DNA of 64,000 bases from Leptonemataceae bacterium (GTDB lineage Bacteria > Spirochaetota > Leptospiria > Leptospirales > Leptonemataceae), in the NCBI GenBank assembly GCA_965227295.1, contig OZ245742.1, positions 128,001-192,000 of the forward strand. The letters are read 5' to 3'. Positions within the stretch are counted from its first letter, which is position 1; the number at the start of each line of letters is the position of its first letter. A program made the translations under genes and the position numbers. The notes beneath the pieces are model-generated. The model worked only from the letters and a program-made list of their open reading frames with translations. It searched no databases and was not told the origin of the DNA. This document shows, one piece after another, positions 1 through 64,000 of the stretch.

Positions 1-873
1 ATCCTGTCCGCGGAGCACTTGTTTCATCTTACGGAGACGATGCGTCTCGACCCGCCGCCGATGCTATCCGTAACTGAACTTCGGGAAATATTAAGCGCAG
101 GCATTTCCAAAGAGGCCTATGCCGATCTTCACAACGCCTTGAACGTCTGGTCCCGCGAGACCTGGATTCGCCTGAGTACCGAAAACGAGATCGCCGGCCG
201 CGCCTTCGTCTACGGCGGCAGCCTGGCCTATACCTACTGGCTCGGCTACGGCGAACGCGACGCCGCCCTGGTGCGCGACGTCGTGAACCCGTATCGCCTG
301 GAACGCATCGCCGAGAACTTTGCGACGATCGAAGAGCATCTCCCGGAGTACGTCTTCGATTGCCTGGAGTACTCTTTGCATCGCTGGCGTAAGATCGCGC
401 GCCGGACCAAAGACGACGCCGGCGTCTTGAAATGGAACCAGGCTCTGGGCAAACAGGCCGGCGTGTGGCGGGATCTGCTCTTCGGGCGGCGCAGCCCCGA
501 GAGTTTCCTGGACGCGCGGGAACACCGTCGCATTCGTTACGGCGCGCTCGCGATCAGCGGCTCCGCGATTTTTCTGATCGTTCTCTGTTTCTGGATGGGT
601 GTCTGGCTGGTGCCGCGCCTGGGTATGCACGTGATCGAAGGTTTCGACTACACACCGGCCCTGGCCGATCAGACGACACAAGCCGTAACTGGAACAAAGT
701 TAGTGGACTGGTTTAAGATCGGCTCGGCCCTGCTCGCGACGTTGTCGTCGGTGAGCCTCTTCTTTGCCGGCCTGGTCCGTCAGGTCTCGGGCTGGGTTCT
801 GGACATTCACGGCGTAACGCGCAAGTTTCTGACACGTTACTACGTGCAGCGGAAAACGTTGCGGTTGCCTTGA
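1..873 (+). CDS. Hypothetical membrane protein, 5'-truncated by the window edge
   Basis: Frame is open from position 1; two C-terminal hydrophobic segments (ALAISGSAIFLIVLCFWMGVWLV; IGSALLATLSSVSLFFAGLV); no family motif recognised. Confidence 0.65.
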   Translation: MLSAEHLFHLTETMRLDPPPMLSVTELREILSAGISKEAYADLHNALNVWSRETWIRLSTENEIAGRAFVYGGSLAYTYWLGYGERDAALVRDVVNPYRLERIAENFATIEEHLPEYVFDCLEYSLHRWRKIARRTKDDAGVLKWNQALGKQAGVWRDLLFGRRSPESFLDAREHRRIRYGALAISGSAIFLIVLCFWMGVWLVPRLGMHVIEGFDYTPALADQTTQAVTGTKLVDWFKIGSALLATLSSVSLFFAGLVRQVSGWVLDIHGVTRKFLTRYYVQRKTLRLP

Positions 874-885
874 AGAATTTTTTAA

Positions 886-1011
886 ACTCCGAGGACCGAG
901 GTACCGAGAGAAGAAAAAATTGATTCAACAAGCAAACAAAAGCGCTCATAACAAGAACGCGTTCTCAAACGAAAACCTCCCCAAAAACCTCGGTCCCTCG
1001 GTCCTCGGAGT
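886..1011. repeat. 23-bp inverted repeat around an 80-bp A-rich spacer (REP/MITE-like)
   Basis: ACTCCGAGGACCGAGGTACCGAG (886-908) matches the reverse complement of 989-1011 at 22/23 positions; lies between convergent genes. Confidence 0.8.
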
Positions 1012-1676
1012 CACTTCTCTTCGCTTTTCTCCGCCTCACCCATACGCTGCTCGCGTGCCTGGCGGTGACCGAGTTCGCTGTCGATGCGCTGGGCGATTTG
1101 ATAGGCGAAGTCGTCGTAGTTCGAGGAGTCGACGAGCACGTCCTCGGAATCCCAGATCAAACTCATGGACGCCGCGTACTTCGTACGATAGCGCCAGTCC
1201 CAGGCGCGGCCGGGAGACTTGCGCACGGTGATGAGGTGCTCGCCGGTCTCCACATCCACCGCGGTGATGGTACAGGTATCGATGAGCTTCGAATGACCGC
1301 GGCCCTCGGCGTCACGGTAGCTTAACATTTGTCCGGTGCCGGTTAAGATCAAGTCCGCACCGGTTAAGCGGCCGATTTCGCTGCGGGTCTGCGGATCCAC
1401 GAGACCGGACTCCGAGAACTCCTGCTCGCGCAGAATGTTCTTCAGCGCCGCTCGTTCCACCTGGATGAAGTTTCCGGTGCGGGCCAGATGCAGGCCCAGG
1501 GCCTGGGAGAACTCGTCGCCCCAGTCGGCGCCTTTGATGAAAAACGGCAGGACCGCAATCTTCAGCGGTTCGCCGGTGTCGGAGTACTTGAGCGACTCCT
1601 GGACCTGGAGATCCACGGAGGAACAGCCTGCGGCGAGAGTCAGGGCGGCAACAATCGAGGCGAAAAATCGAATCAT
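1011..1676 (-). CDS. CsgG/HfaB-family lipoprotein
   Basis: Lipobox LAAGC; KIAVLPF, VERAALKNILREQEFSESGLVD, IGRLTGADLILTG and VDVETGE motifs typical of the CsgG fold. Confidence 0.75.
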   Translation of the reverse strand: MIRFFASIVAALTLAAGCSSVDLQVQESLKYSDTGEPLKIAVLPFFIKGADWGDEFSQALGLHLARTGNFIQVERAALKNILREQEFSESGLVDPQTRSEIGRLTGADLILTGTGQMLSYRDAEGRGHSKLIDTCTITAVDVETGEHLITVRKSPGRAWDWRYRTKYAASMSLIWDSEDVLVDSSNYDDFAYQIAQRIDSELGHRQAREQRMGEAEKSEEK

Positions 1677-1733
1677 CTTACTAACAGATCGCGTGATGTA
1701 TGAGACGCCGAAGCCCGGCGCGGCGTTCGGTGA

Positions 1734-2255
1734 TTATGTTTTCTTTTTGGAACCGAAGAGTTTGACCGGCAACGAGCGAAACAGATGGTACACGCCCAGG
1801 CCGAGCAAAATACCGAAGAACGCGTACACCGCGCCTTCGATGGACAGCGGTACGCCCGGCGTGAAGTCGTAGTATTTCATGAGGCCGGCGTCGAAGTTCG
1901 CGAAGAACACGAACGGTTTCGTCCACACACTGGCGTCGCCCAGGGCGGCGTGGGCCGCGGCGTAGTCCTCGTAGCGTTCGACGGCGGACTGCATGGCGCG
2001 GCCGGTGGCCTGGAAGTCCGGGTCGGTACTGCGCAGGTGTTTATCGATGAGTTCTTCCAGGCTCTTGCCGACGAGCTGCGCCTGGGCACGGAACACTTCT
2101 AAGTTACGCGCGGCCTCGGCGAACGCGCCGCTCAGCGCGACGTAGTATTGTTTCATGAACTCCGGGAACTGACTGAGCACCAGGGCGCCGGCGACGCTGA
2201 AGATCCGATCCAGCAGCGTGTCGATGCTGCGACCGATGTAACGGACTACGAACAT
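1734..2255 (-). CDS. DUF2937-like membrane protein
   Basis: SQFPEFMKQY near the N-terminus and TPGVPLSIEG plus a C-terminal TM helix. Confidence 0.7.
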   Translation of the reverse strand: MFVVRYIGRSIDTLLDRIFSVAGALVLSQFPEFMKQYYVALSGAFAEAARNLEVFRAQAQLVGKSLEELIDKHLRSTDPDFQATGRAMQSAVERYEDYAAAHAALGDASVWTKPFVFFANFDAGLMKYYDFTPGVPLSIEGAVYAFFGILLGLGVYHLFRSLPVKLFGSKKKT

Positions 2256-2393
2256 GGCCGAAGGCTACGGTGAGTGGGATCGATGGCAAGTAAAAACGGT
2301 GCACGATAACAGCGATCGCCTGCGGGAAGATTTGCAGCCTGCCGGCGCCAGCAAAAGACCGCCTGGTGATGGCCACGCTTTTCGGCGGCAGGA

Positions 2394-3314
2394 TCACGGC
2401 TCCACGGGACTACCGGCTTCGAAGCGACCTTCCTGCACGGTGCCATCTTTGTAGATGAGTTTTCCCTGGCCGTGAAACTCGCCGTTTTCGAACTGACCCT
2501 CGTAGCGTAGATAACGAATAAACGTAGACGGATAGAGAATCACACCGTATCCGTGGTACTCGCCGTTTTGAAATTCGCCCGTGTACCGCCGGCCGTCGCG
2601 ATAGGCGTACGTGCCGCGACCATGCGGCAGGCCGTCCTGAAACTCGCCGGTGTAGATGTCCCCGCCGGCCTCGGGCTTTTTGAGTGACCCGGAGTACATG
2701 ACGCCCTCACGCATCTCACCGTCCCGCCATTCACCGACGAAGCGCCGGCCGTCCGGCCACACGCAGAGCCCGCGTCCGTGCATAGAGTTGTCGCGAAACT
2801 CACCGATATATCGAAACTCGAACGGGTCCAGCGACCCCTCTAACACGCGCTCATAGAAACCTACGCCCGCGAAGGATCCGTCGCGCATTTGTCCGTAGTA
2901 GTGCCGCCCGTCCTCGGGATTGTAGTACTCGCCGTAGCCGTCGCGTTCATTGTCTTCCCACGTCCCGGCGTAGTATTCGCCGGATTCTTCGCCCAGAAAT
3001 CCGTAGGCGCCGAAGCCCTCGGCTTTATCGTTCGTATACTGGCCGGCATAACGTGATTGTTGCGACGGTAGTTCGTAGATGCCGTAGCCGTCGCGTTCCC
3101 AGCCGGTGAACGTTCCGGTGTAGATGTCGCCCTCGGGATCGACAAGAACGCCGTGAACCGGCGCGCCGTCTTCGAAGATGGCGCGGAGGACGGAGCCGTC
3201 CGCGTACTCGTAGACGCCCTGGCCGTTGGTGCAGTTGCCCTCGGTACACTCGCCGGCGGGGGGGATAGTGCAGGAGAGAACGAGAAAGATGAAAACGGTG
3301 GTAGTAAGGCGCAT
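2394..3314 (-). CDS. Exported MORN-repeat protein
   Basis: Many YxGxF/WxxGxxxGxG repeats; CTEGNCTNGQG motif; likely start MRLTTTVFIFLVLSC at 3314 (ORF track extends to 3389). Confidence 0.85.
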   Translation of the reverse strand: MRLTTTVFIFLVLSCTIPPAGECTEGNCTNGQGVYEYADGSVLRAIFEDGAPVHGVLVDPEGDIYTGTFTGWERDGYGIYELPSQQSRYAGQYTNDKAEGFGAYGFLGEESGEYYAGTWEDNERDGYGEYYNPEDGRHYYGQMRDGSFAGVGFYERVLEGSLDPFEFRYIGEFRDNSMHGRGLCVWPDGRRFVGEWRDGEMREGVMYSGSLKKPEAGGDIYTGEFQDGLPHGRGTYAYRDGRRYTGEFQNGEYHGYGVILYPSTFIRYLRYEGQFENGEFHGQGKLIYKDGTVQEGRFEAGSPVEP

Positions 3315-3388
3315 GAGTTGAGGTTCTAGACTGGTGGCTCTTGCGATTTCTTCGAGTGACATACCGGCTGTGACAATGGCCCAATCCA

Positions 3389-4039
3389 TCAGCGATCTGA
3401 AAGAAGAATAACTTTCTCCTCAATCATTTCAGGCACAAGTTCTGTATCCGCCATCAAATCAGTTTTCCACATACGACGTTCACCAAACCCCGTGAAAAAA
3501 GTCCCAAAGCACAAGCCCGCTCCGGTTTCCGTTGCCAGGTGTAGACCGCAATGAGCGTCATACTGGTCTACCGGCCTGAAATCGTGCCGGACTGTGATAA
3601 GTTCTACGCTGGTAATTTTTTTTCCAATTAAGCCCCGAAGGTATTCGTCCCCGGCGGAAGGATATCCCGACAACGATACCTTACGCGAACTCCCGACCAA
3701 CTTCTTCTTCATCATAGCCTGCAGCAACGTCGGCGTCGGACTCCAATGAATGATCGTTGTCAGAAGGATCAAAAAGTGGTACAGCGCAACTTCATAGGTC
3801 TCCGTCTTCACAACGAGCATGTGCGGTAGATCCCAGAGTAAACCATCTTTTCGCCCACTGCTTTCCTGGAACTTGTCGAGTTCGACGTCGACGTCAAGCG
3901 TCCCTCCGATGCGGGAGAGATCCACAATGCGCTGGCCTCGCAAACGTCCGAGTTCTTGCTGCACCTCGCGTAGTTTTCTCCAGCCGAGCCTTTGCCATTC
4001 AGGCAAAGCGCTGAGCGCCCAGTCTAGATCAAGCTCCAT
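3389..4039 (-). CDS. Putative immunity protein of the upstream polymorphic toxin
   Basis: 216-aa ORF starting 10 bp after the toxin stop, same strand, with the same AT-richer composition as the toxin tip; no known motif. Confidence 0.6.
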   Translation of the reverse strand: MELDLDWALSALPEWQRLGWRKLREVQQELGRLRGQRIVDLSRIGGTLDVDVELDKFQESSGRKDGLLWDLPHMLVVKTETYEVALYHFLILLTTIIHWSPTPTLLQAMMKKKLVGSSRKVSLSGYPSAGDEYLRGLIGKKITSVELITVRHDFRPVDQYDAHCGLHLATETGAGLCFGTFFTGFGERRMWKTDLMADTELVPEMIEEKVILLSDR

Positions 4040-4048
4040 CGTCGTCCA

Positions 4049-7000
4049 TTATCTCGGGAACCCCATTTCGTCCAGAAACGCGTTGATGCTGATGACGTTA
4101 CCACTTTTTCCTGGTTCGAACCCGGCTGCCATCTCCAGAGGGTCGCTAAGAATAAATTTCCTTTGCTTCTCGTCGTAGAATCCCTGAAGATCTTGAACCG
4201 TCAAACCTTCTTTATCAAACGAATCTCGAAGATCTTTCAGACTTTCCAGGAATTTCTCTCTGGCCTCGGGGGTGGGTAGCTTCGCACTATCCTCAAAAAA
4301 TTCCTTCAAACTATGTTTACTGAATTTAAGGTGTGTAGCCGGATCGACGTAGTCCATAACATATCCATAGCAGGTTTTTGCAGGGATACTCGTCGGGCAT
4401 GGAGTCGATCTCGCGACGGCCTCAAAGTTAACGACTTCTATGTTTTTCATCCCCTCCACATGATTACGAAGTTTCTTGAGATTCGCTATTTCCTCGCCGA
4501 TCAGCCGTAGCGCGTCGTCTTCTGCCAGATACAGTGGATTCTTGACCACGCCGAGAACTTTGCCCGGTTGCCCTTCAATCTTATAGACGTTCTTATAATG
4601 GCCATTGCCCTGCCATCCGGCATCGGAAACAGTACCCCGAAGTTTCTTGAGGGTGATATTTATTCCGCTGGCGAGACATCGGATACATCCAGAACTACTA
4701 CTGCTATTCTGATTATGCACCAACCACGCCGCGTCCCCCGCGAAGTAGTTGTGATCCCCTGCGACCTCGATGTTGTAGATCGGCTCACTTCGTTCCAGTT
4801 GCCGCGCCTTGATGGACTGAATCGCGGCAAGTTCACCGTCGATGGGCCGCAGGCGATCGCCGACCGTAAGGTCTTTCGCGGCCACCCACACGCCGCGTTC
4901 TTCCATCCAGAACGGGTGGTTATCCGTAACGGTGAGCGTATCTTCGCCGACACGGATCTCGTACCAAACGAGCGTAATGTCGCGGAAGACGTGCGTAACC
5001 TTCTGCTCACGCGGGGAGCCGGTGGCGGTGTCATAAGCGATGACGCTGTCGCCGACTTCCAGGTCGTCAATCTTGCGCTGCCCGTCCGGCGTTAAGATCG
5101 GCGTACCGGAAATTAAGCAACTCGAACAGGACTTGCACGGCAACACGCCGATCTTATCCAGTTTCGCCCGGCCTTTCTCGACGATCTTGCCGGCGACCGC
5201 GCCCACGCCTTTCGCGGCGGCGCCTTCGAGATAGTTCCCGATGCGCGTGCCGCTGGCCATACTCCAGGCACCCATGACGGCGGTGAACGGATCGCCCTCG
5301 CGTGTGCCGGTAACCAAATCGGCGACGCCGACGAAGCGGCCGAGCACCTGCCCGATCGCCGGGTTCAGATTGATCAACGTGCCCAGGATCGGATCGCCGC
5401 CGAGGTCGGAGGTCGACTTCATGAACGAAAAGAATTTCTCGGAATCCAGCGGATCATTCAGGAAGTTCGTAAGTTCATCGCGAAACTCGCGGACACGCTC
5501 GGCCAGTTCACCCGGTGCATCGGTAATGGCCTTCAGGATCGACCGGCCGACTTCCACCGCGTACTCAAGGTATTCATCAACGAGACCTTGTTCCCGCTCG
5601 CTCTGCCTGGAATTCTCGTAACCGGCAAGACGATCGTCCACGGCGATGTTTTCTTCCGCTTCCGCCTTGAGAGCTTCCCGCAATTGTCGCTGCAACGCGA
5701 TGCGCTCGGTTTGCATCGTCTGAAAGTGCTGTTGATATTTCAGGATGTTGCGGCCGACGGCGGACTCGTGTAGAAAATCCGTAACTACGGCGTCGAATTC
5801 CCTCGGTTTTCCGTTATCCCCGTTGATGGACGCTTCCACGCGCCAGGTAAACAGCGTATCGCTGAGGCCCGCGTCATTGAGCAATCGCTCATAATCCTCG
5901 AGCGCAGTATCCTGAATTTCATCTTTCGAGAGAAGGCAACCTACCTTTGCCCGGCACAGCTCCGCGGCGAGATCCTCCCTGGCGTCGCGCACGTATTCCA
6001 GAAGCGCGGGCTCGGGTTCCCGGCCTTCTTGCCTGGCCCTGGCGATATCCCTTTCTTTTTTCTGAATAAGATCTACGAAAGAACCGAACGGCATTACACC
6101 GCCGCTCAGGTAGCGGTCGGTGTGCTCTTCGCTGTAAGCAACATCCTGGATGTATTTGTAGAACTCCGGCTCGTACGTATCCTTACCCGGAGACACTTGA
6201 TTGGACTGACTCGCGCCCGCCGCCCGATAGATATCGAAGTGCGCAATGCCGACCTCGCTTTCATCGAAGATGCGATCATAACAGGCCATCTGCGCGAGCA
6301 GAGCCTCCGATCCCGCACCGGACTGAGACCGGCATTCCTGCATCACACGTTCGATGTTTGCAAGATTGTCCGGCGTAACCTCGTAAGTTTCGCGCAGTTG
6401 CTGTTTGTAATTTTCCGATCCGCGTTCCGTAACCGGGCTACCGCCGCCGGCTACTTCACCGCCTTCCGGTGGTTCCACGACGATGTCGCCGGGATTGTAG
6501 CCGCCGTCAGTAGCGCCGCCGTCGGAATCGCCGTTACCAAACCAATCATCCCAAACACCGGCCACGTCGTCCGGCACGCTACCGAACGGCTCATCCCCGA
6601 ACGGGTCCAGGTCCACGTGATCGCCGGGATTCTTGAACAGATCTTCCAGTTCGTCGATCTGCTTCCCCAAATCTCCGAGCTGCCGGAACTCGTCGGCTCG
6701 CTGCTCCAGATCTTCCGCGACCTTATCCAGGTACGGACTCGACAACCCGTCCCGATCGTTATAATCGAACAGGTCCTCTTTCTTTCCGGACAGGTTTGCG
6801 CCCCAGCCGTCTTTCGAATCATAACCGAACGAAAGATCGCCGACCTTTTGCTGAAAACCACCGGACCAGCCGTCCTGCGCATCGTAACCGGCAGTATAGC
6901 CGGCGCCGTCGAAGCTCGCGGACAAACCATTCGTCTCATCCCAGCGAATCTTACCGTCGCCGGTAAGAAGATCGTGTACACCTTCGCCGCCCGTGGAGAA

Positions 7001-10000
7001 ATCCATCTGGGCACCGAAGCCGGCGCGTTCATTGTACGTGAGCGCACCGTTCACATTGCCGACGTCGTTCTCACCTTCGAACGTAAGCGCGCCGGTGAGG
7101 CCGGCATTCTCATTCCAGCCGAGCCCTAACTGTCCCGTGCCGACACCACCGGCGTCGAGGCCGTAGCCCAGGTTCACCCCGAACCCCGTCTCATCATTAT
7201 AACTCAGCCCGACTTTCACACCGCCGCTGGAATAACCGGCGTTGATCGAATTGCCACCGCGCTCGCTGACGTTAAAACCGATGCTCAGTCCGTCGCCCTG
7301 GCCGAGTCGACCGTACGCCCCCGCGCCGTTCTTATCGCTGTAACTGATGCCGACGCTGCCGTAATCACCGCCGACGCCGATGCTCGCGCCGAAGCCGTCC
7401 GCGTGCGTATACGAAACACTCGCATCAATGCCGACGAGCTGCGTCGCCATCAACGCCGTGTCGGCCATGCGCGCCACCGAGCCGAGTTCACCGCCTTCGT
7501 AGTAACCCTTCTGTGCCTGATAGCCGTACCACAGACCGGGATTGTTCGTCATCATGGACGCGCTGAAGGCGGTCGCATCCATCAACATGGGATTGTCGTA
7601 AAACGTATCGGCGAGCGGTTGGGCGATGCCCGGGCCGAACATATCGTTCGAAGCCGCACCGACAAGGCCGCCCATCGCCGCGCCGGCCAGCATGCCGATG
7701 GGACCGAGGGCCAGGCCGGCCATGGCGCCGAGGCCGCCGCCCATGGTCATGGACGCCATGGAGTTCGCGAGTTTACCCGTGGGACCGTTGCGCGCCGCCT
7801 TCGCGGCCATCTTCTTCTTAAGTTCACCTGTAAGTAAGCTACCGAATCCTTTGATGCCGGTAATGCGATCGATCTCGCTGCCCACCACCTGCCAGGCGTA
7901 ACCCTGCATCGCTTCTTCGACACTCGCGCCACCGAGCAACGCCGACACGAAACCCGCGGGAATGCCGGTCATCGTTTCCCAGTGCGCGGCGATATCGCCC
8001 ATGATCTGATTCTTCGCGTAATCAATGAAGGCGTCGCCGGCGCTCATGCCCCCGGCCATGGAAGTCATGAGCGACTTCAACATCGAAAACAGTTGCGCCT
8101 GATCTTGCTTCGCCTGGGACGAGAGCTTTTCGCCGAGTTGTTTCGAAGCGTGCGCCGTATTCATGCGCGCCTGCGCCGCGCTGAGCCAGTTCGCGGCGCC
8201 GTCGTAGAAAGCCTGCTTCACGGCCTCGCGTTCCGCCTGCACGGCGCCGAAGTCCCACTGTTCAAAAAGATCCCCGCCGGAAACGAGTTTCAGCGCTTCC
8301 GGCGGGGCGATGCGTACGATCTGCTCTCGCTGCACGGAGTCGTAGCCCGTGGTGCTCGTCAGGTCGCCGCCGTTCCAGGCGACCTGTCCGGTATCCACGC
8401 TGCGGTGCGCCACGACCGTGCCGTCGTCTAAAATCTTCACAGAAAAGTTCATGCGCGCCTGGCGTTCGAGGCGCTGTTGCATCTCCTCGTCGGTTTCCAG
8501 GCGCGTCGCCGAGGCGTTCTCCCAACCCGCCGGACGCAGCAACACCGGCACGTCCTCGTACGGATTGTACTCCACCTCCTGGCGCTCGTTCTGCACGTAG
8601 TCGCGTGACAGTATGGAATAAGCTTGATCGATCAACTGATCGCGCAGCTGTTCGGCTTCGTCGGCGACGGTGCGCGCGTAGGTGAAATTCAAGAGGCCGT
8701 TCAGTGAAGTATTCAGAGAGCCGGCCGCATCCTTGAGCAGACTCATGTCCGGCAGATTCGAACCGGGCTCGGTTGCCAGGGAATCGGCGTGTTCGCGCAG
8801 GCCGGTTGCGTCGCTGCTAATTTTCACTCGCTGAACATTAGCGGATTGCGCGGCGGTGACGAGTTGCGCCAGCTCCTGCGGCAGGCCCGCGTCCGAATCC
8901 TCGAGCGCCAGGGCCTTCGCCGCGCGGCGATCTTCGACATCGTCCCAGCGCGCCGAAGCATGCAAGAAATCCCGGCGTGTATCCTCGAACCAGGCGTCCC
9001 GCTGCGCCGTGATTTCGCTGCGACGCTGCGCATATTCCGCCGTCGCCTGAGAACGTACAGCGTCGGCCTCGGCCTGCCAGGCGGAATAATTGGCCGCGTA
9101 AGAACTGCTCTGCGCTTCCCAGGTTTGCAGCGCGGGCAGCAAATCATCCTGCCACTGCGTGATGACCGGATTCAGATCGTCGACGTACCCCTGCCAGGTG
9201 TCGGCGTTCGCCCGGGCGTTGTTGTCCGTGAGAACGTATGTGACCTCGAACTGAATGAACTGCTCCGGAACGAGATAGTACGAGACCGGATACGACGGAT
9301 CGCCGCACGGATCCAGGCGATTGTAACGAGTGATGCCGAAACAGCCGAACACCGTATGCATGAATGCGCTGTAGCGCTGGTCTCGCGTTTCGCCGATCTG
9401 GCGAAAGTAGATACCGGCGTCGGAGTACGAAAAGACGTTCGTCCCCGCATCGCTGGAGAGCGGCGGGTATGAGGGAGACCAACCGGCCGCGTAAGTACTG
9501 CTGATGGCAATGTCCAGGTGATCGCCGTAACCGCCCAACGAACGCAAGAAATCCAGCAACGGTTGCCGGTTGCCTTTCAGGTCCTCGACGATCGTATACG
9601 CTTCCTGGTACTCCCAGGGCATCACGTTCGGATCGCCCGCGGCCTTGTAGTACGACTGCGCGGCGTCCACGTTCACCCGATCGGCCCAGACCTGGCTCGT
9701 CGCCTCGGCCTCGGTGCGCCGGGTTTCCATGTAGCTCAGAATATTCGCGGCCACGGCGGACAGCGGATCGCCGTCGGCCAGGGCGCCGCGGACGTCACCG
9801 ATCAATTGCGCTAAGTCCTGCCCGGCGGCATTTAAGGTCGAGCCGTCCACGTCGCAATGATTGTCGGAGTCGCAGCTTTCCTCGTGAAACAGACCGCTGC
9901 TGTTCAGAAAAACTTCCATCTGATCCACCGTCGCCGCGATGGAATTGCGGACGTCCTGTTCGAGCTGCTGCATCACGCTCAGGTTTTCTTCGAACAGAGC

Positions 10001-10684
10001 TGCCTGACGTTCCAGTTCGGCCAGGGTGGATTGATAGTCCGCGTCGAGGGCGTTCAGTGCGTCGGCGAATTCGCCCAGACCGGCGCTCGCATCCGCCCGA
10101 AAGCGTTCTTCCCAGGCCCGACGCAGTTCTATTAACTCATCTTCCGTAAGACTTAGCGAGGTTTCGTCTTGAGCGCGGCGTTCTTCGCGCTCCGCCTCCG
10201 TAAGCGCGGCCTGCGCATCGTCACCGGCGCTTTGCTCTTGTTGCGCGGCCAGATCGTTCAGAAAGGCGGCGCGCTCCGCGGCGAAGTAAGCGTCGGCTTC
10301 CAGTTCCCAGGCGGCGAAGGCGCTGCCCTTTTGGACGTCCAGTTCCGCGCGCAGATAGTCGCGATAGGCGTCCACGTCGTGCACGGCATCCGAGGCACTG
10401 ACGCTCGCCAGGTAACCGTCAATCTCGGCGTCGACGGCGGCTTCCCACTCCGCCGCGAGGACGATGCGCCCTTCCCGGACAATCGCCTCCCAATCCCTGA
10501 TCGAAGAACTGACGGCGGCCCGGCCGCCCAGGCTGGAAAGGCCGCCGGGGTCGGTCGGCGGCGGTGTCAGTTCCGGAAGCGGCTGGGCCGGCAAACGCGA
10601 GAACGGGGCAACGGTCCAGGCGAGTGTCGTAACGACCAGCACCGCGGCCATCCATCGTTTGTGAAGAGTCCGGTTCTTGTTCAT
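4049..10684 (-). CDS. Large secreted polymorphic toxin (TIGR04388-like N-terminus, Hint domain, C-terminal kinase-like domain)
   Basis: 2211 aa; signal peptide, coiled-coil region, glycine zipper, Gly/aromatic beta repeats, Hint domain CLISGT...LVHN, divergent tip of about 220 aa. Confidence 0.85.
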   Translation of the reverse strand: MNKNRTLHKRWMAAVLVVTTLAWTVAPFSRLPAQPLPELTPPPTDPGGLSSLGGRAAVSSSIRDWEAIVREGRIVLAAEWEAAVDAEIDGYLASVSASDAVHDVDAYRDYLRAELDVQKGSAFAAWELEADAYFAAERAAFLNDLAAQQEQSAGDDAQAALTEAEREERRAQDETSLSLTEDELIELRRAWEERFRADASAGLGEFADALNALDADYQSTLAELERQAALFEENLSVMQQLEQDVRNSIAATVDQMEVFLNSSGLFHEESCDSDNHCDVDGSTLNAAGQDLAQLIGDVRGALADGDPLSAVAANILSYMETRRTEAEATSQVWADRVNVDAAQSYYKAAGDPNVMPWEYQEAYTIVEDLKGNRQPLLDFLRSLGGYGDHLDIAISSTYAAGWSPSYPPLSSDAGTNVFSYSDAGIYFRQIGETRDQRYSAFMHTVFGCFGITRYNRLDPCGDPSYPVSYYLVPEQFIQFEVTYVLTDNNARANADTWQGYVDDLNPVITQWQDDLLPALQTWEAQSSSYAANYSAWQAEADAVRSQATAEYAQRRSEITAQRDAWFEDTRRDFLHASARWDDVEDRRAAKALALEDSDAGLPQELAQLVTAAQSANVQRVKISSDATGLREHADSLATEPGSNLPDMSLLKDAAGSLNTSLNGLLNFTYARTVADEAEQLRDQLIDQAYSILSRDYVQNERQEVEYNPYEDVPVLLRPAGWENASATRLETDEEMQQRLERQARMNFSVKILDDGTVVAHRSVDTGQVAWNGGDLTSTTGYDSVQREQIVRIAPPEALKLVSGGDLFEQWDFGAVQAEREAVKQAFYDGAANWLSAAQARMNTAHASKQLGEKLSSQAKQDQAQLFSMLKSLMTSMAGGMSAGDAFIDYAKNQIMGDIAAHWETMTGIPAGFVSALLGGASVEEAMQGYAWQVVGSEIDRITGIKGFGSLLTGELKKKMAAKAARNGPTGKLANSMASMTMGGGLGAMAGLALGPIGMLAGAAMGGLVGAASNDMFGPGIAQPLADTFYDNPMLMDATAFSASMMTNNPGLWYGYQAQKGYYEGGELGSVARMADTALMATQLVGIDASVSYTHADGFGASIGVGGDYGSVGISYSDKNGAGAYGRLGQGDGLSIGFNVSERGGNSINAGYSSGGVKVGLSYNDETGFGVNLGYGLDAGGVGTGQLGLGWNENAGLTGALTFEGENDVGNVNGALTYNERAGFGAQMDFSTGGEGVHDLLTGDGKIRWDETNGLSASFDGAGYTAGYDAQDGWSGGFQQKVGDLSFGYDSKDGWGANLSGKKEDLFDYNDRDGLSSPYLDKVAEDLEQRADEFRQLGDLGKQIDELEDLFKNPGDHVDLDPFGDEPFGSVPDDVAGVWDDWFGNGDSDGGATDGGYNPGDIVVEPPEGGEVAGGGSPVTERGSENYKQQLRETYEVTPDNLANIERVMQECRSQSGAGSEALLAQMACYDRIFDESEVGIAHFDIYRAAGASQSNQVSPGKDTYEPEFYKYIQDVAYSEEHTDRYLSGGVMPFGSFVDLIQKKERDIARARQEGREPEPALLEYVRDAREDLAAELCRAKVGCLLSKDEIQDTALEDYERLLNDAGLSDTLFTWRVEASINGDNGKPREFDAVVTDFLHESAVGRNILKYQQHFQTMQTERIALQRQLREALKAEAEENIAVDDRLAGYENSRQSEREQGLVDEYLEYAVEVGRSILKAITDAPGELAERVREFRDELTNFLNDPLDSEKFFSFMKSTSDLGGDPILGTLINLNPAIGQVLGRFVGVADLVTGTREGDPFTAVMGAWSMASGTRIGNYLEGAAAKGVGAVAGKIVEKGRAKLDKIGVLPCKSCSSCLISGTPILTPDGQRKIDDLEVGDSVIAYDTATGSPREQKVTHVFRDITLVWYEIRVGEDTLTVTDNHPFWMEERGVWVAAKDLTVGDRLRPIDGELAAIQSIKARQLERSEPIYNIEVAGDHNYFAGDAAWLVHNQNSSSSSGCIRCLASGINITLKKLRGTVSDAGWQGNGHYKNVYKIEGQPGKVLGVVKNPLYLAEDDALRLIGEEIANLKKLRNHVEGMKNIEVVNFEAVARSTPCPTSIPAKTCYGYVMDYVDPATHLKFSKHSLKEFFEDSAKLPTPEAREKFLESLKDLRDSFDKEGLTVQDLQGFYDEKQRKFILSDPLEMAAGFEPGKSGNVISINAFLDEMGFPR
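4712..5119 (-). other. Pretoxin Hint (BIL/intein-like) autoprocessing domain, 136 aa
   Basis: Block A CLISGTPILTPDG, block B LTVTDNHPFW, block F/G IYNIEVAGDHNYFAG...WLVHN; the next residue is Gln. Confidence 0.92.
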
Positions 10685-10761
10685 AGCCCGCTCCGCCGTC
10701 GGCAGCTACCGGCGACACGAGCAAGCATAGACGATGTGGAAGAACCGGCGCAAGGACCGGC

Positions 10762-10779
10762 GGTTACAGGGTTGTAACC
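10762..10779. promoter_or_regulatory. Palindromic operator-like site upstream of the toxin gene
   Basis: GGTTACA-gggt-TGTAACC perfect 7-bp inverted repeat about 80 bp upstream of the toxin start. Confidence 0.35.
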
Positions 10780-10786
10780 TTTCGTT

Positions 10787-11821
10787 TCAGCCGTCTGCGG
10801 ACGATGAAACCCGCCGCCCGGGACTCTCCCCGTACCAACGACGATAGGCGCGGTGAAACGAACTGCGCTCCGAGAAACCGAGCAAAAGCGCCGTCTCTTC
10901 CTGGGGAATGCCGAGTTCGCGCAGATACAGGTCGCTCAAGTCCCGACGTAAATCGTCGAGAATTTCTTTGAACGAAGTGCTCCGCTCGCGCAGTTTGCGA
11001 TAGAGCGTAACACGCGACATCTGCAACTCCTGAGCAATGAACTCCACGCCGCCTTCGCCGTTAGGCAGGGCGTCGAGCAAAAGACTACGGATGCGCTGGA
11101 CGAGATCCCGGTTGCCGCTCAAATTCTCCGCCAGTTGTCGCGCACGGCCGCTCAGCAGTTTCTTCAGATAATCGTTCGGTGCGGGGTTCGTGCGATCCAG
11201 GATCGCGGCATCGAAGAGGATCTCGTTCGCATCGCAGCCGAAGTGTACGGGCACGCCGAAGAACTCTTCAAAGTCCGCGGCCCACTTCGGCTCCGGATAC
11301 CGGAAGCGCACCTCCAGGGGCGGGACGCGATCCCGCACGAGGCCCTCGGCCCAGGTCACGGCGGCGGCCAGACTGCGGTCCACGCTCCAGTGCGTATAGT
11401 AGCGCGCGTGAACATTTTCGTAGCGGTAGCGAATGACGCCGTCGACTACGTCATAACGAATGCGATCAACTTCGTTGGTGAGACCGAAAAAACGCACGCC
11501 GACGTTCAGCGCCTCGCGCACGGTTTCGCAGGACAGAACAAAGTTTGCGAGAACGCCCATGGACTTCGGGCGCATGAGCCGGCCCACTTTCAGCGCGCAC
11601 AACGGATCTCCGCTCTGTTCGTAGAGAAGATTCCACAGACGCACGGCTTTTTCCGCACCGATGCGTCCGTCCAGACGCTCGAAGTCCGTCGCCGCAATGT
11701 TGCAGCGTTCTTCAATGAATTCAGGCTGCGCCCCGGCTTCGAGGAGCGCGTCGTAAACATCCAGGAGCTGCGCGGCCGAAACACTGAGTTCGTCCGTCCC
11801 GGACACGGAATCGTCCATCAC
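10787..11821 (-). CDS. AraC-family transcriptional regulator (OruR/ArgR-like N-terminal domain)
   Basis: C-terminal double HTH IAQELQMSRVTLYRKL...LGFSERSSFHRAYRRWYGESP; FFGVPVHFGCDANEILF. Confidence 0.92.
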   Translation of the reverse strand: MMDDSVSGTDELSVSAAQLLDVYDALLEAGAQPEFIEERCNIAATDFERLDGRIGAEKAVRLWNLLYEQSGDPLCALKVGRLMRPKSMGVLANFVLSCETVREALNVGVRFFGLTNEVDRIRYDVVDGVIRYRYENVHARYYTHWSVDRSLAAAVTWAEGLVRDRVPPLEVRFRYPEPKWAADFEEFFGVPVHFGCDANEILFDAAILDRTNPAPNDYLKKLLSGRARQLAENLSGNRDLVQRIRSLLLDALPNGEGGVEFIAQELQMSRVTLYRKLRERSTSFKEILDDLRRDLSDLYLRELGIPQEETALLLGFSERSSFHRAYRRWYGESPGRRVSSSADG

Positions 11822-11872
11822 GAGATATCATAGCGGGGGAGGCCGGATTTCCGACAAGTAAAATCACCGGGC

Positions 11873-12736
11873 TTACTTGAGATGTTTTAACTTGTCCGGA
11901 TTCAACATGCTGTACACCGCGCCGATCCTCTCCCCGTCCGTCTCGAACCACAGCGCACAATAGACGCGGCCGTCCGTGCGCAACACCACGCCCGGGCAGC
12001 CGTTAATGATGGCGGCGTCGCCGGAAACGTTCGGTGGTTGCATGGAGTAGACGCCCACAAAAAACTTCGCGGCGTTTTCGAAACCCGTAATAATGTTCCG
12101 GGCCGCGTTGACCTTGCCGCCGCCGTCCGTGGCCACTCTAACATCATCTGAAAGGATATTTGCAAACGCGCCGACCTCACCGCTCTGACAGGCCGCAAGA
12201 AAGGCCTCCAACAATCGCCGACCCTCCTCCGCCCCGGGCCGCACGTGTTTGCGTCGCCGCTTCGCCACGGCCTGGCGCGCGCGATGCAGAATTTGCCGGC
12301 AGTTCTCCGGAGTTTTCTCCACCACCTCCGCAATCTCGTCGAAGGGCGCGTCGAAACTCTCGCGCAACAGATACACGGCGCGTTCCACCGGCGACAGCGC
12401 CTCCAGCACGATCAAAAAAGCCGCCGACAGATTGTCCCGCGTCTCTAACATATTTTCAGGGGAACTTTGATCCACCGAGACCACCAGGGGCTCGGGCAAC
12501 CAGGTCCCCGGATATACCTCCCGCTGCGATCGGGCCGAACGCAAGACGTCGATGCAGCGCCGTGTTACGATCGTGCGCAGGAAACCCGCCGGATTGCGAA
12601 CGGCCGCCGTATCCTGTTCCAGCCAGCTCACGCAGGCATCCTGCAAGACGTCCTCGGCCTCCATGACGCTGCCGAGCATACGATAGGCCACGCCGAATAA
12701 CATCGGCCGGTGTTCCGTGAATACCTTTGAGCTCAT
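11873..12736 (-). CDS. sigJ: ECF41/SigJ-family RNA polymerase sigma factor with SnoaL-like C-terminal extension
   Basis: AYRMLGSVMEAEDVLQD, WLPEP, DGGGK and NPDKL motifs characteristic of ECF41. Confidence 0.92.
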   Translation of the reverse strand: MSSKVFTEHRPMLFGVAYRMLGSVMEAEDVLQDACVSWLEQDTAAVRNPAGFLRTIVTRRCIDVLRSARSQREVYPGTWLPEPLVVSVDQSSPENMLETRDNLSAAFLIVLEALSPVERAVYLLRESFDAPFDEIAEVVEKTPENCRQILHRARQAVAKRRRKHVRPGAEEGRRLLEAFLAACQSGEVGAFANILSDDVRVATDGGGKVNAARNIITGFENAAKFFVGVYSMQPPNVSGDAAIINGCPGVVLRTDGRVYCALWFETDGERIGAVYSMLNPDKLKHLK

Positions 12737-12785
12737 TTTTTGCACCACCGAGGCTCGATGGAAAATCCTCTTAATAAGTCGTCAC

Positions 12786-12806
12786 AAAACCGCCTCCGTG
12801 CGGTTT
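12786..12806 (-). terminator. Hairpin between the oxidoreductase and sigJ (possible terminator/attenuator)
   Basis: AAACCGC-acggag-GCGGTTTT on the minus strand just after the oxidoreductase stop. Confidence 0.45.
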
Positions 12807-12817
12807 CGAGACCAGCT

Positions 12818-14158
12818 CTAAGCCACTAACTTCTCGTGCGCGCTGCTTAACACGGCCCCCGCCGCCGCTCGGGCCGAGGCGCAGGCCGCGTCCGCCAGCA
12901 TGCCCTCGTCGCCGGCCCAGTCACCCGCAAAAAAGATCCCCGGCACTTCGTCCCAAACCACCGCCGGCCGACCCGCGAGGCCCCCGCGCCGGTAGTCCGG
13001 CAGACCGTGGGATACAGTCATCTTCGGCAGGAACTGCTCCGCCTCGACGTCGTCCCGCCAGCCGGGGGCCAGACGATCCATAAGGTCCTCGATCTCCCCG
13101 CGCCAGGCCGCCGCATCGCCGCCTTCGGCGTGCGAAAGATACTTCGCGGCGTGCAACATGATGCGCCCCTCCGGCTGCAAGCGCGCGGCGTACGAATGCA
13201 CCGAAAAGTACAGGTTGCGATCGAAGTCCAGGGTCACGGCCGTGCGCTCGCTTAACTTAAGCAGACCCAGATCTAACGAAGCCAGCCGCGCCGGCACGAG
13301 ATCATCGAACGCGGACGGCACCGGCAAATCCCCCGCGCGCAGAATCCGCGCGATCACCGAAGGCGCACAGGCGAAGATCACGGACGCGGCGCCGTAGGCT
13401 CGACCATCGTCGCCATCGCCCGAAAGCACGAAGCCGCCGTCTACAGACCGCCGGAGCGCCGCTATGCCCGTACCTTCACGCAACTCCACGCCGGCGGCAA
13501 CAACCGCCGCGCGCAGATTCTCCACAAAACTCTGCCAGCCATGATCGACGTAGTACACCCCGCCCGCGGCCATACGCATTTGTTTGATCGCGGCGTCGGC
13601 GCTGAGTACGTCCATATCCGCGGCATAGGTGGAGAGTCTCGCAATGCCCTCGAGGAACGCGCGGGCCACGGGCGAGGCCGTGCGTCGTTCGACCCAGGTG
13701 CGAAAGCTTTCGAACCGACGTTGCTCCGGATTGTCGCGGAAGATGGCGGCATAACTTTTCAAAATACCCCACTTGTCGTGCAGACTCATGCGACCGTTCA
13801 TGAGAATCGTGGGCGCGGAGTACGGCAGATCATACAACTCCCCGCTTTGAATGAACCGACTGCCGGCAATGCCCGGCAACTTACCGGACCAGTCAATGTT
13901 CAGCTCTTCCAGGATCCGGCGCGCCGCGCCGTCTTTGTACAGGGCGTGCGGGCCGAGATTCATCACGAAACCGTTGCGTTGTTTGCTGCGCGCCCGACCG
14001 CCGACGTCCGTACTGCGTTCGAACAACGTAACCTGTCGACCGGCGCGCGCCAGGTAGAGCGCCGCCGTTAAACCGGCCACTCCGCCGCCGATCACCGCGG
14101 TGCGGCCCGGCGCGTTGCCGTTGCTTTCTAAAGATTTTTTTGAATTCCGGTGGACCAT
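12818..14158 (-). CDS. FAD-dependent oxidoreductase (phytoene desaturase/amine oxidase-like)
   Basis: AVIGGGVAGLTAALYLARAG...FERSTDVGGRA Rossmann motif; FFAGDW; GGAGG RBS before the ATG at 14158. Confidence 0.88.
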   Translation of the reverse strand: MVHRNSKKSLESNGNAPGRTAVIGGGVAGLTAALYLARAGRQVTLFERSTDVGGRARSKQRNGFVMNLGPHALYKDGAARRILEELNIDWSGKLPGIAGSRFIQSGELYDLPYSAPTILMNGRMSLHDKWGILKSYAAIFRDNPEQRRFESFRTWVERRTASPVARAFLEGIARLSTYAADMDVLSADAAIKQMRMAAGGVYYVDHGWQSFVENLRAAVVAAGVELREGTGIAALRRSVDGGFVLSGDGDDGRAYGAASVIFACAPSVIARILRAGDLPVPSAFDDLVPARLASLDLGLLKLSERTAVTLDFDRNLYFSVHSYAARLQPEGRIMLHAAKYLSHAEGGDAAAWRGEIEDLMDRLAPGWRDDVEAEQFLPKMTVSHGLPDYRRGGLAGRPAVVWDEVPGIFFAGDWAGDEGMLADAACASARAAAGAVLSSAHEKLVA

Positions 14159-14183
14159 GTTCCAACCTCCTGTCACAGCGAAT

Positions 14184-14210
14184 GTCGAAACAGGAGCGCA
14201 GACTGTGACA
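14184..14210 (-). promoter_or_regulatory. ECF41-type promoter driving the oxidoreductase-sigJ unit
   Basis: Minus strand reads TGTCACA-N16-CGAC; ECF41 consensus is TGTCACA-N16-CGTC. Confidence 0.7.
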
Positions 14211-15986
14211 TCATCCGAAAAAAAAATCACATCGTTTTTATTGAGCATGATTCTACCGCCCCTGCTCTTCGGCGCGGCCTGCTCGGGTTCTCAGGAGCGC
14301 GGCGGTGTCGACCCGGGCGAGGGCACGCCGCAGGAATCGACGAACGGTTACAACCTGGAAGGAGCGGCCTTTCGTACGCTGGAGGGCATCGTCGACACGC
14401 GCCGCAGCGGCGAGGCCTGCGAACCCGGTTGCGTCTCCGGCGACTGCGAGAACGGCGGCGGAACCTACGTCTATCCCAACTGCGCGGCCTACGCCGGCGG
14501 CTGGTCCGCGGGTCGCCGTAGCGGAGCCGGCGCGCATCTCTACGAAAACGGCGACCGGTACGCCGGCGGCTTCAAAGACGACCGGCGCGATACCAGCGGC
14601 AAGGCCGACGCCCTCTACGGCTTCGCGTCGGGGGATCGTTACAACGGCGCTTTTCGGGACGGTCGGCCCACCGGTCAGGGGACGTATACTTTCCAGGACG
14701 GCCGTGTGTTCCGCGGCAACTTCGATCAGAGCGGCACCGGCACCGGCACGCTGAGCCTGCCGGATGGCGGCAAACGCGACTGCACGTTGCGCGGCGCCGT
14801 CCTCGATTGCGCGGAGCCGGCGAAGACCACAAAGCCCGCTGAGACCGAAGCAAAGAAAACAGAGCCCACCGACAATACCTCCGCGTTCGTTCCGGACCGC
14901 GGCTACGTACTCGTGCTCTACGCCCCGCAGGATGCCGTCGTAACTCGCAACGGCAAACAGTTAAGCACCGGCGCCGGCATGGCCCTGTATCCCGGTGACA
15001 CCATCGAATCCCGGGCCACACCGGTGGAGCTCCAGGCCCGGGACGGCGTGGCCCTGCGCCTGCGTCCGTTTTCCATTCTCTACATTCCGCCGGACGCCAA
15101 TCAAAGCCGTACGCTCATTCTCCGCCAGGGCGGCGTGCTCGCGGACTACGACTCCGAAAAGGGTGATCCGCCGTTCCGCATCAAAGCCGCCGGTGCCAGG
15201 TTCGATGTGGACGGCACCACCTTCGTCGTGGAGATCGACGGCGAAAAAGGCACGGCGAAGGTCCGCGTTTTGGAGGGCCGGGTTCGCATGCGTCCGGATG
15301 TGGAAGCCCTGGAGGAAGCGCGCAAGGAAGCCGCAAAGAATCCCGACAGTCCCGAGGCCCAGGCCGCTTTGATTGCCGCCGAAGAAGCCGTCAAAGCCGC
15401 CGAGGTGAACGTCAGTGAAAACGAGGAGGCCGAGTTCGACGAGGCCGACCAGCGCCGCACGAAAGACCTGAACGAGGCCGTGCAGGAAATCCGCAACGCC
15501 CGGGAAAGCGGCGCCGACTCCGGAGCCGCGGCGGAAAGTCTAACTTCCGCCGCCGAACAGTTAAAGAATGCACCGCAGACCGAACCGAAAAAGTTCGAAC
15601 CGGACCCGCGCGAAGTCGGCGAACGTCGACTCATCATCTCGGTGGACAACGCCATCTTCAATCGCGCCCTGTCCGAGCAACGCGGCGGCAAAGAGGCGTC
15701 GGCGAGTACGCGGGATCGCGTCGGCAAGGCCTACGACGAGAGCCTGGACAAAGCCGCGAACAAACTCGAGCAAGACCTGGCCGATCCGAGCATAAAAACC
15801 CGTGAAGACCTGCTCAAACGGTACGAAATTCTGGAAATCGTTGTCTTTCGCAACGGAGACGAAAAGGCCGGCTCCATCGTCGCGCAGGCGGGAGAGATTT
15901 TGATTCTGCACGCCCTGGATGGAGTCTTCCGCGTAAATCGCGATGAGATCAAACACGTGGACTTTTTGGATGTAGAGCAGGAATAA
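14205..15986 (+). CDS. MORN-repeat plus FecR-domain lipoprotein (LipL45-like)
   Basis: GTG start 8 nt after AGGAG; lipobox FGAAC; MORN repeats; FecR-like LYPGDTIES...VDGTTFVVE...VRVLEGRV. Confidence 0.8.
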   Translation: MTSSEKKITSFLLSMILPPLLFGAACSGSQERGGVDPGEGTPQESTNGYNLEGAAFRTLEGIVDTRRSGEACEPGCVSGDCENGGGTYVYPNCAAYAGGWSAGRRSGAGAHLYENGDRYAGGFKDDRRDTSGKADALYGFASGDRYNGAFRDGRPTGQGTYTFQDGRVFRGNFDQSGTGTGTLSLPDGGKRDCTLRGAVLDCAEPAKTTKPAETEAKKTEPTDNTSAFVPDRGYVLVLYAPQDAVVTRNGKQLSTGAGMALYPGDTIESRATPVELQARDGVALRLRPFSILYIPPDANQSRTLILRQGGVLADYDSEKGDPPFRIKAAGARFDVDGTTFVVEIDGEKGTAKVRVLEGRVRMRPDVEALEEARKEAAKNPDSPEAQAALIAAEEAVKAAEVNVSENEEAEFDEADQRRTKDLNEAVQEIRNARESGADSGAAAESLTSAAEQLKNAPQTEPKKFEPDPREVGERRLIISVDNAIFNRALSEQRGGKEASASTRDRVGKAYDESLDKAANKLEQDLADPSIKTREDLLKRYEILEIVVFRNGDEKAGSIVAQAGEILILHALDGVFRVNRDEIKHVDFLDVEQE

Positions 15987-16001
15987 ATCACATTCCGTGC
16001 G

Positions 16002-16060
16002 CCAGGTTTTTCAGACTCTCCGGATTGGGAAAATCGTATACGTCGATCTGCCCGATGCGG
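16002..16060 (-). repeat. 59-bp remnant copy of the flgG-like gene (second copy at 25357-25415)
   Basis: 52/59 nt identical; encodes RIGQIDVYDFPNPESLKNL versus RVGRIDVYDFPNPEGLKNL. Confidence 0.85.
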
Positions 16061-16171
16061 TTTGCGGGGGTTCGCAGCCGGAAATTGGTTGTCACGCGAC
16101 CCGCGCAGAACCATGCCGCTATCGTGAAACCTGATAGCATCCGGCATGAGTCTGTCCGGAAAGCCATCCTC

Positions 16172-18268
16172 GTGAAACCTCCATCGCTGACTGCCGGACT
16201 GAGCCGGGCCGCGCGGAGCCCGCACTTCTGGGCGGTAACCATCATTCTGGGCAAGGTCCTGGTCTGCCTGCCGTTCTCTTCAGACTACGTCGACGTTTTG
16301 TTCTACCCCTTTCTGGAGACCTTCGTGACGGGAATCCTCGCAGGTCAGCCCGTCAATCCATGGGCTGCCTCGATCGCCACGTTGCCGGATGCGTTTCCGT
16401 ACCACCCCGGGATGCTCTACCTGTACGGCGCGGCGATCCTGCCCACCGGGCTGCTGCCGGGGAACCTGCTCTGGCTGAAGTTGTGGTTCGTCCTGCCCGC
16501 CGCCGCAGCCGACGCCATGATCCTGTTCACGCTGCTGCGGTTCTTCCCGGAGCGACGCTGGGCGATCAACATCCTCTATGGTCTTTCGCCGATCCTCTTC
16601 TACTCCATCTACCTGCACGGTCAACTGGACCTGTGGCCCACGGCGCTGCTCTTTCTGTCGTGCTACTTCCTGATTCGACGCGGGCCGGTGGGAGCGGCGG
16701 TCCTGATGGGACTGGCCGTCTCCATGAAGCTGCATGTGGCGGCTGCTCTGCCACTGATCGTCGTGTTTCTCTATCGTCGCCGGGGGCTGTTGCCCACCGC
16801 TCGGTTCCTGCTCGGATTCGGATTAACTTTCGGTGTGTTGAGCCTACCGTGGTACCTGGATGAATCCTTCCGTGGGATGGTACTGCAGAACCCCAAGCAA
16901 GACCTGTTGTTCCAGGCGGCACGCCTGGAAAATGGACAGGATCCGCTCTACATCAGCCTCCTCGTCATCCTGCTCATCTACATGCGGTTCTTCGCCTACC
17001 GCAAGATCAATGCCGACCTCTTCTTCAGCTGGATGGCCTGCCTCTTCGCGGTCTTCGTGCTGATCATCCCTCCGGCGCCCGGCTGGTACGCGTGGATAGT
17101 CCCGCTGCTGACCTACTTCTACCTGAAATTCGTGAGGAACGACCGACACCTGCTGTACCTGAGCGGCTTTCTCGCCGCGGCGTACCTGGCATACTTCGTG
17201 CTCGTCTGGCAGGGAGACTACGTGGACCTCGCATTGCTCGGGGAGCCGCTGCAATTCAAGCTGACTTCGATCCGGACCGGCGGTGTGCTGTATACCGTCC
17301 TGCAGGCGGCCTTGCTGGCCAACCTGCTGTATGTATACCGCTTCGGCGTAAGATCGAACGCAATCTACCGGCGCCCCGGCCCGATCCTGATCGGCATCGG
17401 CGGAGACAGCGGCGCGGGCAAGTCAACGCTGAAGCAGAGCTTCCACAGGCTGCTCGCTCCTTCGATTACGACGCTGGAGGGAGACGCCGAACATCGCTGG
17501 GAACGGGGTGATCCAAACTGGGACGACTACACCCACCTGAACCCGCGCGCCAACTTTCTCAGACGTCAGGCGGACTTTCTGCACCGCCTCAAGACAGGCG
17601 AGGCGATTCTGCGCAGCGACTATCAACACAGTACCGGTCGCTTTTCTCCGGCACGCTTCATCCGCCCCGCCGACTTCATCATTCTGAGCGGCTTACACCC
17701 GTTCTATCTGCCGCGCATGCGCAAACTGATCGACATCAAGATATTTCTCGATACGGACGAACCCCTCCGTCGCCACTGGAAGATCCAGCGCGATCACGCC
17801 CAGCGCGGACACCCCATCGCGAAAATTGAAGAGCAGCTCCGTACGCGCGCTCGCGATGCCGAACGGTTCATTCACCCGCAGAAAGGATTTGCGGATATGG
17901 TCATCGAGTACCGGCCCGCGGGAGACCTGAGCCCGGAGCGCGAGCTTTCACCGGCAGACTTGCGCCTGCGGATTACTCTACAGGCCGACCTGCATATTGA
18001 GGAAATGGTGCACGAGATGGAGAAGGAGTCGTGGCTGGAGGAATGGGATTACCTGGACAGCCTGCGCGGGCAGTTCTTTTCCTTCGCAGGCGCACCCGGG
18101 CCGGAGCAGCTTCAATCTTTTGCGCGACGATTTGTCGACAGCTACACGGACCTCTTTCCTTCCGAACCGCACTGGGACGCAGGGTATCCAGGCATCATCC
18201 AGTTGTTCGTGGTCGTGATGATCGATCACTGCCTCAAGGAGGCTCCGAATGAGGCAACGGCGCTTTGA
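16172..18268 (+). CDS. Fusion of a GT-C (GT87-like) membrane glycosyltransferase and a phosphoribulokinase/uridine kinase domain
   Basis: N-terminal multi-TM region with SSDY, FPYHP, HGQLD; C-terminal IGIGGDSGAGKST, GLHPFY, WKIQRDHAQRGH, FIHPQKGFAD; start uncertain (16025-16172). Confidence 0.82.
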   Translation: MKPPSLTAGLSRAARSPHFWAVTIILGKVLVCLPFSSDYVDVLFYPFLETFVTGILAGQPVNPWAASIATLPDAFPYHPGMLYLYGAAILPTGLLPGNLLWLKLWFVLPAAAADAMILFTLLRFFPERRWAINILYGLSPILFYSIYLHGQLDLWPTALLFLSCYFLIRRGPVGAAVLMGLAVSMKLHVAAALPLIVVFLYRRRGLLPTARFLLGFGLTFGVLSLPWYLDESFRGMVLQNPKQDLLFQAARLENGQDPLYISLLVILLIYMRFFAYRKINADLFFSWMACLFAVFVLIIPPAPGWYAWIVPLLTYFYLKFVRNDRHLLYLSGFLAAAYLAYFVLVWQGDYVDLALLGEPLQFKLTSIRTGGVLYTVLQAALLANLLYVYRFGVRSNAIYRRPGPILIGIGGDSGAGKSTLKQSFHRLLAPSITTLEGDAEHRWERGDPNWDDYTHLNPRANFLRRQADFLHRLKTGEAILRSDYQHSTGRFSPARFIRPADFIILSGLHPFYLPRMRKLIDIKIFLDTDEPLRRHWKIQRDHAQRGHPIAKIEEQLRTRARDAERFIHPQKGFADMVIEYRPAGDLSPERELSPADLRLRITLQADLHIEEMVHEMEKESWLEEWDYLDSLRGQFFSFAGAPGPEQLQSFARRFVDSYTDLFPSEPHWDAGYPGIIQLFVVVMIDHCLKEAPNEATAL

Positions 18269-18998
18269 TGTTTTGTTCCTGGACCTCGACGATACGCTGT
18301 ACGACTACAGCACTTGCCATGCGGCCGGACTGGCGTCACTGCTGGATTTGACGGTAGAGCGCTTCGGCATTCCGCGGAGCGAGGCCGAGCAGTCCTACGA
18401 ACAGGGGCGCCGGAACACGAAATCCCGCCTGCACGGCGCCGCCGCTTCCCACCATCGACTGCTCTACGCCCAATCCATGTGCGAACTGGCGGGCCGACCG
18501 GTCGTCCCCAACGCCCTGGACCTGGAAGAAGCGTACTGGGCGGCCTATCTGAAGTCCATGCAACTGCGACCGGGCGTAACCGAGTTTCTGCGCTGGGCCC
18601 GCGAAGCCGGCTACCGCCTCGGCTTGATCACGGATCTCGTTGCCTCCATTCAATTTCGGAAGTTGCGCACGCTCCAACTGGACACGGTTCTGGACACCAT
18701 CACCACAAGCGAAGAGGCCGGCGTCGAAAAGCCGGACCCCGGCATTTTTTCCCTTGCTCTGGCCAAGACGCGTGGCATTCCCGAACGATCGCTCATGATT
18801 GGGGACAATCTGACAAAGGATGTGCGGGGCGCTCTGGAGAGCGGCCTCAGTGCGGTGCATTTCGTTCCTGACCATCGGCCCGGCGAGAACGGGGACGCGG
18901 TCGTCGAGGATTCGGGCTTTCTGACCCACGGCGACTTTCGGACGCTGGCCACCGTGCTCACCGACTGGGAGGCAGGGTCGTCTGCGCATGACGCCTGA
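18249..18998 (+). CDS. HAD-family phosphatase
   Basis: FLDLDDTLY, EKPDPGIF, MIGDNLTKDVRGA. Confidence 0.9.
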   Translation: MRQRRFDVLFLDLDDTLYDYSTCHAAGLASLLDLTVERFGIPRSEAEQSYEQGRRNTKSRLHGAAASHHRLLYAQSMCELAGRPVVPNALDLEEAYWAAYLKSMQLRPGVTEFLRWAREAGYRLGLITDLVASIQFRKLRTLQLDTVLDTITTSEEAGVEKPDPGIFSLALAKTRGIPERSLMIGDNLTKDVRGALESGLSAVHFVPDHRPGENGDAVVEDSGFLTHGDFRTLATVLTDWEAGSSAHDA

Positions 18999-20028
18999 GA
19001 GCAAACAGGCCCTCAGCGAACTCTGCCGCGTGTCCCGGCGGGCGGGGGAACGAGCCGACCTCGTCCAGGCGGGGGGTGGGAATTCCTCATGGAAGGACGC
19101 AGGTTACATGTGGATCAAGGGATCCGGCCTCCGCCTCTGCGATATCTCCCCCGAAAACGGACTGGCCCAGGTCGACAACGCACAACTGCTGGAAGGCCTG
19201 AGCAGCACCGCCTGGGCCGGAATGGATCGTCGCGCGCGCGAAAGTGCAGCTCAGGAACTCGTCCAGTCGGCTTCCTCAGGAGCGGTGCGGCCCTCGATCG
19301 AAACCGTGATGCACGCCCTGCTGGGCGAGTTCGTGTTGCACACCCATCCCACGGCCGTGAACGCCGCATTCAACAATCGCTCCGCCGCACAGCGGGCCGC
19401 GGACTGGCTCCCGGATTGCACCTATGTGGAATACCATACGCCGGGCATCGACCTGGCCCTCGCCGTCGGGCAGCGGAGCCAGCAGGATGATCCGCCGCAG
19501 TCGCCGCGGACGTTTCTGCTCGGCAATCACGGCCTCCTGGTTTCGGCGGACTCGGCCCAGGCAGCATTTGACGAAACCGAGCGCGTTTGCGACCTCCTGA
19601 ACGAACGGCTGGGCCTGGGAGCGGCGGCCGAAAAGATCTGTAACCAGATCTCCGGTTACCTGGAGGCCCTCACCGGCGAGGACCGGGTCACCATCCACAC
19701 GGAAGACACGCTCCCCTGGCCCGAGGAGCTCCGGCCCTTCTTTCCGGATGCGGTCGTCTTTCTGGGGGCGGGGCCGCTGGTCACGGAATCACCCCACCTG
19801 GAAAGCAGCGTCCGGAATTACTTCTCGGAGCACGGCATTCCACCGCGCATGTTGCGCGTGGATGGCCGCAACTATTTCTCCGGCAGCAGTTACGCGCGGG
19901 CCAGGGACGGCGCCGAGGTCTGGCAACTGCACGCCCTGGCAGCCCGCTTCGGTCCGGAAGCACTGCCACCGGAAGAAGTGCGCTACCTGTCCAACTGGGA
20001 AGCCGAGAAATATCGGCAAAGGATGTAA
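18988..20028 (+). CDS. Class II aldolase/adducin-family protein (sugar-phosphate aldolase or epimerase)
   Basis: GGGNSSWK, IKGSG, PSIETVMH, LHTHP, LLGNHGL metal-binding motifs. Confidence 0.88.
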   Translation: MTPESKQALSELCRVSRRAGERADLVQAGGGNSSWKDAGYMWIKGSGLRLCDISPENGLAQVDNAQLLEGLSSTAWAGMDRRARESAAQELVQSASSGAVRPSIETVMHALLGEFVLHTHPTAVNAAFNNRSAAQRAADWLPDCTYVEYHTPGIDLALAVGQRSQQDDPPQSPRTFLLGNHGLLVSADSAQAAFDETERVCDLLNERLGLGAAAEKICNQISGYLEALTGEDRVTIHTEDTLPWPEELRPFFPDAVVFLGAGPLVTESPHLESSVRNYFSEHGIPPRMLRVDGRNYFSGSSYARARDGAEVWQLHALAARFGPEALPPEEVRYLSNWEAEKYRQRM

Positions 20029-20033
20029 GGCGG

Positions 20034-21611
20034 ATGCAGATTGTCGTACCGATGTCCGGCACCGGCCAGCGCTTCCTGGCCGCGGGGTACTCCAGGCCCA
20101 AACCCCTGATCGAAGTTGAGGGTCGGCCCATCATAGCGCACGTCGTAGACATGTTTCCCGGCGAATCCAACTTCCTTTTCATCTGCAACGAAGAGCACCT
20201 GGAACAGACGAACATGGCCGGGGTGCTGGCGGACATCGCCCCCTCCGGCAGGATTGTCTCCATCCCGGCGCACAAGCTGGGTCCGGTCTACGCCGTCAGC
20301 CGGGCCTTCGACTTTATATCAGACGATTCTGAAGTAATCGTCAACTACTGCGACTTCGGCAAGGCCTGGGACTATGCGGGCTTCCTTTCCGACCTCAGAG
20401 GCAACTCTGCCGACGGCGGAATCTCGGCCTACACCGGCTTTCACCCCCACATGCTCGGTACGACTAACTACGCCTTCATGCGGCACGAAAAGATGTGGAT
20501 GCAGCAAATTCAGGAAAAGCAGCCGTTCACCGACGACCGCATGAGTGAGTACGCCTCTGACGGTACGTACTACTTTCGCACGGGGGCCATCCTCAAGCAG
20601 TACTTCCGGCTGCTCATGGAGCGGGGGCTGGATCTCAACGGCGAATACTACGTGAGCATGGTCTACAATCTGCTCGTGGAGGCGGGGCTCTCCGTTCGTT
20701 TATTTCCCATCGAGACGATGCTCCAGTGGGGCACGCCGGCCGATCTGGAAGAGTATCAGTACTGGTCGCACTTATTCCGACTGATTGCGCGAGAAGCCGG
20801 GCGGCCCGCACCGCCGCCATCGTCGCAAATCAACCTGATCCCGCTTGCAGGGCGTGGTTCCCGGTTTGCCAATGAGGGCTACGAACTCCCGAAGCCGTTG
20901 ATACCGGTCGACGAGCAGCCGATGGTCGTTCACGCCGCACGCTCGCTGCCGCCCGCCACCGAGCATGTCTTCGTTTGTCTGGCCGAACACCTGGCAAAGT
21001 TTCCGCTGGAAGGGGCCTTGAAGCGGGCCTTTCCGGATGCGCGCATCGTTTCCATTGGCGAGGTCACGGAAGGACAGGCGGTCACGGTGGGCCTCGGTCT
21101 TCGCAAACAGGACGCGGATCTACCGCTGCTGATTGGCGCGAGCGACAATGGCATGATCTACGATCATGCAGAGTTCCTGCGCGCGACCCAGGATCCCACC
21201 GTGGACGGCATCGTGTTCACCTGTGTCGGCCTCCCCGGGGCCGCCAGACAACCTCACATGTACGGTTGGGTTCGGCACGAGTCGGGCACGGTAACGGGCG
21301 TCTCGGTGAAGCAACCGATCTCGGACAACCCGGCCGCGGACGACGCCATCGTGGGGTGCTTCTACTTCCGTACGGTCCGAACCTACGAACGGGTGCTGTC
21401 GGAGCTTACGGCTCGCAACATCCGGGTGAACAACGAGTTCTACGTGGACTCCATGATTGGCCTTGCGGCTGAGATGGGACTGAAAATCGTGGTGCTGCGG
21501 GTGGAGGCCTACCTCTGCTGGGGCACACCGGATGAATACCGAACCTACCTCTACTGGCAGCGCTTCTTTGCCGGAGTCGAGTGGCACCCCTACACCGGCC
21601 CTCGCCCGTGA
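20034..21611 (+). CDS. Tandem two-domain sugar-phosphate nucleotidyltransferase
   Basis: IVVPMSGTGQRF...PKPLI...WGTPADL and NLIPLAGRGSRF...PKPLI...WGTPDEY. Confidence 0.88.
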   Translation: MQIVVPMSGTGQRFLAAGYSRPKPLIEVEGRPIIAHVVDMFPGESNFLFICNEEHLEQTNMAGVLADIAPSGRIVSIPAHKLGPVYAVSRAFDFISDDSEVIVNYCDFGKAWDYAGFLSDLRGNSADGGISAYTGFHPHMLGTTNYAFMRHEKMWMQQIQEKQPFTDDRMSEYASDGTYYFRTGAILKQYFRLLMERGLDLNGEYYVSMVYNLLVEAGLSVRLFPIETMLQWGTPADLEEYQYWSHLFRLIAREAGRPAPPPSSQINLIPLAGRGSRFANEGYELPKPLIPVDEQPMVVHAARSLPPATEHVFVCLAEHLAKFPLEGALKRAFPDARIVSIGEVTEGQAVTVGLGLRKQDADLPLLIGASDNGMIYDHAEFLRATQDPTVDGIVFTCVGLPGAARQPHMYGWVRHESGTVTGVSVKQPISDNPAADDAIVGCFYFRTVRTYERVLSELTARNIRVNNEFYVDSMIGLAAEMGLKIVVLRVEAYLCWGTPDEYRTYLYWQRFFAGVEWHPYTGPRP

Positions 21612-21960
21612 ACTATTCAGCTTTCTGCTGGCCGGCGGCAGCGCGGTGGCCACGGACATGGGCACCTATTTCCTGCTGCTCCTGTGGCTCAGCCATTCTC
21701 CGGCCAAAGCGATTTCGTTCATCCTGGGTTCCGGTGTCGCCTACATCCTCAACAAGATCTTCACGTTTCGCAAACCGGGGCGCTCCGCGGCCGAGGTTGT
21801 CCGCTTTGTGGTTCTTTACACGATTACACTGGGAGCCAACGTCCTCGTGAACAAGGCCTGCCTGCTCCTGTCTCTGCCGGAACTCCTGGCCTTTCTGTTT
21901 GCCACGGGAACCTCTACCGTGCTCAACTACCTCGGGCAAAAGTTTTGGGTATTCAAATGA
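21532..21960 (+). CDS. GtrA-family flippase
   Basis: Four short TM helices; ATDMGTY, AYILNKIFTF, NYLGQKFWVF; start uncertain because it overlaps the upstream gene. Confidence 0.88.
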   Translation: MNTEPTSTGSASLPESSGTPTPALARELFSFLLAGGSAVATDMGTYFLLLLWLSHSPAKAISFILGSGVAYILNKIFTFRKPGRSAAEVVRFVVLYTITLGANVLVNKACLLLSLPELLAFLFATGTSTVLNYLGQKFWVFK

Positions 21961-22655
21961 AGACATGCACTGTCGTGATTCCGTGCTACAATGAGGAGCC
22001 GAACATCCCGTTGATCCTCGAGCGCTTTGCAGAGGTCCTGGACGAATCGGGCATTGAAATCCTGCTCGTCGACAACGGCTCCACGGACAACTCCCAGGAA
22101 GTAATCCGCTCTCTGCTTCCGTCGTACAAATTCGCGCGCTCGCTGCACCTCATGCCCAACCGCGGGTACGGGGGCGGCATTCTGGCGGGCCTGCAAACCG
22201 TTAAGACACCGCTGCTGGGTTGGACCCATGCCGACATGCAGACCGACCCCTACGATGTAGTCCGCGCAGTCCGACTCATGGAGCAGGCGGGCAGCGACGA
22301 TGTCTACGTCAAGGGCAAGCGACGGGGGCGACCACTGTTTGACGTTTTCTTCACCGCGGGGATGTCGCTCTTTGAGAGCATCTACATGGGCCGGCGCCTG
22401 CAGGATATCAACGCACAACCGAACATCTTTCCGCTGTCATTCTTCCGGCAATGGGAGAACCCACCGGACGATTTTTCTCTCGACCTGTACGCGCTGTATG
22501 TCGCGCAGAAGAAGGGGCTGGACGTCATTCGCTTTCCGGTTACGTTTCCGCCCCGCCTCCACGGCAGTTCCAGCTGGAACACCGGTATGGCCTCCAAGTG
22601 GAAGTTCATCAAGCGGACTGTCGCTTTCAGCATCAAACTGAAGCGGAGCCTATGA
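21957..22655 (+). CDS. GT2 polyprenyl-phosphate glycosyltransferase (DPM1/GtrB-like)
   Basis: VVIPCYNEE, VDNGSTD, NRGYGGGI, HADMQTDP. Confidence 0.9.
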   Translation: MKTCTVVIPCYNEEPNIPLILERFAEVLDESGIEILLVDNGSTDNSQEVIRSLLPSYKFARSLHLMPNRGYGGGILAGLQTVKTPLLGWTHADMQTDPYDVVRAVRLMEQAGSDDVYVKGKRRGRPLFDVFFTAGMSLFESIYMGRRLQDINAQPNIFPLSFFRQWENPPDDFSLDLYALYVAQKKGLDVIRFPVTFPPRLHGSSSWNTGMASKWKFIKRTVAFSIKLKRSL

Positions 22656-23272
22656 TGAAGTTTATCGCCCACCGGATCAATACAGTGACCGAGCTCGTAA
22701 CGGTGCCGGTAGAGTACGGTGTCGAGCTGGACCTGCGGGATGGCGAATCGGAACTGATTCTGGCCCACGATCCCTTCAGCCCCGGGGAACTGTTTCGGGA
22801 CTACCTCGAGCAGTACCGCCACGGTACGATGATCGTGAACTGCAAAAGCGAACGGATCGAGATTCGGGCCCTCGAACTGCTCCACGAGTTCGGGATCGAC
22901 GACTTCTTCTTTCTCGATAGTTCCTTTCCCATGATCTACCTGCTTTCCAGGCAGGGCGAGTTCAGGCAGGCCCTGCGCCTGTCAGAATTTGAAAAGATCG
23001 ATACACTATTGACGATGCAGGGGAAGGTGGATTGGGCCTGGGTCGACTGTTTCGAACGGTTCATTCTCACCGCCGAATCGTCCCGTCGGCTACGAGACGC
23101 AGGCTACCGAACCTGCCTGGTGTCGCCGGAACTCCAGGGACGCCCGGAAGACATTGAGCAGCACGCCGAACAGATCGTGGCAAATTCGCTGGACGTCGAT
23201 GCCATCTGTACGAAGCTGCACAACATCTCACGCTGGCAGACCGCGCTGGGGCTGGACAACCGGAACGCATGA
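22652..23272 (+). CDS. Small GDPD/PI-PLC-like phosphodiesterase
   Basis: FIAHRIN, GVELDLR, LAHDPF, IVNCK, WVDCF, LVSPELQG, AICTK. Confidence 0.75.
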   Translation: MMKFIAHRINTVTELVTVPVEYGVELDLRDGESELILAHDPFSPGELFRDYLEQYRHGTMIVNCKSERIEIRALELLHEFGIDDFFFLDSSFPMIYLLSRQGEFRQALRLSEFEKIDTLLTMQGKVDWAWVDCFERFILTAESSRRLRDAGYRTCLVSPELQGRPEDIEQHAEQIVANSLDVDAICTKLHNISRWQTALGLDNRNA

Positions 23273-23297
23273 GGTGCGCGCCCCACATGGTCACTCC

Positions 23298-25088
23298 ATG
23301 AAGCGGTCTTCACTTAACTCCAGAATAATGCAGCGCTTTTGGATAGTGTCTTCCAGGCTTTCCGTACTGAGCGGATTTATGGTGCTTCTGGTCGCCGGCC
23401 TGTACGTCTGGATGACGTTTCTTGAACCCCGCCCGTATTCCATCATCCTGACAGATGTCGAGGTGGACTACTACTACAATGCGCGCCTTGCACACCAGGG
23501 ATTGCCGGTAGCCGGCATTCACCACCCGGGAACTCCGATCCAGTTTCTTGGGGCTTTGATCCTTGCGACGGTCGGAGCGGACATTGCGCTGGCCCAGAAT
23601 TTCTTCAATTTTGCCTATTTAGTATTGGCTGTTCTTACCATCCTCGCGCTTTTCTTCTTTGTTCGTACGACGCTGAAGGATCTCCCCCCGGGAGTCGCCT
23701 TCCTTGCCCTGGCGACCGTCGTCGCATGGCCAACCTTTTCATTTTACCTGAACAAGTTCGGTGCGGATGCCTTTGTCGTTATCTCCGGGTTGCCGGCCAT
23801 CACCTTTTTCTGGCGAGCACTGGGGAAAGAACTTATCCCTCGCTACCGCCATTTGTTCTTGTGCGGCGCTTTTGTCGGCCTTTCGCTTGCGATCAAGATG
23901 TCTTTCGTGCCTCTTGCAGTGGCCCTGCTCGCCGGATGCATGATCAGGGGGCTCATCGCTTTTTTCTGCTATCTTTCAGAAGGTGGACGGCTGGCCGGAT
24001 TCTGGCGCTTTGCTTTGCTTCCCCTGGCGATGCCTGCCGGAGCATGGCTCACGTACAAACTCTTCACTTTGCCGATTCATGAGCGCGTCCCCGACATCTG
24101 GAATGAGAGGCTCGGTGGCTCCGGACTTACTTTTGGCTTACGGGAGATGGCGGAACGGGCCGGCGATGTTCTTTTGGCCATGGCGACAGCCAACTGGCTA
24201 TTGGTTTGCGTATTGATCGCGATCGTCTGCGTTTTTCTTTTTTGCGTTTGTGCGCTTGTATACCGATCCTTCTCGTCTGGTATCCGCGGCACGCTGCACT
24301 CTATCACCAAAGAGCGTTTCGATCATTTGTCCGGCGCAGCTTTCTTGCTGATTGCGTTGCCGGCTGTATTGCTCTTGCTGGCGACCGAAGCCACCGCCAC
24401 GAGGACTGCCGTCGTCGCGGTAGGACAGGGCTTGCGCAACGTTTTTCCGGTGGCCCTGGTTTTCCCCTTTGTGATCGTTTTTTGCTGGCGGACATACTTT
24501 GTGCATCGAGATGGTTTTTTGATTCGCAATAAATTCTTCCAGCCGGCATTGCTCGTCATCAGCCTCTTAGCCATCTCACTAACAGTCTCCGTGTTTCTAA
24601 GGGAACGGCATGGCTTCATGAATCTCCATGCGAAACGGATAGAAAACGCGCAGAAAGCGATCATGCAGAGCCTTCTACCGGGAACGAGGGTGGCGGTCTG
24701 GGATGGAACGGCGTTGCATGCGCTGGGTGAAGTCTCATTTCATTGGTGGGGTAACTACAGATACGCGCGCAGCTCCTTTGATGCTGACATAGGATCAGCG
24801 TATCCATCCTTTACCCAATTCCGGCTGTTGGATCTGGTCGCTCGTTTGAGAGAAAAGCAGGATTCGAATACGGCGACGACGATGGAACTCATCGCCATGC
24901 AAAGGCACGGGGACCCGGTTTCGATGATTGCAATTCCAGTAGTGGAACTGGAGAGTAGCCTGGCCAGCACAACCAGCGATCCTGTGCACAGATTCATTGA
25001 GTTCGCGGAAGGGCATTACGAAGTACAGGAACACTGGAAGCAGTCGATCAACGATGTGGACTGGATTTTCGTCCGTCTGAAGTGGTAA
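23298..25088 (+). CDS. Multi-pass membrane protein, probable GT-C (ArnT/PMT-like) glycosyltransferase
   Basis: About 11 TM segments; first-loop TDVEVDY and HHPG; LSLAIKMSF; more AT-rich than upstream genes; start at 23298 inferred. Confidence 0.65.
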   Translation: MKRSSLNSRIMQRFWIVSSRLSVLSGFMVLLVAGLYVWMTFLEPRPYSIILTDVEVDYYYNARLAHQGLPVAGIHHPGTPIQFLGALILATVGADIALAQNFFNFAYLVLAVLTILALFFFVRTTLKDLPPGVAFLALATVVAWPTFSFYLNKFGADAFVVISGLPAITFFWRALGKELIPRYRHLFLCGAFVGLSLAIKMSFVPLAVALLAGCMIRGLIAFFCYLSEGGRLAGFWRFALLPLAMPAGAWLTYKLFTLPIHERVPDIWNERLGGSGLTFGLREMAERAGDVLLAMATANWLLVCVLIAIVCVFLFCVCALVYRSFSSGIRGTLHSITKERFDHLSGAAFLLIALPAVLLLLATEATATRTAVVAVGQGLRNVFPVALVFPFVIVFCWRTYFVHRDGFLIRNKFFQPALLVISLLAISLTVSVFLRERHGFMNLHAKRIENAQKAIMQSLLPGTRVAVWDGTALHALGEVSFHWWGNYRYARSSFDADIGSAYPSFTQFRLLDLVARLREKQDSNTATTMELIAMQRHGDPVSMIAIPVVELESSLASTTSDPVHRFIEFAEGHYEVQEHWKQSINDVDWIFVRLKW

Positions 25089-25156
25089 CCGATTCTGCCG
25101 TCCGGCAGTATCAAAAGTGGCAAAGACATCTAAAGCCTTCATTCGAATCGCCGCGA

Positions 25157-26731
25157 TCAACAGTGTGTCCCGCCCAGCGCGCAGGCAAATTCGATCCGGC
25201 GTGCCGTGGTCCGCATCTCCGTACGCAAAGCCTCAGGGCGAACGTTACTCGTTTCGAGAAATTTTTGAAGAATACCCGGCGCGCCGTCACAGGCCGGGCT
25301 CACAGGTATTGCCGGCCCCGACTCCGGTGTTTCCAGAAAATACGCGGGATGGGTGACCAGGTTTTTCAGGCCTTCCGGATTGGGAAAATCGTACACGTCG
25401 ATCCGCCCCACGCGGACCTGCTCCGGCGTGTCGCCGGCCTTGATCGACACTTCACCGCTTTTGCTGATTGTGAAGGACGCGAGCCTTCCGCCGGACGGCA
25501 GGATGATCGGAGGTTCCAGGGGACGACCGCGGGCATCCACAAGCTGCTGCTTGCTATCAATTTTAAGACGACCGTCCCGGGTGTAAGCCGATCCACCGCC
25601 GGGCAGGCGTATTTTGAAGAAACCGTTCTCCGCCGTCAGGGCCAGGTCGAAATGATTTCCGGTGGCTTTCAGAGAGCCCATGCGAAAATCCCGGGTGATG
25701 CGTGCACCATTCTCCGTGGCCTGGATTGAGAGAGCTTTGTATCCCGGGGTTCGCTCATGAGCCGCGTTCTCCGCATGCACCTCCATCGCTCTCGTAAGAT
25801 ACGCGGTCCAGGCCTGAAAGATTTCCGGTGCCGGCAGGCCGGCCGAAAACACCGGACGATCATCCAGTTTGCCGGCCGCCGCTCGCAGCGCGTCGCGTAA
25901 GTTCAAGAGTGCGGTAATGCGCACGGTCTCGCGGTCGAAGCGAACGTTGCTCTCCTCCACAAATCCTTGCAGCATTCTTTCTCCGGATCGGTGCACGCGA
26001 TCCGGAGAAAGAAACGTATCGATCACGCCGATCGAGGTAGGTTCGATCTCATCACGGCGATGAACACTCACCGTCCCGTTTTTATCGATGCGCAGAGTAT
26101 GCGATGCGGCGTCCACCGGCAGTACGATGTACGGATCGAGAAGATGTCCGTTCCGATTCACGACCTCGCGTTTCCGGTTCAAGAACAATCGTCCCTGACG
26201 TTCATAGGCGAAGTTCCCATCGGGCAGGATCACTCTCAACAAGCCGTTTCCGCGAAGGGCGATGTCCAGCGAACGACCTGTGGAACGCAGAGGACCGGGC
26301 GCAGGATCGACGGACTCCGCGCCCTGGAGTATGCGGCGCAGTTCCGCCGCAGCCAGGTCCGGTCTTGCATCGGCCCGCGCGCGAGACCAATCGAAGGTTC
26401 GCCGCCGGTAACCGGGACGATCCAGGCCACGGAGATTCTGCCAGCCCAGTTCGACTTGAAAATCAACGATGCTTAAGGCCAGCAGCAAGCGCGGAAGATC
26501 CCCCGGCTCCGGTTCAAGCATTTGCGGCACGCCTGCGTACGCAAAGACGTCGCCGAGCATGGCTCGATCGTTTTCGGCAACGTCGTCCAGCATGAGTCGC
26601 ACGCCCGCCCGAGGAGCAGCCGGCCCGCCGGACACGGTTACGAAAAACAGAAACGCAAGGACGGCCTTACGCAACAACCACGCCGGCCGACGGTCACGCT
26701 TTCCCCGGGGCCGCAAAGAAGCATTCATCAT
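25157..26731 (-). CDS. Tandem FlgG/FlgF-like flagellar rod-domain protein with signal-peptide-like N-terminus
   Basis: Two copies of TGxxxDxAL..G..F....P.G..AY.R.G and ExSNV; AENAAHERTPGYK resembles the ANNLANxxTPGFK motif. Confidence 0.75.
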   Translation of the reverse strand: MMNASLRPRGKRDRRPAWLLRKAVLAFLFFVTVSGGPAAPRAGVRLMLDDVAENDRAMLGDVFAYAGVPQMLEPEPGDLPRLLLALSIVDFQVELGWQNLRGLDRPGYRRRTFDWSRARADARPDLAAAELRRILQGAESVDPAPGPLRSTGRSLDIALRGNGLLRVILPDGNFAYERQGRLFLNRKREVVNRNGHLLDPYIVLPVDAASHTLRIDKNGTVSVHRRDEIEPTSIGVIDTFLSPDRVHRSGERMLQGFVEESNVRFDRETVRITALLNLRDALRAAAGKLDDRPVFSAGLPAPEIFQAWTAYLTRAMEVHAENAAHERTPGYKALSIQATENGARITRDFRMGSLKATGNHFDLALTAENGFFKIRLPGGGSAYTRDGRLKIDSKQQLVDARGRPLEPPIILPSGGRLASFTISKSGEVSIKAGDTPEQVRVGRIDVYDFPNPEGLKNLVTHPAYFLETPESGPAIPVSPACDGAPGILQKFLETSNVRPEALRTEMRTTARRIEFACALGGTHC

Positions 26732-29613
26732 ACCGAACTAACGTACACCTGCAACAACTCCAATCGCGTACCCACGCGGCTGTCACTCCGAATACGATGC
26801 ACCTTCAGCTCGCGTTCCTGGCGGGCCTTGATTAACTCATTCTCCGTGCGGGTTAGCTGGGCCCGGTTTACCGTCGTCGGTTCCTGCTTGTGACGCAGGC
26901 GGGCCCGGTCCAGTTTTTCTTCGAGCTGGCGAATCTTTTTCCCGTAGCTGATCTCCAGCTTGTACTCTTCTTTCTTAAAGACGCTGTGCAGATTGCCCAT
27001 AAGATCGTCGGCCCGGCGGGCGGCTTCTTTTTCCAGGGCGCCGAGGGCCGTCTTCGCCGCCTGTTCCAGGGCGCGACGATCCAGCATGCCGGGACCGCTG
27101 TGCGTGAACGCCGCGCTCTCTACGCGACGATCGTTCGCGGAACCGGCGGGGATCAGGATGTCGTCCGGTATCGTGACGTGACCGCGCTCGTCCACCAGGC
27201 AGGAAAGCAGTTCGGCCCGGGACATGCCGTTCAGAAAGTAACACACGAATACGAAGTAGTGCCCACGCCAGCCCGGGGAAACCAGGCGCTGCACGCTCCG
27301 CCGCCGCGGATGCTCCAGGAAAAAACGGAGGGCCTCGTCCACGAGGGGGTGACCCACCGCCAGGAATTCCAGGTAGTCCTTCTCGAGGGCGAGTTCCGAA
27401 CGAAACGTCGCCGGCCGGGAGCGCGCGTTCTGCGGATCGTTTTCCGGATCATCGCCCAGGTCCCGGAGCACGTAGTCCGCTACGGGGCTTTCGCCGGAAA
27501 ACGCCGGCGCCCCGCGACCGTCGGTTAACTTAGGAGCGGCAGAAGTTAACTCCCAACGCGAGCCGGGGGCTTCTTCCAGGTATTGCAGGACCACGCTTTC
27601 GATCTCAGCGTTTTCAATCTCCCGGCGCTCGCAGGTGTGTTCGTAGTAGTCGCTGAGATCGAAGTCGACGCAGTGCGGCGTCACCAGGTCGCCGAGTTTG
27701 CGGTAGCCGCTCTCGGAGAGCGCGATCTTCGCTTCCAGTTCGTCCTCGAGTTCCTGCTTCGATTTTTTGCCGGTGACGAAGCGCATCAGGGAGCCCTCAA
27801 AGTCCATCTCCGACTCCAGGGTGCCCAGCAGGATGTCCGGCGTCCCGATGGTGTGTTCGAAGAGTTTGATTTTACGCTCCAGGACTTCCAGAATGCGTTC
27901 CGCCACGGTATCCCGGGTGGCGAAGTTGATGATGAAGACGTCTTTGGTCTGCCCGAAGCGGTGCAGGCGACCGATGCGCTGTTCGATCTTGAGCGGGGAC
28001 CAGGGCAGATCGTAATTGATGAGAATGTTCGCGAACTGAAGGTTGCGGCCCTCGCCGCCGGCCTCGGTGCAGATGAGTACCTCGATGTCCTCTTTGAACG
28101 CGCGCACGGCGTCTTCTTTCTCGTTGATGTTCAACGAACCGTGAAAGACGGCCACGGAGAACTTTTTGCGCAGCTCGTCGGCGATGTAGTCCTGGGTCGT
28201 GCGGAACTGGGTGAAGATCAAAAACTTCGGATGCCCTTCTTTCTTCAGGCGCTCCATGGTTTCGATCATTTTGATGAGCTTGCGGTCGTGTTTCACCGCG
28301 CGGCCGAGCTTGATCAAGAAACCCAGGGTCATCACTTCTTTGCGCAGATCTTTGAGCGTGCGCACCTGTTCGTCTTCGTCCGCGAAATCGATGCCGCTGT
28401 TCTCGATGTCTTCGATGGGATCCTCGCTGTCTTCGATTTGGTCCAGCAAAGATTCGAAGCGCGCGCCGCCTTTACTTTCGGCGAGCATGGCCCGCGAAGC
28501 CGGACCGAACAGCTTTTGTTCTAAGTGATTCTTGCGGCGTTCTAAGGCGCGCAGCAAGGCCCGGGTCGAGGAGTCCAGAAGTTTCTGGAAGACGATCATG
28601 ATGAACGTCACCGCACGATTTTTTTCGCGCATGGCCAGGTTGTACTCCCGGCGCACGTAGTCGGTGGTCTCGTCGTAGAACGCGCGCTCCTCCGGCGAAA
28701 GTTCGAAGCGCACGGTGCGGGCGTGGCGTTTCGTAAAGCCGCCGACTTCCACTTTGCGGCGGCGCAGCAACACCCGGCTGATCTTCTGCTTCAATTCACC
28801 CAGGCGCCGGCGACCGGCCTCGTCCTCGCCGTCGACGTTCATGATGTACTCTTGTAGAAAGGATTGGTGCGGCCCCAGTAAGTGCGGATCGACCAATCTT
28901 ACTAAATAGTAGAGTTCTTCGAGCTTGCCGCGAAAGGGCGTCGCCGTGAGCAACAGCATGGCCTCGCAGCGGGACGCAAGCTTTTCGGCGAAGGCGTAAG
29001 CGTGGGTGACTTTGGAGTAATCGCGCCGCAGTCGATGGGCCTCGTCGAAGACGACGACGTCCCACTTGTTCTTGAGGATGTCCGCGGAGTACTTCGGGTT
29101 CTTGACGAAATCGATGGACGTGATGATGCGCGGATGCTTCGACCAGGCCGAGGCCGCCTCGTAGAAGTTCTTACGATTCACGATCGAGAACTCCTCGTTG
29201 AACTTGGAGCGCATCTCCTGCTGCCACTGCACGGTCAGCGGCGCGGGCACGGCCACCAGCACGCGGCGGTAGCCTTTTCTAAACATCAGTTCTTTGAGAA
29301 TTAAGCCGGCCTCGATGGTTTTCCCCAGGCCCACCTCGTCCGCCAGAATAAAACGCGGCCGCAGGGCGTTCGCCACGAGGTGGGTCGCTTCGATCTGGTG
29401 CGGCAGGAGGCGCGTCCGCGAATTCGAGAGCGAGGACAGCTTGTCGTAGAGGTGGCTGAGTTTAATGCGATGCGCATCCAGGACGCCCCGGGCGAACCGG
29501 GCGTCTTCACGAACGACGAGTTCATCGAGGAACAGACCGGCGCCGGGCCGGTTGCGTTCGGGGGCCAGGCCCCCCTGCTCAAACGGCAGCAGACTCTGCT
29601 CGGGATAGCTCAT
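26728..29613 (-). CDS. SNF2-family (RapA/HepA-like) helicase
   Basis: LLPHQ, LADEVGLGKT, VFDEAH, LLTATP, TEAGGEGRNLQ, EQRIGRLHRFGQ; likely start MSYPEQ at 29613. Confidence 0.92.
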   Translation of the reverse strand: MSYPEQSLLPFEQGGLAPERNRPGAGLFLDELVVREDARFARGVLDAHRIKLSHLYDKLSSLSNSRTRLLPHQIEATHLVANALRPRFILADEVGLGKTIEAGLILKELMFRKGYRRVLVAVPAPLTVQWQQEMRSKFNEEFSIVNRKNFYEAASAWSKHPRIITSIDFVKNPKYSADILKNKWDVVVFDEAHRLRRDYSKVTHAYAFAEKLASRCEAMLLLTATPFRGKLEELYYLVRLVDPHLLGPHQSFLQEYIMNVDGEDEAGRRRLGELKQKISRVLLRRRKVEVGGFTKRHARTVRFELSPEERAFYDETTDYVRREYNLAMREKNRAVTFIMIVFQKLLDSSTRALLRALERRKNHLEQKLFGPASRAMLAESKGGARFESLLDQIEDSEDPIEDIENSGIDFADEDEQVRTLKDLRKEVMTLGFLIKLGRAVKHDRKLIKMIETMERLKKEGHPKFLIFTQFRTTQDYIADELRKKFSVAVFHGSLNINEKEDAVRAFKEDIEVLICTEAGGEGRNLQFANILINYDLPWSPLKIEQRIGRLHRFGQTKDVFIINFATRDTVAERILEVLERKIKLFEHTIGTPDILLGTLESEMDFEGSLMRFVTGKKSKQELEDELEAKIALSESGYRKLGDLVTPHCVDFDLSDYYEHTCERREIENAEIESVVLQYLEEAPGSRWELTSAAPKLTDGRGAPAFSGESPVADYVLRDLGDDPENDPQNARSRPATFRSELALEKDYLEFLAVGHPLVDEALRFFLEHPRRRSVQRLVSPGWRGHYFVFVCYFLNGMSRAELLSCLVDERGHVTIPDDILIPAGSANDRRVESAAFTHSGPGMLDRRALEQAAKTALGALEKEAARRADDLMGNLHSVFKKEEYKLEISYGKKIRQLEEKLDRARLRHKQEPTTVNRAQLTRTENELIKARQERELKVHRIRSDSRVGTRLELLQVYVSSV

Positions 29614-29784
29614 AAACAGCAGCGACAATGGACACCCAACCCGGGCCTCCTGGCAAGTGGAATTATGTCGCATATTGGATGCGCATCCCTGGCGCAAGAG
29701 CCGTGAACGATACTTTTTCTGTTTTCCCGGAAACACCACCGTGTATCTGTGCACTCAGTGTCGGAGTTCCTACACATCGCCCGG

Positions 29785-30840
29785 ATGACCGCCTGGGCCG
29801 CCCTGATCGTGCTCTGCATCGCCTGCCGCGCCCAGGTCCGCAACGGCGACCGGATCCAGGCCGATCCGTACCTCGAGTACTCCGCCGAACTCCGGGCCCT
29901 GGTGCCCATGGAAACGCCCGATCCGAACGATCGCATCACCGGCATCGGCGAGACGGATTCCGGCGCATCCGCGGAGTCAGCTGAGGCCGCGGAACCTCCA
30001 ACCTACGACCCGGACCCGGAGCGGGTTCTCGAGGCCCTGAGCGGGGCCGGGAACGTCGCGGCCCGAAACGATCGGGGCGTGGCCCGGGCAAAGCTGCTGG
30101 ACCTGGACCTGGCCGAGGCCGAGTTCCGCGACGCCATGCGGGGCGGCGGCGGGAACGTCCTCCCGTTCACGAATCTCGCGCGGCTCTACGTCCTGGTGGG
30201 CGAGGACGAGCGGGCGCGTAACGTCTACGGCGATTTGACGGCCACCGATGCCGTCGCCGCCGACGCCCTCTACGAGCGGGCCCTCGCCTACGAACGGCAA
30301 CGCCGCTTCACCGAGGCGACCCTTATTATGGAAGCTCTCGTCAATCGGAAGCTGCGCACGATCGACAGCGCGCTGTGGCTGGCCGCCGCGGCCATGCGGG
30401 CGAACGACTTCGGCCGTGCCCGGAACTACTACGACGCCGTGCTCGCCTTGGATGCAAAGAACCCGCACGGGCTCTTCGGCCGTGGTTACATCAGCTACCT
30501 GGCGCAGGATTACGAGGATGCCATGCTCTTTCTCGGTCTGGCCCGGGACAACGGATCCCGGGAACCGCAGCTCCCGTACTACCTCACCCACGCGCTGTTC
30601 CAGGAGAAGGAGTATGATCGGGCGCTGGCCGTGGCCCGCAGCACGCAGAATCCGTCCATCGAACTGATCGCCCTGCACGGCCGGGTGCGGCTCATCCTGG
30701 ACTACCGCGACGATCTGAGCGACCTGCTCCGGCAGGTTTCGGACGAAAAAGATCGGGCCATGCTGCGCCGGGCCTGGTTCGGCGACGAAGATCTGCGATC
30801 CCTCCCGGAGCTGCGCAGAGAATTCGAATACCTGTACTGA
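29785..30840 (+). CDS. TPR-repeat lipoprotein
   Basis: Lipobox-like LCIAC; TPR-like helices (ARNYYDAVLALDAKNPHGLFGRG). Confidence 0.75.
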   Translation: MTAWAALIVLCIACRAQVRNGDRIQADPYLEYSAELRALVPMETPDPNDRITGIGETDSGASAESAEAAEPPTYDPDPERVLEALSGAGNVAARNDRGVARAKLLDLDLAEAEFRDAMRGGGGNVLPFTNLARLYVLVGEDERARNVYGDLTATDAVAADALYERALAYERQRRFTEATLIMEALVNRKLRTIDSALWLAAAAMRANDFGRARNYYDAVLALDAKNPHGLFGRGYISYLAQDYEDAMLFLGLARDNGSREPQLPYYLTHALFQEKEYDRALAVARSTQNPSIELIALHGRVRLILDYRDDLSDLLRQVSDEKDRAMLRRAWFGDEDLRSLPELRREFEYLY

Positions 30841-30916
30841 TCCGGCGGCTTTCGCTGAATCTTGCTTCCGGAAAATGTCTTGATCCGTATGTCCGGCCGG
30901 GCGCATCTCTGTCCTG

Positions 30917-32158
30917 ATGCCTGCTTCCTCGCTTCGTCCAGTAACGTTTACCGCCCTGTTCTTTGTCTTTGTCGCCGCCGCGGCCTGCGGCCCCGCCGAA
31001 CCCTCAAAGGGTACCGGTGTCACGGTGGATCCGCTGAATCCGCCGGCGCGGAGCTACTGGCCCACCCGGACGTGGCAGTCCGTTCCGCCCGCGGCCGCCG
31101 GCCTCGATCCGGAAAAGTTCCAGAAGGCCGTAGATTACGCCATGACCAACACGGCCGTGACGACGGGCACCCCCGAAGAGCAGGCCGAAGCCAAAGAGAA
31201 GCGCCGCGGCATTCGCACGGACGGCCTGGTCATCGTGCGCAACGGCAAGATCGTCGGCGAGGCCTACGGCCGCGGCTACACCGAGGACACGCCCCATCTC
31301 AGTTGGTCCGTGGCGAAGAGTTTCACCCAGGCGCTCATCGGCACCGCGGTCCGGGACGGCATTCTGGATCTCGACGGCTTCGCGCATACCTACTACCCCG
31401 CGCTGGATAAGTCCGACCGCCGCGACATGCGCGTGCGCCATTTGTTGAACATGTCCAGCGGATTGTTCTGGGCCGAGGACTACGAGTACGCCCCGCTCAA
31501 ATCCGACGTCGTCGCCATGCTCTACACCCGCGGCCAGGACGACATGCCGGCCTTCGTCGCCGACCGCGCGATGCGCGCCGAACCGGGCACGTTCGTCTTC
31601 TATTCCAGCGGCGACACGAATCTACTGCACGGCATTCTCCGCGGCGCCCTGAACGACGACGAACGCTACACAAACTATCCCTGGCAGGAACTCTTCGATG
31701 TCCTCGGCATGCAGAGCGCCGTGTGGGAACGCGATCCCGCCGGCAACTACGTCGGTTCCTCGTATGTCTACGCCACGCCCCGGGATCTCGCTAAGTTTGG
31801 TTTTCTGTACCTTAACGACGGGACCTGGGACGGCAAACGTCTGCTGCCGGAAGGCTGGGTGGACCTGGCGCGCACACCGGCCCCGGGCTACGCGGTCACC
31901 GAACTCCACAAGGACAACCGTAAGTACCTCTACACCGCGCAGTGGTACGCGAACACGGGCATCCCTACCCGCGAAATCCCGCCGCCCTGGCCCGACGCCC
32001 CGCGGGATACCTTCGCCGCCCTCGGACACTGGGGCCAGAAGATCTTCGTCATTCCCTCGCTGGACCTGGTGATCGTCCGCACCGGCGACGATCGCGAATC
32101 CGGCGTCTTCGATAACAACAAATTCCTGCGGCTGCTCAAAGAGAGCGTCGTCGAGTAA
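30917..32158 (+). CDS. Serine hydrolase lipoprotein, beta-lactamase class C/AmpC family
   Basis: SVAK (SxxK), LLNMSSG, YSS, GHWGQ; lipobox AAAC. Confidence 0.9.
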   Translation: MPASSLRPVTFTALFFVFVAAAACGPAEPSKGTGVTVDPLNPPARSYWPTRTWQSVPPAAAGLDPEKFQKAVDYAMTNTAVTTGTPEEQAEAKEKRRGIRTDGLVIVRNGKIVGEAYGRGYTEDTPHLSWSVAKSFTQALIGTAVRDGILDLDGFAHTYYPALDKSDRRDMRVRHLLNMSSGLFWAEDYEYAPLKSDVVAMLYTRGQDDMPAFVADRAMRAEPGTFVFYSSGDTNLLHGILRGALNDDERYTNYPWQELFDVLGMQSAVWERDPAGNYVGSSYVYATPRDLAKFGFLYLNDGTWDGKRLLPEGWVDLARTPAPGYAVTELHKDNRKYLYTAQWYANTGIPTREIPPPWPDAPRDTFAALGHWGQKIFVIPSLDLVIVRTGDDRESGVFDNNKFLRLLKESVVE

Positions 32159-32180
32159 CGAACAGGAGGCCGCAGCTATT

Positions 32181-32498
32181 ATGAAGAAAATCATCATCAC
32201 CGTTCTCGCCATCGTCGCAATCCTGGGCACCATGTGGGCCGCCGCCAACTCGCATCACCTGGCCGCGTTCCCGTCGATCCTGCCGTCTTACTACGCGAAA
32301 GAGTTTTGCTCGTGTCACTTCGTCCTCGGCCGGGACGAGGAGTTCTGTCACCGACTCGCGCGGCAATGGTTGCCGGAGAAAGAGTTTCAGCTCGACAAAG
32401 AGAAAGGCCTGGTCGTCGTAAGCGCGGTCTTTTTAGGATTCGAGCGACAGCACCAGGCGAAGTACATCGGCAAGCGCTACGGCTGCGTCCTGGAGTGA
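32181..32498 (+). CDS. Small membrane-anchored protein associated with the serine hydrolase
   Basis: GGAGG RBS; N-terminal TM; YYAKEFCSCHFVLGR and C-terminal RYGCVL Cys motifs. Confidence 0.75.
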   Translation: MKKIIITVLAIVAILGTMWAAANSHHLAAFPSILPSYYAKEFCSCHFVLGRDEEFCHRLARQWLPEKEFQLDKEKGLVVVSAVFLGFERQHQAKYIGKRYGCVLE

Positions 32499-32501
32499 AT
32501 C

Positions 32502-33194
32502 ATGTGCGGAAGATTCGCCCTCGCCGCCTCCCCCGACAGCATCGCCGCACAGTTTGAACTGCCCCTCGACCTGCCGCTGTTCCGGCACTACGCGCCCCGT
32601 TACAACATCGCGCCGACGCAACCGGTGGCGGCGGTGCGCATCAGTACGGCCGGGGAGCGCGAGATCGTGCCGCTTAAGTGGGGATTGATCCCGCACTGGG
32701 CCAAAGACCCGTCCATCGGCAATCGCATGATCAACGCGCGCGGCGAGACCGTAGCGGAGAAGCCGTCGTTTCGCAACTCGTTCAAGCGGCGCCGCTGCAT
32801 CATTCCCGCGAGCGGCTTCTTTGAATGGAAGAAGTCCGCGGACGATCCGAAGGTCAAGCAACCGTTCTTCATTCACGCCGAGGACGGCGCGCTCTTCGGT
32901 TTCGCGGGGTTGTGGGAACACTGGATGTCCAAAGAAGACGGCAGCGAACTGGAAAGCTGTGCCATCATCACCACCGCGGCCAACGCCTTCATGGCGCCGG
33001 TGCACGATCGGATGCCGGTCATCCTGCATCCGCGAGACTACGCGGACTGGCTGAATCCACGCCTGGAAACGGAGCCGAAACGTTTGCACAAACTCATTGC
33101 GCAGTACCCCGGCGACCGCATGGCCAAACACGCCGTGGATCGCCTTGTCAACTCGCCGAAGAACGACCGCCCCGAATGCGTGCAGGCGGTGTAG
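32502..33194 (+). CDS. yedK: SRAP/YedK (HMCES-like) abasic-site protecting protein
   Basis: N-terminal MCGRF; RYNIAPTQ, INARGET, GFFEW, HDRMPVIL. Confidence 0.93.
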   Translation: MCGRFALAASPDSIAAQFELPLDLPLFRHYAPRYNIAPTQPVAAVRISTAGEREIVPLKWGLIPHWAKDPSIGNRMINARGETVAEKPSFRNSFKRRRCIIPASGFFEWKKSADDPKVKQPFFIHAEDGALFGFAGLWEHWMSKEDGSELESCAIITTAANAFMAPVHDRMPVILHPRDYADWLNPRLETEPKRLHKLIAQYPGDRMAKHAVDRLVNSPKNDRPECVQAV

Positions 33195-33878
33195 ATGGAT
33201 TACGCCCGGCCACCGAAACACCTGCGCCAGGGAAAGAAAGGCGAACCGGAACCGCAGCGCAGGTTCCCGGGGAAAGATACGGCACCGTCCGGGCGCAAAC
33301 CGGGCTGGCTCGCGGCCATCGGCGAAAACCTTGCCCCGGACGGGCCGCCGCGTTTGCGTCTGCGACACGTCGGCATCATCCTGCTAACTGCGATTGTCCT
33401 GTACTTAGCCGGCGACTACTACTGGCGCGAAATGCGCTGGCGCTACATCGTCATTCATCACACGGCCTCGGACATCGGCGACATGGAGTTCTACAAGCGC
33501 TTCCACGTCGAAGAGCGGGGCTGGTCGAACATCGCGTATCACTTCATCATCAACAACGGCTGGAAGGACACAACGGTGGGCCAGGTCGAAGAGAGCGAGC
33601 TGTGGAAGGAACGCCGCGCGAATCTCTCGACGCGCCAGTGGTATGCCAACTACTTCGGCATCGCCGTGGTGATGGTGGGGAATATCGAAGCACACCCGCC
33701 GCCGCCGTTGCAGAAAGAAGCGCTCGTGACGTTGCTCACGAACCTATCGCGGGACTACGGCATCCCGCCGGAGCGCATCATCGGTCATCGCGAGATTCAG
33801 AACACGGCGTGCCCGGGGAAACATCTGAACATGGTGGAGATTCGCAAGCTGGTGGCGGAGAACTTGAAGGAGCGGTGA
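33195..33878 (+). CDS. N-acetylmuramoyl-L-alanine amidase (Amidase_2/PGRP-like)
   Basis: IVIHHTA, RGWSNIAYHFII, IIGHREIQNTACPG; one TM anchor. Confidence 0.88.
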   Translation: MDYARPPKHLRQGKKGEPEPQRRFPGKDTAPSGRKPGWLAAIGENLAPDGPPRLRLRHVGIILLTAIVLYLAGDYYWREMRWRYIVIHHTASDIGDMEFYKRFHVEERGWSNIAYHFIINNGWKDTTVGQVEESELWKERRANLSTRQWYANYFGIAVVMVGNIEAHPPPPLQKEALVTLLTNLSRDYGIPPERIIGHREIQNTACPGKHLNMVEIRKLVAENLKER

Positions 33879-34038
33879 ATCGCGGCTGAGGCGGATCGTG
33901 GTGTAAGTGACGGTCAACGTATGCCAGGAAGAATATGGTCACGGCTGGTTCCAGCAGATGAACGGAGGTCATGCCGGGGGACGTGGTAAGGCGCACCGGA
34001 ACGGCGTCTTCGTTGCGAAATACGTTACGGTAACTGCA

Positions 34039-34902
34039 TCACAAACCGACGCCCGGGTCGAGGCGTTTGCGGACCATCGCACGAATGCGATCCCACAACG
34101 GATGCAACGTCACCGGTTGCGCTTCAGCCAGTTCAAAGAACGTACTCAACATCGCCGAAGCCCGCGCCATGTGCGTACCGCGCAGCTTGCCGGAGTCGCG
34201 CGCTTCCAGCAGGCGCTGTTCATTTTCCTGAAACTTCTCCGGAACCATGACCTGCTCTCGCCGCAACATCGCCGCCGATAACAACGCCATGCTGGTAAGT
34301 TCCCGCCGCATGAGTTGCGCGCCGTACTTCGAATAAACCGCGCGATCCAGCACGACCACGTCGTCCGCCGGCACCGAAAGTTCCTTCGCCTCGACAATGA
34401 AGTGCGACATGTCCGACTCCGCCGTACGTTCCAGGGTGAGCCCGTCTTCCGTACGCGGCGTCCAGGTCTGCGCATCGTCACCGTCCTTGCGCCGCACGAA
34501 CGCCAGGGCCACGGAACCATCCAGCGCGCGGCCGTCTTCCCCATGCGGCATGCCCAGCACAATCAGGGCGTCGCAATCCATGACGTAGGTTTTACGGAAC
34601 GTAAGTTTGTACGATTCCCCGCCGCGCACGCAGCGGGCCCGCAGGTTTTCCAGACGCCCCTTCCAGTTCTCCTCGGCGGCGCCGAACATCAAACGCTCCG
34701 GTTGTTTCAGCAAAGCCGCATAACGATCCGGCCACAGGTTTCGCAGCAAGAACACCGGCACGTTGAACATCACCATGGCCGGAAAGACGTCGCCGACCAG
34801 GCCGGTCTGTTCCAGGCGACGCTGCAACGCACGCTGGTAATCGCCCTCGTTGGCTTCCAGCCATTCGCGGGACGGGGGATAGCTGATACTGTGGAAGATC
34901 AT
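34039..34902 (-). CDS. Hypothetical protein (possibly degenerate acyl-CoA dehydrogenase-like)
   Basis: 287-aa ORF directly downstream of dapF; only weak resemblance. Confidence 0.55.
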   Translation of the reverse strand: MIFHSISYPPSREWLEANEGDYQRALQRRLEQTGLVGDVFPAMVMFNVPVFLLRNLWPDRYAALLKQPERLMFGAAEENWKGRLENLRARCVRGGESYKLTFRKTYVMDCDALIVLGMPHGEDGRALDGSVALAFVRRKDGDDAQTWTPRTEDGLTLERTAESDMSHFIVEAKELSVPADDVVVLDRAVYSKYGAQLMRRELTSMALLSAAMLRREQVMVPEKFQENEQRLLEARDSGKLRGTHMARASAMLSTFFELAEAQPVTLHPLWDRIRAMVRKRLDPGVGL

Positions 34903-34903
34903 A

Positions 34904-35842
34904 TTAAAGCGTGCCCGTAAACGCCACGCGCGCAGGCCCGCGCATCTTCACGCCGCCGGGATTCGCGACGTCGCCGTTCCACTCCAGCTCCAGTACGCCG
35001 CCGCGCACGCGAATCTTGCCGCGACGTTCGGCACGGCCGGTCAACACCGCGGCGACGTGTACCGCGCACGCCCCGCTGCCGCACGACAGCGTCTCGCCGC
35101 TGCCGCGTTCGAACGTGCGCTGATAGAGTCCGGGCAATTCCGGATCCGGCGAAACGAACTCCACGTTCGTACGCTCCGGAAACGCCGGATGATGTTCCAG
35201 CAACGGACCCAACAGCTCCACCGGCTCCCGGTCCGCGTCATCCACGAACAGGACCAGGTGCGGATTGCCCATCGAGACCACGACGCCGCGAACTTCGAGG
35301 TCGTTGCTGCCGTGATCGCGCAGCGCCGTCGGTACTTCGAGCTGTAGCGGCACGTCGATGAGCGGGCCGTCGGCGGAATGACCGTTGCCTTTGAAAGGAA
35401 TGCGTTCGGCCGCGAAGATGGGCGGGCCCACGTCGATCTCGAAGACACCGGAACGCGACGACTCGTCGAACTCCAACACGCGCGCGCGATGCGAACCGGC
35501 CCCGCTTTCCAGAACAAACTCGGTTTCGCCGCTGCGCCGGTGAACGTGCAGGGCAATGCAGCGCAGGGCGTTCCCGCACATCGCCGAGCTGCTACCGTCG
35601 GCGTTCCACATGAGCATGCGAGCCCGGGCCTCGGGGGATTGCGGCGGCGCGATAAGCACGACACCGTCCCCGCCCACGCCGGTTCGCCGGTCCGAGATGC
35701 GGCGGATCGTTTCCGTGTTCGGCACGGGCACCGCGTCGGCCGGAAAATCCAGGGCGTCGAAGAAGACGTAATCGTTGGCCGTGCCCTCCATCTTCACGAA
35801 GCCCGGCAACGCGCGCAGGAAGTCTGTATCGGAAAATTTCAT
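34904..35842 (-). CDS. dapF: Diaminopimelate epimerase
   Basis: KMEGTANDY, GVGGDG, NADGSSSAMCGNALRC, SMGNPH, ERGSGETLSCGSGAC. Confidence 0.95.
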   Translation of the reverse strand: MKFSDTDFLRALPGFVKMEGTANDYVFFDALDFPADAVPVPNTETIRRISDRRTGVGGDGVVLIAPPQSPEARARMLMWNADGSSSAMCGNALRCIALHVHRRSGETEFVLESGAGSHRARVLEFDESSRSGVFEIDVGPPIFAAERIPFKGNGHSADGPLIDVPLQLEVPTALRDHGSNDLEVRGVVVSMGNPHLVLFVDDADREPVELLGPLLEHHPAFPERTNVEFVSPDPELPGLYQRTFERGSGETLSCGSGACAVHVAAVLTGRAERRGKIRVRGGVLELEWNGDVANPGGVKMRGPARVAFTGTL

Positions 35843-35979
35843 ATGATGTTACGATTATGAACCCGGCATATGCCCCGGCCGGATTATGTTCCCCAACGGC
35901 GCAAAAAAACGGAAAGATCTTACAAAATCATCAAAAAAGAGCGGAACGATTTTACGATTCTTCTCCCTGTATCCTGCCA

Positions 35980-36804
35980 ATGTCGCTCCCTGGAAAGAAT
36001 CAGACGCCGCAGCAACGGGACGAGTTACGCCACCTTCCCGAGCAGTACTGGCGCGACGGCGATCTGGGACGCTTTATGGAAGAAGCCTCCCCGCTGATTC
36101 TCTCTTATTGTCGTCGCCGGTTGAGCCGGGACCCGGACCTCATCGGCGACTTCTACGTGCATTTCTACGAGCGAGCCCCCACGTGCCTGGAAAAATTCCG
36201 CGCCCGGGTCGATCGCCAGACCTTCACCGGATATCTCTGCACCTACGTGCGCCACGAATTTTTTAACTATCTCCGGGCCCGGCGCCAGCACAGCGTCGAC
36301 GAGTTTTCGGCACCGGAGATCTTCGGCCTGGCCGGGGCGGCCAAACCGCAGGCCTCCCATTCCTCGCTCAGCGCCCGCCTCTATGACAGCATCGATGAAC
36401 TGCCCCTGGAGTCCAGGCTCCCGCTGAAGCTGTACTATGGCGTCGAACCGAGCCTGGAAGAACTGCGCGCCCTCGTGGAGACATCCGGCTCCGCGTCCCG
36501 GGCGGCGGAGTTGCTGGATCGCATGCGCCGTCGTCGCCGGCACATCGGACACCAACTGCAGCGCTGCCGGGATCGCATCGCCTACCTCAGCCGCATGATC
36601 CACCGCAGCCCGGCCGATCATCCGCGTCAGCACAACTGGAAGCGCTGGAAGGATCGCCTCCACGAAAGCCTGGAACGGGAACGACCGGTACTGAGCCTGG
36701 CGGAGATCGGCGATCTGATGCAGATCAGCAAGTCCACGGCCCTGCGACGCATTCGACGCTGCGGTCGCTCGCTGCGCAATCGGCCGGACCTTGCCGGAAT
36801 TTGA
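35980..36804 (+). CDS. Sigma-70/ECF-like RNA polymerase sigma factor
   Basis: Region-2-like FTGYLCTYVRHEFFNYLR; region-4 HTH SLAEIGDLMQISKSTALRRIRR. Confidence 0.7.
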   Translation: MSLPGKNQTPQQRDELRHLPEQYWRDGDLGRFMEEASPLILSYCRRRLSRDPDLIGDFYVHFYERAPTCLEKFRARVDRQTFTGYLCTYVRHEFFNYLRARRQHSVDEFSAPEIFGLAGAAKPQASHSSLSARLYDSIDELPLESRLPLKLYYGVEPSLEELRALVETSGSASRAAELLDRMRRRRRHIGHQLQRCRDRIAYLSRMIHRSPADHPRQHNWKRWKDRLHESLERERPVLSLAEIGDLMQISKSTALRRIRRCGRSLRNRPDLAGI

Positions 36805-37229
36805 AGACCCTTCTAACGATTCTTGAACAAAGGAAACGCACTATGTCACTTACTGTAGAAGATCCCGTCGCATTTGTATACTCCCGCTCCCGGGGACGTC
36901 TGACGCTGCCCCCGGGCCGATTCGAACGGTGTTTCCGGCCGGCCTTTCGATCGTCCGGTACCGGAGTCATACACTCGGACATCGTTCCGCTGGGAACGGC
37001 CTATGCCTTGCTTGAACTGCGCGGTGATGACACGTCCATGCGGCTGCAAGTCGAGGGCGGGGGCAAAAACGCCGAGCGGATTAGTATTTCGCTTTACACA
37101 AACGGGGATCTGTTAGAAAAATCGTTTCTCGGTGCCCGACGCAGTTGGGACCTCGGTTCCTTCCAGCCAGGCTCCTACCGCCTCGAATGCAATAACGTCA
37201 CCGCATTATCTTTTCAGATTCAGGAATGA
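36801..37229 (+). CDS. Hypothetical protein coupled to the sigma factor and STAS genes
   Basis: 4-nt overlaps with both neighbours; beta-rich C-terminus. Confidence 0.6.
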   Translation: MKTLLTILEQRKRTMSLTVEDPVAFVYSRSRGRLTLPPGRFERCFRPAFRSSGTGVIHSDIVPLGTAYALLELRGDDTSMRLQVEGGGKNAERISISLYTNGDLLEKSFLGARRSWDLGSFQPGSYRLECNNVTALSFQIQE

Positions 37230-37567
37230 AAGTGAAAGTCGTAACGAAAGGCGAAGTCAACATAGTAAGGATTGAAGGCGCCATCAAGTCCGGCGACGAA
37301 TACAATCTCGCCGAAAAAATGGAGAAGTACATCAAGCCCGGCCAGGCTCCCAAGTTCATCATCGACATGAAGAAAGTCCCCTTCGTCAACTCGGCGGCTC
37401 TCGGGGTCTTTCTGAACATCTACAAACACGTCGACAATCTCAAAGGCCGCATGGTCTTCGCCGGCCTCAATGCCGACGTCGAGAACCTCATGGAAATTAC
37501 GAAGCTCTCCTCGATCTTCGAAATCTTCCGCACGGTGGACGAAGCTCTGGAAAGCTACGATTTCTAA
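37226..37567 (+). CDS. STAS-domain anti-sigma-factor antagonist
   Basis: IIDMKKVPFVNSAALGV, ITKLSSIFEIF. Confidence 0.92.
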   Translation: MKVKVVTKGEVNIVRIEGAIKSGDEYNLAEKMEKYIKPGQAPKFIIDMKKVPFVNSAALGVFLNIYKHVDNLKGRMVFAGLNADVENLMEITKLSSIFEIFRTVDEALESYDF

Positions 37568-37591
37568 GCAGATCGAGTACTTCTTACGGCT

Positions 37592-37626
37592 AAAAACCGG
37601 CGTTCCGAATGGGCGCCGGTTTTTTT
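37592..37626. terminator. Bidirectional intrinsic terminator
   Basis: AAAAACCGGCGTTC-cgaat-GGGCGCCGGTTTTTTT between convergent genes. Confidence 0.85.
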
Positions 37627-37636
37627 ATTGCTCTCG

Positions 37637-39598
37637 TTAATAATGTAAACTCCCTTTGTAGTACAACGACCGGCTGAGCCGGGTGGCCCGCGGGTTGTCC
37701 GGGGCGATTTCCAGAACCTCTTCCAGAACAGCGCGGGCCTCGTAGTAGTCGCTGTTGAGCCGGTAGAGTTCGGCGAGGTTTAACAGATTCATAATGTGAC
37801 CGCGGTCCCGCAGGCGGCAACGCTCCCCGAAGTCGATGCCGCGCGACAACGGAACGTCGCCGTCGAGCAGATACGTGGCGCGCACGCCGAAGGCCGCGAT
37901 GTACAAATACTCCGTCTCCGACGGCACCAGCCAGGCCAGGGTTTCGTAGACCCGCGAAGAGTCTTTGATGCGCCGGTTCGCGCGATAGATGGTCGCCAGG
38001 TACGGATAGATTTCCGGATCGTCGTCCTTGAAGGCCAGGGCCTTTTCGAAGGCCTCGCAGGCGTCCGCGTATTTGCCGGCCTGGAAGTACTTCTTGCCCT
38101 TTTGTTTCAGATGAATGTATCCCGGCGGCGGCATGTGATAGTCGTCGGCCTCCTCCTGGCGATACGCCGCCCGCAGGATGCTGACGTCGTCGGCCAGCGT
38201 GCCCGTTTCCAGCGTTCGATCCAATATGCCGTTCAGATCGCCGCGCGCATCTTCCACCAGGCGCAGAAACAGCGCCTCGTCCTCGTTCATGGTGTCTTCT
38301 TCGCCGCTCTCACCGGGAGCGATGAGGATGTCCTGGCGCCCGTCGGAACCGATCAACAACACGTCCCGGGCCGCAAGTTGCAGGACATTGATTTGAAAGG
38401 GTTTGTTTAATCCGGCCATGCCCTGCATGCCGAGCTTCGGCATGATGTACTCATCGTCGCGGGCAAAGCGCGCCCGGCCGTCGCGATACAACACGACGCG
38501 CGGATGCTCGGCGTTCACATAGTAGGCCACCCCGCGCTGTTCTTCGATGAGCCCGCAGACGACGGTGGCCGTCATGCTGCCGTCGAAGGATCGAAAGACG
38601 TCGTGCAATTGTTGAAAGCAATCCTGCAACCAGCGTTCCGGCGAACGAGCGGCGGCGGCGGCGCTGTGCTCCGAACGACTGAGAATGGACTTGAAAACCG
38701 TGCCGAGGACCAGAGCTCCGCCGGCCCCCTGCATGGACTTGCCCATGGCGTCACCGTTGATGAAGGCCGTGTAGTCACGGTTCTGCAAACGAATGCGCTG
38801 GGCCGCGGAGAGATCGCCGCCGAGTTCCACATCCCAGCGTCGAAAGCGGAAGGCCTTCATCTGTCGGGTAACAACCTCGATCTTTAAGTGCGGGCTCGCC
38901 ACGTCGCTACCGGTCAGCGGTTCAATGAGGCGGCTCGTGAGAAAGTAGTCCCCGTCCTGTCGACTCTTCAGGATGTTCAACTGGCGCACGGTGGCGGCGA
39001 GTATGCGCGTCTTGCGATTGCTTTCGATGGTTTGCCGCAGCAGACGATCCCGATAGAAGACCGCCGCCACACTGAATACGATCACACCGATCAACGACGG
39101 CACGATAGCCTGGGATTCGTACTCGCCGGCAATGAACAGGGCGCACGACAGTGCAAAGATGACCGCCAGATTCAACAGGGCGACGCGCGGCTGCATGTGA
39201 ACGAGCATCGCAAACGAGAAGATCAACAGCACCAGGACGTACGGTGTGCCGGTGGCGGGGTTCAGAAACAGCAGGACGAGCTGACAGACGATGAGGGAGT
39301 ATCCCGCCACGAGAAAGGCCGGGAGAACCCAGCGACGCAGGCCGCGCCGGGAAAGACCGACGGCAACAAACAGTACGAAACAAACGGCGAAGACGGTCAG
39401 ATCGCCGAGGACGAAGTAGTTCCGAATCTGCGCGCCGGCGCTCGCCCCGACCAAAAAGTAATCCAGCACGGCAAAGGCCGGCATGATCAAGCAGAGCATG
39501 GTCACCACGAAGGGCATGAGTCGCAGGTTCTGGCGCCGGTACTCCACCGCCAGTTCCCGTTGCGCCCGCGAGCGTCGGCCTGCGAACAAACTTTTCAT
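37637..39598 (-). CDS. Membrane SpoIIE/PP2C phosphatase with C-terminal TPR
   Basis: N-terminal TM bundle; QDGDYFLTS, ELGGD, NGDAMGKSMQGAGGA, GSDGRQD, DDVSIL; TPR tail. Confidence 0.9.
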   Translation of the reverse strand: MKSLFAGRRSRAQRELAVEYRRQNLRLMPFVVTMLCLIMPAFAVLDYFLVGASAGAQIRNYFVLGDLTVFAVCFVLFVAVGLSRRGLRRWVLPAFLVAGYSLIVCQLVLLFLNPATGTPYVLVLLIFSFAMLVHMQPRVALLNLAVIFALSCALFIAGEYESQAIVPSLIGVIVFSVAAVFYRDRLLRQTIESNRKTRILAATVRQLNILKSRQDGDYFLTSRLIEPLTGSDVASPHLKIEVVTRQMKAFRFRRWDVELGGDLSAAQRIRLQNRDYTAFINGDAMGKSMQGAGGALVLGTVFKSILSRSEHSAAAAARSPERWLQDCFQQLHDVFRSFDGSMTATVVCGLIEEQRGVAYYVNAEHPRVVLYRDGRARFARDDEYIMPKLGMQGMAGLNKPFQINVLQLAARDVLLIGSDGRQDILIAPGESGEEDTMNEDEALFLRLVEDARGDLNGILDRTLETGTLADDVSILRAAYRQEEADDYHMPPPGYIHLKQKGKKYFQAGKYADACEAFEKALAFKDDDPEIYPYLATIYRANRRIKDSSRVYETLAWLVPSETEYLYIAAFGVRATYLLDGDVPLSRGIDFGERCRLRDRGHIMNLLNLAELYRLNSDYYEARAVLEEVLEIAPDNPRATRLSRSLYYKGSLHY

Positions 39599-39613
39599 GG
39601 ATGGAAACTCACC

Positions 39614-40054
39614 TCAAAACTCTTGATGCAGAATGTTACGGCCCCGGGCATGCACGGTTCTCGCGATCAGGTACATCAGCAGGCCGGAAGGTCCTAAGAA
39701 AAGCGTAAATACCAGACACGGCGCGCTGATCCAACGAGAAATCCCCCGGCTGCGTGCGTTTTCGCTGATCCAGGTTCCGACCACAAGATCAAAGCAAAGA
39801 TAATGGACCCAGCCGGCCAACAGCACATACGGATGCTGGAACAGGAGGGCTACGTCCGCAAGGGAGCCGAAGCCGCCCTCGGCCTGGCCGAAATAGCGGA
39901 TTACCAACCACACGTAGAGCACGGCCAGGAGCGCCGGGAGCAACATGGCGTGAACCACGATGCGCGTACCGCGCCAGTCGGGGAGAATCAGCAGGAGGAG
40001 CCAGCCGGGAAGCACTCCGTAGGTGGCGAGGGTGAACAGGGTTTCATAGTGCAT
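39614..40054 (-). CDS. ABA4-like (DUF4281) membrane protein
   Basis: GGFGSL, LAGWVHYLCFDLVVG, LFLGPSGLLMY. Confidence 0.88.
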   Translation of the reverse strand: MHYETLFTLATYGVLPGWLLLLILPDWRGTRIVVHAMLLPALLAVLYVWLVIRYFGQAEGGFGSLADVALLFQHPYVLLAGWVHYLCFDLVVGTWISENARSRGISRWISAPCLVFTLFLGPSGLLMYLIARTVHARGRNILHQEF

Positions 40055-40201
40055 CCGTTCCTTATGAGACGAATCATCCGGTGTTGAAAGAGTTTTTTTT
40101 GCCGCGCAAGGCCGTGCTAACTTTTTCTGAACAAAAGCTACGGCGAGTCTACGCCAGGAAATAGCCCTTGCATGGAAGGGCCGTTCTGTACGGATGTGCG
40201 C

Positions 40202-41026
40202 ATGAGCGGACGGAATCGTAGCATTGTCCTCCTGACGGACTTCGGCCTCGTGGACTGGTTCGTCGGAGTCATGCACGGCGTCATTGCCGGCATCGCTCCC
40301 GGCGTCGGCGTCGTCGATTTGTCCCACGAGGTGCGTCGCGGCGACGTGCGCGACGGCGCCTTTTTTCTCGAAGCCGCGGTGCCGTACTTTCCGGAGGGCA
40401 CCATCTTCTGCTGCGTCGTGGACCCGGGCGTCGGTACACACCGGCGCGCCGTGATCGTCGAAGCCGACGGGCGTTTCTTTGTCGCTCCGGACAACGGTCT
40501 GCTTTCGTACGTCCTGCCGGTCGCGGAGGCCGGAGCGTTAACCGCGTTCGCCGTCGAACATCCGGACTGGATGCTTGCAAGTCCGAGCAGTACCTTTCAC
40601 GGCCGGGACGTCTTCGCGCCGGCCGCGGCACATCTTGCCGCAGGGAGCGACATCCGCACGGCCGGGCCCGAACTCAAGCCGGCCGATCTGGTACGTCTGG
40701 AACGATTGCAACCAACCTTCGCGGACGAGCACGTGCACGGCAACGTGTTGCACGTGGATCGTTTCGGGAATCTCATCAGCAACATTCGCGGGGACATCCT
40801 GCGAGATCGCTATCCCGATCGCCCGTCGGCGCACTGGCATCTGCGGATTCGGAACCTGCTGCTGAACGGCCTCGCCACGACCTACGGTGACCGCGCCCCC
40901 GGCGAATTTTTGTTCTATGACGGATCGGCGGGGTACATCGAGGTTGCCGAGAATTTGGGAAACGCGGCGGAACGACTGGGCGCGGATGCCGGCTCGAAGG
41001 TGGAGTTGTTTTTTACACAGGCCTGA
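40202..41026 (+). CDS. SAM hydroxide adenosyltransferase (DUF62, fluorinase/chlorinase family)
   Basis: LLTDFG, VVDPGVGT, APDNGLL, STFHGRDVFAP, HVDRFGNLISN. Confidence 0.92.
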   Translation: MSGRNRSIVLLTDFGLVDWFVGVMHGVIAGIAPGVGVVDLSHEVRRGDVRDGAFFLEAAVPYFPEGTIFCCVVDPGVGTHRRAVIVEADGRFFVAPDNGLLSYVLPVAEAGALTAFAVEHPDWMLASPSSTFHGRDVFAPAAAHLAAGSDIRTAGPELKPADLVRLERLQPTFADEHVHGNVLHVDRFGNLISNIRGDILRDRYPDRPSAHWHLRIRNLLLNGLATTYGDRAPGEFLFYDGSAGYIEVAENLGNAAERLGADAGSKVELFFTQA

Positions 41027-41029
41027 AAC

Positions 41030-42418
41030 ATGACCGACACACCGACATACGAAGAATACATTGAACAAACGAAGCTGGCCCTGCAAAGCGGCGACATACA
41101 GGAAGCACTAAGATCACTTCAGTGGACCTTACGATTTCCCGCCGCCGATCTCGACTCGCCGGAGCGCTGGGCCGGGGCATTTCAGTTGCTGGCGGACGCC
41201 GGCGCCCGGGTGGCCGGCGAAGACTTCAAAGCAAGCATCGCGGCGATTGTCGAAAGCCCGGACGACGTGAACGCCCTCTACAAAGCCGGCTACGATCTCA
41301 TTGAGTACAATCTGCCGGCCATCGCGGCGACGGTGCTGGCCCGGGCCAACGCGACGGCCCCCGGCCAGGAAGGCATCGTCGCCGAACTGGTGGCCGCCTT
41401 CGAACGCGAGGGTTGGAACCACGCCGCGTGCGAGGTACTGCGCAAAGAAACGGAACTGCTGGAACGCAGCTTCATCTGCCGGTACCTGCTCGTGTTCAAC
41501 TCGATTCTCTCAGGCGATCTGAAGACAGCCCGGGAAAACCAGGCGCATCTTCGGCCGGCCGACGACGAGCAGCAGCGTTTCATGGTAAGTACCACCCAGG
41601 CAATGTTAGAACGCGCCGACTTCATTACACAGAACGATCTCGGCAAACTCGATACGATTCCTGGCGAGTTCGCCACGGACCTGCGGGCGTGGCAGTTCGT
41701 AATTTCGGCGACCGTGATGCTGCACATTTCCCGCGAAGGCTTCGATGAAGGCATGCACGGGCGCTACGCCTTCGTTCAGGATTCCTTCGAGCTCTGCCAC
41801 GCCGGTTTGCAAAAGCTGCGCATGCTGCTGGGCGTGAGCGGTCGTCTGCCGAAATCGGTCGCGTATCTTCCCGAGCGCAACAGCGAAATCCTGGGTCACG
41901 CCGCGGCGCAACTCTTCGGAGTCGAAGCGCGGCCCTTCCTGCCGGAAAACGCCGACGACGACTTTGTGGATGCAAGCAACATAGAACTCATCGTCGCGTA
42001 CGATCTGAACGCCCTCTCCGATGAACGCCTCGCGCAAACAATCTATCCGCTGCTCCGCAACGCCGATCCCGGACGACTGCTCTTCACCCACGCCATGAAC
42101 TGGACCGCCGACTTTCCGGTCGCCCCGGACGTCTGCACGTTTCTGTACCAGGCGTGCACATCTCCCTGGGGCGAACGTTTGACCTTCGGCGCATCCAACG
42201 AGGTCACGCAAACCTCGGCCATGACCGAAGACCCGGGCGTGATTGCGCAGTTGATTCTCGATGCAAAGATCGACGACGCCGAATTGGAAGATCGCGACGC
42301 CCTGGAAAACTACGGGCGGGTGCTACGCGGTTCGGCGTTCGACTTTGTGGATCGGGAAATGCAGTCCCGCGCGCGGTTCTTCGTGGGTTCGCCGGTGACC
42401 AGCAATCGCTTTGTGTAA
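41030..42418 (+). CDS. Hypothetical protein with TPR-like N-terminal half
   Basis: 462-aa ORF 3 nt after the previous stop; helical repeats; MHGRYAF motif of unknown family. Confidence 0.65.
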   Translation: MTDTPTYEEYIEQTKLALQSGDIQEALRSLQWTLRFPAADLDSPERWAGAFQLLADAGARVAGEDFKASIAAIVESPDDVNALYKAGYDLIEYNLPAIAATVLARANATAPGQEGIVAELVAAFEREGWNHAACEVLRKETELLERSFICRYLLVFNSILSGDLKTARENQAHLRPADDEQQRFMVSTTQAMLERADFITQNDLGKLDTIPGEFATDLRAWQFVISATVMLHISREGFDEGMHGRYAFVQDSFELCHAGLQKLRMLLGVSGRLPKSVAYLPERNSEILGHAAAQLFGVEARPFLPENADDDFVDASNIELIVAYDLNALSDERLAQTIYPLLRNADPGRLLFTHAMNWTADFPVAPDVCTFLYQACTSPWGERLTFGASNEVTQTSAMTEDPGVIAQLILDAKIDDAELEDRDALENYGRVLRGSAFDFVDREMQSRARFFVGSPVTSNRFV

Positions 42419-42457
42419 TCGCGCACGCCCCGATTCTAAGTACAGGCGGATACGAAC

Positions 42458-43570
42458 TTACTGCTGTTTTTTCTTCTCCGCTTCGAGCAGCATCCGCTTC
42501 GTCCGCCAGCGCACTCGCCGGCGCGCCTTATCCAGAATCTCCGCTTCGAGACGCATGACCGCGTCGTCGACGTCGGCGACGTTCTCCCGCGATTCGCGCG
42601 CCTCCAGGTTTTTGTGACGACGGCCGTGTTCTTGCAGGAACCGAAACAGGCGGTTCGGATGGTTCGTGAACATGCCGTCCACGTTCATGTCCAGGAACTT
42701 TTCCATGTCGCGGTAGCTGTTGATCGTGAACGGCAGAACTTTGACGTCGACGTCGTGGCAGAGGTTCACGAACTTCTGCGTAAGATCCACCGAGTGCGGG
42801 TTAAAGGCGACCATGCCGTACTTTTCTTTGAGATGTTTCGGACTCAGGCGCCCCACGTCCTTGTAGTGCAGCAGCGCCGTTTTGATTTCCGGCGCAATGC
42901 TCCGAATCCGCTCCAGGAAGGCCCAGCGAAACGAAGAGACGATTACACGATCGGTAACGCCGTAGCGTCGCACGGCCTGGACCACCTGGTGCTCCACACC
43001 GTCTTTTTGAAACTCTTCTTCCCAGCACTCTTTCTTGATTTCGATGTTCACCATGATCCCGGCGCCGCGGGAAATCAAGAGTACCTCGTCCAACGACGGC
43101 AGGTGCGCCCCGGTGTACTTCGGGTGAAACCAGCTCCCGGCGTCCAGTTTGCGCAGATCGCGATAGTCCCACTCGTGGACGTACCCGGCGCCGTCCGTCG
43201 TGCGACTGAGCGTGTTGTCGTGCAGAATGATCAGCCGGCGATCCCGGGTCATGGTAACGTCGAACTCGATCATGTGGCAGCCCAGCTTGATCGCCTCGCG
43301 CAATCCGATGAGCGTGTTCTCCGGATACGAACCGCTCCAACCGCGATGGGCAATGACCATGAAATCCTCCGGACCCTTAAGTTCCGCAAGGTCAATCTTA
43401 GCGTCCTCCGCGGCGCGCTCCAGATCCCGGCGCTCCTGTTCCAGGGCGTGCCCGGCCTTCTGGTACTCCGCCTGCAACTCCGTGTTGATCAGTTGATCGA
43501 AGGCTTCCAGGCGAATGCGGATTTCTTCTTCGGTGTAGTTATAGAATTCAGGGTACGTTTTCGATGACAT
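42458..43570 (-). CDS. Glycerophosphodiester phosphodiesterase
   Basis: IAHRGWSGSYPENTL, IEFDV, ILHD, NIEIK, VDGMFTNHP; coiled-coil N- and C-terminal extensions. Confidence 0.92.
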   Translation of the reverse strand: MSSKTYPEFYNYTEEEIRIRLEAFDQLINTELQAEYQKAGHALEQERRDLERAAEDAKIDLAELKGPEDFMVIAHRGWSGSYPENTLIGLREAIKLGCHMIEFDVTMTRDRRLIILHDNTLSRTTDGAGYVHEWDYRDLRKLDAGSWFHPKYTGAHLPSLDEVLLISRGAGIMVNIEIKKECWEEEFQKDGVEHQVVQAVRRYGVTDRVIVSSFRWAFLERIRSIAPEIKTALLHYKDVGRLSPKHLKEKYGMVAFNPHSVDLTQKFVNLCHDVDVKVLPFTINSYRDMEKFLDMNVDGMFTNHPNRLFRFLQEHGRRHKNLEARESRENVADVDDAVMRLEAEILDKARRRVRWRTKRMLLEAEKKKQQ

Positions 43571-43599
43571 ACTTTAGAACTTAAGCGACAGGGAGGAAT

Positions 43600-45819
43600 T
43601 TACTCAGCCCCCGGATGATACTCCCGCTCGGTGCGCGCACGCAGGTCCGCCTCGTGAAACAAGGACGGCCGCAGCAGTCGCCGGCTCATGAGGAACGCCT
43701 GGTCGTCGTAATGCTCCGACTCCGGCCGCGAGACGTTGCCGAACTGATGCAACGAAAACGAACGCGGGCCGTCCGGCGTGAACTCCACGATCTGCACGTA
43801 GGTGTCCCCGGCCCAACCGACGAGCTTGCCGTCCGGCGCGGGTTTGGTGTGCACGGCGTTGAGAATATCCGGCCCGCCGCCCATGGGCAGGTCCGTTTCG
43901 CCGCGACGAATGCGCTGGGCCTCGCCGAGGGGCACGTCGATGCGGCCAAAGTTCTTTAAAAGATAAGTTACGGCCTCGCGGAATCCGTCGCAGGGATCCG
44001 GGCGGTACAACGAGCGCTCCAGGACCGCGGTGATCGTGGGCTGGAACGTACGAATCGCCAGGGCGGCCGTGGTGTCCGTCATATGGGTGCTGCCGTCCCA
44101 GCGATGCAGCATTTCGAGGCCGCGCTGTTCGAAGCCGTTCCGCGCCTCGCAGCCGGCGAGCACCGGATAGATGACGTCCGTGTAAATGGGCGCGTCCTTC
44201 GAGTAGTATTGATCCCACTTGTAGCGCTGGAATTCCTCGGCCGTGATGGACTCGTCGCCGCCGAAGAGTTCGCGCGAGCGGATCGCGCGGTTGGTCATGC
44301 GTGTTTCGATGCCGTCCGCCGGAGAATAGTTGTCGCGCCGCGGGTTGCCGTTGCCGGTGGTCGTAAAGAACGGATCGCTGTTGCAGTTCTGTACGAAATC
44401 CGCCGGCGGGTTCAGCACCGACGGCAACCGGTCAAAAGGCAGCACTTCCGGATCCCACAGCGCCGCGAGTTCATTGCCGGGCAGCACGGTACGATAGTCG
44501 TAACGCTCGTCGCGATTCGGCAGGAGGGCGTTATAAACGTAAAAGATGTTGCGCGCATCGGCGTAGATCGTATGCATCATGGGAACGTTCTGGCGGCGCA
44601 TGGCGTCACGCCACTCATCGAAGTTGCGCGCCTTGTTCATACGATACCACTGCTCCACGGCCCCGACCTCGCGCCCGGCGGCGGTGTGGCGAATGGCATA
44701 ATAACCGGCCTTGCCCTTGATCACCGGGCCGTGCACGCTCCGGTAAAACGTCTGCTCCAGCACGAACTCCGGCAGCGGAATCTCGAACAAACCCACGTCC
44801 ACCATGATCCGCGAGCGATACGTTTCTAACTCACGCCACTCATCACCCAGGCGGTACGTCAACTCACGCTCCGGATGCATCTCCAGTTTATAGATGTCCC
44901 ACATGTCCGGCGCGTTTACCGTGTGCGCCCAGCCCAAATTCTCGTTGTGCCCCACGAAAATGACCGGGGCGCCGGGGAACGTGCCGCCGATCGTGTTCCA
45001 GCCTTCCTCCGAAACGACGTGGGCCTCGTACCAGGCCACGGCGCCGGTGTAAGGTTGATGTGAGTTTACATTAAGCCGCACGATGCCGTCCGCCGAGCGC
45101 CGCCGGCCCACGGCGTGAGCGTTCGAACCGATCATGCGCGGAAAAACGACAGCCGCCTCATCCTCCTGCTTCTCGTAGTAATCCCCGAAGCCCGCCTGCA
45201 CCGGATCGCCCACGTTCAACTCCTCGGCGTCCAGGATCGCCTTGATTCCGGCGTTCACGCGCTGAAACAGCGGCAGCTTATGTGCGAAACCGCGGGCGAC
45301 GTCGACGCCGGTGATGGGCAGAAAACGGCCGTCGGCCTCGTCGGGATGACGGGCGGCATAGAAGTTCAGGCCGGCGGCGTAAGCTTCGAGGACGGCTTTC
45401 ATCTCCGGTGAGAGCCGTGCGTACTGCTGTTCCGCCGCTGCCTGAACGCGAAACGAGCGCACAAAGAAGTCGTTGCCGACGGCGGTTTCGCTCAGGAGCG
45501 CGCGGGACAGTTCGCCCCGGGCCGCGGTGAGCGCGAGGAAGATGGTCCGCCAGTCGTCCTCGGCGTGGGCGTAGGCGAAACCGAAGGCCGCGTCGGCGTC
45601 GGTCTTACCGAAGATGTGCGGCACGCCGAATTCATCGCGGACGATGGTGACACGTTCGGCCCGGACGAGCTGCGCCTCGGTGACGCCGGGCACCGCCGGA
45701 AACGTGAGCGCCGGGCGCACGAGATACCAGAGCCAGCCCAGGAAAACCAGCGCAAGCACGGCGACAAACACCCGCATAATACGGGACGAAAAGGGAATAC
45801 GTTCGAGGAGCTTCATCAT
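43600..45819 (-). CDS. Penicillin/AHL acylase-family Ntn hydrolase
   Basis: RDEFGVPHIFG, GFAYAHAED, GSNAHAV (beta-subunit Ser), NSHQP, QNCNSDP. Confidence 0.92.
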   Translation of the reverse strand: MMKLLERIPFSSRIMRVFVAVLALVFLGWLWYLVRPALTFPAVPGVTEAQLVRAERVTIVRDEFGVPHIFGKTDADAAFGFAYAHAEDDWRTIFLALTAARGELSRALLSETAVGNDFFVRSFRVQAAAEQQYARLSPEMKAVLEAYAAGLNFYAARHPDEADGRFLPITGVDVARGFAHKLPLFQRVNAGIKAILDAEELNVGDPVQAGFGDYYEKQEDEAAVVFPRMIGSNAHAVGRRRSADGIVRLNVNSHQPYTGAVAWYEAHVVSEEGWNTIGGTFPGAPVIFVGHNENLGWAHTVNAPDMWDIYKLEMHPERELTYRLGDEWRELETYRSRIMVDVGLFEIPLPEFVLEQTFYRSVHGPVIKGKAGYYAIRHTAAGREVGAVEQWYRMNKARNFDEWRDAMRRQNVPMMHTIYADARNIFYVYNALLPNRDERYDYRTVLPGNELAALWDPEVLPFDRLPSVLNPPADFVQNCNSDPFFTTTGNGNPRRDNYSPADGIETRMTNRAIRSRELFGGDESITAEEFQRYKWDQYYSKDAPIYTDVIYPVLAGCEARNGFEQRGLEMLHRWDGSTHMTDTTAALAIRTFQPTITAVLERSLYRPDPCDGFREAVTYLLKNFGRIDVPLGEAQRIRRGETDLPMGGGPDILNAVHTKPAPDGKLVGWAGDTYVQIVEFTPDGPRSFSLHQFGNVSRPESEHYDDQAFLMSRRLLRPSLFHEADLRARTEREYHPGAE

Positions 45820-45876
45820 TGACTGAATACCGGACCTCAGAAAGAACTGAACAAAACCGCTGTAAATCGGATTTTT

Positions 45877-46869
45877 ATGCCCGCACCCGCCCTTCGCCAG
45901 CGCACCGCCCCCGTGACGTCCTTCCTCATTCTCGTCAACACCGCGGTCTACATCTACGTCACCATCTTCGTCGGCCAGGCGGGCTCCTTCGCCTTCCTCG
46001 ATGACTACGGCCTGAACCCGCAGGAGTTCTGGGAGCATCAAAAAGTGTGGCAGCCGCTCACTTCGATGTTCATCCACGTCTTTCTCATTCATTATGCCTT
46101 CAATATGCTGGCGCTGTGGTCCGTGGGCACGCCCCTCGAAATGACCATCGGCTCGGTGGGTTTCGCCTGGCTCTACATGATTTCCGGTTTTGCGGGTTCG
46201 ATCTTCCTGTTGATCTTTAATCCGGACCTGCCCGGCGGCGCCCACGGCGCGTCCGGCGCGGTCTTCGGCCTGCTCGGCGCCCTCGCCATCTTTTATCCCA
46301 ACTCACGTCTGCTCGTCATGTTCATTCCCATGAAGGCCATTACCGCCGCCTTCGCCCTGGCCGGCCTGTCGTTGTTCATGTATCTGTTCGACGTGTTGAC
46401 GATCATCGCGCACATGGCGCACCTGGGCGGCCTCGTCGGCGGTTTTCTGTACTCGAAGTTCGCGCTGCAATTACAGATCGGCCGCAGCACGCTGAGGGCT
46501 TCTCCGGGTGTTGCCTGGTGGGACGAACGCAAACGCAAGGCCACGCCCGAAGAAGAGGTGCTGCGCATGATGCGCGGCCTCGCCGACGACGACGCGAAAC
46601 CGCAGCCCCGGTCCCCGTACTCCGACGCGCGAAGCGATGTGTTGAATCAAACGCAGCAGACACCGGATCTTAAGACGCCCGCGCCGGAAGTTAAGGACGA
46701 TGCGGCGCCGATGCCGTCAACGCCGCCGACGCGTGAGGGCCCGCCGGATAGTTCGCCGCCGGATCAGCCGGCGCCTCCCGATGGTTCGCAGAGTCCGGCC
46801 CCGGAGCCGGGCAGCGGAGAGAAGCGGCTGCACTTCAATCCGGAGACGGGCAAGTTCGAGTTACGGTGA
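45877..46869 (+). CDS. Rhomboid intramembrane serine protease with Pro-rich tail
   Basis: TSMFIH, HYAFNM, GASGAVFG, AHLGG. Confidence 0.92.
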   Translation: MPAPALRQRTAPVTSFLILVNTAVYIYVTIFVGQAGSFAFLDDYGLNPQEFWEHQKVWQPLTSMFIHVFLIHYAFNMLALWSVGTPLEMTIGSVGFAWLYMISGFAGSIFLLIFNPDLPGGAHGASGAVFGLLGALAIFYPNSRLLVMFIPMKAITAAFALAGLSLFMYLFDVLTIIAHMAHLGGLVGGFLYSKFALQLQIGRSTLRASPGVAWWDERKRKATPEEEVLRMMRGLADDDAKPQPRSPYSDARSDVLNQTQQTPDLKTPAPEVKDDAAPMPSTPPTREGPPDSSPPDQPAPPDGSQSPAPEPGSGEKRLHFNPETGKFELR

Positions 46870-47745
46870 GTCTCCTGGCCGCTCTCGAATGTGCACATCT
46901 CTCTGCGGAAACGGCACGCGCACGCCGTACTCGCGCATCTTCGCGTGAATCGCAAAGTTCAAATCGCTCACCAGGCGACCTTTGCGGTGCAGCCGTTCCT
47001 TCGTAAACACGCGCAGATCAAACTTTAAGCCGCTGTCACCGAACTCCAGGAAGCGCACCACCGGCTCCGGAAAGTCCAGGACGTCGTCGTGCTCCGCCGC
47101 GGCCTCGAGCAACGCGCGCTGTACATTGTCCAGATCGCTCTCGTAATCGACGAGCAGCGGAATGCGAAAGCGAATGCGTTGTTCGGTGTGGGACCAGTTG
47201 ATCACGTTCTCCGAAACGAAACGCGAGTTGGGAATGATGATGGCGATGTCGTCGTTCGTGAGGACCGTCGTACTGCGCAGGCCGATGTTCAAAACGGTGC
47301 CCTCGACGCCGCCGACTTCGACGCGGTCGCCGATCTTGATCGGCCGCTCGAACAGAATGATCACCCCGCTTACGAAGTTATCGGCGATGTTCTGCAATCC
47401 GAAGCCCAGGCCGACGCCCACGGCACCGGCGATAACGGTGAGCGTCGTCAGATCAATGCCGGTGCTCTGCACGATGACCAGCAGGCCGATCAGAATCACC
47501 ACGTAACGCACGATGCTGCCGATGGCCTGGCGCACGCCGATGTCGACTTTACTCTTCGCGAACAGGCGGTCCGTGATGAGCGCGGTCAGCCGTTTGGTAA
47601 TGACGAACAACAGGATCACGGCGACCAGGAAGTACGTTACTGTCCACACGGTGATGGTCTTACTTTCGAGTTCCACGAGGGGGATGGCCAGCCACTCCGG
47701 CACCGCGCCGAGCATATCCCACATCCATCGCATCATCTCACTCAA
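46861..47745 (-). CDS. MscS-family mechanosensitive channel
   Basis: GLGFGLQNIADNFVSG, ERPIKIGD, IIPNS, PFPQRD. Confidence 0.93.
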   Translation of the reverse strand: MSEMMRWMWDMLGAVPEWLAIPLVELESKTITVWTVTYFLVAVILLFVITKRLTALITDRLFAKSKVDIGVRQAIGSIVRYVVILIGLLVIVQSTGIDLTTLTVIAGAVGVGLGFGLQNIADNFVSGVIILFERPIKIGDRVEVGGVEGTVLNIGLRSTTVLTNDDIAIIIPNSRFVSENVINWSHTEQRIRFRIPLLVDYESDLDNVQRALLEAAAEHDDVLDFPEPVVRFLEFGDSGLKFDLRVFTKERLHRKGRLVSDLNFAIHAKMREYGVRVPFPQRDVHIRERPGDSP

Positions 47746-47777
47746 ATCATTCTGCTCCCGTACAACGCGACCGAACG

Positions 47778-47806
47778 TTGCCCGCGGCCGCCGCCGTGTT
47801 TATACT
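47778..47806 (+). promoter_or_regulatory. Sigma70-like promoter of the aldehyde dehydrogenase gene
   Basis: TTGCCC-N17-TATACT; an additional TATAAT at 47819-47824. Confidence 0.5.
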
Positions 47807-47866
47807 GTTGCGTGTAAGTATAATAAAAGAAAACGTGGATTCCTTCAACGACTCCCGGACCAATCG

Positions 47867-49252
47867 ATGAACACCATCGCAGCAAAACCCTATCGATCCA
47901 TCAACCCCGCCACTGAAGAAGTGATCTCCGGGTACCCGCACATCGGCGCGGCCGAAGCCGCCGCGGCCGTAGAACGCGGTCACGCGGCCTTTGTGAAGTG
48001 GCGCGAAACAACTTTCGAACATCGTGCACAAATATTGCGCAAGGCGGCGGCCCTTCTAAAAGAAGACAAACGCAAGTTCGCCGAACTCATGGCCCGGGAG
48101 ATGGGCAAACCCCTGGCCGAGGGCGAAGGGGAAATCGAAAAATGCGCCTGGGCCTGCGAGCACTACGCCGAACACGCGGCACAGTATCTCTCCGAAGAAG
48201 ACGTGCAAACCGGGGCGGCGCATGCCTTCGTCAGTTATCAGCCCATCGGCCTCGTACTTGCGGTCATGCCCTGGAACTTTCCGTTCTGGCAGGTCTTTCG
48301 TTTCAGTGCGCCGGCGCTTATGGCGGGCAACGGCGCCATCCTCAAACACGCCGAAAACGTGCCCGGCTGCGCCCTGGCCGTAGAAGACGTGTTCATGCGG
48401 GCCGGTCTGCCGCAGCACTTATTTCAGAATCTCTTCGTCGACCATGCAGTCACGGCGAAGCTCATCGAACACAAACTTGTGCGCGCCGTAACCTTAACCG
48501 GCAGCGTTCGCGCCGGTCGCGCGGTGGCCGCGAAGGCGGGCGAACAGTTGAAGAAGAGCGTCCTGGAACTCGGCGGCAGCGACGCCTACGTCGTTCTGGG
48601 AGACGCGGACCTCGACCTGGCAGCACAGGTCTGCGCCGCCTCACGCATGATCAACGGCGGCCAGTCCTGCGTGGCGGCCAAGCGCTTCATCGTGGTCGAC
48701 GCCGTCTACGACGCATTTCTGAAAAAGTTTCTCGAAAGATTGCGCACTGTGAAGATGGGCGATCCGTTCACCGACGGTGTAACCCTGGGCCCCCAGGCCC
48801 GCGCGGATTTGCGCGACGATTTGCACGATCAGGTGCGACGCAGTGTGGACGCCGGAGCCGAAGTCGTACTCGGCGGCGAAATTCCGGACGGCCCCGGTTT
48901 TTATTATCCGCCGACGGTACTCACGAACGTCGCGCCCGGCAGCCCGGCGTACTCCGAGGAACTCTTCGGCCCGGTGGCGGCGGTGATTCGCGCGAAGGAC
49001 ACCGACGACGCCCTGCGCATCGCCAACGACAGCGACTACGGCCTCGGCGGCGCCATCTTCACGGCGGACGTCGAGCGCGGGGAACGCCTGGCCGCGGAAC
49101 GTTTCGACAGCGGCAACGTCGGCGTCAACGGCCAGGTACGCTCGGACCCGCGTCTGCCTTTCGGCGGCGTCAAGGACAGCGGCTACGGCCGGGAGCTCTC
49201 GCACTTCGGCATCCGCGAATTCGTCAACATCAAAACGGTGTTGCGCTCGTAA
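47867..49252 (+). CDS. NAD(P)-dependent succinate-semialdehyde dehydrogenase (Sad/GabD1-like)
   Basis: MPWNFPFWQ, LTGS, LELGGSD, NGGQSC, EELFGPV, PFGGVKDSGYGRE. Confidence 0.92.
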   Translation: MNTIAAKPYRSINPATEEVISGYPHIGAAEAAAAVERGHAAFVKWRETTFEHRAQILRKAAALLKEDKRKFAELMAREMGKPLAEGEGEIEKCAWACEHYAEHAAQYLSEEDVQTGAAHAFVSYQPIGLVLAVMPWNFPFWQVFRFSAPALMAGNGAILKHAENVPGCALAVEDVFMRAGLPQHLFQNLFVDHAVTAKLIEHKLVRAVTLTGSVRAGRAVAAKAGEQLKKSVLELGGSDAYVVLGDADLDLAAQVCAASRMINGGQSCVAAKRFIVVDAVYDAFLKKFLERLRTVKMGDPFTDGVTLGPQARADLRDDLHDQVRRSVDAGAEVVLGGEIPDGPGFYYPPTVLTNVAPGSPAYSEELFGPVAAVIRAKDTDDALRIANDSDYGLGGAIFTADVERGERLAAERFDSGNVGVNGQVRSDPRLPFGGVKDSGYGRELSHFGIREFVNIKTVLRS

Positions 49253-49285
49253 CATTTCGTAAAAAGCACTTAACGGGAGATCATT

Positions 49286-51070
49286 ATTCTCGAAATCGCA
49301 TTCGTTCTCGTACTGATCGTCGCCTTCTTGCTGGTGCTGGCCTTCGAAAAGCTCCGGCCGGACACGGCCGCGCTCTGCGTCATGGCGGCGCTCATGCTCG
49401 GCGGCGTCGTCGACCCCGGCGAAGCCGTGCAGGGATTCGCCAACAAGGCCACGCTCACCGTGGGCGCCATGTTCGTTTTGAGCGCCGGTCTCTTAAAGTC
49501 AGGTGCGCTGAACTTTGTGGCGGACAGCCTCGGCCACGTCTTTGATCGCAATTTCTGGGCCGGCCTCATTGCCATGATGTTTCTCATCGGCGCCGTGTCG
49601 GGTTTCATCAACAATACCGCTGCCGTGGCCATCTTCCTGCCGTTGATCCTGCGTGCCGCCCGCCGTGCGGAGGTCTCCGCTTCGAAGGTGCTTATGCCGC
49701 TATCGTTCGCCTCGATGTTCGGCGGGGTCTGCACGTTGATCGGCACGTCCACGAACATCCTGGTGAGTTCCATCGCCGCGGAGCGCGGCCTGGAACCCTT
49801 CGGCATGTTCGAGTTCGCGCCCCTGGGCGTGTTGATCTTCGCCGCCGGCCTGCCGTACATGCTGTTCGCGGCCGCGCGCCTGATTCCCGAACGCGAAGCA
49901 GGCCGGGAAAACTTAACCGGTGATTTTCAGATGGCGAACTATCTCACCGACGTCCGCGTTCTCCAGGATGCGGGCTGGGCCGGCAAGGCCATGCGGGAGT
50001 CACCCTTCTGCGACGGCACCGACGACGACATCGAGATCCTGGCCGTTTATCGCGAAGACGAAGTACTGAAGAATCTCAGCGGAGATACGATCCTCAAGGT
50101 CGGCGACGTGCTCCGCATTCGCAGCGACGTCGAGCGCATCCGCGACCTACAACGTTCCCGCGGCGTGCTGGTTCTCGCTTCCGGCGGATTCCAGGACAAG
50201 GACCTGAACACCGATGAGGCCGTCCTGCTGGAAGCCGTGATCGCGCCGAACTCGCCGATCTCCGGCAAGACACTAAAAAAAACACGGCTGCTCAAAAATT
50301 ATGGCGCTTCGATTCTCGCCATCGGCCGACGCGGTCGCATCTTACACGAGCGCCTGGACGAGGTGGAACTCGGCCCCGGGAACACCCTGCTCCTTCAGAT
50401 ACCGCCGGAGCAACGCGAAGATCTCACGAACGATCCGGCATTCGTGATGGCCTCCGAGGTACCGGAGCCCGAGGAACGTCCGGCAAAGATCTGGCCGTCG
50501 GTGTTGATCGTCGCGTCCGTGGTGACCCTGGCTGCGGCGGGTGTCTTTTCGATTCTAACAGCCAGCATCGCCGGCGCCGTGCTGATGATTCTTACCGGCT
50601 GCCTGCGCGCCGAGGAGGCCTACGAGGCCATCGACTGGCAGGTCATCTTTTTGCTCGCAGGTGTGCTCAGTCTCGGCGTCGCCCTGGAAACCACCGGCGG
50701 TGCGGAACTGCTCGCCGACGGCATTGCGAAGTACCTGGGACCGCTCGGTCCCGCGTTTATTGTATCGGCGATCTTTCTCGTAACGTTCCTGTTGACGAAC
50801 GTCATTTCCAACAACGCCTCGGCCGCGCTCTTTGCCCCCGTCGCGATTACCCTGGCCGAATCCCTGAACGTCGACCCGCGCCCGCTGCTCATGGCAGTGA
50901 CCTTCGCCGCGTCGCTGTCGTTCATGACGCCCATCGGCTACCAGACGAACACCTTCATTTACGGGCCGGGTCGTTATAAATTCGGCGACTTCTTTCGCGT
51001 GGGTACCCCGCTGAACTTTATTCTGTGGGTCATCGCATCGGTGATGATTCCGGTGATCTGGCCGTTTTAA
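49286..51070 (+). CDS. SLC13/DASS-family transporter with two TrkA-C domains
   Basis: GFINNTAAV, LIGTSTNI, SNNASAAL, TPIGYQTN; start possibly ATT at 49283/49286 (ORF track gives TTG at 49328). Confidence 0.9.
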   Translation: MLEIAFVLVLIVAFLLVLAFEKLRPDTAALCVMAALMLGGVVDPGEAVQGFANKATLTVGAMFVLSAGLLKSGALNFVADSLGHVFDRNFWAGLIAMMFLIGAVSGFINNTAAVAIFLPLILRAARRAEVSASKVLMPLSFASMFGGVCTLIGTSTNILVSSIAAERGLEPFGMFEFAPLGVLIFAAGLPYMLFAAARLIPEREAGRENLTGDFQMANYLTDVRVLQDAGWAGKAMRESPFCDGTDDDIEILAVYREDEVLKNLSGDTILKVGDVLRIRSDVERIRDLQRSRGVLVLASGGFQDKDLNTDEAVLLEAVIAPNSPISGKTLKKTRLLKNYGASILAIGRRGRILHERLDEVELGPGNTLLLQIPPEQREDLTNDPAFVMASEVPEPEERPAKIWPSVLIVASVVTLAAAGVFSILTASIAGAVLMILTGCLRAEEAYEAIDWQVIFLLAGVLSLGVALETTGGAELLADGIAKYLGPLGPAFIVSAIFLVTFLLTNVISNNASAALFAPVAITLAESLNVDPRPLLMAVTFAASLSFMTPIGYQTNTFIYGPGRYKFGDFFRVGTPLNFILWVIASVMIPVIWPF

Positions 51071-51187
51071 GGATCTTGTCGAGCCTTCGAAAAAAAGCAC
51101 CGCTGTCCCTTGCAACCTGCTGTGGACCAAAAAAAATCTCTAGACACGCCCCCCTTCAAATCGTCCCATATCCATCCGAGGTCTCTT

Positions 51188-51346
51188 ATGAATCCGAATC
51201 ATGCCGAAGAACTGACCAACCTTGCACCGAACGCGGACATTGCTCCGGACGCTCTGGCGCGCGTGGTCGACGAAGTGCGCGCTGAAGCGCAAATCAGCCC
51301 CGACCGCTACCTGAACGAAACGATCGTTCCGGAAGGCGGCGAGTAA
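51188..51346 (+). CDS. Pup/UBact-like small protein modifier (52 aa, C-terminal GGE)
   Basis: GAGG RBS; MNPNHAEELTNLAPNADIAPDALARVVDEVRAEAQISPDRYLNETIVPEGGE*; directly upstream of a PafA-family ligase. Confidence 0.8.
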   Translation: MNPNHAEELTNLAPNADIAPDALARVVDEVRAEAQISPDRYLNETIVPEGGE

Positions 51347-51357
51347 GTCGCTTCTCC

Positions 51358-53235
51358 GTGGTCGCATCCCGGCTGTTCGGCCAGGAGACGGAGTATGCCA
51401 TCCGTTTCTCGGCTCCGGCCGGGTCTGAGTCCGCGGAGCGCCCCGATCATTCCCTCATCTTCCACGCCTTTCGTGCGGCCGTAAAAAAGTTCGTCCGCAT
51501 CCGCCCCGGCGAGTGGTCGTTCTTCAAAGAATCCTTCTTCGTCGAGAACGGCGGCGCCTTTAACTACGAATCCCAGCCCTATGCCCCCGAGGCCGGCCTC
51601 ATCGAGGGGGCCACACCGGAATGCCGTTCGCCCCTGGAGTGCCTCGTCTACCAGCGCGCCCAGGAGCAACTGCTCCTCCGGGCCATCCCCGAGGCCGAGG
51701 CCTATTTACGACGCAAGGGTTTTCCGGGTTCCCTCGGCCTCCTGAAAAATTGCCGCGACGCCGAAGGCCACATCTACGGCGCCCAGGAAAACTACGGAAC
51801 GGACATTGCCTCGGGCCTGCGTCTCTGGCTGTATCGGATGGGGCTCGTGTTGTGCCTGCCGCTGCTGTTGTTCTGGTGGGTCCTGTATATGGGCTGCCTT
51901 ACGCTCGTCGTTACGCTGTCGCTGTTGGTACAGTTCTGTCTCTGGCTCGGCTATAGTTTGCTGCACGGCTTCTTAAGTTTTCCCGCCTGGATGTTACGCA
52001 GCGCATTCTTGCAAAAACGCGTAGACGATCTTACGGCCTTCAAGGATCGGCTGGCCGCGCGCTGGTCCATGTTCTCCGAGAGTACCGAGTTTCATCGGCT
52101 CATCGCCCGCCTGGAGTATACGATCTTCTTTCCGCCGACGCTGATTATCCTCTGGCCGTACACGCTGCTGCTGCGTCTGTGCGCCTTCGTACCCCAGCGC
52201 CGCCAGTTGACGGCGTTTTTCGCGTCCCGGGTAATCTTCACCGGCGCCGGCACGTTGCTGGAAGCCGGAGCAGATGCCGGTGGCGGCGTATTTGCCCTTT
52301 CGGAAAAGGGCACCGCCGTAAAACGCATGAATCGAATCACCATCGGTCCCGAGGACCGGCCGCTCTTCGACAACGGCAATCTGCACAAGGCCTTCATGCT
52401 GGCCGGACTGAGCACGCTGGTGTTGCGACCGGCTTCGTTCCTGGGACTCTTCACGCGCCGGTCACGTTTTCAAATCGGTATGGCCGACTCCAACCGCGCC
52501 CAGTTTGCCGAGTATTTGAAGTTCGGGACGAGCCTGTTGGTCCTGGACGCCTTCGAGGCCGGCTACTTAAAAGATGCGCCGCGCCTGCGCCGGCCGGTAC
52601 GCTCCCTGCGTGAGCTCGTCCACGATTGCAGCCTGAGCACGAGCGTGCCCGTACATCGCCTTACAACGACGGACGGCGAACGCAAACGCAACGCAAACGC
52701 CCTGGAGCTCCAGCGCTGGTACCTGGAACGCGTGCGGCAGTATCTACACGACCGCGACGCCGACGAGGGCGCGGCGTCCATTACACCGGAGCGAGTGGAG
52801 GAACGCGAGATTTTCCGGCTATGGTCGGAATGCCTGGATCTCTTAACTGACGATCCGGGAAAGTTAATCGGCCGACTGGATTGGGTTACGAAACGTTATC
52901 TCATCGAAGCCGCCGGACGCGACCTGGCCTTCTCCGCGCAGAAGAAGATCGACCTGGGCTACCACGAACTCGGCGGCGCCTATTTCGATCGCCTGGAAGC
53001 CGAGGGCATTGCACCGAAGCTCGCCCCGGACGATGCCGTGAGCACGGCCGTATTCCAGCCCTCGTCGCCGGAGCGGGTCCAGCTCCGCTCGCGTCTGATT
53101 CGGGACAGCAGTTACGGCGGGCGACGCATTACCGTATCCTGGAACCGTGTACGCATCGGCGACTGGTGGGACCGTAAGATCATCTCTCTTGATGTTTACC
53201 GCAATCAAAAGAACAAGGGCGACGGGCATCCATGA
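51358..53235 (+). CDS. PafA/Dop-family (PafA2) ligase with transmembrane insertion
   Basis: RLFGQETEY, ENGG, EGATPEC, KNCRDAEGHIYGAQENY, RVIFTGAG, DSNRAQFAEYLKFGT, LDWVTK, IDLGYHEL, collinear with PafA motifs. Confidence 0.9.
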   Translation: MVASRLFGQETEYAIRFSAPAGSESAERPDHSLIFHAFRAAVKKFVRIRPGEWSFFKESFFVENGGAFNYESQPYAPEAGLIEGATPECRSPLECLVYQRAQEQLLLRAIPEAEAYLRRKGFPGSLGLLKNCRDAEGHIYGAQENYGTDIASGLRLWLYRMGLVLCLPLLLFWWVLYMGCLTLVVTLSLLVQFCLWLGYSLLHGFLSFPAWMLRSAFLQKRVDDLTAFKDRLAARWSMFSESTEFHRLIARLEYTIFFPPTLIILWPYTLLLRLCAFVPQRRQLTAFFASRVIFTGAGTLLEAGADAGGGVFALSEKGTAVKRMNRITIGPEDRPLFDNGNLHKAFMLAGLSTLVLRPASFLGLFTRRSRFQIGMADSNRAQFAEYLKFGTSLLVLDAFEAGYLKDAPRLRRPVRSLRELVHDCSLSTSVPVHRLTTTDGERKRNANALELQRWYLERVRQYLHDRDADEGAASITPERVEEREIFRLWSECLDLLTDDPGKLIGRLDWVTKRYLIEAAGRDLAFSAQKKIDLGYHELGGAYFDRLEAEGIAPKLAPDDAVSTAVFQPSSPERVQLRSRLIRDSSYGGRRITVSWNRVRIGDWWDRKIISLDVYRNQKNKGDGHP

Positions 53236-53609
53236 GATTGAGCCGAACGGCGTTTGTAATCTTTCTGGGCCTGTGTTGCGGCGGCTGTTACTCCGCATCC
53301 TTCCGTCCGGCGGACGATTATCCGAACCTGCGACGGATAGACGTGCAACCAGGCGACGTCGTGCTCGTCTACGAGCGCCCGGAACGATCTTTCGTAATTC
53401 TCGGTGGTATGGAAGTTCGTGACGTCGACAGTTTGCGCGATCCGGATTTTCAGGAGTTCGTCCGGGCGGAAGCGGCCCGCCGCGGCAGTACGGGTGCCTG
53501 GGTTCTCAGCAACAGCGCGCGCACCGCGGCCCATGCGACGTTCGGTGAGTGGTTCAACCCGGGCGGCGGCATCGGCATCGTACGCGTGTTGTTGTTTCAC
53601 TTTGAGTAG
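53232..53609 (+). CDS. Small lipoprotein translationally coupled to the ligase
   Basis: ATGA overlap; signal MRLSRTAFVIFLGLCCGGC. Confidence 0.65.
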   Translation: MRLSRTAFVIFLGLCCGGCYSASFRPADDYPNLRRIDVQPGDVVLVYERPERSFVILGGMEVRDVDSLRDPDFQEFVRAEAARRGSTGAWVLSNSARTAAHATFGEWFNPGGGIGIVRVLLFHFE

Positions 53610-53628
53610 CGTGAGCGTAGTTTTTTAC

Positions 53629-53945
53629 ATGTTGCTGCGCAAAGAAGACCAGGACGGCATTGCGCGTTTTTGCGATCAGATCGCCGGCGCGGTTTGCACT
53701 GCTTTGTTACTCCGACAGATGGAGGAGGAACGTCGCACGGCGGACCGCCTGCTGCTGAACGTGCTGCCGGAGGCGGTGGCCGCGGAACTTAAAGAACACG
53801 GCCGGGTCGAACCGCAAACCTACGGAACCGCGTCGGTTCTGTTCACGGACTTCAAGGGTTTCACCGCGGCTACGACGTCCGGGGCTACGACGTCCGGGGC
53901 GACGCCGTTAACGTCGCCACGCGCATGGAATCCAACAGCGATCCG
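53629..53945 (+). pseudogene. Internally deleted class III adenylate/guanylate cyclase
   Basis: DRLLLNVLPEAVAAELK...SVLFTDFKGFT, then in another frame YDVRGDAVNVATRMES; the catalytic core between them is missing. Confidence 0.85.
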
Positions 53946-53961
53946 CAGCGAGGTGCAGGAA

Positions 53962-55482
53962 TCACGCCAGCTCTCCCTTCTTGACCTTGCCGTTCGGTGT
54001 TCGCGGCAAGGCATCGAGGAACGTCAGTACTCGCGGACACTTATAATCCGCTAAGTTGTTTCGCGCAAACTCTAAGACTTCCACCTCGAAGCGCGCTCGA
54101 TCCGTCGCATCCAACTGCCCGGTCGTTCGCCCGCTTCGCGCCGCATCACTCAACACCACGAACGCGCCGATCATCCGCAAATCCCGCACCTGAACCTCGC
54201 GCACGGCAACCTCGGCAATCAAATCGCAGCCCGCCAGCGCGCGCTCGACTTCCAGCGGCGACACGCGATAGCCGAAGGCGTTCATAACATCGTCGGCGCG
54301 GCCGTCATAATGAACGTAGCCGTCGGCGTCGATGCTCGCGCGATCGCCGCCGCAAAACCATTCGCCGTTTCGCAGCGGCAATTCCGGCGCCTGGTCCGGG
54401 CCGCGCCAGTAGCCGAGCATGAGCCCGGGATCGTCCCGGTGCACGGCGAGCAGGCCCGCCCCGGATTCGTCCGCCGCCTGAATCGTTACACGTCGGCCGG
54501 GCTGCGGCCGCCCCGGAAGCCCCGGCCGTACCGGCACCGCGGGGCCGCTGGAAATGTACGTGGAGATCTCGCTCATACCCAGGGCCTCGTAGAGTTCGCG
54601 CCCGGTAGCCTCTTTCCAGGCCGCATACAATTCCGGCGACAACGCCTCGCCGGCCGTAAGGCCGTGGCGCAGCTGCGAGTCACGCACTAACGTTAAGTCA
54701 CCGTACTTTAGTATGCGTCGATACAACGACGGCACCGCGGCGAAGAGGCTCGCCCCCTGTTCCTGGATCAATCGCGGCCAGACGCCCGGTTCGATCCAAC
54801 CGCGCACGAGCACGGCCGCAGCCCCCGCGGCCCAGGGATCCATCAACCCGACGCCGAGGCTGTAGGTCCAGTTGAGTTGCCCCGCATGGAGCAGGCGATC
54901 CTCCGGCCGCAGATCAATCCAACCGGGACCCGCGATCGGGCGGCGCCCGAGGATACTGCGATGCGCGTGCAGGACGCCCTTTGGTTCGCCGGTGGTCCCG
55001 CTGGTGTAAATCAAGAACGCCGGATCGTCCGCATGCGTTTCCGCGAACGATGCGCCCGGCCTCGATTCTTTAAGTTCTGAAAATGTTACATTAACATCCG
55101 AAGCACGCTTCGGCAACGGCAATCCGGGATCGCCGCACACGAGCGCCGGCCGGGCATGCTCGATCAAGAAGCGTACTTCCGGCGCGCTCAGTTGCGGCGA
55201 AACGGGAACCGGCACCAACCCCGCGGCGACGGCTCCGAAGAACGCGAAGGCGAATTCCGGCCCGTGTTCCAGGCGCACCAGCAATCGTTCCCCGCGCCCC
55301 AGCCTGCGCAGGCCCGCGGCGACCGCCAGTACCTCCGCGCGCACTTCGGCAAAACTCCACTCCCGCACCGACAACGTTCCGCTCGCCGCGACGTCGACAA
55401 ACACGAGCGCCGTATCGTCGTCCCGACGCAGGCCGTCTCGTTCCGCAAGGCAATGGGCCGCAAGATTCAACAGGCCGGACAT
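53962..55482 (-). CDS. AMP-binding acyl-CoA synthetase (benzoate-CoA ligase-like)
   Basis: IYTSGTTGEPKGVLH, LGMSE, GRADDVMNAFGYRVSPLEVE, LPRTPNGKV. Confidence 0.92.
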   Translation of the reverse strand: MSGLLNLAAHCLAERDGLRRDDDTALVFVDVAASGTLSVREWSFAEVRAEVLAVAAGLRRLGRGERLLVRLEHGPEFAFAFFGAVAAGLVPVPVSPQLSAPEVRFLIEHARPALVCGDPGLPLPKRASDVNVTFSELKESRPGASFAETHADDPAFLIYTSGTTGEPKGVLHAHRSILGRRPIAGPGWIDLRPEDRLLHAGQLNWTYSLGVGLMDPWAAGAAAVLVRGWIEPGVWPRLIQEQGASLFAAVPSLYRRILKYGDLTLVRDSQLRHGLTAGEALSPELYAAWKEATGRELYEALGMSEISTYISSGPAVPVRPGLPGRPQPGRRVTIQAADESGAGLLAVHRDDPGLMLGYWRGPDQAPELPLRNGEWFCGGDRASIDADGYVHYDGRADDVMNAFGYRVSPLEVERALAGCDLIAEVAVREVQVRDLRMIGAFVVLSDAARSGRTTGQLDATDRARFEVEVLEFARNNLADYKCPRVLTFLDALPRTPNGKVKKGELA

Positions 55483-55580
55483 ATTTTTAGAAACGCAGCC
55501 CGCATTCCGACGTCCAGAGAAAACATCCGACCGCGCGGGAATACGTTGCTGAATTCCCCGCCGGTTGCGATACTAGCGCC

Positions 55581-57596
55581 ATGACGGTCCCCCGCGATGC
55601 GCTGAACGATCATCGCCTGTTCTTTACGGCGCAACCGTTGTTCGAGAACATCGCGCCGCGCAGTGCGGCCTTCCGCAAGTTTCTCGATCAGGTGGAGCTC
55701 GTGCTCTACGCCCGCTCCGAGGAAATCTACGAACCAGGCACGCAATCGGATTATCTCTACCTGGTCCGGGACGGCGAGGTGCACATCGTTTATGGCCAGG
55801 GAAACGGACCGGCACGCACCATCGGCATTCATGGTCGGGGCAGCATCTTCGGCGAGGTCAGCTTTCTCACGCGCGAACCGCATTCATCCTTCGCCGTCGC
55901 CACCCTGGACTCCCACATCTATCGCATCCCCGGGGAAGCCTTCGTCGAACTCATGACCGCCGAGGCCGGCGTCGGACGGGTTATGACTTCCATGTTGTCG
56001 CGCCGATTGCGGCGTTCGCTGTACGAAGAGAGCCACGCGCATCCGGCTTCGATTCATGCGTTGTTTTACCCGGAAGATCCGGAGCGCGGCAGTGAGGTCT
56101 GCGCGGCGCTGGGCGAAGCGTTGGTCCTGGAAAACCCCGGGCCGGTGTTGATCCTTACGTTGAACCCGGCCTCAATGTTCGCCCATCATGAAAACGTAAA
56201 CGGTCTTTCACGCATCTTAGAAAAGTGGCCGGCCGTTCGCATCGAAGAGATGCTCGGTTACATGGATCATCCGGCCGGCTTCGATCTGCTCGTCGCCAAC
56301 GAGGTCTACGGCATGGAGCTGAACCTCGATCGTGTGGTGCAGCTCATGCCGGATTTCCTCGGACGCCTGCGCAAGTACTACGCCACCATCCTGGTGGACG
56401 CCGGCGGTCTCGTCGAGAACCCGGTGCTCTCCCGCGTGCTCTCACAGAGCGACTACGTAATGTTCGTGCGAAACCCCCACGGGGAAAACGATTCCCGCGC
56501 GGGCCGACGCTTTCGTGAAGTCATCGCCTACTGCACGGAGCTAATGGATGATTTTTTCGAACGCGCCATCATTATCTCCGACGAATGCGAGGAGCGCCAC
56601 GGCGGCGCACCGGCGGACTGGCGCGGCTGGAATCCGAACTCGGCCCTGTACAAACGGCACATGCGATTGTCGTGCGTGAGCGGGGGGCCGGCCCATCGCA
56701 TCGAAGAACGCGCATTTCAGATCGGCATCAATCGAATCGCGCGCAAGCTCTCGGGAACCTCGCGCGGCCTCGTCCTCGGCGGCGGCGGGGCGCGGGCCTT
56801 CGCTCACATCGGCGTTATGGAAGTTCTCGACCGCGAAGGCATCGACTTCGACGCGGTGACCGGAACTTCCATGGGTGCGGTCATCGGCTGCGGCTACGCG
56901 ATGGGCCGGGACGCCTCGGAGCTGGCGTACCTCGTGAAACAGATCATCCCGGACTCCGACGCGATCCTCGATAAACGTTTGCCGCTCGTAAGTTTCTTTC
57001 GCGGCAAGAAACTGAACAAGGCGATTCTTTCCGCCTTCGGCAACACGCGCTTCGAAGACCTGGAGATTCCGTTCTACTGCAACGCCGCCGATCTCAACAC
57101 GGCCCAGAGCGTCATCTTCGAACAGGGCTTCGTCTCCACGGCCATTCGCGCTTCGGTCAGTCTGCCCGGCATCTTTCCACCGATGAAACTCGGGCCCTAC
57201 GACCTGGTGGACGGCGGCGTCCTGAATAATCTGCCGGGGGACATCTTACGCGATAAGGGCTTCAACCGCATCATCGGTGTGAACGTTACCCCGCTCGAGG
57301 ACCACCGTTCCTCGGACACCCAGGTGGAAGATCGCCCCGGCGGTCTGTTTCAAAAGATCAAAGACTATTTCAGCCTGCCCCCGATACTGAAAATCATTTA
57401 CCGTTCCACCACGATCCAGGGCATCGAGTTACTCAAGCTGCGTCTGGACGACTTCGATTACCTGTTTCACCCGGACATTGCGCCGTGGGACATCTTCGAT
57501 TTTCACCGGCGCGACGAGATCATCGAAGCCGGTCGCCGCGCGGCTTTGGATAGCCTTCAGGAAATCAAGGACACGTTGTACCGACCGCGGATGTAG
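55581..57596 (+). CDS. cNMP-binding patatin-like phospholipase (NTE/RssA family)
   Basis: cNMP domain [10 protein letters not shown]; patatin [20 protein letters not shown]. Confidence 0.92.
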
Positions 57597-57616
57597 GCGC
57601 AACCGCGCTTCAAGAA

Positions 57617-57645
57617 TTGAGCTTCGCGGCCGTGGCCGTTAGAAT
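57617..57645 (+). promoter_or_regulatory. Sigma70-like promoter of the rfb operon
   Basis: TTGAGC-N17-TAGAAT about 60 bp upstream of rfbF. Confidence 0.5.

Positions 57646-64000: not shown

Follow-up and report, generated by a model that had tools for sequence, protein, structure and literature searches.

In the 64,000-nucleotide stretch of a Leptonemataceae genome analysed here (contig OZ245742.1; hereafter the window), a giant gene on the reverse strand ends in a C-terminal domain, the tip, which, judged from family profiles and a predicted structure, very probably has a HopBF1-type kinase fold and is homologous to HopBF1. HopBF1 is an effector kinase for which HSP90 is given as the substrate (PMC9950578). 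The tip is a HopBF1 homologue in a new architecture, not a HopBF1 effector. It is likely to be an active kinase. The best reading of sequence and model together, which we favour with reasonable though not high confidence, is a HINT-released, ATP-dependent protein-kinase toxin that belongs, as a divergent member, to the HopBF1 family and would be accompanied by an adjacent immunity gene. Deployment of this toxin-immunity pair against bacteria is held to be probable to a similar degree.

Carrier protein and toxin repertoire

In the encoded protein, a hydrophobic leader, a TIGR04388 region, a Gly-rich middle, a PT-HINT domain and the kinase tip follow each other from the N- to the C-terminus:

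4049..10684, reverse strand: giant polymorphic-toxin gene, 2211 aa (ORF translation, TIGR04388 and PT-HINT matches), with its stop codon at 4049-4051
9674..10609, reverse strand: strongest TIGR04388 (Lepto_longest) stretch, residues 26-337 (NCBIfam, E 2.3e-75)
4712..5098, reverse strand: PT-HINT pretoxin autoprotease domain, residues 1863-1991 (Pfam, E 1e-13), at 132712-133098 of the contig
4052..4711, reverse strand: predicted HopBF1-like minimal kinase tip, residues 1992-2211, 220 aa (profile against PDB, AF2, Foldseek, VIA-align)

The N-terminus, read by eye, resembles a signal peptide (MNKNRTLHKRWMAAVLVVTTLAWTVAPF...) and precedes the TIGR04388 stretch, the match that bears out the original prediction of a spirochaete-type giant protein. 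A literature search on the name TIGR04388 found no paper. The PT-HINT domain starts near CLISGTPILTPD, with Cys as its first residue, and its last residues are WLVHN, placing His-Asn at the terminus. The tip begins directly after WLVHN, and its expected position behind a Hint domain is therefore correct; a low-confidence linker of ~20 residues, in which a CxxC motif is present, opens the tip. A long carrier region, a PT-HINT domain and a C-terminal tip together give this protein the architecture of a polymorphic toxin.

The same genome contains 14 TIGR04388 frames and 14 PT-HINT domains, and the tips behind HINT are varied, ranging from 152 to 524 aa, as in a family with variable tips. The kinase tip occurs on four giant proteins, in three cases after HINT and in one without HINT. 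Two of the other 11 HINT tips match DUF6973, and for the remaining nine no Pfam family passes the cut-off.

Sequence similarity of the tip to HopBF1

Six full tips and one fragment were assembled into a family; they come from four genomes, out of 42 that belong to the same Leptospirales family as the window's own. Two profiles were made from them, A2 with five sequences and A4 with seven. When these profiles were compared with 177,635 PDB sequences, HopBF1 was the only significant match: 8hoe_A was found at E 4.3e-7 with A2 and 3.4e-7 with A4, and 6pwd_A at E 5.2e-7 and 3.8e-7, respectively. The matches span HopBF1 chain positions 17-175 and 32-190, that is, ~160 of 176-204 residues, and the runners-up are unrelated proteins (E 1.5 with A2 and 0.0053 with A4). 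The HopBF1 match amounts to ~33 bits and comes from a profile of five to seven sequences whose members share only 22-28% identity.

Sequence similarity to the HopBF1 family is a property of the family profile, not of the single window sequence. With phmmer, the window tip alone found only weak and unrelated PDB entries (PDIA3 and tubulin cofactor A, E 0.019-0.57), and among 1.84 billion representatives it found only itself and one WD40-repeat protein, which was judged spurious as a homologue. Its only Pfam match is Flg_hook (E 0.031, under the cut-off of that model), and no NCBIfam model matches it. No kinase family is present among the Pfam matches of all five A2 members at E up to 10.

A2 found one relative, a member of genome G008, among 7999 scored candidates of 406-2000 aa, and none among 5387 nearby candidates. 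A pattern search of genome contigs with a three-row alignment gave 87 pattern matches, one of which is a relative (the G027 locus, an orphan tip fragment of 68 aa); the same alignment gave 95 pattern matches in metagenome contigs, with no relative. In a search that included 400 other genomes of the phylum, none of these matched, and the tip family was found in its own genome alone (1/401).

Motifs and presumed catalytic residues

The original prediction had named six kinase motifs, and in the translation all of them (QGNGHYKNVY, VLGVVK, EEIANLKKL, GYVMDYV, TVQDLQ and FILSDP) are found in the stated order, followed by a short end of 30 residues after the metal-binding DP. Three residues within these motifs are presumed, from the alignment, to be catalytic:

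4592..4594, reverse strand: Lys2031 (K40 of the tip, GNGHYKNVY), aligned with Lys of HopBF1 GAGSQKDVF; kept in 6/6 full-length tips; presumed ATP-phosphate-binding Lys
4190..4192, reverse strand: Asp2165 (D174 of the tip, VQDLQ), aligned with Asp of HopBF1 IEDLQ; invariant, 7/7; presumed catalytic Asp
4142..4144, reverse strand: Asp2181 (D190 of the tip, ILSDP), aligned with Asp of HopBF1 LINDP; invariant, 7/7; presumed metal-binding (DFG-equivalent) Asp

In 6pwd_A the corresponding chain positions are 43, 156 and 171. The aligned Lys and two Asp of HopBF1 are reportedly its catalytic residues (Lopez et al. 2019). The proposal that the DLQ...DP pattern fits HopBF1 holds in the alignment, where IEDLQ...LINDP stands against TVQDLQ...ILSDP. 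As in HopBF1, an acidic residue is present at +6 from the catalytic Asp and there is no Asn at +5; the catalytic loop, DLQGFYD, lacks the usual protein-kinase Lys and Asn.

Two of the earlier assignments need revision. VLGVVK had been taken to carry the beta3 Lys, but the tip family does not conserve a Lys at this canonical position: in the alignment as read, three members have Lys, one has Thr, at least one has Arg and one is gapped. The Lys shared by all six full tips is instead that of HYKNVY, Lys2031. HopBF1 appears to have an Arg near the VLGVVK Lys column. For EEIANLKKL, the motif string itself is present, but its assignment as the site of the alphaC Glu is ambiguous; the Glu column of L007 and L004 is occupied by Asn in the window tip, which has two Glu 3-4 residues earlier.

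Predicted structure of the tip

An AF2 model of the tip built on the seven rows of A4 reached pLDDT 73.7 and pTM 0.70, with two of the five final models at only 61 and 53; a first run on a five-row alignment had given pLDDT 44 and was left out of the fold search. The model has the layout of a minimal kinase, an N-lobe and a truncated C-lobe. In Foldseek, which had been proposed as a check of the kinase fold, the top matches are HopBF1 structures (6pwd, E 1.0e-7 and TMt 0.72; 6pwg_A, E 1.7e-7 and TMt 0.75), followed by eukaryotic kinases and NleH2 (E 2.8e-4). VIA-align likewise places HopBF1 at the top (6pwg_A, Z 16.5, rmsd 3.2, 172/175 aligned; 6pwd, Z 15.8), ahead of Rio2 (Z 10.9) and OspG (Z 10.6-10.7), with aminoglycoside phosphotransferases, COQ8 and inositol-phosphate kinases also at Z ~10. 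Family profile and predicted structure thus both place HopBF1 nearest to the tip, ahead of OspG, NleH, RIO and eukaryotic kinases, in agreement with the original prediction of a best fit to HopBF1.

The AF2 training cut-off is earlier than the release of 6PWD in 2019, so that the model should not be a memory of that structure. The nearest named Atlas clusters, to be taken as leads only, are all kinase-like (YrbL-PhoP_reg, APH and Phage_T7_kinase; scores 0.92-0.94).

Downstream gene presumed to confer immunity

Two genes on the same strand follow the toxin gene:

3389..4039, reverse strand: presumed immunity protein, 216 aa (of an orphan family with a member behind every kinase tip)
2394..3389, reverse strand: MORN-repeat protein (MORN, E 3.6e-34), in which an internal Met is followed by the lipobox-like LVLSC

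The 216-aa protein is presumed on the basis of synteny to be an immunity protein. Its gene begins 9 nt past the toxin stop, and all seven tips, including the 68-aa fragment, directly precede a homologous gene of ~211-235 aa. The family has 10 matches in five of the 42 genomes. All four copies of the window's own genome (G000) adjoin its four kinase tips, with 14-22% identity of the paralogues to the window's protein; G008 has three copies in tandem, G027 has an intact copy beside its truncated orphan tip, and a fifth genome (G030) has an orphan copy. None of the eight aligned proteins, the window's included, has a hydrophobic leader, which fits a cytoplasmic, ATP-requiring toxin.

The immunity family has no meaningful Pfam match, a word-indexed search of 5.8 billion proteins returned three proteins, all from the same genome, and in the Atlas it falls in unnamed clusters only (recognition 1630 against a mark of 2300). 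A complex prediction of the tip with the 216-aa protein, run without controls, scored 0.01 where the mark is 0.32, a score that is read in neither direction. In four loci the gene after the immunity gene is a homologous MORN gene, with the same arrangement in L002, L013 and L014. A promoter/terminator scan gave nothing usable: no promoter-like site, and 13 terminator-like ones where 9.8 would be expected.

The GC content is 0.476 in the tip and 0.515 in the immunity gene, compared with 0.602 in HINT and 0.61 in the rest of the giant gene. With their low GC and their orphan modules, tip and immunity gene look cassette-like, as exchangeable units do.

Proposed mechanism and alternative readings

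In the preferred reading, the TIGR04388-type giant protein would be exported via Sec, and PT-HINT, which has a Cys at its start and His-Asn at its end, would free the tip by cleavage. The freed tip would enter the cytoplasm of a target cell, bind ATP via Lys2031 and the metal-binding Asp2181, and phosphorylate Ser/Thr of proteins with Asp2165 as the catalytic base. In the producer and its kin, the 216-aa product of 3389-4039 would inhibit the kinase. No machinery for secretion or delivery was found.

Readings diverge on the target cell. HopBF1, the sole characterised relative, is toxic to both yeast and plants and phosphorylates the HSP90 of eukaryotes (PMC9950578), and it can be produced in E. 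coli (10.1101/2025.03.20.644192). HopBF1 is also recognised as an HSP90 client. Because the known activity of HopBF1 is on eukaryotic HSP90, homology does not imply a bacterial target. The tip might accordingly be an anti-eukaryote effector, directed against protist predators or a host, that phosphorylates the ATP pocket of HSP90 like HopBF1, with the downstream protein as a producer-side inhibitor or chaperone; the MORN-repeat genes linked to kinase-tip loci are in line with such a role. This is considered unlikely, given the tandem immunity copies, the truncated orphan tip whose immunity gene is intact, and the immunity gene that stands alone as an orphan in a fifth genome. Tandem and orphan immunity genes and truncated orphan tips reportedly match interbacterial polymorphic toxin systems as catalogued by Zhang et al. 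2012. Also, the four paralogous tips each keep their own diverged immunity gene, which suggests an interbacterial arms race, and immunity genes are kept in a producer that has only a divergent HSP90-family protein. The ORF for this protein, at 5.217 Mb of the genome, matches NF003555 at E 3.9e-46, under the cut-off, with TRAP1 and HtpG as its best PDB matches, and PF00183 (HSP90) has no match in the producer genome. We lean towards competitors rather than eukaryotes as the targets, on the basis of the conserved adjacent immunity-like gene, its tandem and orphan copies, and the low-GC cassettes.

The chemistry of the tip could also differ from protein phosphorylation. A kinase-fold enzyme might act on a small molecule such as a nucleotide, a lipid or a cell-wall precursor, as APH-like enzymes do, or might catalyse AMPylation or another nucleotide transfer; SelO and SidJ are kinase-fold enzymes with other chemistries (PMC9950578). 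The structure matches at Z ~10 with aminoglycoside phosphotransferases, COQ8 and inositol-phosphate kinases, the presence of APH among the Atlas leads and the DLQGFYD loop without the usual Lys and Asn are all compatible with this. Yet a proven protein kinase with the same DLQxxxD...DP loop is by far the closest relative, and the remaining kinase-like families lie 5-6 Z units below HopBF1, making such a chemistry improbable. A dead or decorative domain, either a pseudokinase scaffold or a chance resemblance, might be suspected from a tip that is recognised by no curated model and does not conserve the beta3 Lys. That suspicion has hardly any probability in view of the retention of the Lys and both Asp despite 22-28% identity, a profile E-value and a fold Z well above background, and a tip that stands where polymorphic toxins carry their toxin and that has a gene dedicated to it downstream.

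A bolder form of the kinase-toxin reading, drawn by analogy and rather unlikely as a whole, can be envisaged. The tip would be an interbacterial kinase weapon that disables an essential GHKL-type ATPase of rival bacteria (an HtpG-like chaperone, gyrase B, MutL or a histidine kinase) by phosphorylation of a residue in its ATP pocket, after the manner of HopBF1 on HSP90. Kin would be guarded by a new family of kinase-inhibitor immunity proteins, and HopBF1 of plant pathogens would be a domesticated offshoot of a kinase that had served earlier in warfare between bacteria.

Comparison with known systems

In the literature searched, no description of the tip or immunity family and nothing relevant on interbacterial kinase toxins was found, and none of the HopBF1 papers among the titles listed concerns polymorphic or antibacterial toxins. 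The extracts of the literature consulted describe HopBF1-type kinases only as stand-alone type III effectors silencing eukaryotic HSP90. The same minimal kinase is now seen in another setting, as an exchangeable, predicted HINT-released tip of giant spirochaete toxins that are each paired with a presumed immunity gene of their own. If the tip is active, protein phosphorylation would become one more chemistry by which polymorphic toxins kill, beside nucleases, deaminases, ADP-ribosyltransferases and NADases. The system also offers a predicted family of natural proteins that inhibit minimal kinases, a clue to the origin of effector kinases such as HopBF1, and a first way into the function of the TIGR04388 'longest protein' family of Leptospirales, which is uncharacterised.

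PT-HINT polymorphic toxins (Rhs, TIGR04388-type, LXG and others) have the same order of trafficking region, HINT, variable tip and immunity gene, and also have orphan cassettes; unlike in these toxins in general, the tip and immunity families here are both without a Pfam match. The only catalogued kinase tip found for polymorphic toxins, in the accessible part of PMC3482391, is the unrelated Tox-Peptide Kinase, a predicted Ser/Thr kinase tip of polymorphic-toxin-related proteins. As described there, it is of the lantibiotic-synthetase kinase type with the motifs DxH, YKP[KR] and DxHxEN, from which the tip differs; it is also a PVC-exported domain of Firmicutes with no immunity protein listed in that part of the paper, and none of these features applies to the tip (Zhang et al. 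2012, PMC3482391).

Among effector kinases, OspG and NleH1-2 (4Q5H, 4BVU and 4LRK) have a truncated kinase fold similar in size to the tip, but they lie ~6 Z units below HopBF1 and have no sequence-level signal to the tip. OspG and NleH have canonical kinase motifs and are type III effectors found in enteric pathogens. HopBF1 of P. syringae and Ewingella americana (6PWD, 6PWG and 8HOE) is, like the tip, a minimal kinase of ~175-200 aa composed of an N-lobe and the start of a C-lobe. Both share G-x-G-x-x-K-x-V-[FY], D-L-Q-x-x-x-D and h-h-x-D-P, the last with a short terminal helix behind it, at ~13-14% identity in the structural alignment. HopBF1 is a stand-alone type III effector of a host-associated proteobacterium, whereas the tip is one domain within a Sec/TIGR04388/PT-HINT protein of 2211 aa and, unlike HopBF1, is paired with a dedicated downstream family in Leptospirales genomes of a free-living type.

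Domain organization of the giant protein

The 2211-residue protein has an N-terminus that resembles a signal peptide by eye, matches the NCBIfam model TIGR04388 ('Lepto_longest'; E 2.3e-75), and contains a Pfam PT-HINT domain at residues 1863-1991 (E 1e-13) that starts near CLISGTPILTPD and ends in WLVHN. These matches bear out the original prediction of a spirochaete-type giant protein as the carrier of a kinase-like tip located after the Hint domain. All six motif strings assigned to the kinase are present in the translation in the predicted order, and the sequence beyond the DP motif is as short as had been proposed (30 residues only).

4049..10684 (-): giant-protein ORF, 2211 residues (ORF list, translation)
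4052-4711 (-): tip, 220 residues after PT-HINT (translation)
3389..4039 (-): 216-residue ORF starting 9 nt past the toxin stop (ORF list)

Just past the terminal His-Asn of HINT, the linker has a CxxC motif in three HINT-bearing members (GCIRC, NCIAC and DCLAC), located at 4670-4711 (-) in the window and in the kinase-tip loci L013 and L014; in the 5.12-Mb paralogue, a lone Cys stands at this place.

The tip family and its sequence link to HopBF1

In single-sequence searches, the tip alone has no meaningful match in Pfam, NCBIfam or PDB sequences. An exhaustive phmmer search of 1.84 billion representative proteins returned its own protein and one WD40-repeat protein, the latter judged spurious. 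The family was gathered by six-frame searches covering the genome that contains the window (G000; a single contig of 5.94 Mb) and its relatives.

G000, 5.12 Mb: related tip ending a 2405-residue frame (six-frame search)
G000, 5.07 Mb: related tip ending a 2521-residue frame (six-frame search)
G000, 5.10 Mb: related tip ending a 2652-residue frame (six-frame search)
G002, same genus as G000: tip-bearing giant frame (relatives search)
G008: tip-bearing 587-residue protein (relatives search)
G027: orphan C-terminal tip fragment, 68 residues (relatives search)

Within the bacterial family of G000, 4 of 42 genomes carry the tip, and a further 400 genomes from the phylum yielded no match; the window tip and its 5.12-Mb paralogue share 25% identity over 195 residues (pairwise E 5e-7). 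A stand-alone, Cys-rich 224-residue protein with a signal-peptide-like start, found by motif pattern on a metagenome contig (L029, 1894-2568 (-)), carries GSQK...DFQGVLEFATGHFFVADP and, between alphaC and the DP motif, fits the family profile with an hhalign probability of 94%, a score inflated because the protein was chosen by the motif itself. Its surroundings showed no homologue of the presumed immunity protein.

A profile of five family sequences matches chains of HopBF1, an effector kinase of plant pathogens, over almost the full HopBF1 chain (8hoe_A, E 4.3e-7; 6pwd_A, E 5.2e-7), with the next PDB match at E 1.5. With seven sequences, the HopBF1 chains score 3.4e-7 and 3.8e-7 and the next, unrelated match 0.0053.

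Aligned motifs of the window tip and HopBF1
GNGHYKNVY / GAGSQKDVF
VQDLQGFYD / IEDLQFLVD
FILSDP / VLINDP

D2165 and D2181 are invariant in all seven family sequences, and K2031, the Lys of HYKNVY, is kept in all six full-length ones. The original prediction had placed the beta3 Lys in VLGVVK. As read from the alignment, this column holds K in three members, T in one and R in at least one, and is gapped in the sixth full-length member; HopBF1 apparently has Arg near it (profile alignment). As conservation holds for K2031 and not for the VLGVVK Lys, K2031 most likely binds the phosphate, and the assignment is changed to this residue. Counted along the alignment, K2031, D2165 and D2181 correspond to positions 43, 156 and 171 of 6pwd_A, which we take to be the catalytic Lys and two Asp of HopBF1.

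Predicted fold of the tip

The structure model built from a five-row alignment was useless (pLDDT 44); a seven-row alignment gave a model with pLDDT 73.7 and pTM 0.70 (five models: 73.7, 72.6, 69.0, 61.0 and 52.7). In a Foldseek search of PDB with this model, HopBF1 ranks at the top (6pwd, E 1.0e-7, TMt 0.72; 6pwg_A, E 1.7e-7, TMt 0.75), above CK2, JAK, other protein kinases and NleH2; 114 matches have E <= 0.001. VIA-align likewise favours HopBF1 (6pwg_A, Z 16.5, rmsd 3.2, 172 of 175 residues aligned; 6pwd, Z 15.8), with Rio2 (10.9) and OspG (10.7), and also Bud32/PRPK, APH and COQ8, well below. The three named clusters nearest to the tip in a language-model atlas are kinase-like (YrbL-PhoP_reg, APH and Phage_T7_kinase), which serves as a lead only. 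The observation of a kinase-like tip is thus confirmed, and its interpretation as a minimal kinase closest to HopBF1 is supported by profile and model alike, with the Lys reassigned.

The downstream gene and MORN genes

The 216-residue product has no match in Pfam or NCBIfam. In alignments, a homologue of 211-235 residues directly follows each of the seven tips. A profile built from eight of these proteins has 10 matches, spread over 5 of the 42 genomes of the bacterial family. The four copies in G000 adjoin exactly the four kinase tips. G030, another genome of the family, has an orphan copy with no recognisable kinase upstream; G008 carries a tandem array of three copies, the last of which contains an in-frame TAA. 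A word-indexed search of 5.8 billion proteins yielded no scorer beyond the G000 copies. Such features are reportedly usual for toxin-immunity pairs in the 2012 polymorphic-toxin catalogue, and the tip and the 216-residue product, bearing these usual marks, would be a putative pair of this kind. A hydrophobic leader is found in none of the eight aligned downstream proteins, which would suit proteins that inhibit an ATP-dependent enzyme in the cytoplasm.

The tip and the next gene are set off as a cassette by GC composition (0.476 and 0.515, respectively, versus 0.602 for HINT, 0.61 for the rest of the giant gene and 0.597 for the MORN gene).

A MORN-repeat protein is encoded after the presumed immunity gene in four kinase-tip loci.

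Window, 2394-3389 (-): MORN gene
L002, 3-1019 (-): MORN gene
L013, 2742-3530 (+): MORN gene
L014, 2-883 (-): MORN gene

The N-termini of the four proteins are lipobox-like (LVLSC, LLLAC, TLLTC and AVSHC), and the GC of the window's MORN gene is genome-like, unlike that of the cassette. The MORN protein may assist the giant toxins as an accessory factor or give a second layer of protection. A 628-residue ORF at 14100-15986 (+) has N-terminal MORN-like Gly/Tyr repeats (by eye, ORF list) resembling those of the 2394-3389 gene.

Toxin context in the genome

G000 has 24 TIGR04388 matches distributed over 14 open frames, as well as 14 PT-HINT domains followed by tips of 152-524 residues. Three of these tips are HopBF1-like, and a fourth kinase tip lies on the 2521-residue frame, which has no PT-HINT match; among the remaining 11 HINT tips, DUF6973 occurs in two and no Pfam family above cut-off in nine. 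A stretch of about 60 kb outside the window (G000:C1 5.066-5.127 Mb) holds a cluster of at least five TIGR04388 giant frames (1930, 2521, 2089, 2652 and 2405 residues), three of which end in a HopBF1-like tip. At 2.280-2.296 Mb, also outside the window, three shorter frames consisting of HINT and a tip (592, 682 and 558 residues; DUF6973 in two tips) come after an 1862-residue TIGR04388/HINT gene, an arrangement that resembles arrayed orphan toxin cassettes. In G027, the orphan kinase fragment has, a short way upstream, the end of another toxin-like ORF (L005, 2-1473 (+)), with a 156-residue ORF next; taken together, they resemble arrayed cassettes of a polymorphic toxin.

Possible mechanism and target

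The giant protein would be exported via Sec and the tip freed by HINT cleavage; the freed tip would then enter a target cell and phosphorylate a target protein in an ATP-dependent manner, the activity, toxicity and substrate all being presumptive, while the downstream protein would neutralise the tip in the producer. Direct support is confined to domain order, homology, fold, residue conservation and gene pairing.

The main rival reading is that the tip serves an anti-eukaryote role. A review describes HopBF1 as phosphorylating a Ser that lies within the ATPase domain of HSP90 from eukaryotes (PMC9950578), and E. coli serves as the production host for HopBF1 purification (10.1101/2025.03.20.644192). 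In the producer genome G000, PF00183 has no match (best E only 0.0065), and the sole HSP90-family gene is strongly divergent.

G000:C1 5216872-5218719 (+), L028 1459-3306: divergent HSP90-family ORF, 616 residues (NF003555)

This ORF matches NF003555 with E 3.9e-46, below cut-off (158 bits versus the 371-bit HtpG cut-off), and its best PDB relatives are TRAP1 and HtpG. As HopBF1 acts on HSP90 and G000 has this ORF, an HSP90/HtpG-type target of the tip is possible; the data speak neither for nor against it.

Comparison with known systems

In the consulted part of the 2012 polymorphic-toxin catalogue, the sole kinase tip is Tox-Peptide Kinase, a domain of the lantibiotic-synthetase type found in Firmicutes and listed without an immunity protein (PMC3482391). 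No HopBF1-type kinase tied to polymorphic or antibacterial toxins was found in the searched literature, which included few subscription journals and no supplements. The tip shares sequence, fold and catalytic motifs with HopBF1 and, judged by these, is a divergent HopBF1-family kinase. Its architecture and context are not those of a HopBF1 effector: it is part of a spirochaete giant polymorphic toxin, from which HINT would release it, and is paired with its own presumed immunity family.

Follow-up and report, generated by a model that had tools for sequence, protein, structure and literature searches.

What does a tight run of eight genes in the genome of a Leptonemataceae bacterium make? The run occupies positions 16172–25088 of the window, the whole 64,000-nucleotide stretch of DNA that we analysed, and a sequence-only reading had taken it for a lipid-linked glycosylation cluster handling an unusual pentulose. 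All eight genes are present where that reading had placed them, co-directional and overlapping (Table 1): five of the seven junctions overlap, by 4–80 nt, and at the other two the genes are 5 and 25 nt apart. The gene identities it had given were likewise borne out, with the second of its two GT-C proteins turning out to be accessory. A Pfam search found no LPS or cell-wall genes adjoining the module within the window. We judge the chances about even that the module is a self-contained, horizontally mobile system that attaches a pentulose-derived sugar by lipid-linked, extracytoplasmic glycosylation.

Table 1. Genes of the cluster, with window coordinates and the basis of each assignment.
Feature	Coordinates	Strand	Basis	Remarks
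GT87-like GT-C + PRK-type kinase fusion	16172..18268	+	Pfam PF00485 / GT87	
HAD-IA phosphatase	18249..18998	+	Pfam PF00702	
Class II aldolase-fold metalloenzyme	18988..20028	+	Pfam PF00596	
Tandem double sugar-phosphate nucleotidyltransferase (NT2)	20034..21611	+	Pfam PF12804 + PF00483	
GtrA-family small membrane protein	21532..21960	+	Pfam PF04138	
Short GT2	21957..22655	+	Pfam PF00535	232 aa; start 21957 approximate
GDPD/PLC-fold phosphodiesterase, unnamed family	22652..23272	+	AlphaFold model + Foldseek	206 aa
Variable polytopic membrane protein, PMT_2-like	23298..25088	+	Atlas likeness	

The sequence-only reading had turned on these genes keeping company elsewhere, and they do: of 41 well-flanked loci, defined as having 6 kb or more to each side of the NT gene, 29 carry the PRK, HAD, aldolase, NT, GT2 and GDPD-like genes on the same strand in a span of 6.5–11.4 kb. 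Such a recurrence is far beyond chance. The same-strand set of six was found in 42 of all 80 loci. Module loci come from at least seven phyla, the record titles naming Spirochaetota, Campylobacterota, Bacteroidota, Pseudomonadota, SAR324, Bdellovibrionota, Bacillota and Cloacimonadota, and Gram-positive carriers include Paenibacillus, Jeotgalibacillus, Virgibacillus and Fusibacter. Genes 1–7 are a conserved unit and the eighth is variable. Among relatives of the source genome the module is accessory: of 41 related genomes, 3 have the GDPD-like gene, and both congeners lack it. The whole module is flanked by IS26 copies on a 33-kb Escherichia coli plasmid; in Azospirillum it sits within an O-antigen-like locus, the sole locus in such a context. 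We found no published description of the module in the literature.

The membrane part of the module follows the three-component logic (GT2, GtrA and GT-C) that had been proposed for it, with family assignments from Pfam and Atlas. GtrA scored 80.3 bits for PF04138 (cut-off 26.1), was detected in 20 of the 41 well-flanked loci and is joined to GT2 as one protein in locus L072; its start codon is uncertain because its ORF overlaps the end of the NT2 gene by 80 nt. GT2 matched PF00535 at 77.7 bits, while its top NCBIfam models, ArnC (48.3 bits) and PgfS (38.5 bits), were both far under their cut-offs. Homologues 50–74% identical to it were present in 74 of 87 loci, and by analogy it would be a polyprenyl-phosphate glycosyltransferase partnering GtrA. 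The product of the eighth gene, with about 11 hydrophobic segments, had no Pfam match and resembled PMT_2 clusters by language-model likeness in Atlas (0.98–0.99). No homologue of it was found among the 87 loci (tblastn, E ≤ 1e-5), and unrelated PMT_2, DUF6798 or YfhO-like proteins hold comparable places in other loci. This second GT-C, once counted as a cluster member, is thus a variable accessory gene; its product is probably a PMT_2/ArnT-like GT-C that determines which acceptor is used.

Three-component polyprenyl-phosphate systems include GtrA/GtrB/GtrX of Shigella phages, ArnC/ArnT and CsbB/GtcA/YfhO. Like them, the module encodes a GT2 polyprenyl-phosphate glycosyltransferase, a GtrA-family protein and one or more GT-Cs together, and its variable last GT-C probably plays the specificity-setting part seen in gtr clusters. 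Unlike them, it has a short GT2 split off from the membrane part, the kinase that opens the pathway shares a chain with one of the GT-Cs, and five genes are dedicated to donor synthesis, whereas the known systems use housekeeping UDP-sugars.

The nature of that donor depends first on the fused kinase. The ORF of gene 1 spans 16025–18268 and is open from a TTG at 16025, with the GTG at 16172 its likely start. The N-terminal polytopic part (about 390 aa) scored 16.3 bits for GT87, below the Pfam cut-off of 25; a Paenibacillus homologue scored 29.5 bits, and Atlas placed the domain among GT87 clusters (0.97–0.98). The C-terminal part matched PF00485 at 121.6 bits. NCBIfam PRK07429 gave 185.7 bits (cut-off 236) against 67–69 bits for uridine kinase models, and in the PDB cyanobacterial phosphoribulokinases (PRKs) scored ~124 bits against 45–57 bits for characterised uridine kinases. 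Alignment to PDB PRKs showed the phosphoribulokinase motifs retained, and these motifs together with D114, D153 and K186 were invariant in 25 sequences. The GT-C/kinase fusion is kept in 37 of 38 loci, and one representative protein, P0326, carries GDPD, GT87 and PRK in a single chain. From this strong homology we infer a PRK-like kinase acting on ribulose 5-phosphate (Ru5P). It is the sole PRK-family gene of this genome, in which no RuBisCO large subunit was found.

The HAD enzyme (PF00702, 78.3 bits) had ribulose-1,5-bisphosphate 5-phosphatase (NF053830) as its top NCBIfam model, at 177.9 bits (cut-off 330) with the runner-up at 111.9 bits; the same model ranked first for all 13 HADs, including 12 of 12 cluster homologues. 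It is thus a putative ribulose-1,5-bisphosphate (RuBP) 5-phosphatase, closest to the haloarchaeal type, that would release ribulose 1-phosphate (Ru1P). Because kinase and HAD both fall below curated NCBIfam cut-offs, their substrates are presumptive, yet conversion of Ru5P to RuBP to Ru1P in a genome without RuBisCO is well supported by homology, and the earlier proposal that the two enzymes would yield a pentulose 1-phosphate is strengthened. In haloarchaea a RuBP 5-phosphatase and a Ru1P aldolase have both been characterised, according to the accessible text of PMC9700705. There, as here, the phosphatase is paired with a class II aldolase-fold enzyme, which implies that RuBP goes to Ru1P and that Ru1P is then acted on. 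That pathway, as the same text describes it, is catabolic and draws RuBP from nucleosides via R15P isomerase, whereas the module would draw it from a PRK-type kinase and feed its product to nucleotidyltransferases. With both enzymes under curated cut-offs, they are not filed as equivalogs of the haloarchaeal ones.

The aldolase-fold enzyme matched PF00596 at 60.6 bits. Its structure model (pLDDT 93.5) gave VIA Z-scores of 26.0 to 3m4r, 19.7 to FucA, 17.4 to RhaD and 15.8 to AraD, all matches spanning residues 1–210 only; the extra C-terminal domain had no fold match (best VIA Z 4.7). E105, H118, H120, H181 and the GGGN loop were invariant in 28 sequences. The metal and phosphate sites are intact, and fold relatives act on ketose 1-phosphates. 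We suggest that the enzyme epimerises a pentulose 1-phosphate by a retro-aldol/aldol mechanism. It also has a Glu where FucA has the Glu that we take to be catalytic, so that it may instead be a true aldolase. Loci L037 and L039 lack the aldolase gene and are complete for the other soluble genes and GT2 (GtrA was likewise undetected in both), the pattern expected of a tailoring step.

NT2 carries PF12804 in two stretches plus PF00483. Its halves are paralogues (31% identical, E 3e-45) that both keep the signature G-x-G-x-R-F ... P-K-P-L, and homologues in other phyla are 54–70% identical. The GDPD-like enzyme had no match in Pfam or NCBIfam, PF03009 included. Foldseek with its AlphaFold model (pLDDT 95.4) ranked GDPDs first (E about 1e-6, TM 0.65–0.74), with GlpQ structures and, lower, class II PLD/SMase D also among the matches; H7, R8, E25, D27, H39 and K65 were invariant in 29 sequences. 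The family comprises 313 clusters (E ≤ 1e-30). Of 120 longer homologues, 96 are fused to NT2 (95 GDPD–NT2, 1 NT2–GDPD), 5 are GT2–GDPD fusions and 16 join a 2H domain with two H-x-T/S-x motifs, which in P0349 matches Pfam 2_5_RNA_ligase2 at 30.2 bits. The one 2H–GDPD fusion with readable surroundings (L088) has no other module genes within 8.8 kb. In further relatives the fusion partner is GT61 or WecG/TagA, both Leloir glycosyltransferase families, which argues for a nucleotide sugar as the end product. The sequence-only reading had coupled nucleotidyltransferase and phosphodiesterase through a cyclic phosphate: the NT–GDPD fusions lend indirect support to the coupling and the 2H fusions, also indirectly, to the cyclic-phosphate step, and together they fit a cyclic-phosphate route to an NDP-pentulofuranose.

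Phosphodiesterases that form or open cyclic phosphates include class II PLD/SMase D of the GDPD fold, PI-PLC, 2H cyclic phosphodiesterases (Appr>p) and PhnP. The GDPD-like enzyme is predicted to share with them a GDPD/PLC TIM-barrel and a His/Arg/Glu/Asp/His set, and the 2H domain, to which some of its relatives are fused, is itself of the cyclic-phosphodiesterase type. To our knowledge, neither an NDP-1-ketose nor a ketofuranose 1,2-cyclic phosphate is a substrate of any of these enzymes.

The pentulose reading would then run as follows. On strong homology, the PRK-type domain would convert D-ribulose 5-phosphate to ribulose 1,5-bisphosphate and the HAD would strip the 5-phosphate, giving ribulose 1-phosphate with O5 free, so that furanose closure becomes possible. 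The aldolase-fold enzyme would epimerise this product via a metal-bound enediolate; the simplest site would be C4, giving L-xylulose 1-phosphate. NT2 and the GDPD-fold enzyme, a single unit to judge from the domain fusions, would make a true glycosyl donor of the 1-phosphate: the first product, from one NT half, would be an NDP-1-pentulose, the anomeric O2 would displace NMP in the phosphodiesterase to give a 1,2-cyclic phosphate that is opened to the 2-phosphate, and the second NT half would make the NDP-pentulofuranose. We know of no precedent among ketoses for moving a phosphate from position 1 to position 2 by way of a cyclic phosphate. By analogy with three-component systems, GT2 and GtrA would load the sugar on polyprenyl phosphate and across the membrane, and the conserved GT87-like GT-C and variable GT-Cs (for example, 23298–25088) would transfer it to surface acceptors.

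The NDP-heptose pathway (kinase, sugar bisphosphate, HAD phosphatase GmhB, nucleotidyltransferase) has the same order of chemistry, namely C1 phosphorylation, removal of the distal phosphate by a HAD and nucleotidylation, although its kinases are GHMP/PfkB and that of the module is a PRK-type P-loop enzyme. There C1 is anomeric and one NT is enough; C1 of a 2-ketose is not, a difference that would account for there being a second NT half and a phosphodiesterase. Within the NT superfamily, the D-fructose-6-phosphate cytidylyltransferase HS5.18 / Mnp1 activates a ketose via a primary, non-anomeric phosphate, which sets a precedent for the first of the NT steps proposed here (PMC10918830, accessible text). 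Its CDP-6-D-fructose is reduced to CDP-glucitol or CDP-mannitol, polyol-phosphate donors (same source), whereas no reductase was found in the module, where the NT is doubled and paired with a phosphodiesterase.

The same module logic could instead serve an aldopentofuranose (D-arabinofuranose or D-ribofuranose), which we consider unlikely. Isomerisation of Ru1P would give an aldose 1-phosphate, from which one NT half would form the NDP-aldopentose, leaving ancillary functions to the other half and to the phosphodiesterase; polyprenyl-phospho-arabinose or -ribose would arise independently of DprE1/2. To go by their Pfam/NCBIfam names, most nucleotidyltransferases of this superfamily use aldose 1-phosphates, and polyprenyl-phospho-pentofuranoses are the donors of GT-C enzymes such as the GT87/Emb/Aft type. 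Bacteria other than actinomycetes also contain D-Araf polymers (PMC8707391, accessible text). Such a route gives no reason for the conservation of a second NT half, nor for the tight NT–GDPD and 2H–GDPD fusions. Moreover, no MtnA/eIF2B-type aldose-1-P/ketose-1-P isomerase was found in the module core, and we know of no class II aldolase-fold enzyme that catalyses this isomerisation.

Distinctly improbable is that the product is a 1-linked NDP-pentulose, akin to CDP-6-fructose, CDP-ribitol or CDP-glycerol, from which a pentulose phosphate is installed as in teichoic acids, with the GDPD-fold protein a phosphotransferase or editing diesterase and GT2/GtrA/GT-C handling a common sugar. The formation of CDP-6-D-fructose from F6P is a documented case of a nucleotidyltransferase using a non-anomeric ketose phosphate (PMC10918830, accessible text), GDPD-fold enzymes, with GlpQ among the Foldseek matches, use polyol-phosphate diesters, and the Gram-positive carriers would suit it. 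However, a single NT domain would then do, and both are conserved; no LicD/TagF-type phosphotransferase was found in the core; the swap of the 5-phosphate for a 1-phosphate goes unexplained; and seven genes travelling jointly suggest one linear pathway.

We give very little credence to a nucleoside (uridine/cytidine) kinase and pyrimidine nucleotidase that, beside ordinary three-component glycosylation, tune the nucleotide pool or take a nucleoside-like substrate. PF00485 includes both kinase types, the top PDB match (9qkn, 129.9 bits) is titled 'Uridine kinase', PGAP gives the E. coli plasmid homologue that label, and CTE7 and YjjG pyrimidine nucleotidase are the second and third NCBIfam models for the HAD; against this stand the PRK scores and motifs and the unanimous first rank of the RuBP 5-phosphatase model, and a kinase and nucleotidase for the same nucleoside would form a futile cycle. 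Least credible, and extremely unlikely, is a catabolic bypass (Ru5P to RuBP to Ru1P to DHAP and glycolaldehyde) adjoining an unrelated glycosylation operon, for although its three reaction types end the haloarchaeal non-carboxylating pentose bisphosphate pathway (PMC9700705, accessible text) and the FucA-like Glu is retained, the kinase is covalently joined to a GT-C domain, and in P0326 to GDPD as well, synteny links the three genes to NT2, GT2 and GDPD in different phyla as well as on the IS26-bounded plasmid segment, and the ATP cost would seem senseless beside the pentose phosphate pathway.

Where might a pentulose donor be needed? In a DNA-level search of 5,426 complete E. coli genomes (serotypes not known), the module was present in two, on plasmids in both, a distribution that offers no obvious explanation for Xulf in E. 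coli O95/O97. The accessible text of PMC7685785 reports that genes for NDP-Xulf were not found in E. coli O-antigen clusters, and that of PMC11380512 names no donor genes for the L-Xulf side branch of Yersinia enterocolitica O:10. If the pentulose reading is true, the module could account for the source of the rare xylulose in bacterial glycans.

The sequence-only reading had described an eight-gene cluster at 16172–25088, and our ORF, Pfam and NCBIfam analysis reproduced its coordinates and gene list: eight ORFs lie on the + strand at 16025–25088, and the start proposed there, the GTG at 16172, yields a protein as long as its homologues. Five junctions between the genes are overlaps (20, 11, 80, 4 and 4 nt) and two are gaps (5 and 25 nt). 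A promoter and terminator scan was uninformative (1 promoter-like site versus 3.2 expected, 13 terminator-like sites versus 9.2 expected). By Pfam and NCBIfam, a FecR/LipL45-like gene precedes the module, and FlgE-like and SNF2 helicase genes, convergent with it, follow; all of these appear functionally unrelated to the module. The FecR protein, encoded directly upstream and not conserved alongside the module, has as its top NCBIfam match the Leptospira lipoprotein LipL45 (80 bits, far under the cut-off). The FlgE-like and helicase genes, an odd pairing, overlap by 4 nt and so appear translationally coupled.

Genes of the module and its neighbours in the window
Feature	Coordinates	Strand	Evidence
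FecR-domain protein with MORN repeat	14100–15986	+	
PRK/uridine-kinase domain behind polytopic membrane domain	16025/16172–18268	+	PF00485, 121.6 bits, residues 455–634 of long ORF
HAD-IA hydrolase	18249–18998	+	
Class II aldolase	18988–20028	+	PF00596, 60.6 bits, N-terminal 200 of 346 residues
Two nucleotidyltransferase domains (NT2)	20034–21611	+	
GtrA	21532–21960	+	80.3 bits
GT2	21957–22655	+	77.7 bits
GDPD-like protein	22652–23272	+	no Pfam/NCBIfam family
Eighth gene	23298–25088	+	no Pfam/NCBIfam family
FlgE-like protein, 524 aa, two FlgE/F/G D1 domains	25157–26731	-	
SNF2-family helicase, 1008 aa	26728–29754	-	

Full-length relatives of NT2, the double nucleotidyltransferase (NT), occur at 54–70% identity in very different bacteria. 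A scan of one genome per species yielded 186, and the best 80 of these 186 loci were fetched; in them the genes for the kinase fusion, HAD, aldolase-fold enzyme, GT2 and GDPD-like protein adjoin the NT gene (tblastn and BLASTP). Across the 41 loci in which the NT gene is flanked by 6 kb or more on each side, PRK and GT2 were each found in 38, the membrane domain of the kinase fusion and the aldolase-fold gene each in 37, the GDPD-like gene in 35, HAD in 34 and GtrA, which is short, divergent and probably undercounted, in 20 (BLASTP). PRK, HAD, aldolase, NT, GT2 and GDPD were all present in 29 of these 41, with the six genes always on the same strand and within 6.5–11.4 kb; among all 80 loci, many of them cut by contig ends, 42 held all six. 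The kinase and membrane domains were fused in 37 of 38 loci. Record titles assign the complete loci to Leptospira, Campylobacterales, many Flavobacteriaceae, SAR324, Kangiellaceae/Oleispira/Allohahella, Jeotgalibacillus, Fusibacter and other Clostridia, Bdellovibrionota and Cloacimonadota, and the partial ones to Omnitrophota, Chlamydiae, TM6/Babeliales, Melainabacteria, Planctomycetales, Actinobacteria and Elusimicrobia. Gene order differs among loci; the kinase fusion comes last in Flavobacteriaceae.

The eighth gene of the window had no homologue in any of 87 fetched loci (tblastn, E ≤ 1e-5), and other loci carry in its place unrelated polytopic proteins with PMT_2, PMT, DUF6798 or YfhO matches. 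What stands of the eight-gene cluster is therefore a conserved, mobile core of seven genes, joined by a variable GT-C-like partner. In seven Flavobacteriaceae loci (L014, L020, L022, L028, L032, L033 and L085), a TylF-type O-methyltransferase gene (PF05711, 43.8 bits; 11721–12434 in L014) lies between the NT and GT2 genes, the position of GtrA elsewhere, which suggests a methylated form of the module sugar.

Homology supports well the first half of the mechanism in the sequence-only reading, in which kinase and HAD yield a pentulose 1-phosphate, here as the putative conversion of ribulose 5-phosphate (Ru5P) to ribulose 1,5-bisphosphate (RuBP) by a PRK-type kinase and then to ribulose 1-phosphate (Ru1P) by HAD. 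The kinase domain belongs to PF00485 and scored about 124 bits against structures of cyanobacterial PRKs (6kev, 6hzk) and 108 bits against plant PRKs, versus 45–57 bits against true uridine and uridine-cytidine kinases. Its top PDB match, 9qkn (129.9 bits), is titled ‘Uridine kinase’, and the deposition series includes cyanobacterial PRKs; a literature search on the source of 9qkn/9qko returned nothing relevant. The motifs D-x-x-H-x-x-x-R, Y-x-H-x-T-G, G-L-H-P and W-K-I-Q-R-D-x-x-x-R-G-H, which we take to serve Ru5P binding and catalysis, align residue-for-residue with Synechococcus PRK (6kev/6hzk) and are invariant in 25 homologues. The domain scored 185.7 bits against NCBIfam PRK07429, below its curated cut-off of 236, and we therefore call it PRK-type and not a PRK equivalog.

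For HAD, the top NCBIfam model was NF053830, ribulose-1,5-bisphosphate 5-phosphatase (177.9 bits, under the equivalog cut-off of 330; runner-up model 111.9), and the same model ranked first for 12 of 12 HAD homologues from other phyla (143–182 bits). Removal of the 5-phosphate is the only way for a pentulose to close into a furanose. The order kinase, HAD, NT parallels the logic of the NDP-heptose pathway: phosphorylation of C1 by a kinase, removal of the distal phosphate by a HAD phosphatase, and then the nucleotidyltransferase step. Both a RuBP 5-phosphatase and a ribulose-1-phosphate aldolase have been characterised in haloarchaea (PMC9700705).

The two halves of NT2 are paralogues (31% identity, E 3e-45); PF12804 matches the protein in two stretches and PF00483 in the first half. 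Each half keeps the signature G-x-G-x-R-F ... P-K-P-L, invariant in 14 sequences across phyla, together with many other invariant residues, so both are probably active. Against the PDB, a double-NT profile found only distant GlmU/4evw matches, which pointed to no substrate for either half.

The model of the GDPD-like protein (pLDDT 95.4) is predicted to have a TIM-barrel GDPD/PLC fold with the catalytic set present. In a Foldseek search of the PDB, GDPDs ranked first (7e0v, 1zcc, 3ks6, 3qvq and GlpQ 5t91; E 1e-6 to 1e-5, TMq 0.65–0.74), with class II phospholipase D/sphingomyelinase D structures lower. In an alignment of the 206-aa protein with 28 homologues (mean column identity 63%), H7, R8, E25, D27, H39 and K65 are invariant, and the His-Arg ... 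Glu-x-Asp ... His set is the GDPD-type catalytic pattern. None of the 29 aligned sequences matched PF03009 or any other Pfam family at E ≤ 1, and PDB searches by sequence, with the protein alone and as a profile, gave chance-level matches only. The E. coli homologue is named ‘PI-PLC/GDPD family protein’ by PGAP. A profile search of 1.84 billion representatives retrieved 1896 proteins with E ≤ 0.001, of which 1144 had E ≤ 1e-10 and 313, each standing for a cluster at 50% identity, had E ≤ 1e-30; by this measure the GDPD-like proteins form a sizeable unnamed phosphodiesterase family, absent from Pfam.

We sorted by architecture the 120 longer relatives of the GDPD-like protein among the matches listed. 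The phosphodiesterase preceded a double NT in 95 and followed one in a single protein, fusions that tie it to the nucleotidyltransferase; five were GT2-GDPD proteins, 17 carried an N-terminal extension of about 185 aa and two a C-terminal one, of which one was a WecG/TagA glycosyltransferase. Two H-phi-T/S-phi motifs occur in 16 of the 17 N-terminal extensions from these listed relatives, the remaining one being a GT61 domain, and Pfam matched the extensions to 2_5_RNA_ligase2/LigT at 16–26 bits in three proteins (cut-off 27) and at 30.2 bits in a fourth, P0349. On these motifs and matches, the N-terminal extensions other than the GT61 domain are assigned to the 2H phosphoesterase superfamily, whose known members open 2',3'- and ADP-ribose-1'',2''-cyclic phosphates. 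Fusions of about 380 aa joining 2H and GDPD domains were seen in P0150, P0154, P0167, P0226, P0238 and P0349 and at 1010–2152 of L088, a region of 8.9 kb with 18% G+C. L088, the one 2H-GDPD neighbourhood read, held no other core genes within 8.8 kb; the nine other loci from the same search matched in the GDPD part only. In other representatives the GDPD-like domain is fused to GT61 (three proteins), to an inositol-monophosphatase-family domain (P0327) that possibly replaces HAD, or to both GT87 and PRK (P0326).

The fusions suggest a cyclic phosphodiester intermediate, and those to Leloir-type transferases suggest that the end product is a nucleotide sugar. They fit the scheme of the sequence-only reading and give independent backing to its proposed cyclic-phosphate route to an NDP-pentulofuranose. 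NDP-sugars with a cis hydroxyl cyclise chemically, and class II PLD and PI-PLC carry out such cyclisation enzymatically. Since C1 is not the anomeric carbon in a 2-ketose, O2 could attack an NDP-1-ketose and close the ring. Opening of the 1,2-cyclic phosphate, for which some lineages would use the fused 2H cyclic phosphodiesterase, would yield the anomeric 2-phosphate, and the paralogous second NT domain would carry out the second nucleotidylation at that phosphate. Nucleotidyl transfer to a ketose phosphate at a non-anomeric position is documented for CDP-6-D-fructose (PMC10918830).

For the aldolase-fold enzyme we favour a predicted tailoring epimerase that works by retro-aldol/aldol chemistry. 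Class II aldolase-fold matches cover residues 1–210, consistent with its membership of PF00596, and the model (pLDDT 93.5) superposed on 3m4r (Z 26.0), FucA (19.7), YgbL (19.4), RhaD (17.4), MtnB/APIP (16.7) and AraD (15.8). Invariant in 28 sequences are E105, H118, H120, H181 and a GGGN(S/T)S loop, the equivalents of FucA's metal site of one Glu and three His and of its phosphate site. In NCBIfam the enzyme comes closest to the N-terminal domains of bifunctional rhamnulose-1-phosphate aldolase/dehydrogenases, which are ketose 1-phosphate enzymes. The C-terminal 135 residues (about 211–346), searched within the full-length model, had a best fold match of only Z 4.7. We consider a true aldolase or a C3 epimerase less likely. 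No module gene could use DHAP or glycolaldehyde, and the aldolase-fold gene is missing from L042 and from L037 and L039, two loci that have GT2 and every other soluble gene (GtrA was likewise undetected there); these absences favour the tailoring epimerase. As reasoned from stereochemistry, such an epimerase would invert C4 and convert D-ribulose 1-phosphate (3R,4R) to L-xylulose 1-phosphate (3R,4S).

Three-component polyprenyl-phosphate systems combine GT2, GtrA and GT-C proteins, and the module, with its GT2, GtrA and putative GT87-like and PMT_2-like GT-Cs, appears to share this architecture. The 232-aa GT2 belongs to PF00535 (cut-off 23.3 bits); its top NCBIfam models, ArnC (48.3 bits, cut-off 529) and PgfS (38.5, cut-off 500), scored far below threshold, and it lacks the membrane helices found in ArnC/GtrB-type enzymes. 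GtrA, a member of PF04138 (cut-off 26.1 bits), comes directly before or after GT2, and in L072 the two form one protein. The membrane domain of the kinase fusion scored 16.3 bits against Pfam GT87, under the cut-off of 25, and its homologues in a Paenibacillus locus (L019, 29.5 bits) and in P0326 (39 bits) scored above it; Atlas placed the domain among GT87 clusters (0.97–0.98), and D114, D153 and K186 are invariant in 25 sequences. By these signs the domain is classed as GT87-like. The eighth protein (596 aa from the ATG at 23298, about 11 hydrophobic segments) resembled PMT_2 (GT-C) clusters in Atlas (0.98–0.99) by language-model features only, and its reading as a PMT_2-like GT-C is a lead. 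Possibly the conserved GT-C domain acts on a shared acceptor, and the variable GT-Cs act on acceptors particular to each lineage. Unlike three-component systems generally, the module appears to add a novel dedicated donor pathway, and we rate it as a candidate three-component glycosylation system of that kind.

RuBisCO large subunit is absent from the window's genome (a single contig of 5.94 Mb, 93.6% complete), which excludes a Calvin-cycle role for the PRK-type kinase, the sole PF00485 gene in that genome. Among 40 relatives of this genome, two besides the window's own carry the GDPD-like gene, which was not found in either same-genus genome (each about 93% complete). The same two hold the full-length NT gene, and a third, the 1.9-Mb genome G004, has a split form (G004:C1:1025232-1026790, in regions L004/L007). 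There a pair of neighbouring genes, with 40% and 29% identity to the respective halves, takes the place of the double NT and adjoins HAD and GT2; no GDPD-like gene was found in G004.

The module is also found on plasmids. The whole eight-gene set lies between two IS26 copies, one annotated as frameshifted, at 4986–17325 of the 33-kb E. coli plasmid NZ_CP145712.1 from a human stool isolate, and it looks like composite-transposon-like cargo. It encodes NT, GtrA, GT2, PI-PLC/GDPD, a 660-aa ‘uridine kinase’, HAD, class II aldolase and a 586-aa hypothetical protein; the last genes of the window and plasmid modules had no similarity (best E 1.2). A second E. coli isolate, taken from a bullfrog, has an identical segment on one of its plasmids. 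When 5426 complete E. coli genomes, serotypes not given, were searched at DNA level (‘distant’ blastn with an Oleispira NT gene, and megablast with the plasmid module), the module turned up in 2, both times on plasmids. On Azospirillum brasilense plasmid p5, the module sits beside ABC-transporter genes, gmd, GT1 and GT4 glycosyltransferase genes and a methyltransferase gene, an O-antigen-like locus. A distant double-NT-like gene, annotated as GT2 and 26–29% identical over 506 aa, was seen on 15 plasmids of Rhizobium, Sinorhizobium, Azospirillum and Tropicibacter. In the one such region read (L099 8375–10485, a Rhizobium rhizoryzae plasmid), it follows a HAD phosphatase gene with the rest of the module absent around it, and it may be part of some other, related system.

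Xylulofuranose (Xulf) is reported from E. coli O95 and O97, Yersinia enterocolitica O:10, Campylobacter jejuni RM1221, Eubacterium saburreum T15 and Devosia submarina (PMC8707391, PMC7685785 and PMC11380512), and from chlorovirus N-glycans (PMC9614988). In Y. enterocolitica O:10, L-Xulf forms a side branch on a D-rhamnan, and the accessible portion of that report names no donor genes for it (PMC11380512). Our searches, covering literature outside subscription journals and supplements, returned no description of the module gene set or of a nucleotide-pentulose route; those on xylulofuranose, ribulofuranose and nucleotide-xyluloses returned structural reports and reviews only, with no biosynthetic route, and PMC12409901 likewise contained nothing relevant. 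We put forward tentatively, as a possibility that may well prove wrong, that the module is an undescribed general route to NDP-xylulofuranose or NDP-ribulofuranose, running through 1-phosphate nucleotidylation, GDPD-fold 1,2-cyclisation, opening to the 2-phosphate and nucleotidylation by the second NT, and that it supplies the so far missing source of the xylulose seen in O-antigens and capsules of bacteria.

The module bears on the question of how non-acidic 2-ketoses are activated for glycosyl transfer in bacteria, and it offers a concrete, testable set of six soluble activities, present in many culturable non-pathogens, Paenibacillus, Flavobacterium, Azospirillum and Jeotgalibacillus among them. 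With it come a new phosphodiesterase family outside Pfam and the unusual case of a GT-C transferase fused to the kinase that opens its own donor pathway. Mild acid, as used in O-antigen release, removes ketofuranosides, so pentulose decorations may be widely overlooked. If the proposed route is true, such acid-labile decorations would be far commoner on bacterial surfaces, across at least seven phyla, than structural studies show, and they would bear on serotyping, immune recognition and phage receptors.

What the first reader, a model, noticed from the sequence alone, without database searches (positions are those of the whole stretch)
51188..53235. Proteasome-independent, membrane-anchored pupylation-like system: GGE-ending modifier plus TM-inserted PafA ligase
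Seen: an easily missed 52-aa acidic ORF with its own RBS ends in ...PEGGE-stop, 11 bp before a 625-aa protein. That protein carries the PafA/Dop motifs in order (GQETEY, NGG, ATPEC, KN..D..G..YG..ENY, GAG, DSN, LDWVTK, DLGYH). Established: Pup and UBact are small disordered tags ending in G[QE] that PafA-family ligases attach to target lysines, and a Glu-ending tag needs no Dop deamidation. Inference: this is a self-sufficient two-gene conjugation module. No 20S proteasome, ARC/Mpa ATPase or second paralogue is present in 64 kb, and the apparent host (Leptospirales-like) is not a lineage known for pupylation. The tag may therefore modify membrane proteins for a non-proteasomal purpose. From memory, similar TM-bearing PafA homologues were predicted in some myxobacteria/planctomycetes but not characterised; this needs verification.
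Basis: partly seen in the sequence, partly recalled or inferred. Interest (0 to 1): 0.92.

Follow-up and report, generated by a model that had tools for sequence, protein, structure and literature searches.

The report
Membrane-anchored Pup-like tag and ligase
A tiny acidic protein ending in Gly-Gly-Glu sits next to a membrane-embedded relative of the mycobacterial Pup ligase, a two-gene protein-tagging module without a proteasome that was predicted in 2008 but has never been tested.

Summary
A 52-aa ORF (51188-51346, GAGG 6 nt upstream) ends PEGGE. Eleven nt later a 625-aa protein starts that matches Pfam Pup_ligase over the whole profile (9.7e-64). It carries a ~130-aa hydrophobic helical insert between the ENY and GAG motifs.

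The pair is not chance. In 80 of 80 related loci from at least eight phyla, an ORF ending G-E lies just upstream of the ligase (78 end GGE). Tag and ligase are the only conserved neighbours.

The own genome has one Pup_ligase gene, only HslV as a proteasome-family hit, and no Mpa/ARC. Thirty other carrier genomes each have one ligase gene and no alpha/beta proteasome pair.

The AlphaFold model (pLDDT 95) matches Dop and PafA. A complex model puts the tag's C-terminus in the active site (0.85 against 0.00 for controls).

This class is not new. Iyer, Burroughs and Aravind (2008) described it in Plesiocystis and Rhodopirellula. Added here: Leptospirales-like hosts, wide spread, and a tag family (VPxGGE, always Glu) that the Pfam Pup model and every NCBIfam model miss. 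The acceptor and the biological role remain unknown.

The parts
51178..51181 (+). Shine-Dalgarno-like GAGG, 6 nt before the tag's ATG
   Evidence: Read directly. Most related tags also have a GGAG-like stretch before the chosen start.
51188..51346 (+). Pup-like tag gene: 52 aa, acidic, no lysine, ends VPEGGE-stop
   Evidence: The family alignment A3 (81 sequences) has G51 and E52 invariant and D33, Y41, V47 and G50 at 90% or more. It is the only copy in the genome (3e-16).
51347..51357 (+). 11-nt spacer between the tag stop and the ligase GTG start. Probable translational coupling (inferred).
   Evidence: In related loci the tag stop mostly lies 4-60 nt before the start of the ligase match.
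51358..53235 (+). Membrane-anchored Pup-ligase homologue, 625 aa
   Evidence: PF03136 at 9.7e-64, residues 5-598 against profile positions 1-440 of 441. AF2 pLDDT 95, pTM 0.93. Foldseek: Dop 5lrt 1.1e-26, PafA-Pup 4bjr 1.7e-25.
51805..52233 (+). Helical insert (about aa 150-292) between the ENY strand and the GAG motif. Modelled helices are 153-213, 216-240, 243-275 and 278-290.
   Evidence: The ENY-to-GAG distance is 114-191 aa (median 128) in 111 family members. In Dop the equivalent stretch is about 29 aa (alignment).
51823..51966 (+). Strongly hydrophobic stretch aa 156-203, probably two membrane-spanning helices
   Evidence: Kyte-Doolittle mean up to 2.28. The mid-turn 174-182 has no charged residue, while the stretch after it (203-256) has 8 Lys+Arg.
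52123..52197 (+). Third, weaker hydrophobic segment aa 256-280 with conserved prolines. Re-entrant or interfacial (inferred).
   Evidence: It is followed by the conserved basic patch FRRxRR, seen in the alignment consensus.
53232..53609 (+). 125-aa lipoprotein-like ORF that overlaps the ligase stop by 4 nt (ATGA). A genus-specific passenger, not part of the conserved module.
   Evidence: It has no Pfam family. tblastn finds it in 4 of 86 loci, which come from 2 same-genus genomes.

Best explanation
This is a self-contained, two-gene Pup-like conjugation module anchored in the inner membrane.

The 52-aa acidic tag binds the groove of the ligase's C-terminal domain and places its C-terminal Gly-Gly-Glu in the glutamine-synthetase-like active site. 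By analogy with PafA, ATP would phosphorylate the gamma-carboxylate of the terminal Glu, and an amine, most likely a lysine side chain, would then attack it to form an isopeptide bond.

All tags are made with a terminal Glu, so no deamidase is required. Only one ligase gene is present, so any removal of the tag would have to be done by the same enzyme. That enzyme belongs to a clade lying outside the PafA/Dop duplication.

The ~130-aa helical insert leaves the core directly after the active-site strand (QENY). It should hold the catalytic centre at the cytoplasmic face of the membrane, so the acceptors are probably membrane or membrane-proximal proteins.

There is no proteasome and no Mpa, so the tag acts as a regulatory or sorting mark, or as a signal for some other machinery.

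Shown here: family membership, fold, the insert, strict tag-ligase linkage, terminal Glu, absence of proteasome, Mpa and Dop, and a predicted tag-ligase interface. Inferred: the chemistry, the topology, lysine as acceptor and the physiological role.
For: Family and fold:
- Pfam Pup_ligase matches at full length.
- The model has pLDDT 95. The top ten Foldseek hits are all Dop or PafA chains, with TM-score 0.71-0.82 normalised to the target.
- The catalytic-core motifs are invariant or nearly so in 111 homologues.

Tag-ligase linkage:
- 80 of 80 related loci carry an upstream same-strand ORF ending G-E. Of these, 78 end GGE, one DGE and one EGE.
- The background for a GGE ending is 3 of about 17,500 other ORFs.
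- The ligase is the only ORF family of 70 aa or more that recurs around the locus: 81 of 81 loci. The next real family occurs in 9. The tag itself falls below that cut-off and was scored separately.

Binding model:
- Complex score (ipSAE) 0.85 in each of three runs against 0.00 for the best of 3 controls. This mark was reached by 58 of 80 solved complexes and 2 of 110 mismatched pairs.
- The runs agree in at least 70% of contacts, and the partner's pLDDT is 70-73.
- Tag residues 17-52 touch ligase residues 12-18, 71-81, 129-143, 374 and 502-551.

No degradation or removal machinery:
- The own genome has one PF03136 gene.
- Its only PF00227 hit is HslV, next to HslU.
- The best pup_AAA hit is FtsH, at 144 bits against a cut-off of 505.
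- Thirty other carrier genomes each have one PF03136 gene. None has two strong PF00227 hits: 20 have one, 8 have none, and 2 have a split or weak second hit.

Literature:
- Iyer et al. 2008 predicted the same architecture and role.
- Hecht et al. 2020 found single-copy planctomycete homologues 29-31% identical to both PafA and Dop and used them as an outgroup.
Against: - No conjugate, acceptor or activity has been observed for any member. No experimental paper was found in five full-text searches.
- The tag is not recognised by the Pfam Pup model: 0 of 81 tags at E up to 10, and no hit at the locus in a six-frame search. No NCBIfam model recurs in more than 4 of the 81 tags, and none of those that match is a Pup or UBact model. 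The tag profile finds no Pup chain in the PDB. Homology to Pup therefore rests on context and the G-E ending only.
- The ligase scores far below the PafA and Dop equivalog cut-offs: 155 against 551 and 132 against 492.
- The His of the PafA/Dop HENY motif is an invariant Gln here.
- The residue aligned with the PafA Asp that is mutated in the 4bjr complex is ambiguous between E71 and E78.
- The complex pass may come from the model's memory of the solved PafA-Pup and Dop-Pup structures.
- The number of hydrophobic segments is odd in most members: 3 in 63 of 111. AF2 draws 153-213 as one long helix. The topology is therefore unsettled.
- No RNA data were found for the locus (see Tried and rejected).
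Confidence: 0.75

Rival explanations
1. The tag is ligated to a non-protein amine at the membrane rather than to protein lysines. Candidates are the headgroup of phosphatidylethanolamine or another aminolipid, or a lipid-linked envelope precursor. The bacterium would then lipidate a small protein in the manner of Atg8-PE.
For: - Enzymes of this superfamily join a gamma-glutamyl carboxylate to small amines such as ammonia or cysteine (Iyer et al. 2008; Hecht et al. 2020).
- The membrane insert starts within about 10 residues of the active-site strand.
- No conserved protein partner or acceptor gene accompanies the module.
- The module needs nothing else that is conserved.
Against: - All characterised members of PF03136 act on protein lysines or on Pup itself.
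- No lipid-handling gene is conserved nearby.
- Nothing in the sequence points specifically to a lipid-binding site.
Confidence: 0.1
2. The small protein is not a conjugated tag. It would be either a regulatory subunit or inhibitor that occupies the ligase groove, or a RiPP-like precursor whose C-terminus the enzyme modifies before export.
For: - The peptide is small, with a conserved C-terminal core and a variable N-terminus.
- Four of 81 tags give weak NCBIfam matches to a cyclophane RiPP family (best E 0.025).
- The enzyme is in the membrane.
Against: - The RiPP matches are at noise level and lie far below the cut-off (13.7 against 36 bits).
- No protease, transporter or radical-SAM gene is conserved beside the pair.
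- An invariant terminal Gly-Glu made ready at the stop codon is the hallmark of Pup-type conjugation (Iyer et al. 2008).
- In the complex model the C-terminal residues 44-52 reach the catalytic strands.
Confidence: 0.07
3. The enzyme works mainly as a Dop-like hydrolase (depupylase or deamidase) rather than as a ligase.
For: - The family profile scores slightly higher against Dop than against PafA in the PDB (208.7 against 181.2 bits). Foldseek ranks Dop first.
- Hecht et al. report that the planctomycete homologues partly align with the Dop-loop.
- Here the G8-to-E83 spacing is 75 residues, against 56 in PafA and 93 in Dop.
Against: - There is nothing to deamidate: 81 of 81 tags end in Glu.
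- With a single enzyme per genome (31 of 31 genomes), a hydrolase alone would have no substrate.
- NCBIfam scores PafA above Dop (155 against 132 bits).
- Residues 4-149 align in one piece with PafA 10-136 but not with the N-terminus of Dop.
- The extra residues are modelled as ordered helix and strand, not as a 40-65-aa loop.
Confidence: 0.04

Closest known systems
Membrane-inserted Pup ligase plus Pup of Plesiocystis pacifica and Rhodopirellula baltica (predicted by Iyer, Burroughs and Aravind 2008, Biol Direct 3:45)
   Same: - A Pup-ligase homologue with transmembrane segments inserted right after core strand 4.
- An adjacent small gene ending G-[EQ].
- No linkage to proteasome genes.
- The proposed role of tagging membrane-associated proteins.
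- Pirellulaceae and Nannocystaceae (Enhygromyxa) members are in the same protein family as the window's gene.
   Different: - The host lineage here is Leptospirales-like.
- Those authors count 4 TM segments. Here most members show 2 strong and 1 weaker hydrophobic segment.
- They report linkage to a membrane-protein gene. Here only 3 of 80 loci have a DUF456 gene downstream, and no third gene is conserved.
- Their alignment is in a supplement that could not be opened.
PafA, the actinobacterial Pup ligase (structures 4b0t, 4bjr)
   Same: - Same Pfam family and fold.
- The GxETEY, NG, ATxEC, KN..D..G..YG..ENY, GAG, D(A/S)N, DWV.K and DL.YH motifs align.
- The tag is predicted to bind the equivalent groove.
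- A Glu-ending tag can be used directly.
   Different: - 17-18% identity in Foldseek alignments.
- 155 bits against the 551-bit equivalog cut-off.
- A net membrane insert of about 100 aa.
- Gln in place of the His of HENY.
- About 19 extra residues before strand 2.
- No proteasome, Mpa or Dop partner.
Dop, the depupylase/deamidase (structures 4b0r, 5lrt, 7oxy)
   Same: Best structural and profile match: Foldseek 1.1e-26 with TM-score 0.81 normalised to the target, and 208.7 bits.
   Different: - No full 40-65-aa Dop-loop.
- 132 bits against the 492-bit cut-off.
- No Gln-ending tag to deamidate.
- It is the only family member in its genome.
Pup (Pfam PF05639)
   Same: - Small, acidic, and encoded next to the ligase.
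- Ends in Gly-Gly-Glu with no processing needed.
- Its last ~36 residues are predicted to dock on the ligase. In the solved complexes the last 27 residues of Pup dock as two helices (PMC8599861).
   Different: - Not detected by the Pup HMM: 0 of 81 tags and no hit at the locus.
- It has its own conserved motif, D(A/S)x7(Y/F)Lx(E/D)(T/S)xVPxGGE.
- There is no Mpa to recognise it.
UBact of Nitrospirota, Verrucomicrobiota and others (recalled from Lehmann et al. 2017; that paper is not in the held library)
   Same: A small tag ending G-[EQ], encoded beside a PafA-family ligase in Gram-negative bacteria (recalled).
   Different: As recalled, UBact loci include proteasome and ATPase genes and a soluble ligase, and the C-terminal motif differs. 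None of this was tested here.

Membership tests
Pup-ligase/deamidase family (Pfam PF03136) | Full-length match above the gathering score | tested here: met
   216.4 bits against a cut-off of 25, profile positions 1-440 of 441.
Pup-ligase/deamidase family (Pfam PF03136) | Dop/PafA fold: a glutamine-synthetase-like beta-sheet cradle plus a helical C-terminal domain | tested here: met
   AF2 pLDDT 95. The ten best Foldseek hits are all Dop or PafA chains, E 1e-26 to 5e-18.
Pup-ligase/deamidase family (Pfam PF03136) | Conserved core motifs (GxExEY, NG, E..T.EC, ENY, GAG, DxN) | tested here: met
   Present in P0002. In the 111-sequence alignment A2, E71, E83, E88, Q143, E144, G296 and G298 are invariant. 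G8, E10, E12, Y13, N64, N145, D377 and N379 are at 90% or more. The 16-sequence A1 lists further invariant columns.
PafA (NCBIfam TIGR03686 equivalog) | Score above the equivalog cut-off | tested here: not met
   155.4 bits against 551.3.
PafA (NCBIfam TIGR03686 equivalog) | Operates with a 20S proteasome and the Mpa/ARC ATPase | tested here: not met
   The genome holds only HslV/HslU. The best pup_AAA hit is FtsH, below the cut-off.
PafA (NCBIfam TIGR03686 equivalog) | ATP-dependent ligation of the tag's terminal Glu to lysine | not testable with these tools
   This needs biochemistry.
Dop (NCBIfam TIGR03688 equivalog) | Score above the equivalog cut-off | tested here: not met
   131.8 bits against 492.3.
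Dop (NCBIfam TIGR03688 equivalog) | Conserved Dop-loop of 40-65 residues before strand beta-2 (definition from PMC8599861) | tested here: inconclusive
   The spacing from the GxETEY Gly to the E of E..T.EC is 75 residues here, 56 in PafA and 93 in Dop. The extra residues are modelled as ordered. Hecht et al. report partial alignment with the loop.
Dop (NCBIfam TIGR03688 equivalog) | A Gln-ending tag or a pupylated substrate supplied by a separate ligase | tested here: not met
   81 of 81 tags end in Glu. There is one PF03136 gene per genome in 31 of 31 genomes.
Pup (Pfam PF05639) | Match to the Pup profile | tested here: not met
   0 of 81 tags match at E up to 10. A six-frame search of the genome finds nothing at the locus, while the control is over the cut-off only in Corynebacterium glutamicum.
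Pup (Pfam PF05639) | 50-90 aa, C-terminal G-[EQ], gene adjacent to the ligase (criteria of Iyer et al. 2008) | tested here: met
   The tag is 52 aa and ends GGE. The family median is 53-54 aa. Adjacency holds in 80 of 80 loci.
Pup (Pfam PF05639) | Docks in the ligase groove with its C-terminus in the active site | tested here: inconclusive
   The complex model scores 0.85 against 0.00 for the best control. It supports binding but may reflect memory of the solved PafA-Pup and Dop-Pup complexes.
Membrane-inserted Pup ligase class of Iyer et al. 2008 | Transmembrane insertion immediately after core strand 4 | tested here: met
   The insert starts after QENY (strand 143-149) and ends before GAG. 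It has 2-3 hydrophobic 19-mers in 104 of 111 members.
Membrane-inserted Pup ligase class of Iyer et al. 2008 | No linkage to proteasome genes | tested here: met
   Own genome and 30 other carrier genomes.
Membrane-inserted Pup ligase class of Iyer et al. 2008 | Linkage to a membrane-protein gene | tested here: not met
   No third conserved gene. DUF456 lies downstream in 3 of 80 loci. The window's neighbours are not shared beyond the genus.
UBact | Match to a curated UBact model, and a proteasome-linked locus | tested here: inconclusive
   No NCBIfam model matches more than 4 of the 81 tags, and none of those is a Pup or UBact model. I could not confirm that the library holds a UBact model. 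Proteasome linkage is absent.

The most novel reading that the evidence does not exclude
The module is a bacterial membrane-tagging system whose acceptor is not an ordinary soluble-protein lysine. Two forms are possible. It may lipidate the tag onto an aminolipid such as phosphatidylethanolamine, a prokaryotic counterpart of Atg8 lipidation. Or it may mark inner-membrane proteins for extraction by a non-proteasomal machine such as FtsH. In either case a single ancestral-type enzyme would both write and erase the mark.
Probability: 0.15. Interest if true: 0.85.

Novelty: new member of a known kind. Interest (0 to 1): 0.55.

Why it matters
Pupylation is known functionally only as the proteasome-targeting system of Actinobacteria. 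A membrane-anchored version without a proteasome was predicted in 2008. I found no experimental follow-up in the held library.

This work shows that the class is not a curiosity of two genomes:
- 586 proteins at E up to 0.001 among the 7,999 candidates scored (the listed best 120 all carry PF03136), and 259 genome stretches.
- Carriers in Spirochaetota, Myxococcota, Acidobacteriota, Planctomycetota, Verrucomicrobiota, Bdellovibrionota, Pseudomonadota-labelled MAGs and Vulcanimicrobiota.
- Always a strict two-gene unit, with its own tag family that the Pfam Pup model and all NCBIfam models miss.

The ligase clade lies outside the PafA/Dop duplication. It may therefore show what the ancestral, possibly bifunctional, enzyme did.

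Two genes suffice and the tag needs no processing, so the question 'what is pupylation for without a proteasome?' can be tested directly by heterologous co-expression. A membrane-tethered PafA-type ligase with an orthogonal tag could also be useful for proximity labelling at membranes.

Tried and rejected
- Third conserved gene. All-against-all BLASTP clustering of 4,163 ORFs of at least 70 aa from 81 loci gave only the ligase and its antisense shadow ORFs. The next family was Ser/Thr-kinase-like, in 9 loci. Genes downstream of the ligase vary.
- Window neighbours as partners. The CitMHS/TrkA_C transporter upstream is found in 0 of 86 loci. The lipoprotein-like ORF downstream is found in 4 of 86, from 2 same-genus genomes. 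Both were rejected as parts of the module.
- DUF456 as the 'membrane protein' of Iyer et al. It occurs in only 3 of 80 loci.
- TPR-AAA ATPase (G000:C1:5532283-5533725) as a possible tag-recognising unfoldase. Full-length homologues occur in 2 of the 8 ligase-positive relatives and in 3 of the 16 ligase-negative relatives of the same family. There is no co-occurrence, so it was rejected.
- Pup or UBact homology of the tag by sequence. Nothing was found in Pfam, NCBIfam, the PDB profile search or the six-frame Pup search. The ESM Atlas gave only unnamed clusters of small proteins.
- Profile-profile comparison with Pup. It could not be run because no tool returned Pup sequences.
- Expression.
- Promoter and terminator scan of 50900-54100. 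It found 0 promoter-like sites and 4 terminator-like sites, no more than in shuffles.
- Earlier findings of this scan.
- Membrane geometry. Model coordinates are not exposed to scripts, so the position of the active site relative to the membrane plane could not be computed.
- Supplements. Those of Iyer 2008 (alignments of Pup and the TM ligases) and of Hecht 2020 (Dop-loop alignment) were not seen. They may bear on the TM count, the tag motif and the Dop-loop question.
Full report
OBSERVATION

The window holds a 52-aa ORF at 51188-51346 (+). It has GAGG 6 nt upstream of the ATG and translates to an acidic, lysine-free peptide ending VPEGGE-stop. Eleven nucleotides after its TAA, a GTG opens a 625-aa ORF at 51358-53235.

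The large protein matches Pfam Pup_ligase PF03136 from end to end: E 9.7e-64, residues 5-598 against profile positions 1-440 of 441. It lies far below the NCBIfam equivalog cut-offs for PafA (155 against 551 bits) and Dop (132 against 492 bits). The small protein matches no Pfam family at E up to 1.

IS THE PAIR REAL?

The ligase has 586 relatives at E up to 0.001 among the 7,999 candidates scored in the 5.8-billion-protein set. The best 120 listed are 500-690 aa. A scan of one genome per prokaryote species found 259 stretches that encode a relative, and the best 80 were kept as loci.

In 80 of these 80 loci a same-strand ORF ending Gly-Glu stops just before the ligase. Of these, 78 end GGE, one ends DGE and one EGE, and none ends in Gln. 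Most stops lie 4-60 nt before the start of the ligase match. Six lie 109-404 nt before it, measured to the match and not to the start codon.

As a background, 17,588 stop-to-stop ORFs of at least 25 codons occur in these loci. Of these, 81 end GGE, and 78 of the 81 are the tags.

With starts chosen at the first suitable ATG, the tags have a median length of 53-54 aa and a median net charge of -4. Fifteen of 81 have no lysine. The last 20 residues follow D(A/S)x7(Y/F)Lx(E/D)(T/S)xVPxGGE. G51 and E52 are invariant, and D33, Y41, V47 and G50 are at 90% or more.

The window's tag has 16 matches at E up to 0.001, itself included, in a 1.84-billion-protein library. Thirteen of the other 15 are 50-72 aa, and the remaining two are long proteins of 2504 and 617 aa. 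Where public sources name these small proteins, they call them hypothetical.

THE LIGASE

An AlphaFold2 model built on 111 homologues has mean pLDDT 95 and pTM 0.93. Its ten best Foldseek matches are all Dop or PafA chains. Dop 5lrt scores E 1.1e-26 with a target-normalised TM-score of 0.81, and the PafA-Pup complex 4bjr scores 1.7e-25. The gamma-glutamylcysteine-ligase-like YbdK proteins follow far behind. A family profile scores 208.7 bits on Dop and 181.2 on PafA.

The core is interrupted directly after the QENY strand (143-149) by helices 153-213, 216-240, 243-275 and 278-290, which end before the GAG motif. In 111 family members the ENY-to-GAG distance is 114-191 aa, median 128. In Dop it is about 29 aa (alignment).

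Hydrophobic 19-residue windows in the insert number three in 63 members, two in 41, one in 4 and four in 3. In the window's protein, residues 156-203 are strongly hydrophobic, and the mid-turn of that stretch is free of charge. The following 203-256 stretch holds eight Lys+Arg. A weaker proline-containing segment, 256-280, precedes a conserved basic patch.

My reading is inferred from the positive-inside rule, not shown. It is a two-helix membrane hairpin plus a re-entrant or interfacial segment, with the whole catalytic body on the cytoplasmic side. AlphaFold draws 153-213 as one helix, so this remains open.

PafA-LIKE OR Dop-LIKE?

The Dop-loop is a conserved stretch of 40-65 residues before strand beta-2. 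It is present in all Dop and absent from all PafA (PMC8599861, passages read).

Residues 4-149 align in one piece with C. glutamicum PafA 10-136. With Dop, only residues 83-147 align in that region. The distance from the Gly of GxETEY to the Glu of E..T.EC is 75 residues here, 56 in PafA and 93 in Dop. The protein is therefore intermediate, and the extra residues are modelled as ordered.

Hecht et al. 2020 (PMC7947786, passages read) found single-copy planctomycete homologues 29-31% identical to both PafA and Dop. These align partly with the Dop-loop and served as the outgroup to the PafA/Dop duplication. The authors argue that the ancestor was a ligase with promiscuous hydrolase activity.

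Two differences specific to this family were seen here:
- The His of the PafA/Dop HENY motif is an invariant Gln.
- The PafA Asp that reads Asn in the 4bjr complex aligns ambiguously with invariant E71 or variable E78.

TAG-LIGASE DOCKING

A complex prediction with both family alignments scored 0.85 in three of three runs, against 0.00 for the best of three controls. That mark was reached by 58 of 80 solved complexes and by 2 of 110 mismatched pairs. The runs agree in at least 70% of contacts, and the partner's pLDDT is 70-73.

Tag residues 17-52 touch ligase residues 12-18, 71-81, 129-143 and 374 (the catalytic strands) and 502-551 (the C-terminal domain). No contact falls in the insert. PafA-Pup and Dop-Pup complexes are solved, so this pass shows likeness and may come from memory.

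NO PROTEASOME, NO SECOND ENZYME

The window lies in a single 5.94-Mb contig with completeness 93.55%.
- The genome has one PF03136 gene and one tag copy.
- Its single PF00227 hit is HslV (285 bits against a cut-off of 137), next to HslU.
- No match reaches the pup_AAA cut-off. The best, at 144 against 505 bits, is FtsH.

Thirty other carrier genomes each have exactly one PF03136 gene. In two of them the match is split by the insert. For PF00227, 20 have one hit, 8 have none and 2 have two hits. One of those is a split gene and the other a 30.7-bit second hit. None shows the alpha/beta pair of a 20S core. Many of these genomes are incomplete MAGs, so absence in any single one is weak. I did not check that each single hit is HslV.

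CONTEXT AND SPREAD

Around the pair lie an aldehyde dehydrogenase, a CitMHS/TrkA_C transporter (49328-51070), a lipoprotein-like ORF that overlaps the ligase stop (53232-53609), a convergent AMP-binding enzyme, and a cNMP-binding patatin protein. None is conserved with the module beyond the genus. Clustering of all ORFs of at least 70 aa from 81 loci gave no other shared family above 9 loci.

Among relatives, PF03136 is found in 8 of 24 other genomes of the same family and in 0 of 16 of the sister family.

A maximum-likelihood tree of the 81 ligases was built (quick search, SH-aLRT support only, midpoint root). It places the window with Leptospirales MAGs, inside a well-supported 18-row group that mixes Spirochaetota, Bdellovibrionota and Verrucomicrobiota. 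The 22 rows labelled Planctomycetota lie on one side of a single branch (support 100), in a 24-row clade that also holds two rows without a phylum label. Phylum labels need 14 changes against 42.8 when shuffled. Inheritance is thus mostly within phyla, with some transfer.

COMPARISON WITH WHAT IS KNOWN

Iyer, Burroughs and Aravind 2008 (PMC2588565, passages read) reported that Pup and the Pup ligase of Plesiocystis and Rhodopirellula are not linked to proteasome genes. [quoted passage not shown] The window's module is a member of that class. I found no experimental study of it. The library lacks most subscription journals, including the UBact paper, which I know only from recall.

New here:
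- The Leptospirales-like host and the breadth of the family.
- The strict two-gene unit and the always-Glu VPxGGE tag family, unseen by the Pfam Pup model and all NCBIfam models.
- The genome-wide absence of Dop, Mpa and the 20S core in 31 genomes.
- The confident structural models.

VERDICT

This is a new member of a known, still uncharacterised kind. The acceptor of the tag and the physiological role are unknown. Protein lysines at the membrane are the most likely acceptor, and a lipid or envelope amine is not excluded.

Noticed in passing
window 53232-53609 (+): A 125-aa ORF with a lipoprotein-like N-terminus (hydrophobic stretch followed by Cys). Its ATG overlaps the ligase stop (ATGA). 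It has no Pfam family and is shared only with two genomes of the same genus.
   Followed up: yes
G000:C1:5532283-5533725 (-), locus L004 1198-2640: A 481-aa protein with a TPR-like N-terminus and one classic AAA module, below every NCBIfam equivalog cut-off. It was tested as a possible tag receptor, but its presence does not follow that of the ligase among relatives.
   Followed up: yes
L083 6094-6636, L086 3423-3986, L087 2616-3158: In three Planctomycetota loci a DUF456 membrane protein follows the ligase. This may be the 'membrane protein' linkage noted in 2008 for Rhodopirellula. It is absent from the other 77 loci.
   Followed up: yes
L057 7695-8330; L022 3333-4550: Other downstream neighbours are membrane proteins of unrelated families: a YhhN family protein whose start overlaps the ligase stop, and an MFS transporter. 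Membrane neighbours recur, but never from the same family.
   Followed up: partly
window 53404-54054 (+): A 216-aa ORF with no Pfam family. Its 3' end overlaps the convergent AMP-binding gene (53962-55482, -) by about 90 nt. It may not be a real gene, or it may be a remnant.
   Followed up: partly
window 55581-57596 (+): A 671-aa protein that joins a cyclic-nucleotide-binding domain to a patatin-like phospholipase domain.
   Followed up: partly
P0128 (2504 aa) and P0134 (617 aa, six matched stretches): Two long proteins match the tag at E about 1e-4. They could be low-complexity matches or proteins with repeated tag-like helices. Not examined.
   Followed up: no

Follow-up and report, generated by a model that had tools for sequence, protein, structure and literature searches.

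Within the window, the whole 64,000-nucleotide stretch of the Leptonemataceae bacterium genome that was analyzed in this study, a gene for a 625-aa protein of the Pup_ligase family is accompanied by a gene for a Pup-like small protein of 52 aa, whose ORF lies 12 nt upstream of the ligase gene. The features of both genes are collected in Table 1.

Table 1. Features of the ligase and tag genes, with positions in the window and the basis of each assignment.
Feature	Position	Strand	Basis or remark
Gene of a Pup-like small protein of 52 aa, starting with ATG, C-terminus ...VPEGGE	51188..51346	+	GAGG 6 nt upstream of start
Pup_ligase-family enzyme gene, 625 aa, GTG start	51358..53235	+	forms a third clade beside PafA and Dop
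GxExE motif (G8, E10, E12), core strand 1, Mg/ATP site	51379..51393	+	alignment; role according to Iyer 2008
Glu71, at the catalytic-Asp position of PafA/Dop	51568..51570	+	alignment A4
QENY (Q143-Y146), core strand 4, Gln replaces His of HENY	51784..51795	+	alignment
Insert 1 (residues 148-280), hydrophobic helical hairpin, presumed membrane anchor	51799..52197	+	hydropathy, AlphaFold2, coevolution
Outgoing arm, one continuous predicted helix 153-213, apolar at about 156-210	51814..51996	+	AlphaFold2, hydropathy
Return arm, distal part, predicted amphipathic charged helix 216-240	52003..52077	+	AlphaFold2, coevolution
Return arm, proximal part, predicted helix 243-275, apolar from about 255, contains prolines	52084..52182	+	AlphaFold2, hydropathy
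Insert 2 (residues 340-366), predicted helix-turn-helix, moderately hydrophobic, between core strands 5 and 6	52375..52455	+	AlphaFold2, hydropathy, alignment
Core strand 6, R370-F-Q372-I-G-M-A-D377, Gln replaces phosphate-contacting His (Dop H241)	52465..52488	+	alignment
C-terminal helical domain, common to PafA/Dop	52495..53157	+	best-aligned part against Dop and PafA

The 625-aa protein matched PF03136 with 216.4 bits (cut-off 25) across profile positions 1-440 of 441, and when its AlphaFold2 model (pLDDT 95.2, pTM 0.93) was searched with Foldseek, both Dop (7oxy, E 1.8e-26) and PafA (4bjr, E 1.9e-25) were recovered. As modeled, the enzyme core is of the PafA/Dop fold, and its earlier description as a PafA-like ligase is borne out at this level. 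The fold and two-domain architecture are those of PafA (Actinomycetota; TIGR03686; 4b0t, 4bjr), and the C-terminal domain alone aligned with 158 bits over profile positions 358-572. Dop (depupylase/deamidase; TIGR03688; 4b0r, 5lrt, 7oxy), with which the protein shares its active-site scaffold, was the best match by both structure and sequence, with target-normalised TM-scores of 0.79-0.81 for the best Dop chains and 0.74-0.75 for PafA 4bjr, although the advantage of Dop over PafA was slight in the Foldseek and sequence searches alike. More distant Foldseek matches were the GCS2/YbdK structures 1r8g and 1tt4 (E 9e-4 to 3e-3). The GCS2/YbdK gamma-glutamyl-cysteine ligase family has the same carboxylate-amine ligase core but, unlike the window's protein, comes without the C-terminal PafA/Dop domain, the tag gene and the hydrophobic insert.

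At the level of subfamilies the protein fell far below the cut-offs of both equivalog models, scoring 155.4 bits against the PafA model TIGR03686 (cut-off 551.3), to which nine PafA sequences used as a control gave 527-774 bits, and 131.8 bits against the Dop model TIGR03688 (cut-off 492.3). The NCBIfam ranking thus places PafA (155 bits) above Dop (132 bits). In a phylogenetic tree the ligases with the putative transmembrane (TM) insert formed a separate clade with 100/100 support. It is equidistant from PafA and Dop, and the branch that separates it from them is long, at 1.59 + 0.99 changes per site.

Residue conservation was counted over 110 members of this clade, and clade sequences were aligned jointly by MAFFT (A4) with 9 PafA and 8 Dop sequences whose identities were confirmed by NCBIfam. 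In this alignment the GxExE motif did not vary, be it in the membrane clade, in PafA or in Dop, and in the count E10 and E12 were found in 108 of the 110 members, with gaps in the remaining two. The E/E, N..D, ENY and R..D..N motifs are also common to PafA and the window's protein. E83, E88, N131, D134 and R326 were each present in all 110 members, R334, R370 and N379 in 109 each and D377 in 108. The motifs that Iyer 2008 defined for the superfamily (GhExE in strand 1, [HQ]x[NH] in strand 4, [QH]x4D in strand 6 and two conserved arginines around strand 5) are present as G8-Q-E10-T-E12, Q143-E-N145, Q372-IGMA-D377, and R326 with R334.

The signature residues of PafA are absent at three positions. 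The earlier note had matched AQENY, RFQI and FNYE to the canonical CHENY, RLHV and LYLD, and these correspondences held in the MAFFT alignment (LYLD/YYVD when PafA and Dop are taken together), so that Glu71 replaces the catalytic Asp, while Gln143 and Gln372 replace the histidines of HENY and RLHV, respectively. When the conservation check proposed along with that claim was run, each of the three residues was found in 110/110 clade members, as was E144, so the refuting outcome set for the claim, unconserved substitutions, did not occur, and all three differed from the 17 PafA/Dop sequences examined. The aligned Asp is labelled as the catalytic Asp in a table of Hecht 2020, and the Dop residue at the position of Gln372, H241, is described in Cui 2021 as hydrogen-bonding the catalytic phosphate. 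The canonical Dop-loop is absent as well. With three active-site residues unlike those of any PafA or Dop in the comparison, the chemistry of a ligase should not be taken for granted. Iyer 2008 regards Gln in the motifs of strands 4 and 6 as a catalytically competent variant. Loss of the phosphate-binding arginine of TRDEPHA was also considered, but it was dropped as a claim because it hinges on how the sequences are aligned (the MAFFT and RP-anchored alignments disagree, and the column in question is occupied by variable residues or Gly340) and because the conserved R326 and R334 lie nearby.

Two inserts also distinguish the window's protein from PafA. Insert 1, of about 128-130 aa, directly follows the ENY strand, insert 2, of about 20-26 aa or alignment columns, precedes the RFQI strand, and neither has a counterpart in any of the 17 PafA/Dop sequences in the MAFFT alignment. 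Insert 1 was found in 110/110 clade members with a length of 99-138 aa (median 113). Since insert 1 and E71, Q143 and Q372 occur in every one of the 110 members, they represent a clade-conserved feature and not chance. Kyte-Doolittle hydropathy with a 19-residue window detected two apolar stretches in insert 1, one of 55 aa at about residues 156-210 (maximum 2.28), rich in Leu, Val, Phe, Trp and Cys, and another of 25 aa at about 255-279 (maximum 1.67). Family-wide, the first uncharged run of insert 1 has a median of 42 aa and the middle segment a median of 31 aa with 5 K+R and 4 D+E. The hydrophobic insert of about 130 aa that had been reported after ENY is therefore present as described, with both quoted strings found in the translation of 51799-52197. 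The second hydrophobic segment of the earlier note, AFMLAGLSTLVLRPASFLGLF, exists as well, at residues 345-365 and as the third hydrophobic string of the protein, but it lies immediately after the position equivalent to TRDEPHA instead of replacing it. The segment 344-366 has a hydropathy peak of 1.52, contains Arg357 and Pro358 and is unconvincing as a lone span. The region originally assigned to all of these changes, 51800-52470, covers residues 148-371 but leaves AQENY (51781-51795) and FNYE (51559-51570) just outside.

AlphaFold2 places helices at residues 153-213, 216-240 and 243-275 of insert 1, and coevolution shows an antiparallel register in the same region (i+j of about 433, z 4.5). 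The strongest coupling anywhere in residues 121-400 was G162-L271 (3.27), with 155-278 likewise coupled, and the distal arms were linked by the pairs 201-232, 201-228 and 201-239. Insert 2 couples to residues 277, 265, 167 and 159, which form the base of the hairpin. Insert 1 is thus predicted to be one long antiparallel helical hairpin rather than several independent spans. A simple TM1-TM2 hairpin is a candidate alternative that would suit the hydropathy and the Arg/Lys-rich segment found after it. Coevolution for that arrangement is weak, with an anti-diagonal sum of about 365 and z of about 2 for the mean and 0.7 for the top pairs. The hairpin given by AlphaFold2 and coevolution is about 90 angstrom long, of which a bilayer could take only part, and hydropathy yields three hydrophobic segments and hence no even span count. 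Because the insert is conserved and very hydrophobic, tethering of the enzyme at the membrane, as the earlier note had proposed for the catalytic core, is its most likely role.

The tag-like ORF is an obligatory neighbor of the ligase in this clade. Among the related loci whose DNA extends beyond the start of the ligase gene, 68 of 68 have an equivalent ORF ahead of it, which ends in GGE in every case and in GGQ in none. In the alignment of the small ORFs (A3), G50, G51 and E52 were invariant and D33, Y41, V47 and P48 were at least 90% conserved. PafA likewise sits beside the gene of a small, disordered-looking protein, which ends in GG[EQ]. When alignment A3 was compared with 10 canonical Pups by hhalign, the match was weak (probability 23.6%, E 8.6e-4), with an in-register stretch of 32 columns that reaches the C-terminus. 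The Pup model PF05639 did not match the 52-aa ORF at E <= 1, and in a scan of the whole genome its best matches lay away from this ORF (E 0.2). Scans of the ORF with Pfam and NCBIfam gave no match to any family, the A3 profile retrieved no Pup chain from the PDB at E <= 10, and all clusters that an Atlas search with the small ORF yielded were unnamed (38-51 aa).

The genomic context differs from that of the PafA system, which pairs with a 20S proteasome and Mpa/ARC. One Pup_ligase family member was found in each of the six carrier genomes checked, including that of the window, and neither the 20S proteasome nor Mpa had a match above cut-off in any of the six. HslV was the sole proteasome-family match in the window's genome, where the best Mpa score was 144 bits against a cut-off of 505, and the five other carrier genomes had no 20S or Mpa match above cut-off either. 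Neighboring genes were surveyed by BLASTP clustering of 734 ORFs of at least 70 aa from 71-72 loci. Besides the ligase no family occurred in more than 7 of these loci, Pfam assigned the recurrent neighbors to unrelated housekeeping genes, and the survey revealed no conserved third gene that might hint at a tag reader or an acceptor.

This clade has been described before. Iyer, Burroughs and Aravind (Biol Direct 3:45, 2008; Iyer 2008 here) identified it in silico in Plesiocystis and Rhodopirellula, and the TM insert, the adjacent Pup gene and the idea of membrane anchoring were all put forward for the clade at that time. The ligase and tag pair of the window is a new member of a type known since 2008, not a new kind. 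The TM-bearing ligase of Plesiocystis pacifica (locus L063) belongs to the same clade and is 41% identical to the window's protein. As here, the ligases of Plesiocystis and Rhodopirellula baltica carry the insert immediately after core strand 4, have Gln in the motifs of strands 4 and 6, and are adjacent to a Pup-like gene (ending in G[EQ] there and in GGE here) with no link to a proteasome. Neither the Pup-like gene nor this precedent appeared in the earlier note. There are some differences from the 2008 description. Four TM segments were counted by Iyer 2008, whereas here two apolar stretches (55 and 25 aa) are seen, and AlphaFold2 and coevolution together favor one long hairpin. Iyer 2008 also reported linkage to a membrane-protein gene, but this was not reproduced across the 71-72 loci, in which the tag gene is the sole conserved neighbor. 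The host of the window's genes belongs to an uncultured family of a Leptospirales-like order that was outside the coverage of the 2008 paper. In total, 332 relatives confirmed by tblastn were found among the candidate stretches scanned in a collection that represents about 185,000 species by a single genome each. A separate search gave 275 clusters at 50% identity (E <= 1e-30). The clade is widespread and ranges over Myxococcota, Planctomycetota, Acidobacteriota, Verrucomicrobiota, Bdellovibrionota and Leptospirales. In the window's own family 8 of 24 genomes are carriers, and the carriers that can be cultivated include Plesiocystis pacifica, Rhodopirellula baltica and Pseudenhygromyxa. A literature search for membrane-bound Pup ligases returned nothing beyond Iyer 2008, Hecht 2020 and an essay by Cavalier-Smith, and the 2025 'Pupdates' review, when searched by term, was found to contain neither 'transmembrane' nor 'Gram-negative'.

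Taken together, the two genes probably form a proteasome-independent tagging cassette, in which a 52-aa tag ending in GGE is used by a membrane-held carboxylate-amine ligase of the Pup_ligase family. We infer that the enzyme is inserted in the membrane, that it works in the ligase direction, that the small ORF supplies the donor, and what the acceptor would be. The hydrophobic helical hairpin after core strand 4 would hold the enzyme at the cytoplasmic membrane. ATP and Mg would be bound through GxExE, E83, E88 and the QEN and R/Q/D motifs, and the terminal Glu of the tag would then be phosphorylated on its side-chain carboxylate. The activated tag would next be transferred to an amine located close to the membrane, with Glu71 in the role of the catalytic Asp. 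The likeliest acceptor would be a lysine in a protein that resides in the membrane or is associated with it. No deamidase would be needed because every copy of the tag already ends in Glu, and the substrate for the deamidation carried out by Dop is thus absent here. The same reading was given by Iyer 2008 for the homologs of Plesiocystis and Rhodopirellula.

The same cassette could instead act on a membrane lipid or a small-molecule amine, for example the head group of phosphatidylethanolamine, and the outcome would be tag lipidation by analogy with Atg8-PE. This, the bolder suggestion of the earlier note, is unlikely, although several observations are consistent with it: the catalytic core is fused directly to the hydrophobic hairpin, insert 2 is predicted to pack on the base of that hairpin near core strands 4-6, three invariant active-site changes separate the clade from the protein-lysine ligases, no conserved protein partner is encoded nearby, and the superfamily relatives GCS2 and glutamine synthetase use small amines (Iyer 2008). 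However, the substitutions are conservative (His to Gln and Asp to Glu), and the family motifs already admit Gln. Bacterial protein lipidation in its full form, with the terminal Glu of the tag joined to an amine head group such as that of phosphatidylethanolamine, is quite unlikely, as is the related idea that membrane proteins are marked for an FtsH-type AAA protease. If lipidation did occur, the inner membrane would be decorated with a disordered protein tag, and the Glu/Gln/Gln active site and insert 2 would be adaptations to an acceptor presented by the bilayer.

Other explanations concern the enzyme itself. It is improbable that the protein is a Dop-like hydrolase or transferase that removes or exchanges the tag, or that it does both jobs as the sole family member. 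The slightly better match to Dop, the equidistant position in the tree and the single family copy in 6/6 genomes would fit such an activity, and PafA itself is reported to be able to move Pup between substrates (PMC5358908). However, an enzyme that only removes the tag requires a separate ligase, and none was found in the six genomes searched; the Glu ends of all 68 tags make deamidation unnecessary, and the NCBIfam scores lean towards PafA (155 against 132 bits). Instead of anchoring the enzyme in the membrane, the hairpin could also lie buried at the center of a homo-oligomer, soluble or peripheral, as in assemblies of the glutamine-synthetase fold. With about 60 residues per arm, the antiparallel hairpin predicted by AlphaFold2 and coevolution is too long for a bilayer, the two helices paired in its distal half, one apolar and the other amphipathic and charged, resemble those of helical bundles, and many members of the superfamily are dimers or larger (Iyer 2008). 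Against this stand the 55 consecutive apolar residues and the family median of 42 uncharged residues, which are typical of membrane segments, and an oligomer core is considered a poor prospect. Finally, the replacement of three residues that are invariant in PafA/Dop raises the idea of a catalytically dead relative that serves only as a scaffold or sensor. This is very unlikely, as the substituted residues never vary either and resemble the originals chemically, the metal, ATP and arginine positions are kept in 108-110 of 110 members, and the GGE end of the tag is invariant.

Pupylation has been studied almost entirely as a proteasome route in the Actinomycetota. The data presented in this study place a Pup-like putative tag together with a predicted membrane ligase in six genomes in which no 20S proteasome or Mpa was found above cut-off. 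The clade was first noticed 18 years ago, and the identity of its acceptor or of the reader of its tag would reveal what role such tagging has outside protein degradation.

The ligase matches the Pfam Pup_ligase family (PF03136) with 216 bits over profile positions 1-440 of 441, which is the whole profile, and it reaches neither the NCBIfam PafA equivalog (155 vs 551 bits) nor the Dop equivalog (132 vs 492 bits). Among solved structures, sequence similarity is highest to Dop 4b0r (E 5e-27) and to PafA 4b0t (E 1.3e-22), and the alignments to both proteins stop directly after ENY and restart about 130 residues further on. When 1.84 billion representatives were searched exhaustively, 1702 proteins passed a cut-off of E <= 1e-3; tightening it to 1e-10 left 718, and to 1e-30 left 275. 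Among 586 relatives from a protein search, the top 120 are all Pup_ligase proteins of 500-690 aa, and the named entries in that top 120 carry the label 'PafA2 family'. In a maximum-likelihood tree, midpoint-rooted for drawing only, the proteins of putative membrane type that group with the window ligase form their own branch (support 100/100), PafA and Dop are separate from each other, and the distance from this clade to PafA plus Dop is 1.59 + 0.99 changes per site.

Coordinates of the tag-ligase cassette and other genes (window positions unless a related locus, L005 or L006, is named)
Feature	Position	Strand	Details
Pup-like small ORF	51188-51346	+	52 aa; ATG; GAGG six bases ahead; C-terminus ...VPEGGE
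Ligase	51358-53235	+	625 aa; GC3 0.76, similar to adjoining genes
Downstream ORF	53232-53609	+	125 aa; ATG overlaps ligase stop codon (ATGA)
Its L005 homolog	L005 7987-8421		directly downstream of ligase
Patatin fusion	55581-57596	+	two genes downstream of ligase
SpoIIE-phosphatase/TPR genes of relatives	L005 3719-5674; L006 3497-5449		~650 aa; directly upstream of cassette
Window SpoIIE-phosphatase/TPR counterpart	37637-39598	-	~12 kb from cassette; adjoins STAS-domain gene (37226-39598 region)
Aldehyde dehydrogenase	47513-49252	+	Pfam match from residue 125
Pretoxin-HINT ORF	4049-10684	-	2210 aa; PF07591 (E 1e-13) near C-terminus

Actinobacterial comparison loci were picked by a DNA pattern built from the YGCHENY motif and their ORFs extracted; with two atypical sequences left out, 9 confirmed PafA and 8 confirmed Dop were aligned jointly with 12 clade members. 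The observation in the earlier note was accurate, and the features it described are strongly conserved in the clade. The three hydrophobic strings it cited are all in the translation, and its insert of about 130 aa after ENY (insert 1) spans about 128 residues in the joint alignment and is missing from all 17 PafA and Dop sequences. The second hydrophobic segment, which it had placed at the TRDEPHA loop, is likewise an insert (insert 2, about 26 columns, 0/17), but it follows the TRDEPHA position and its hydropathy is weaker. AQENY aligns with CHENY, RFQI with RLHV and FNYE with LYLD/YYVD, as had been claimed. The Asp of LYLD/YYVD is the catalytic Asp in a table of Hecht et al. (2020), and the RLHV His corresponds to Dop H241, described in Cui et al. 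(2021) as hydrogen-bonding the catalytic phosphate. Behind the first strand, the two closest homologs, from L005 and L006, have about 30-70 extra residues of low complexity that are missing from the window ligase; this insert falls at the position of the Dop-loop of Dop.

Conservation was counted in 110 of the best 120 of the 586 relatives. E71, Q143 and Q372 are each present in 110/110, the conservation that the earlier note had asked about, and insert 1 is also in all 110, at 99-138 aa. The metal, ATP and arginine positions show the same constancy: E83, E88, N131, D134, E144 and R326 in 110/110, R334, R370 and N379 in 109/110, and D377, E10 and E12 in 108/110. That the ligase is a dead enzyme is a rival but very unlikely reading: the altered motifs speak for it, this invariance against it.

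The AlphaFold2 model built from the 110-sequence alignment has very high confidence (mean pLDDT 95.2, pTM 0.93), and Foldseek matched it to both Dop 7oxy (E 1.8e-26, target-normalised TM-score 0.79) and PafA 4bjr (E 1.9e-25). In the model insert 1 is three long helices (153-213, unbroken over 61 residues; 216-240; 243-275) and insert 2 is helices 340-354 and 359-363. By Kyte-Doolittle the ligase is strongly apolar at about 156-210 (maximum 2.28) and 255-279 (1.67), while 344-366 is weaker (peak 1.52) and includes Arg and Pro. Mean-field coevolution over residues 121-400 (237 family members, effective number 200) has its top coupling at G162-L271 (3.27 vs a 99.9th percentile of 1.14). Four more couplings (155-278, 166-271, 201-232 and 195-245) share an anti-diagonal at i+j of about 433 (z up to 4.5), which is a single antiparallel hairpin with its turn near residue 216. 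The signal is weak for a TM1-TM2 hairpin whose turn would fall near residue 183, and insert 2 couples with 277, 265, 167 and 159 at the hairpin base. None of these coevolution results is independent of AlphaFold, since both use the same covariation. This evidence suggests that insert 1 forms a single long helical hairpin braced by insert 2. Family-wide medians for insert 1 are 42 residues in the first uncharged run, 19 in the last and 31 in the charged stretch between them (K+R 5, D+E 4).

From the helices, coevolution and charge pattern, therefore, three arrangements remain candidates. Two spans could come from the proximal half of each arm (156-180, 255-279), leaving the distal half to project past the membrane. 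Alternatively, part of the hairpin could run in-plane within the cytoplasmic leaflet. In a less likely rival reading, it could be buried inside an oligomer, serving as its core rather than as a membrane anchor. The four transmembrane segments counted by Iyer et al. were not reproduced here.

The earlier note described the ligase region without picking up the partner gene directly upstream, 12 bases from the ligase. In the window and in 71 related loci of named public genomes, a strict pattern found this small ORF in 62 and a looser pattern in 6 more. Four loci (L018, L036, L039, L056) whose contigs start within the ligase gene were left out, so it is present in 68/68 loci having upstream DNA, ending GGE in 68/68 and GGQ in 0/68. 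The conserved portion is the final 35 or so residues, with G50, G51 and E52 invariant and D33, Y41, V47 and P48 at least 90% conserved. Pfam and NCBIfam models gave no match to the ORF, a Pup scan across the genome gave none at its position, and a profile of its family found no Pup chain in the PDB. When this profile was compared with one of 10 canonical Pups from Dop loci, 32 columns aligned in register to the C-terminus, weakly (probability 23.6%, E 8.6e-4). Because standard models miss it and the profile match is weak, the ORF is labelled Pup-like by architecture and position only, homology to Pup being unproven.

Apart from the partner, the ligase has no conserved neighbour: clustering of 734 ORFs from 72 loci found no family besides the ligase in more than 7 loci, and those genes that do recur nearby are unrelated housekeeping ones. 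A single Pup_ligase gene is found in the window's genome (5.94 Mb, one contig, 93.6% complete), which has no Mpa (top score 144 vs 505 bits) and HslV as its only proteasome-family match. Five other carriers (Leptospirales, Plesiocystis, Limisphaerales, Pirellulaceae, Marinacidobacterales) have one family member apiece, and neither a 20S beta subunit nor Mpa scored above cut-off in them, making 0/6 carrier genomes. The ligase gene is a patchy, accessory trait, found in 9/41 genomes (the window's own and 40 relatives): 8/24 other genomes of the same family and 0/16 genomes of its sister family within the order.

Several nearby genes were also noted. The 125-aa downstream ORF has an N-terminus resembling a lipoprotein signal and is 50% identical (E 4e-34) to its same-genus L005 homolog; it has no Pfam or NCBIfam match and is not kept beside the cassette in more distant carriers. 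In the window a CitMHS/TrkA-C transporter precedes the cassette in place of the SpoIIE-phosphatase/TPR gene of the two closest relatives. The fusion of a patatin-like phospholipase with a cyclic-nucleotide-binding domain is not considered part of the cassette because it is found in only 3 other loci (cluster of 4). Elsewhere, the pretoxin-HINT ORF has the architecture of polymorphic toxin proteins and adjoins MORN-repeat, DUF2937 and CsgG-like genes, and the aldehyde dehydrogenase, with about 120 N-terminal residues outside its match, probably starts further downstream.

The family fold, the motifs, the partner gene and its genomic setting were observed; beyond them we infer membrane insertion and the direction, donor and acceptor of the reaction. 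The most likely reading, a reasonably probable one, is that the ligase is ATP-dependent and would activate the C-terminal Glu of the neighbouring tag, which would then be transferred to a lysine close to the membrane, with no proteasome acting downstream. A much less likely rival is a lipid or small-molecule acceptor. A Dop-like or dual role is a further unlikely rival; the best sequence and Foldseek matches, which are to Dop, speak for it, and the Glu end of the partner at all 68 loci against it.

Much of this was anticipated. In Iyer, Burroughs and Aravind (2008), the Plesiocystis and Rhodopirellula ligases are without linkage to proteasome genes, carry a transmembrane insert right behind core strand 4, adjoin a Pup with a G[EQ] end, and are probably located at the cytoplasmic face of the membrane, pupylating membrane-associated proteins. 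The family motifs given there (strand 4 [HQ]x[NH], strand 6 [QH]x4D) already include both His-to-Gln changes. What the earlier note saw in the ligase and how it read it had both appeared in that paper, from sequence analysis. Single-copy Planctomycetes homologs served as an outgroup in Hecht et al. (2020), and no later experimental work on such Pup ligases was found in the literature searched, which lay largely outside subscription journals. The window contributes a clade member from a Leptospirales-related lineage. Added here are the universal GGE partner, the Glu/Gln/Gln invariance, a clade apart from PafA and Dop, the lack, in six of six genomes, of any proteasome or Mpa match that passes the cut-off, and a predicted long helical hairpin that insert 2 may support.
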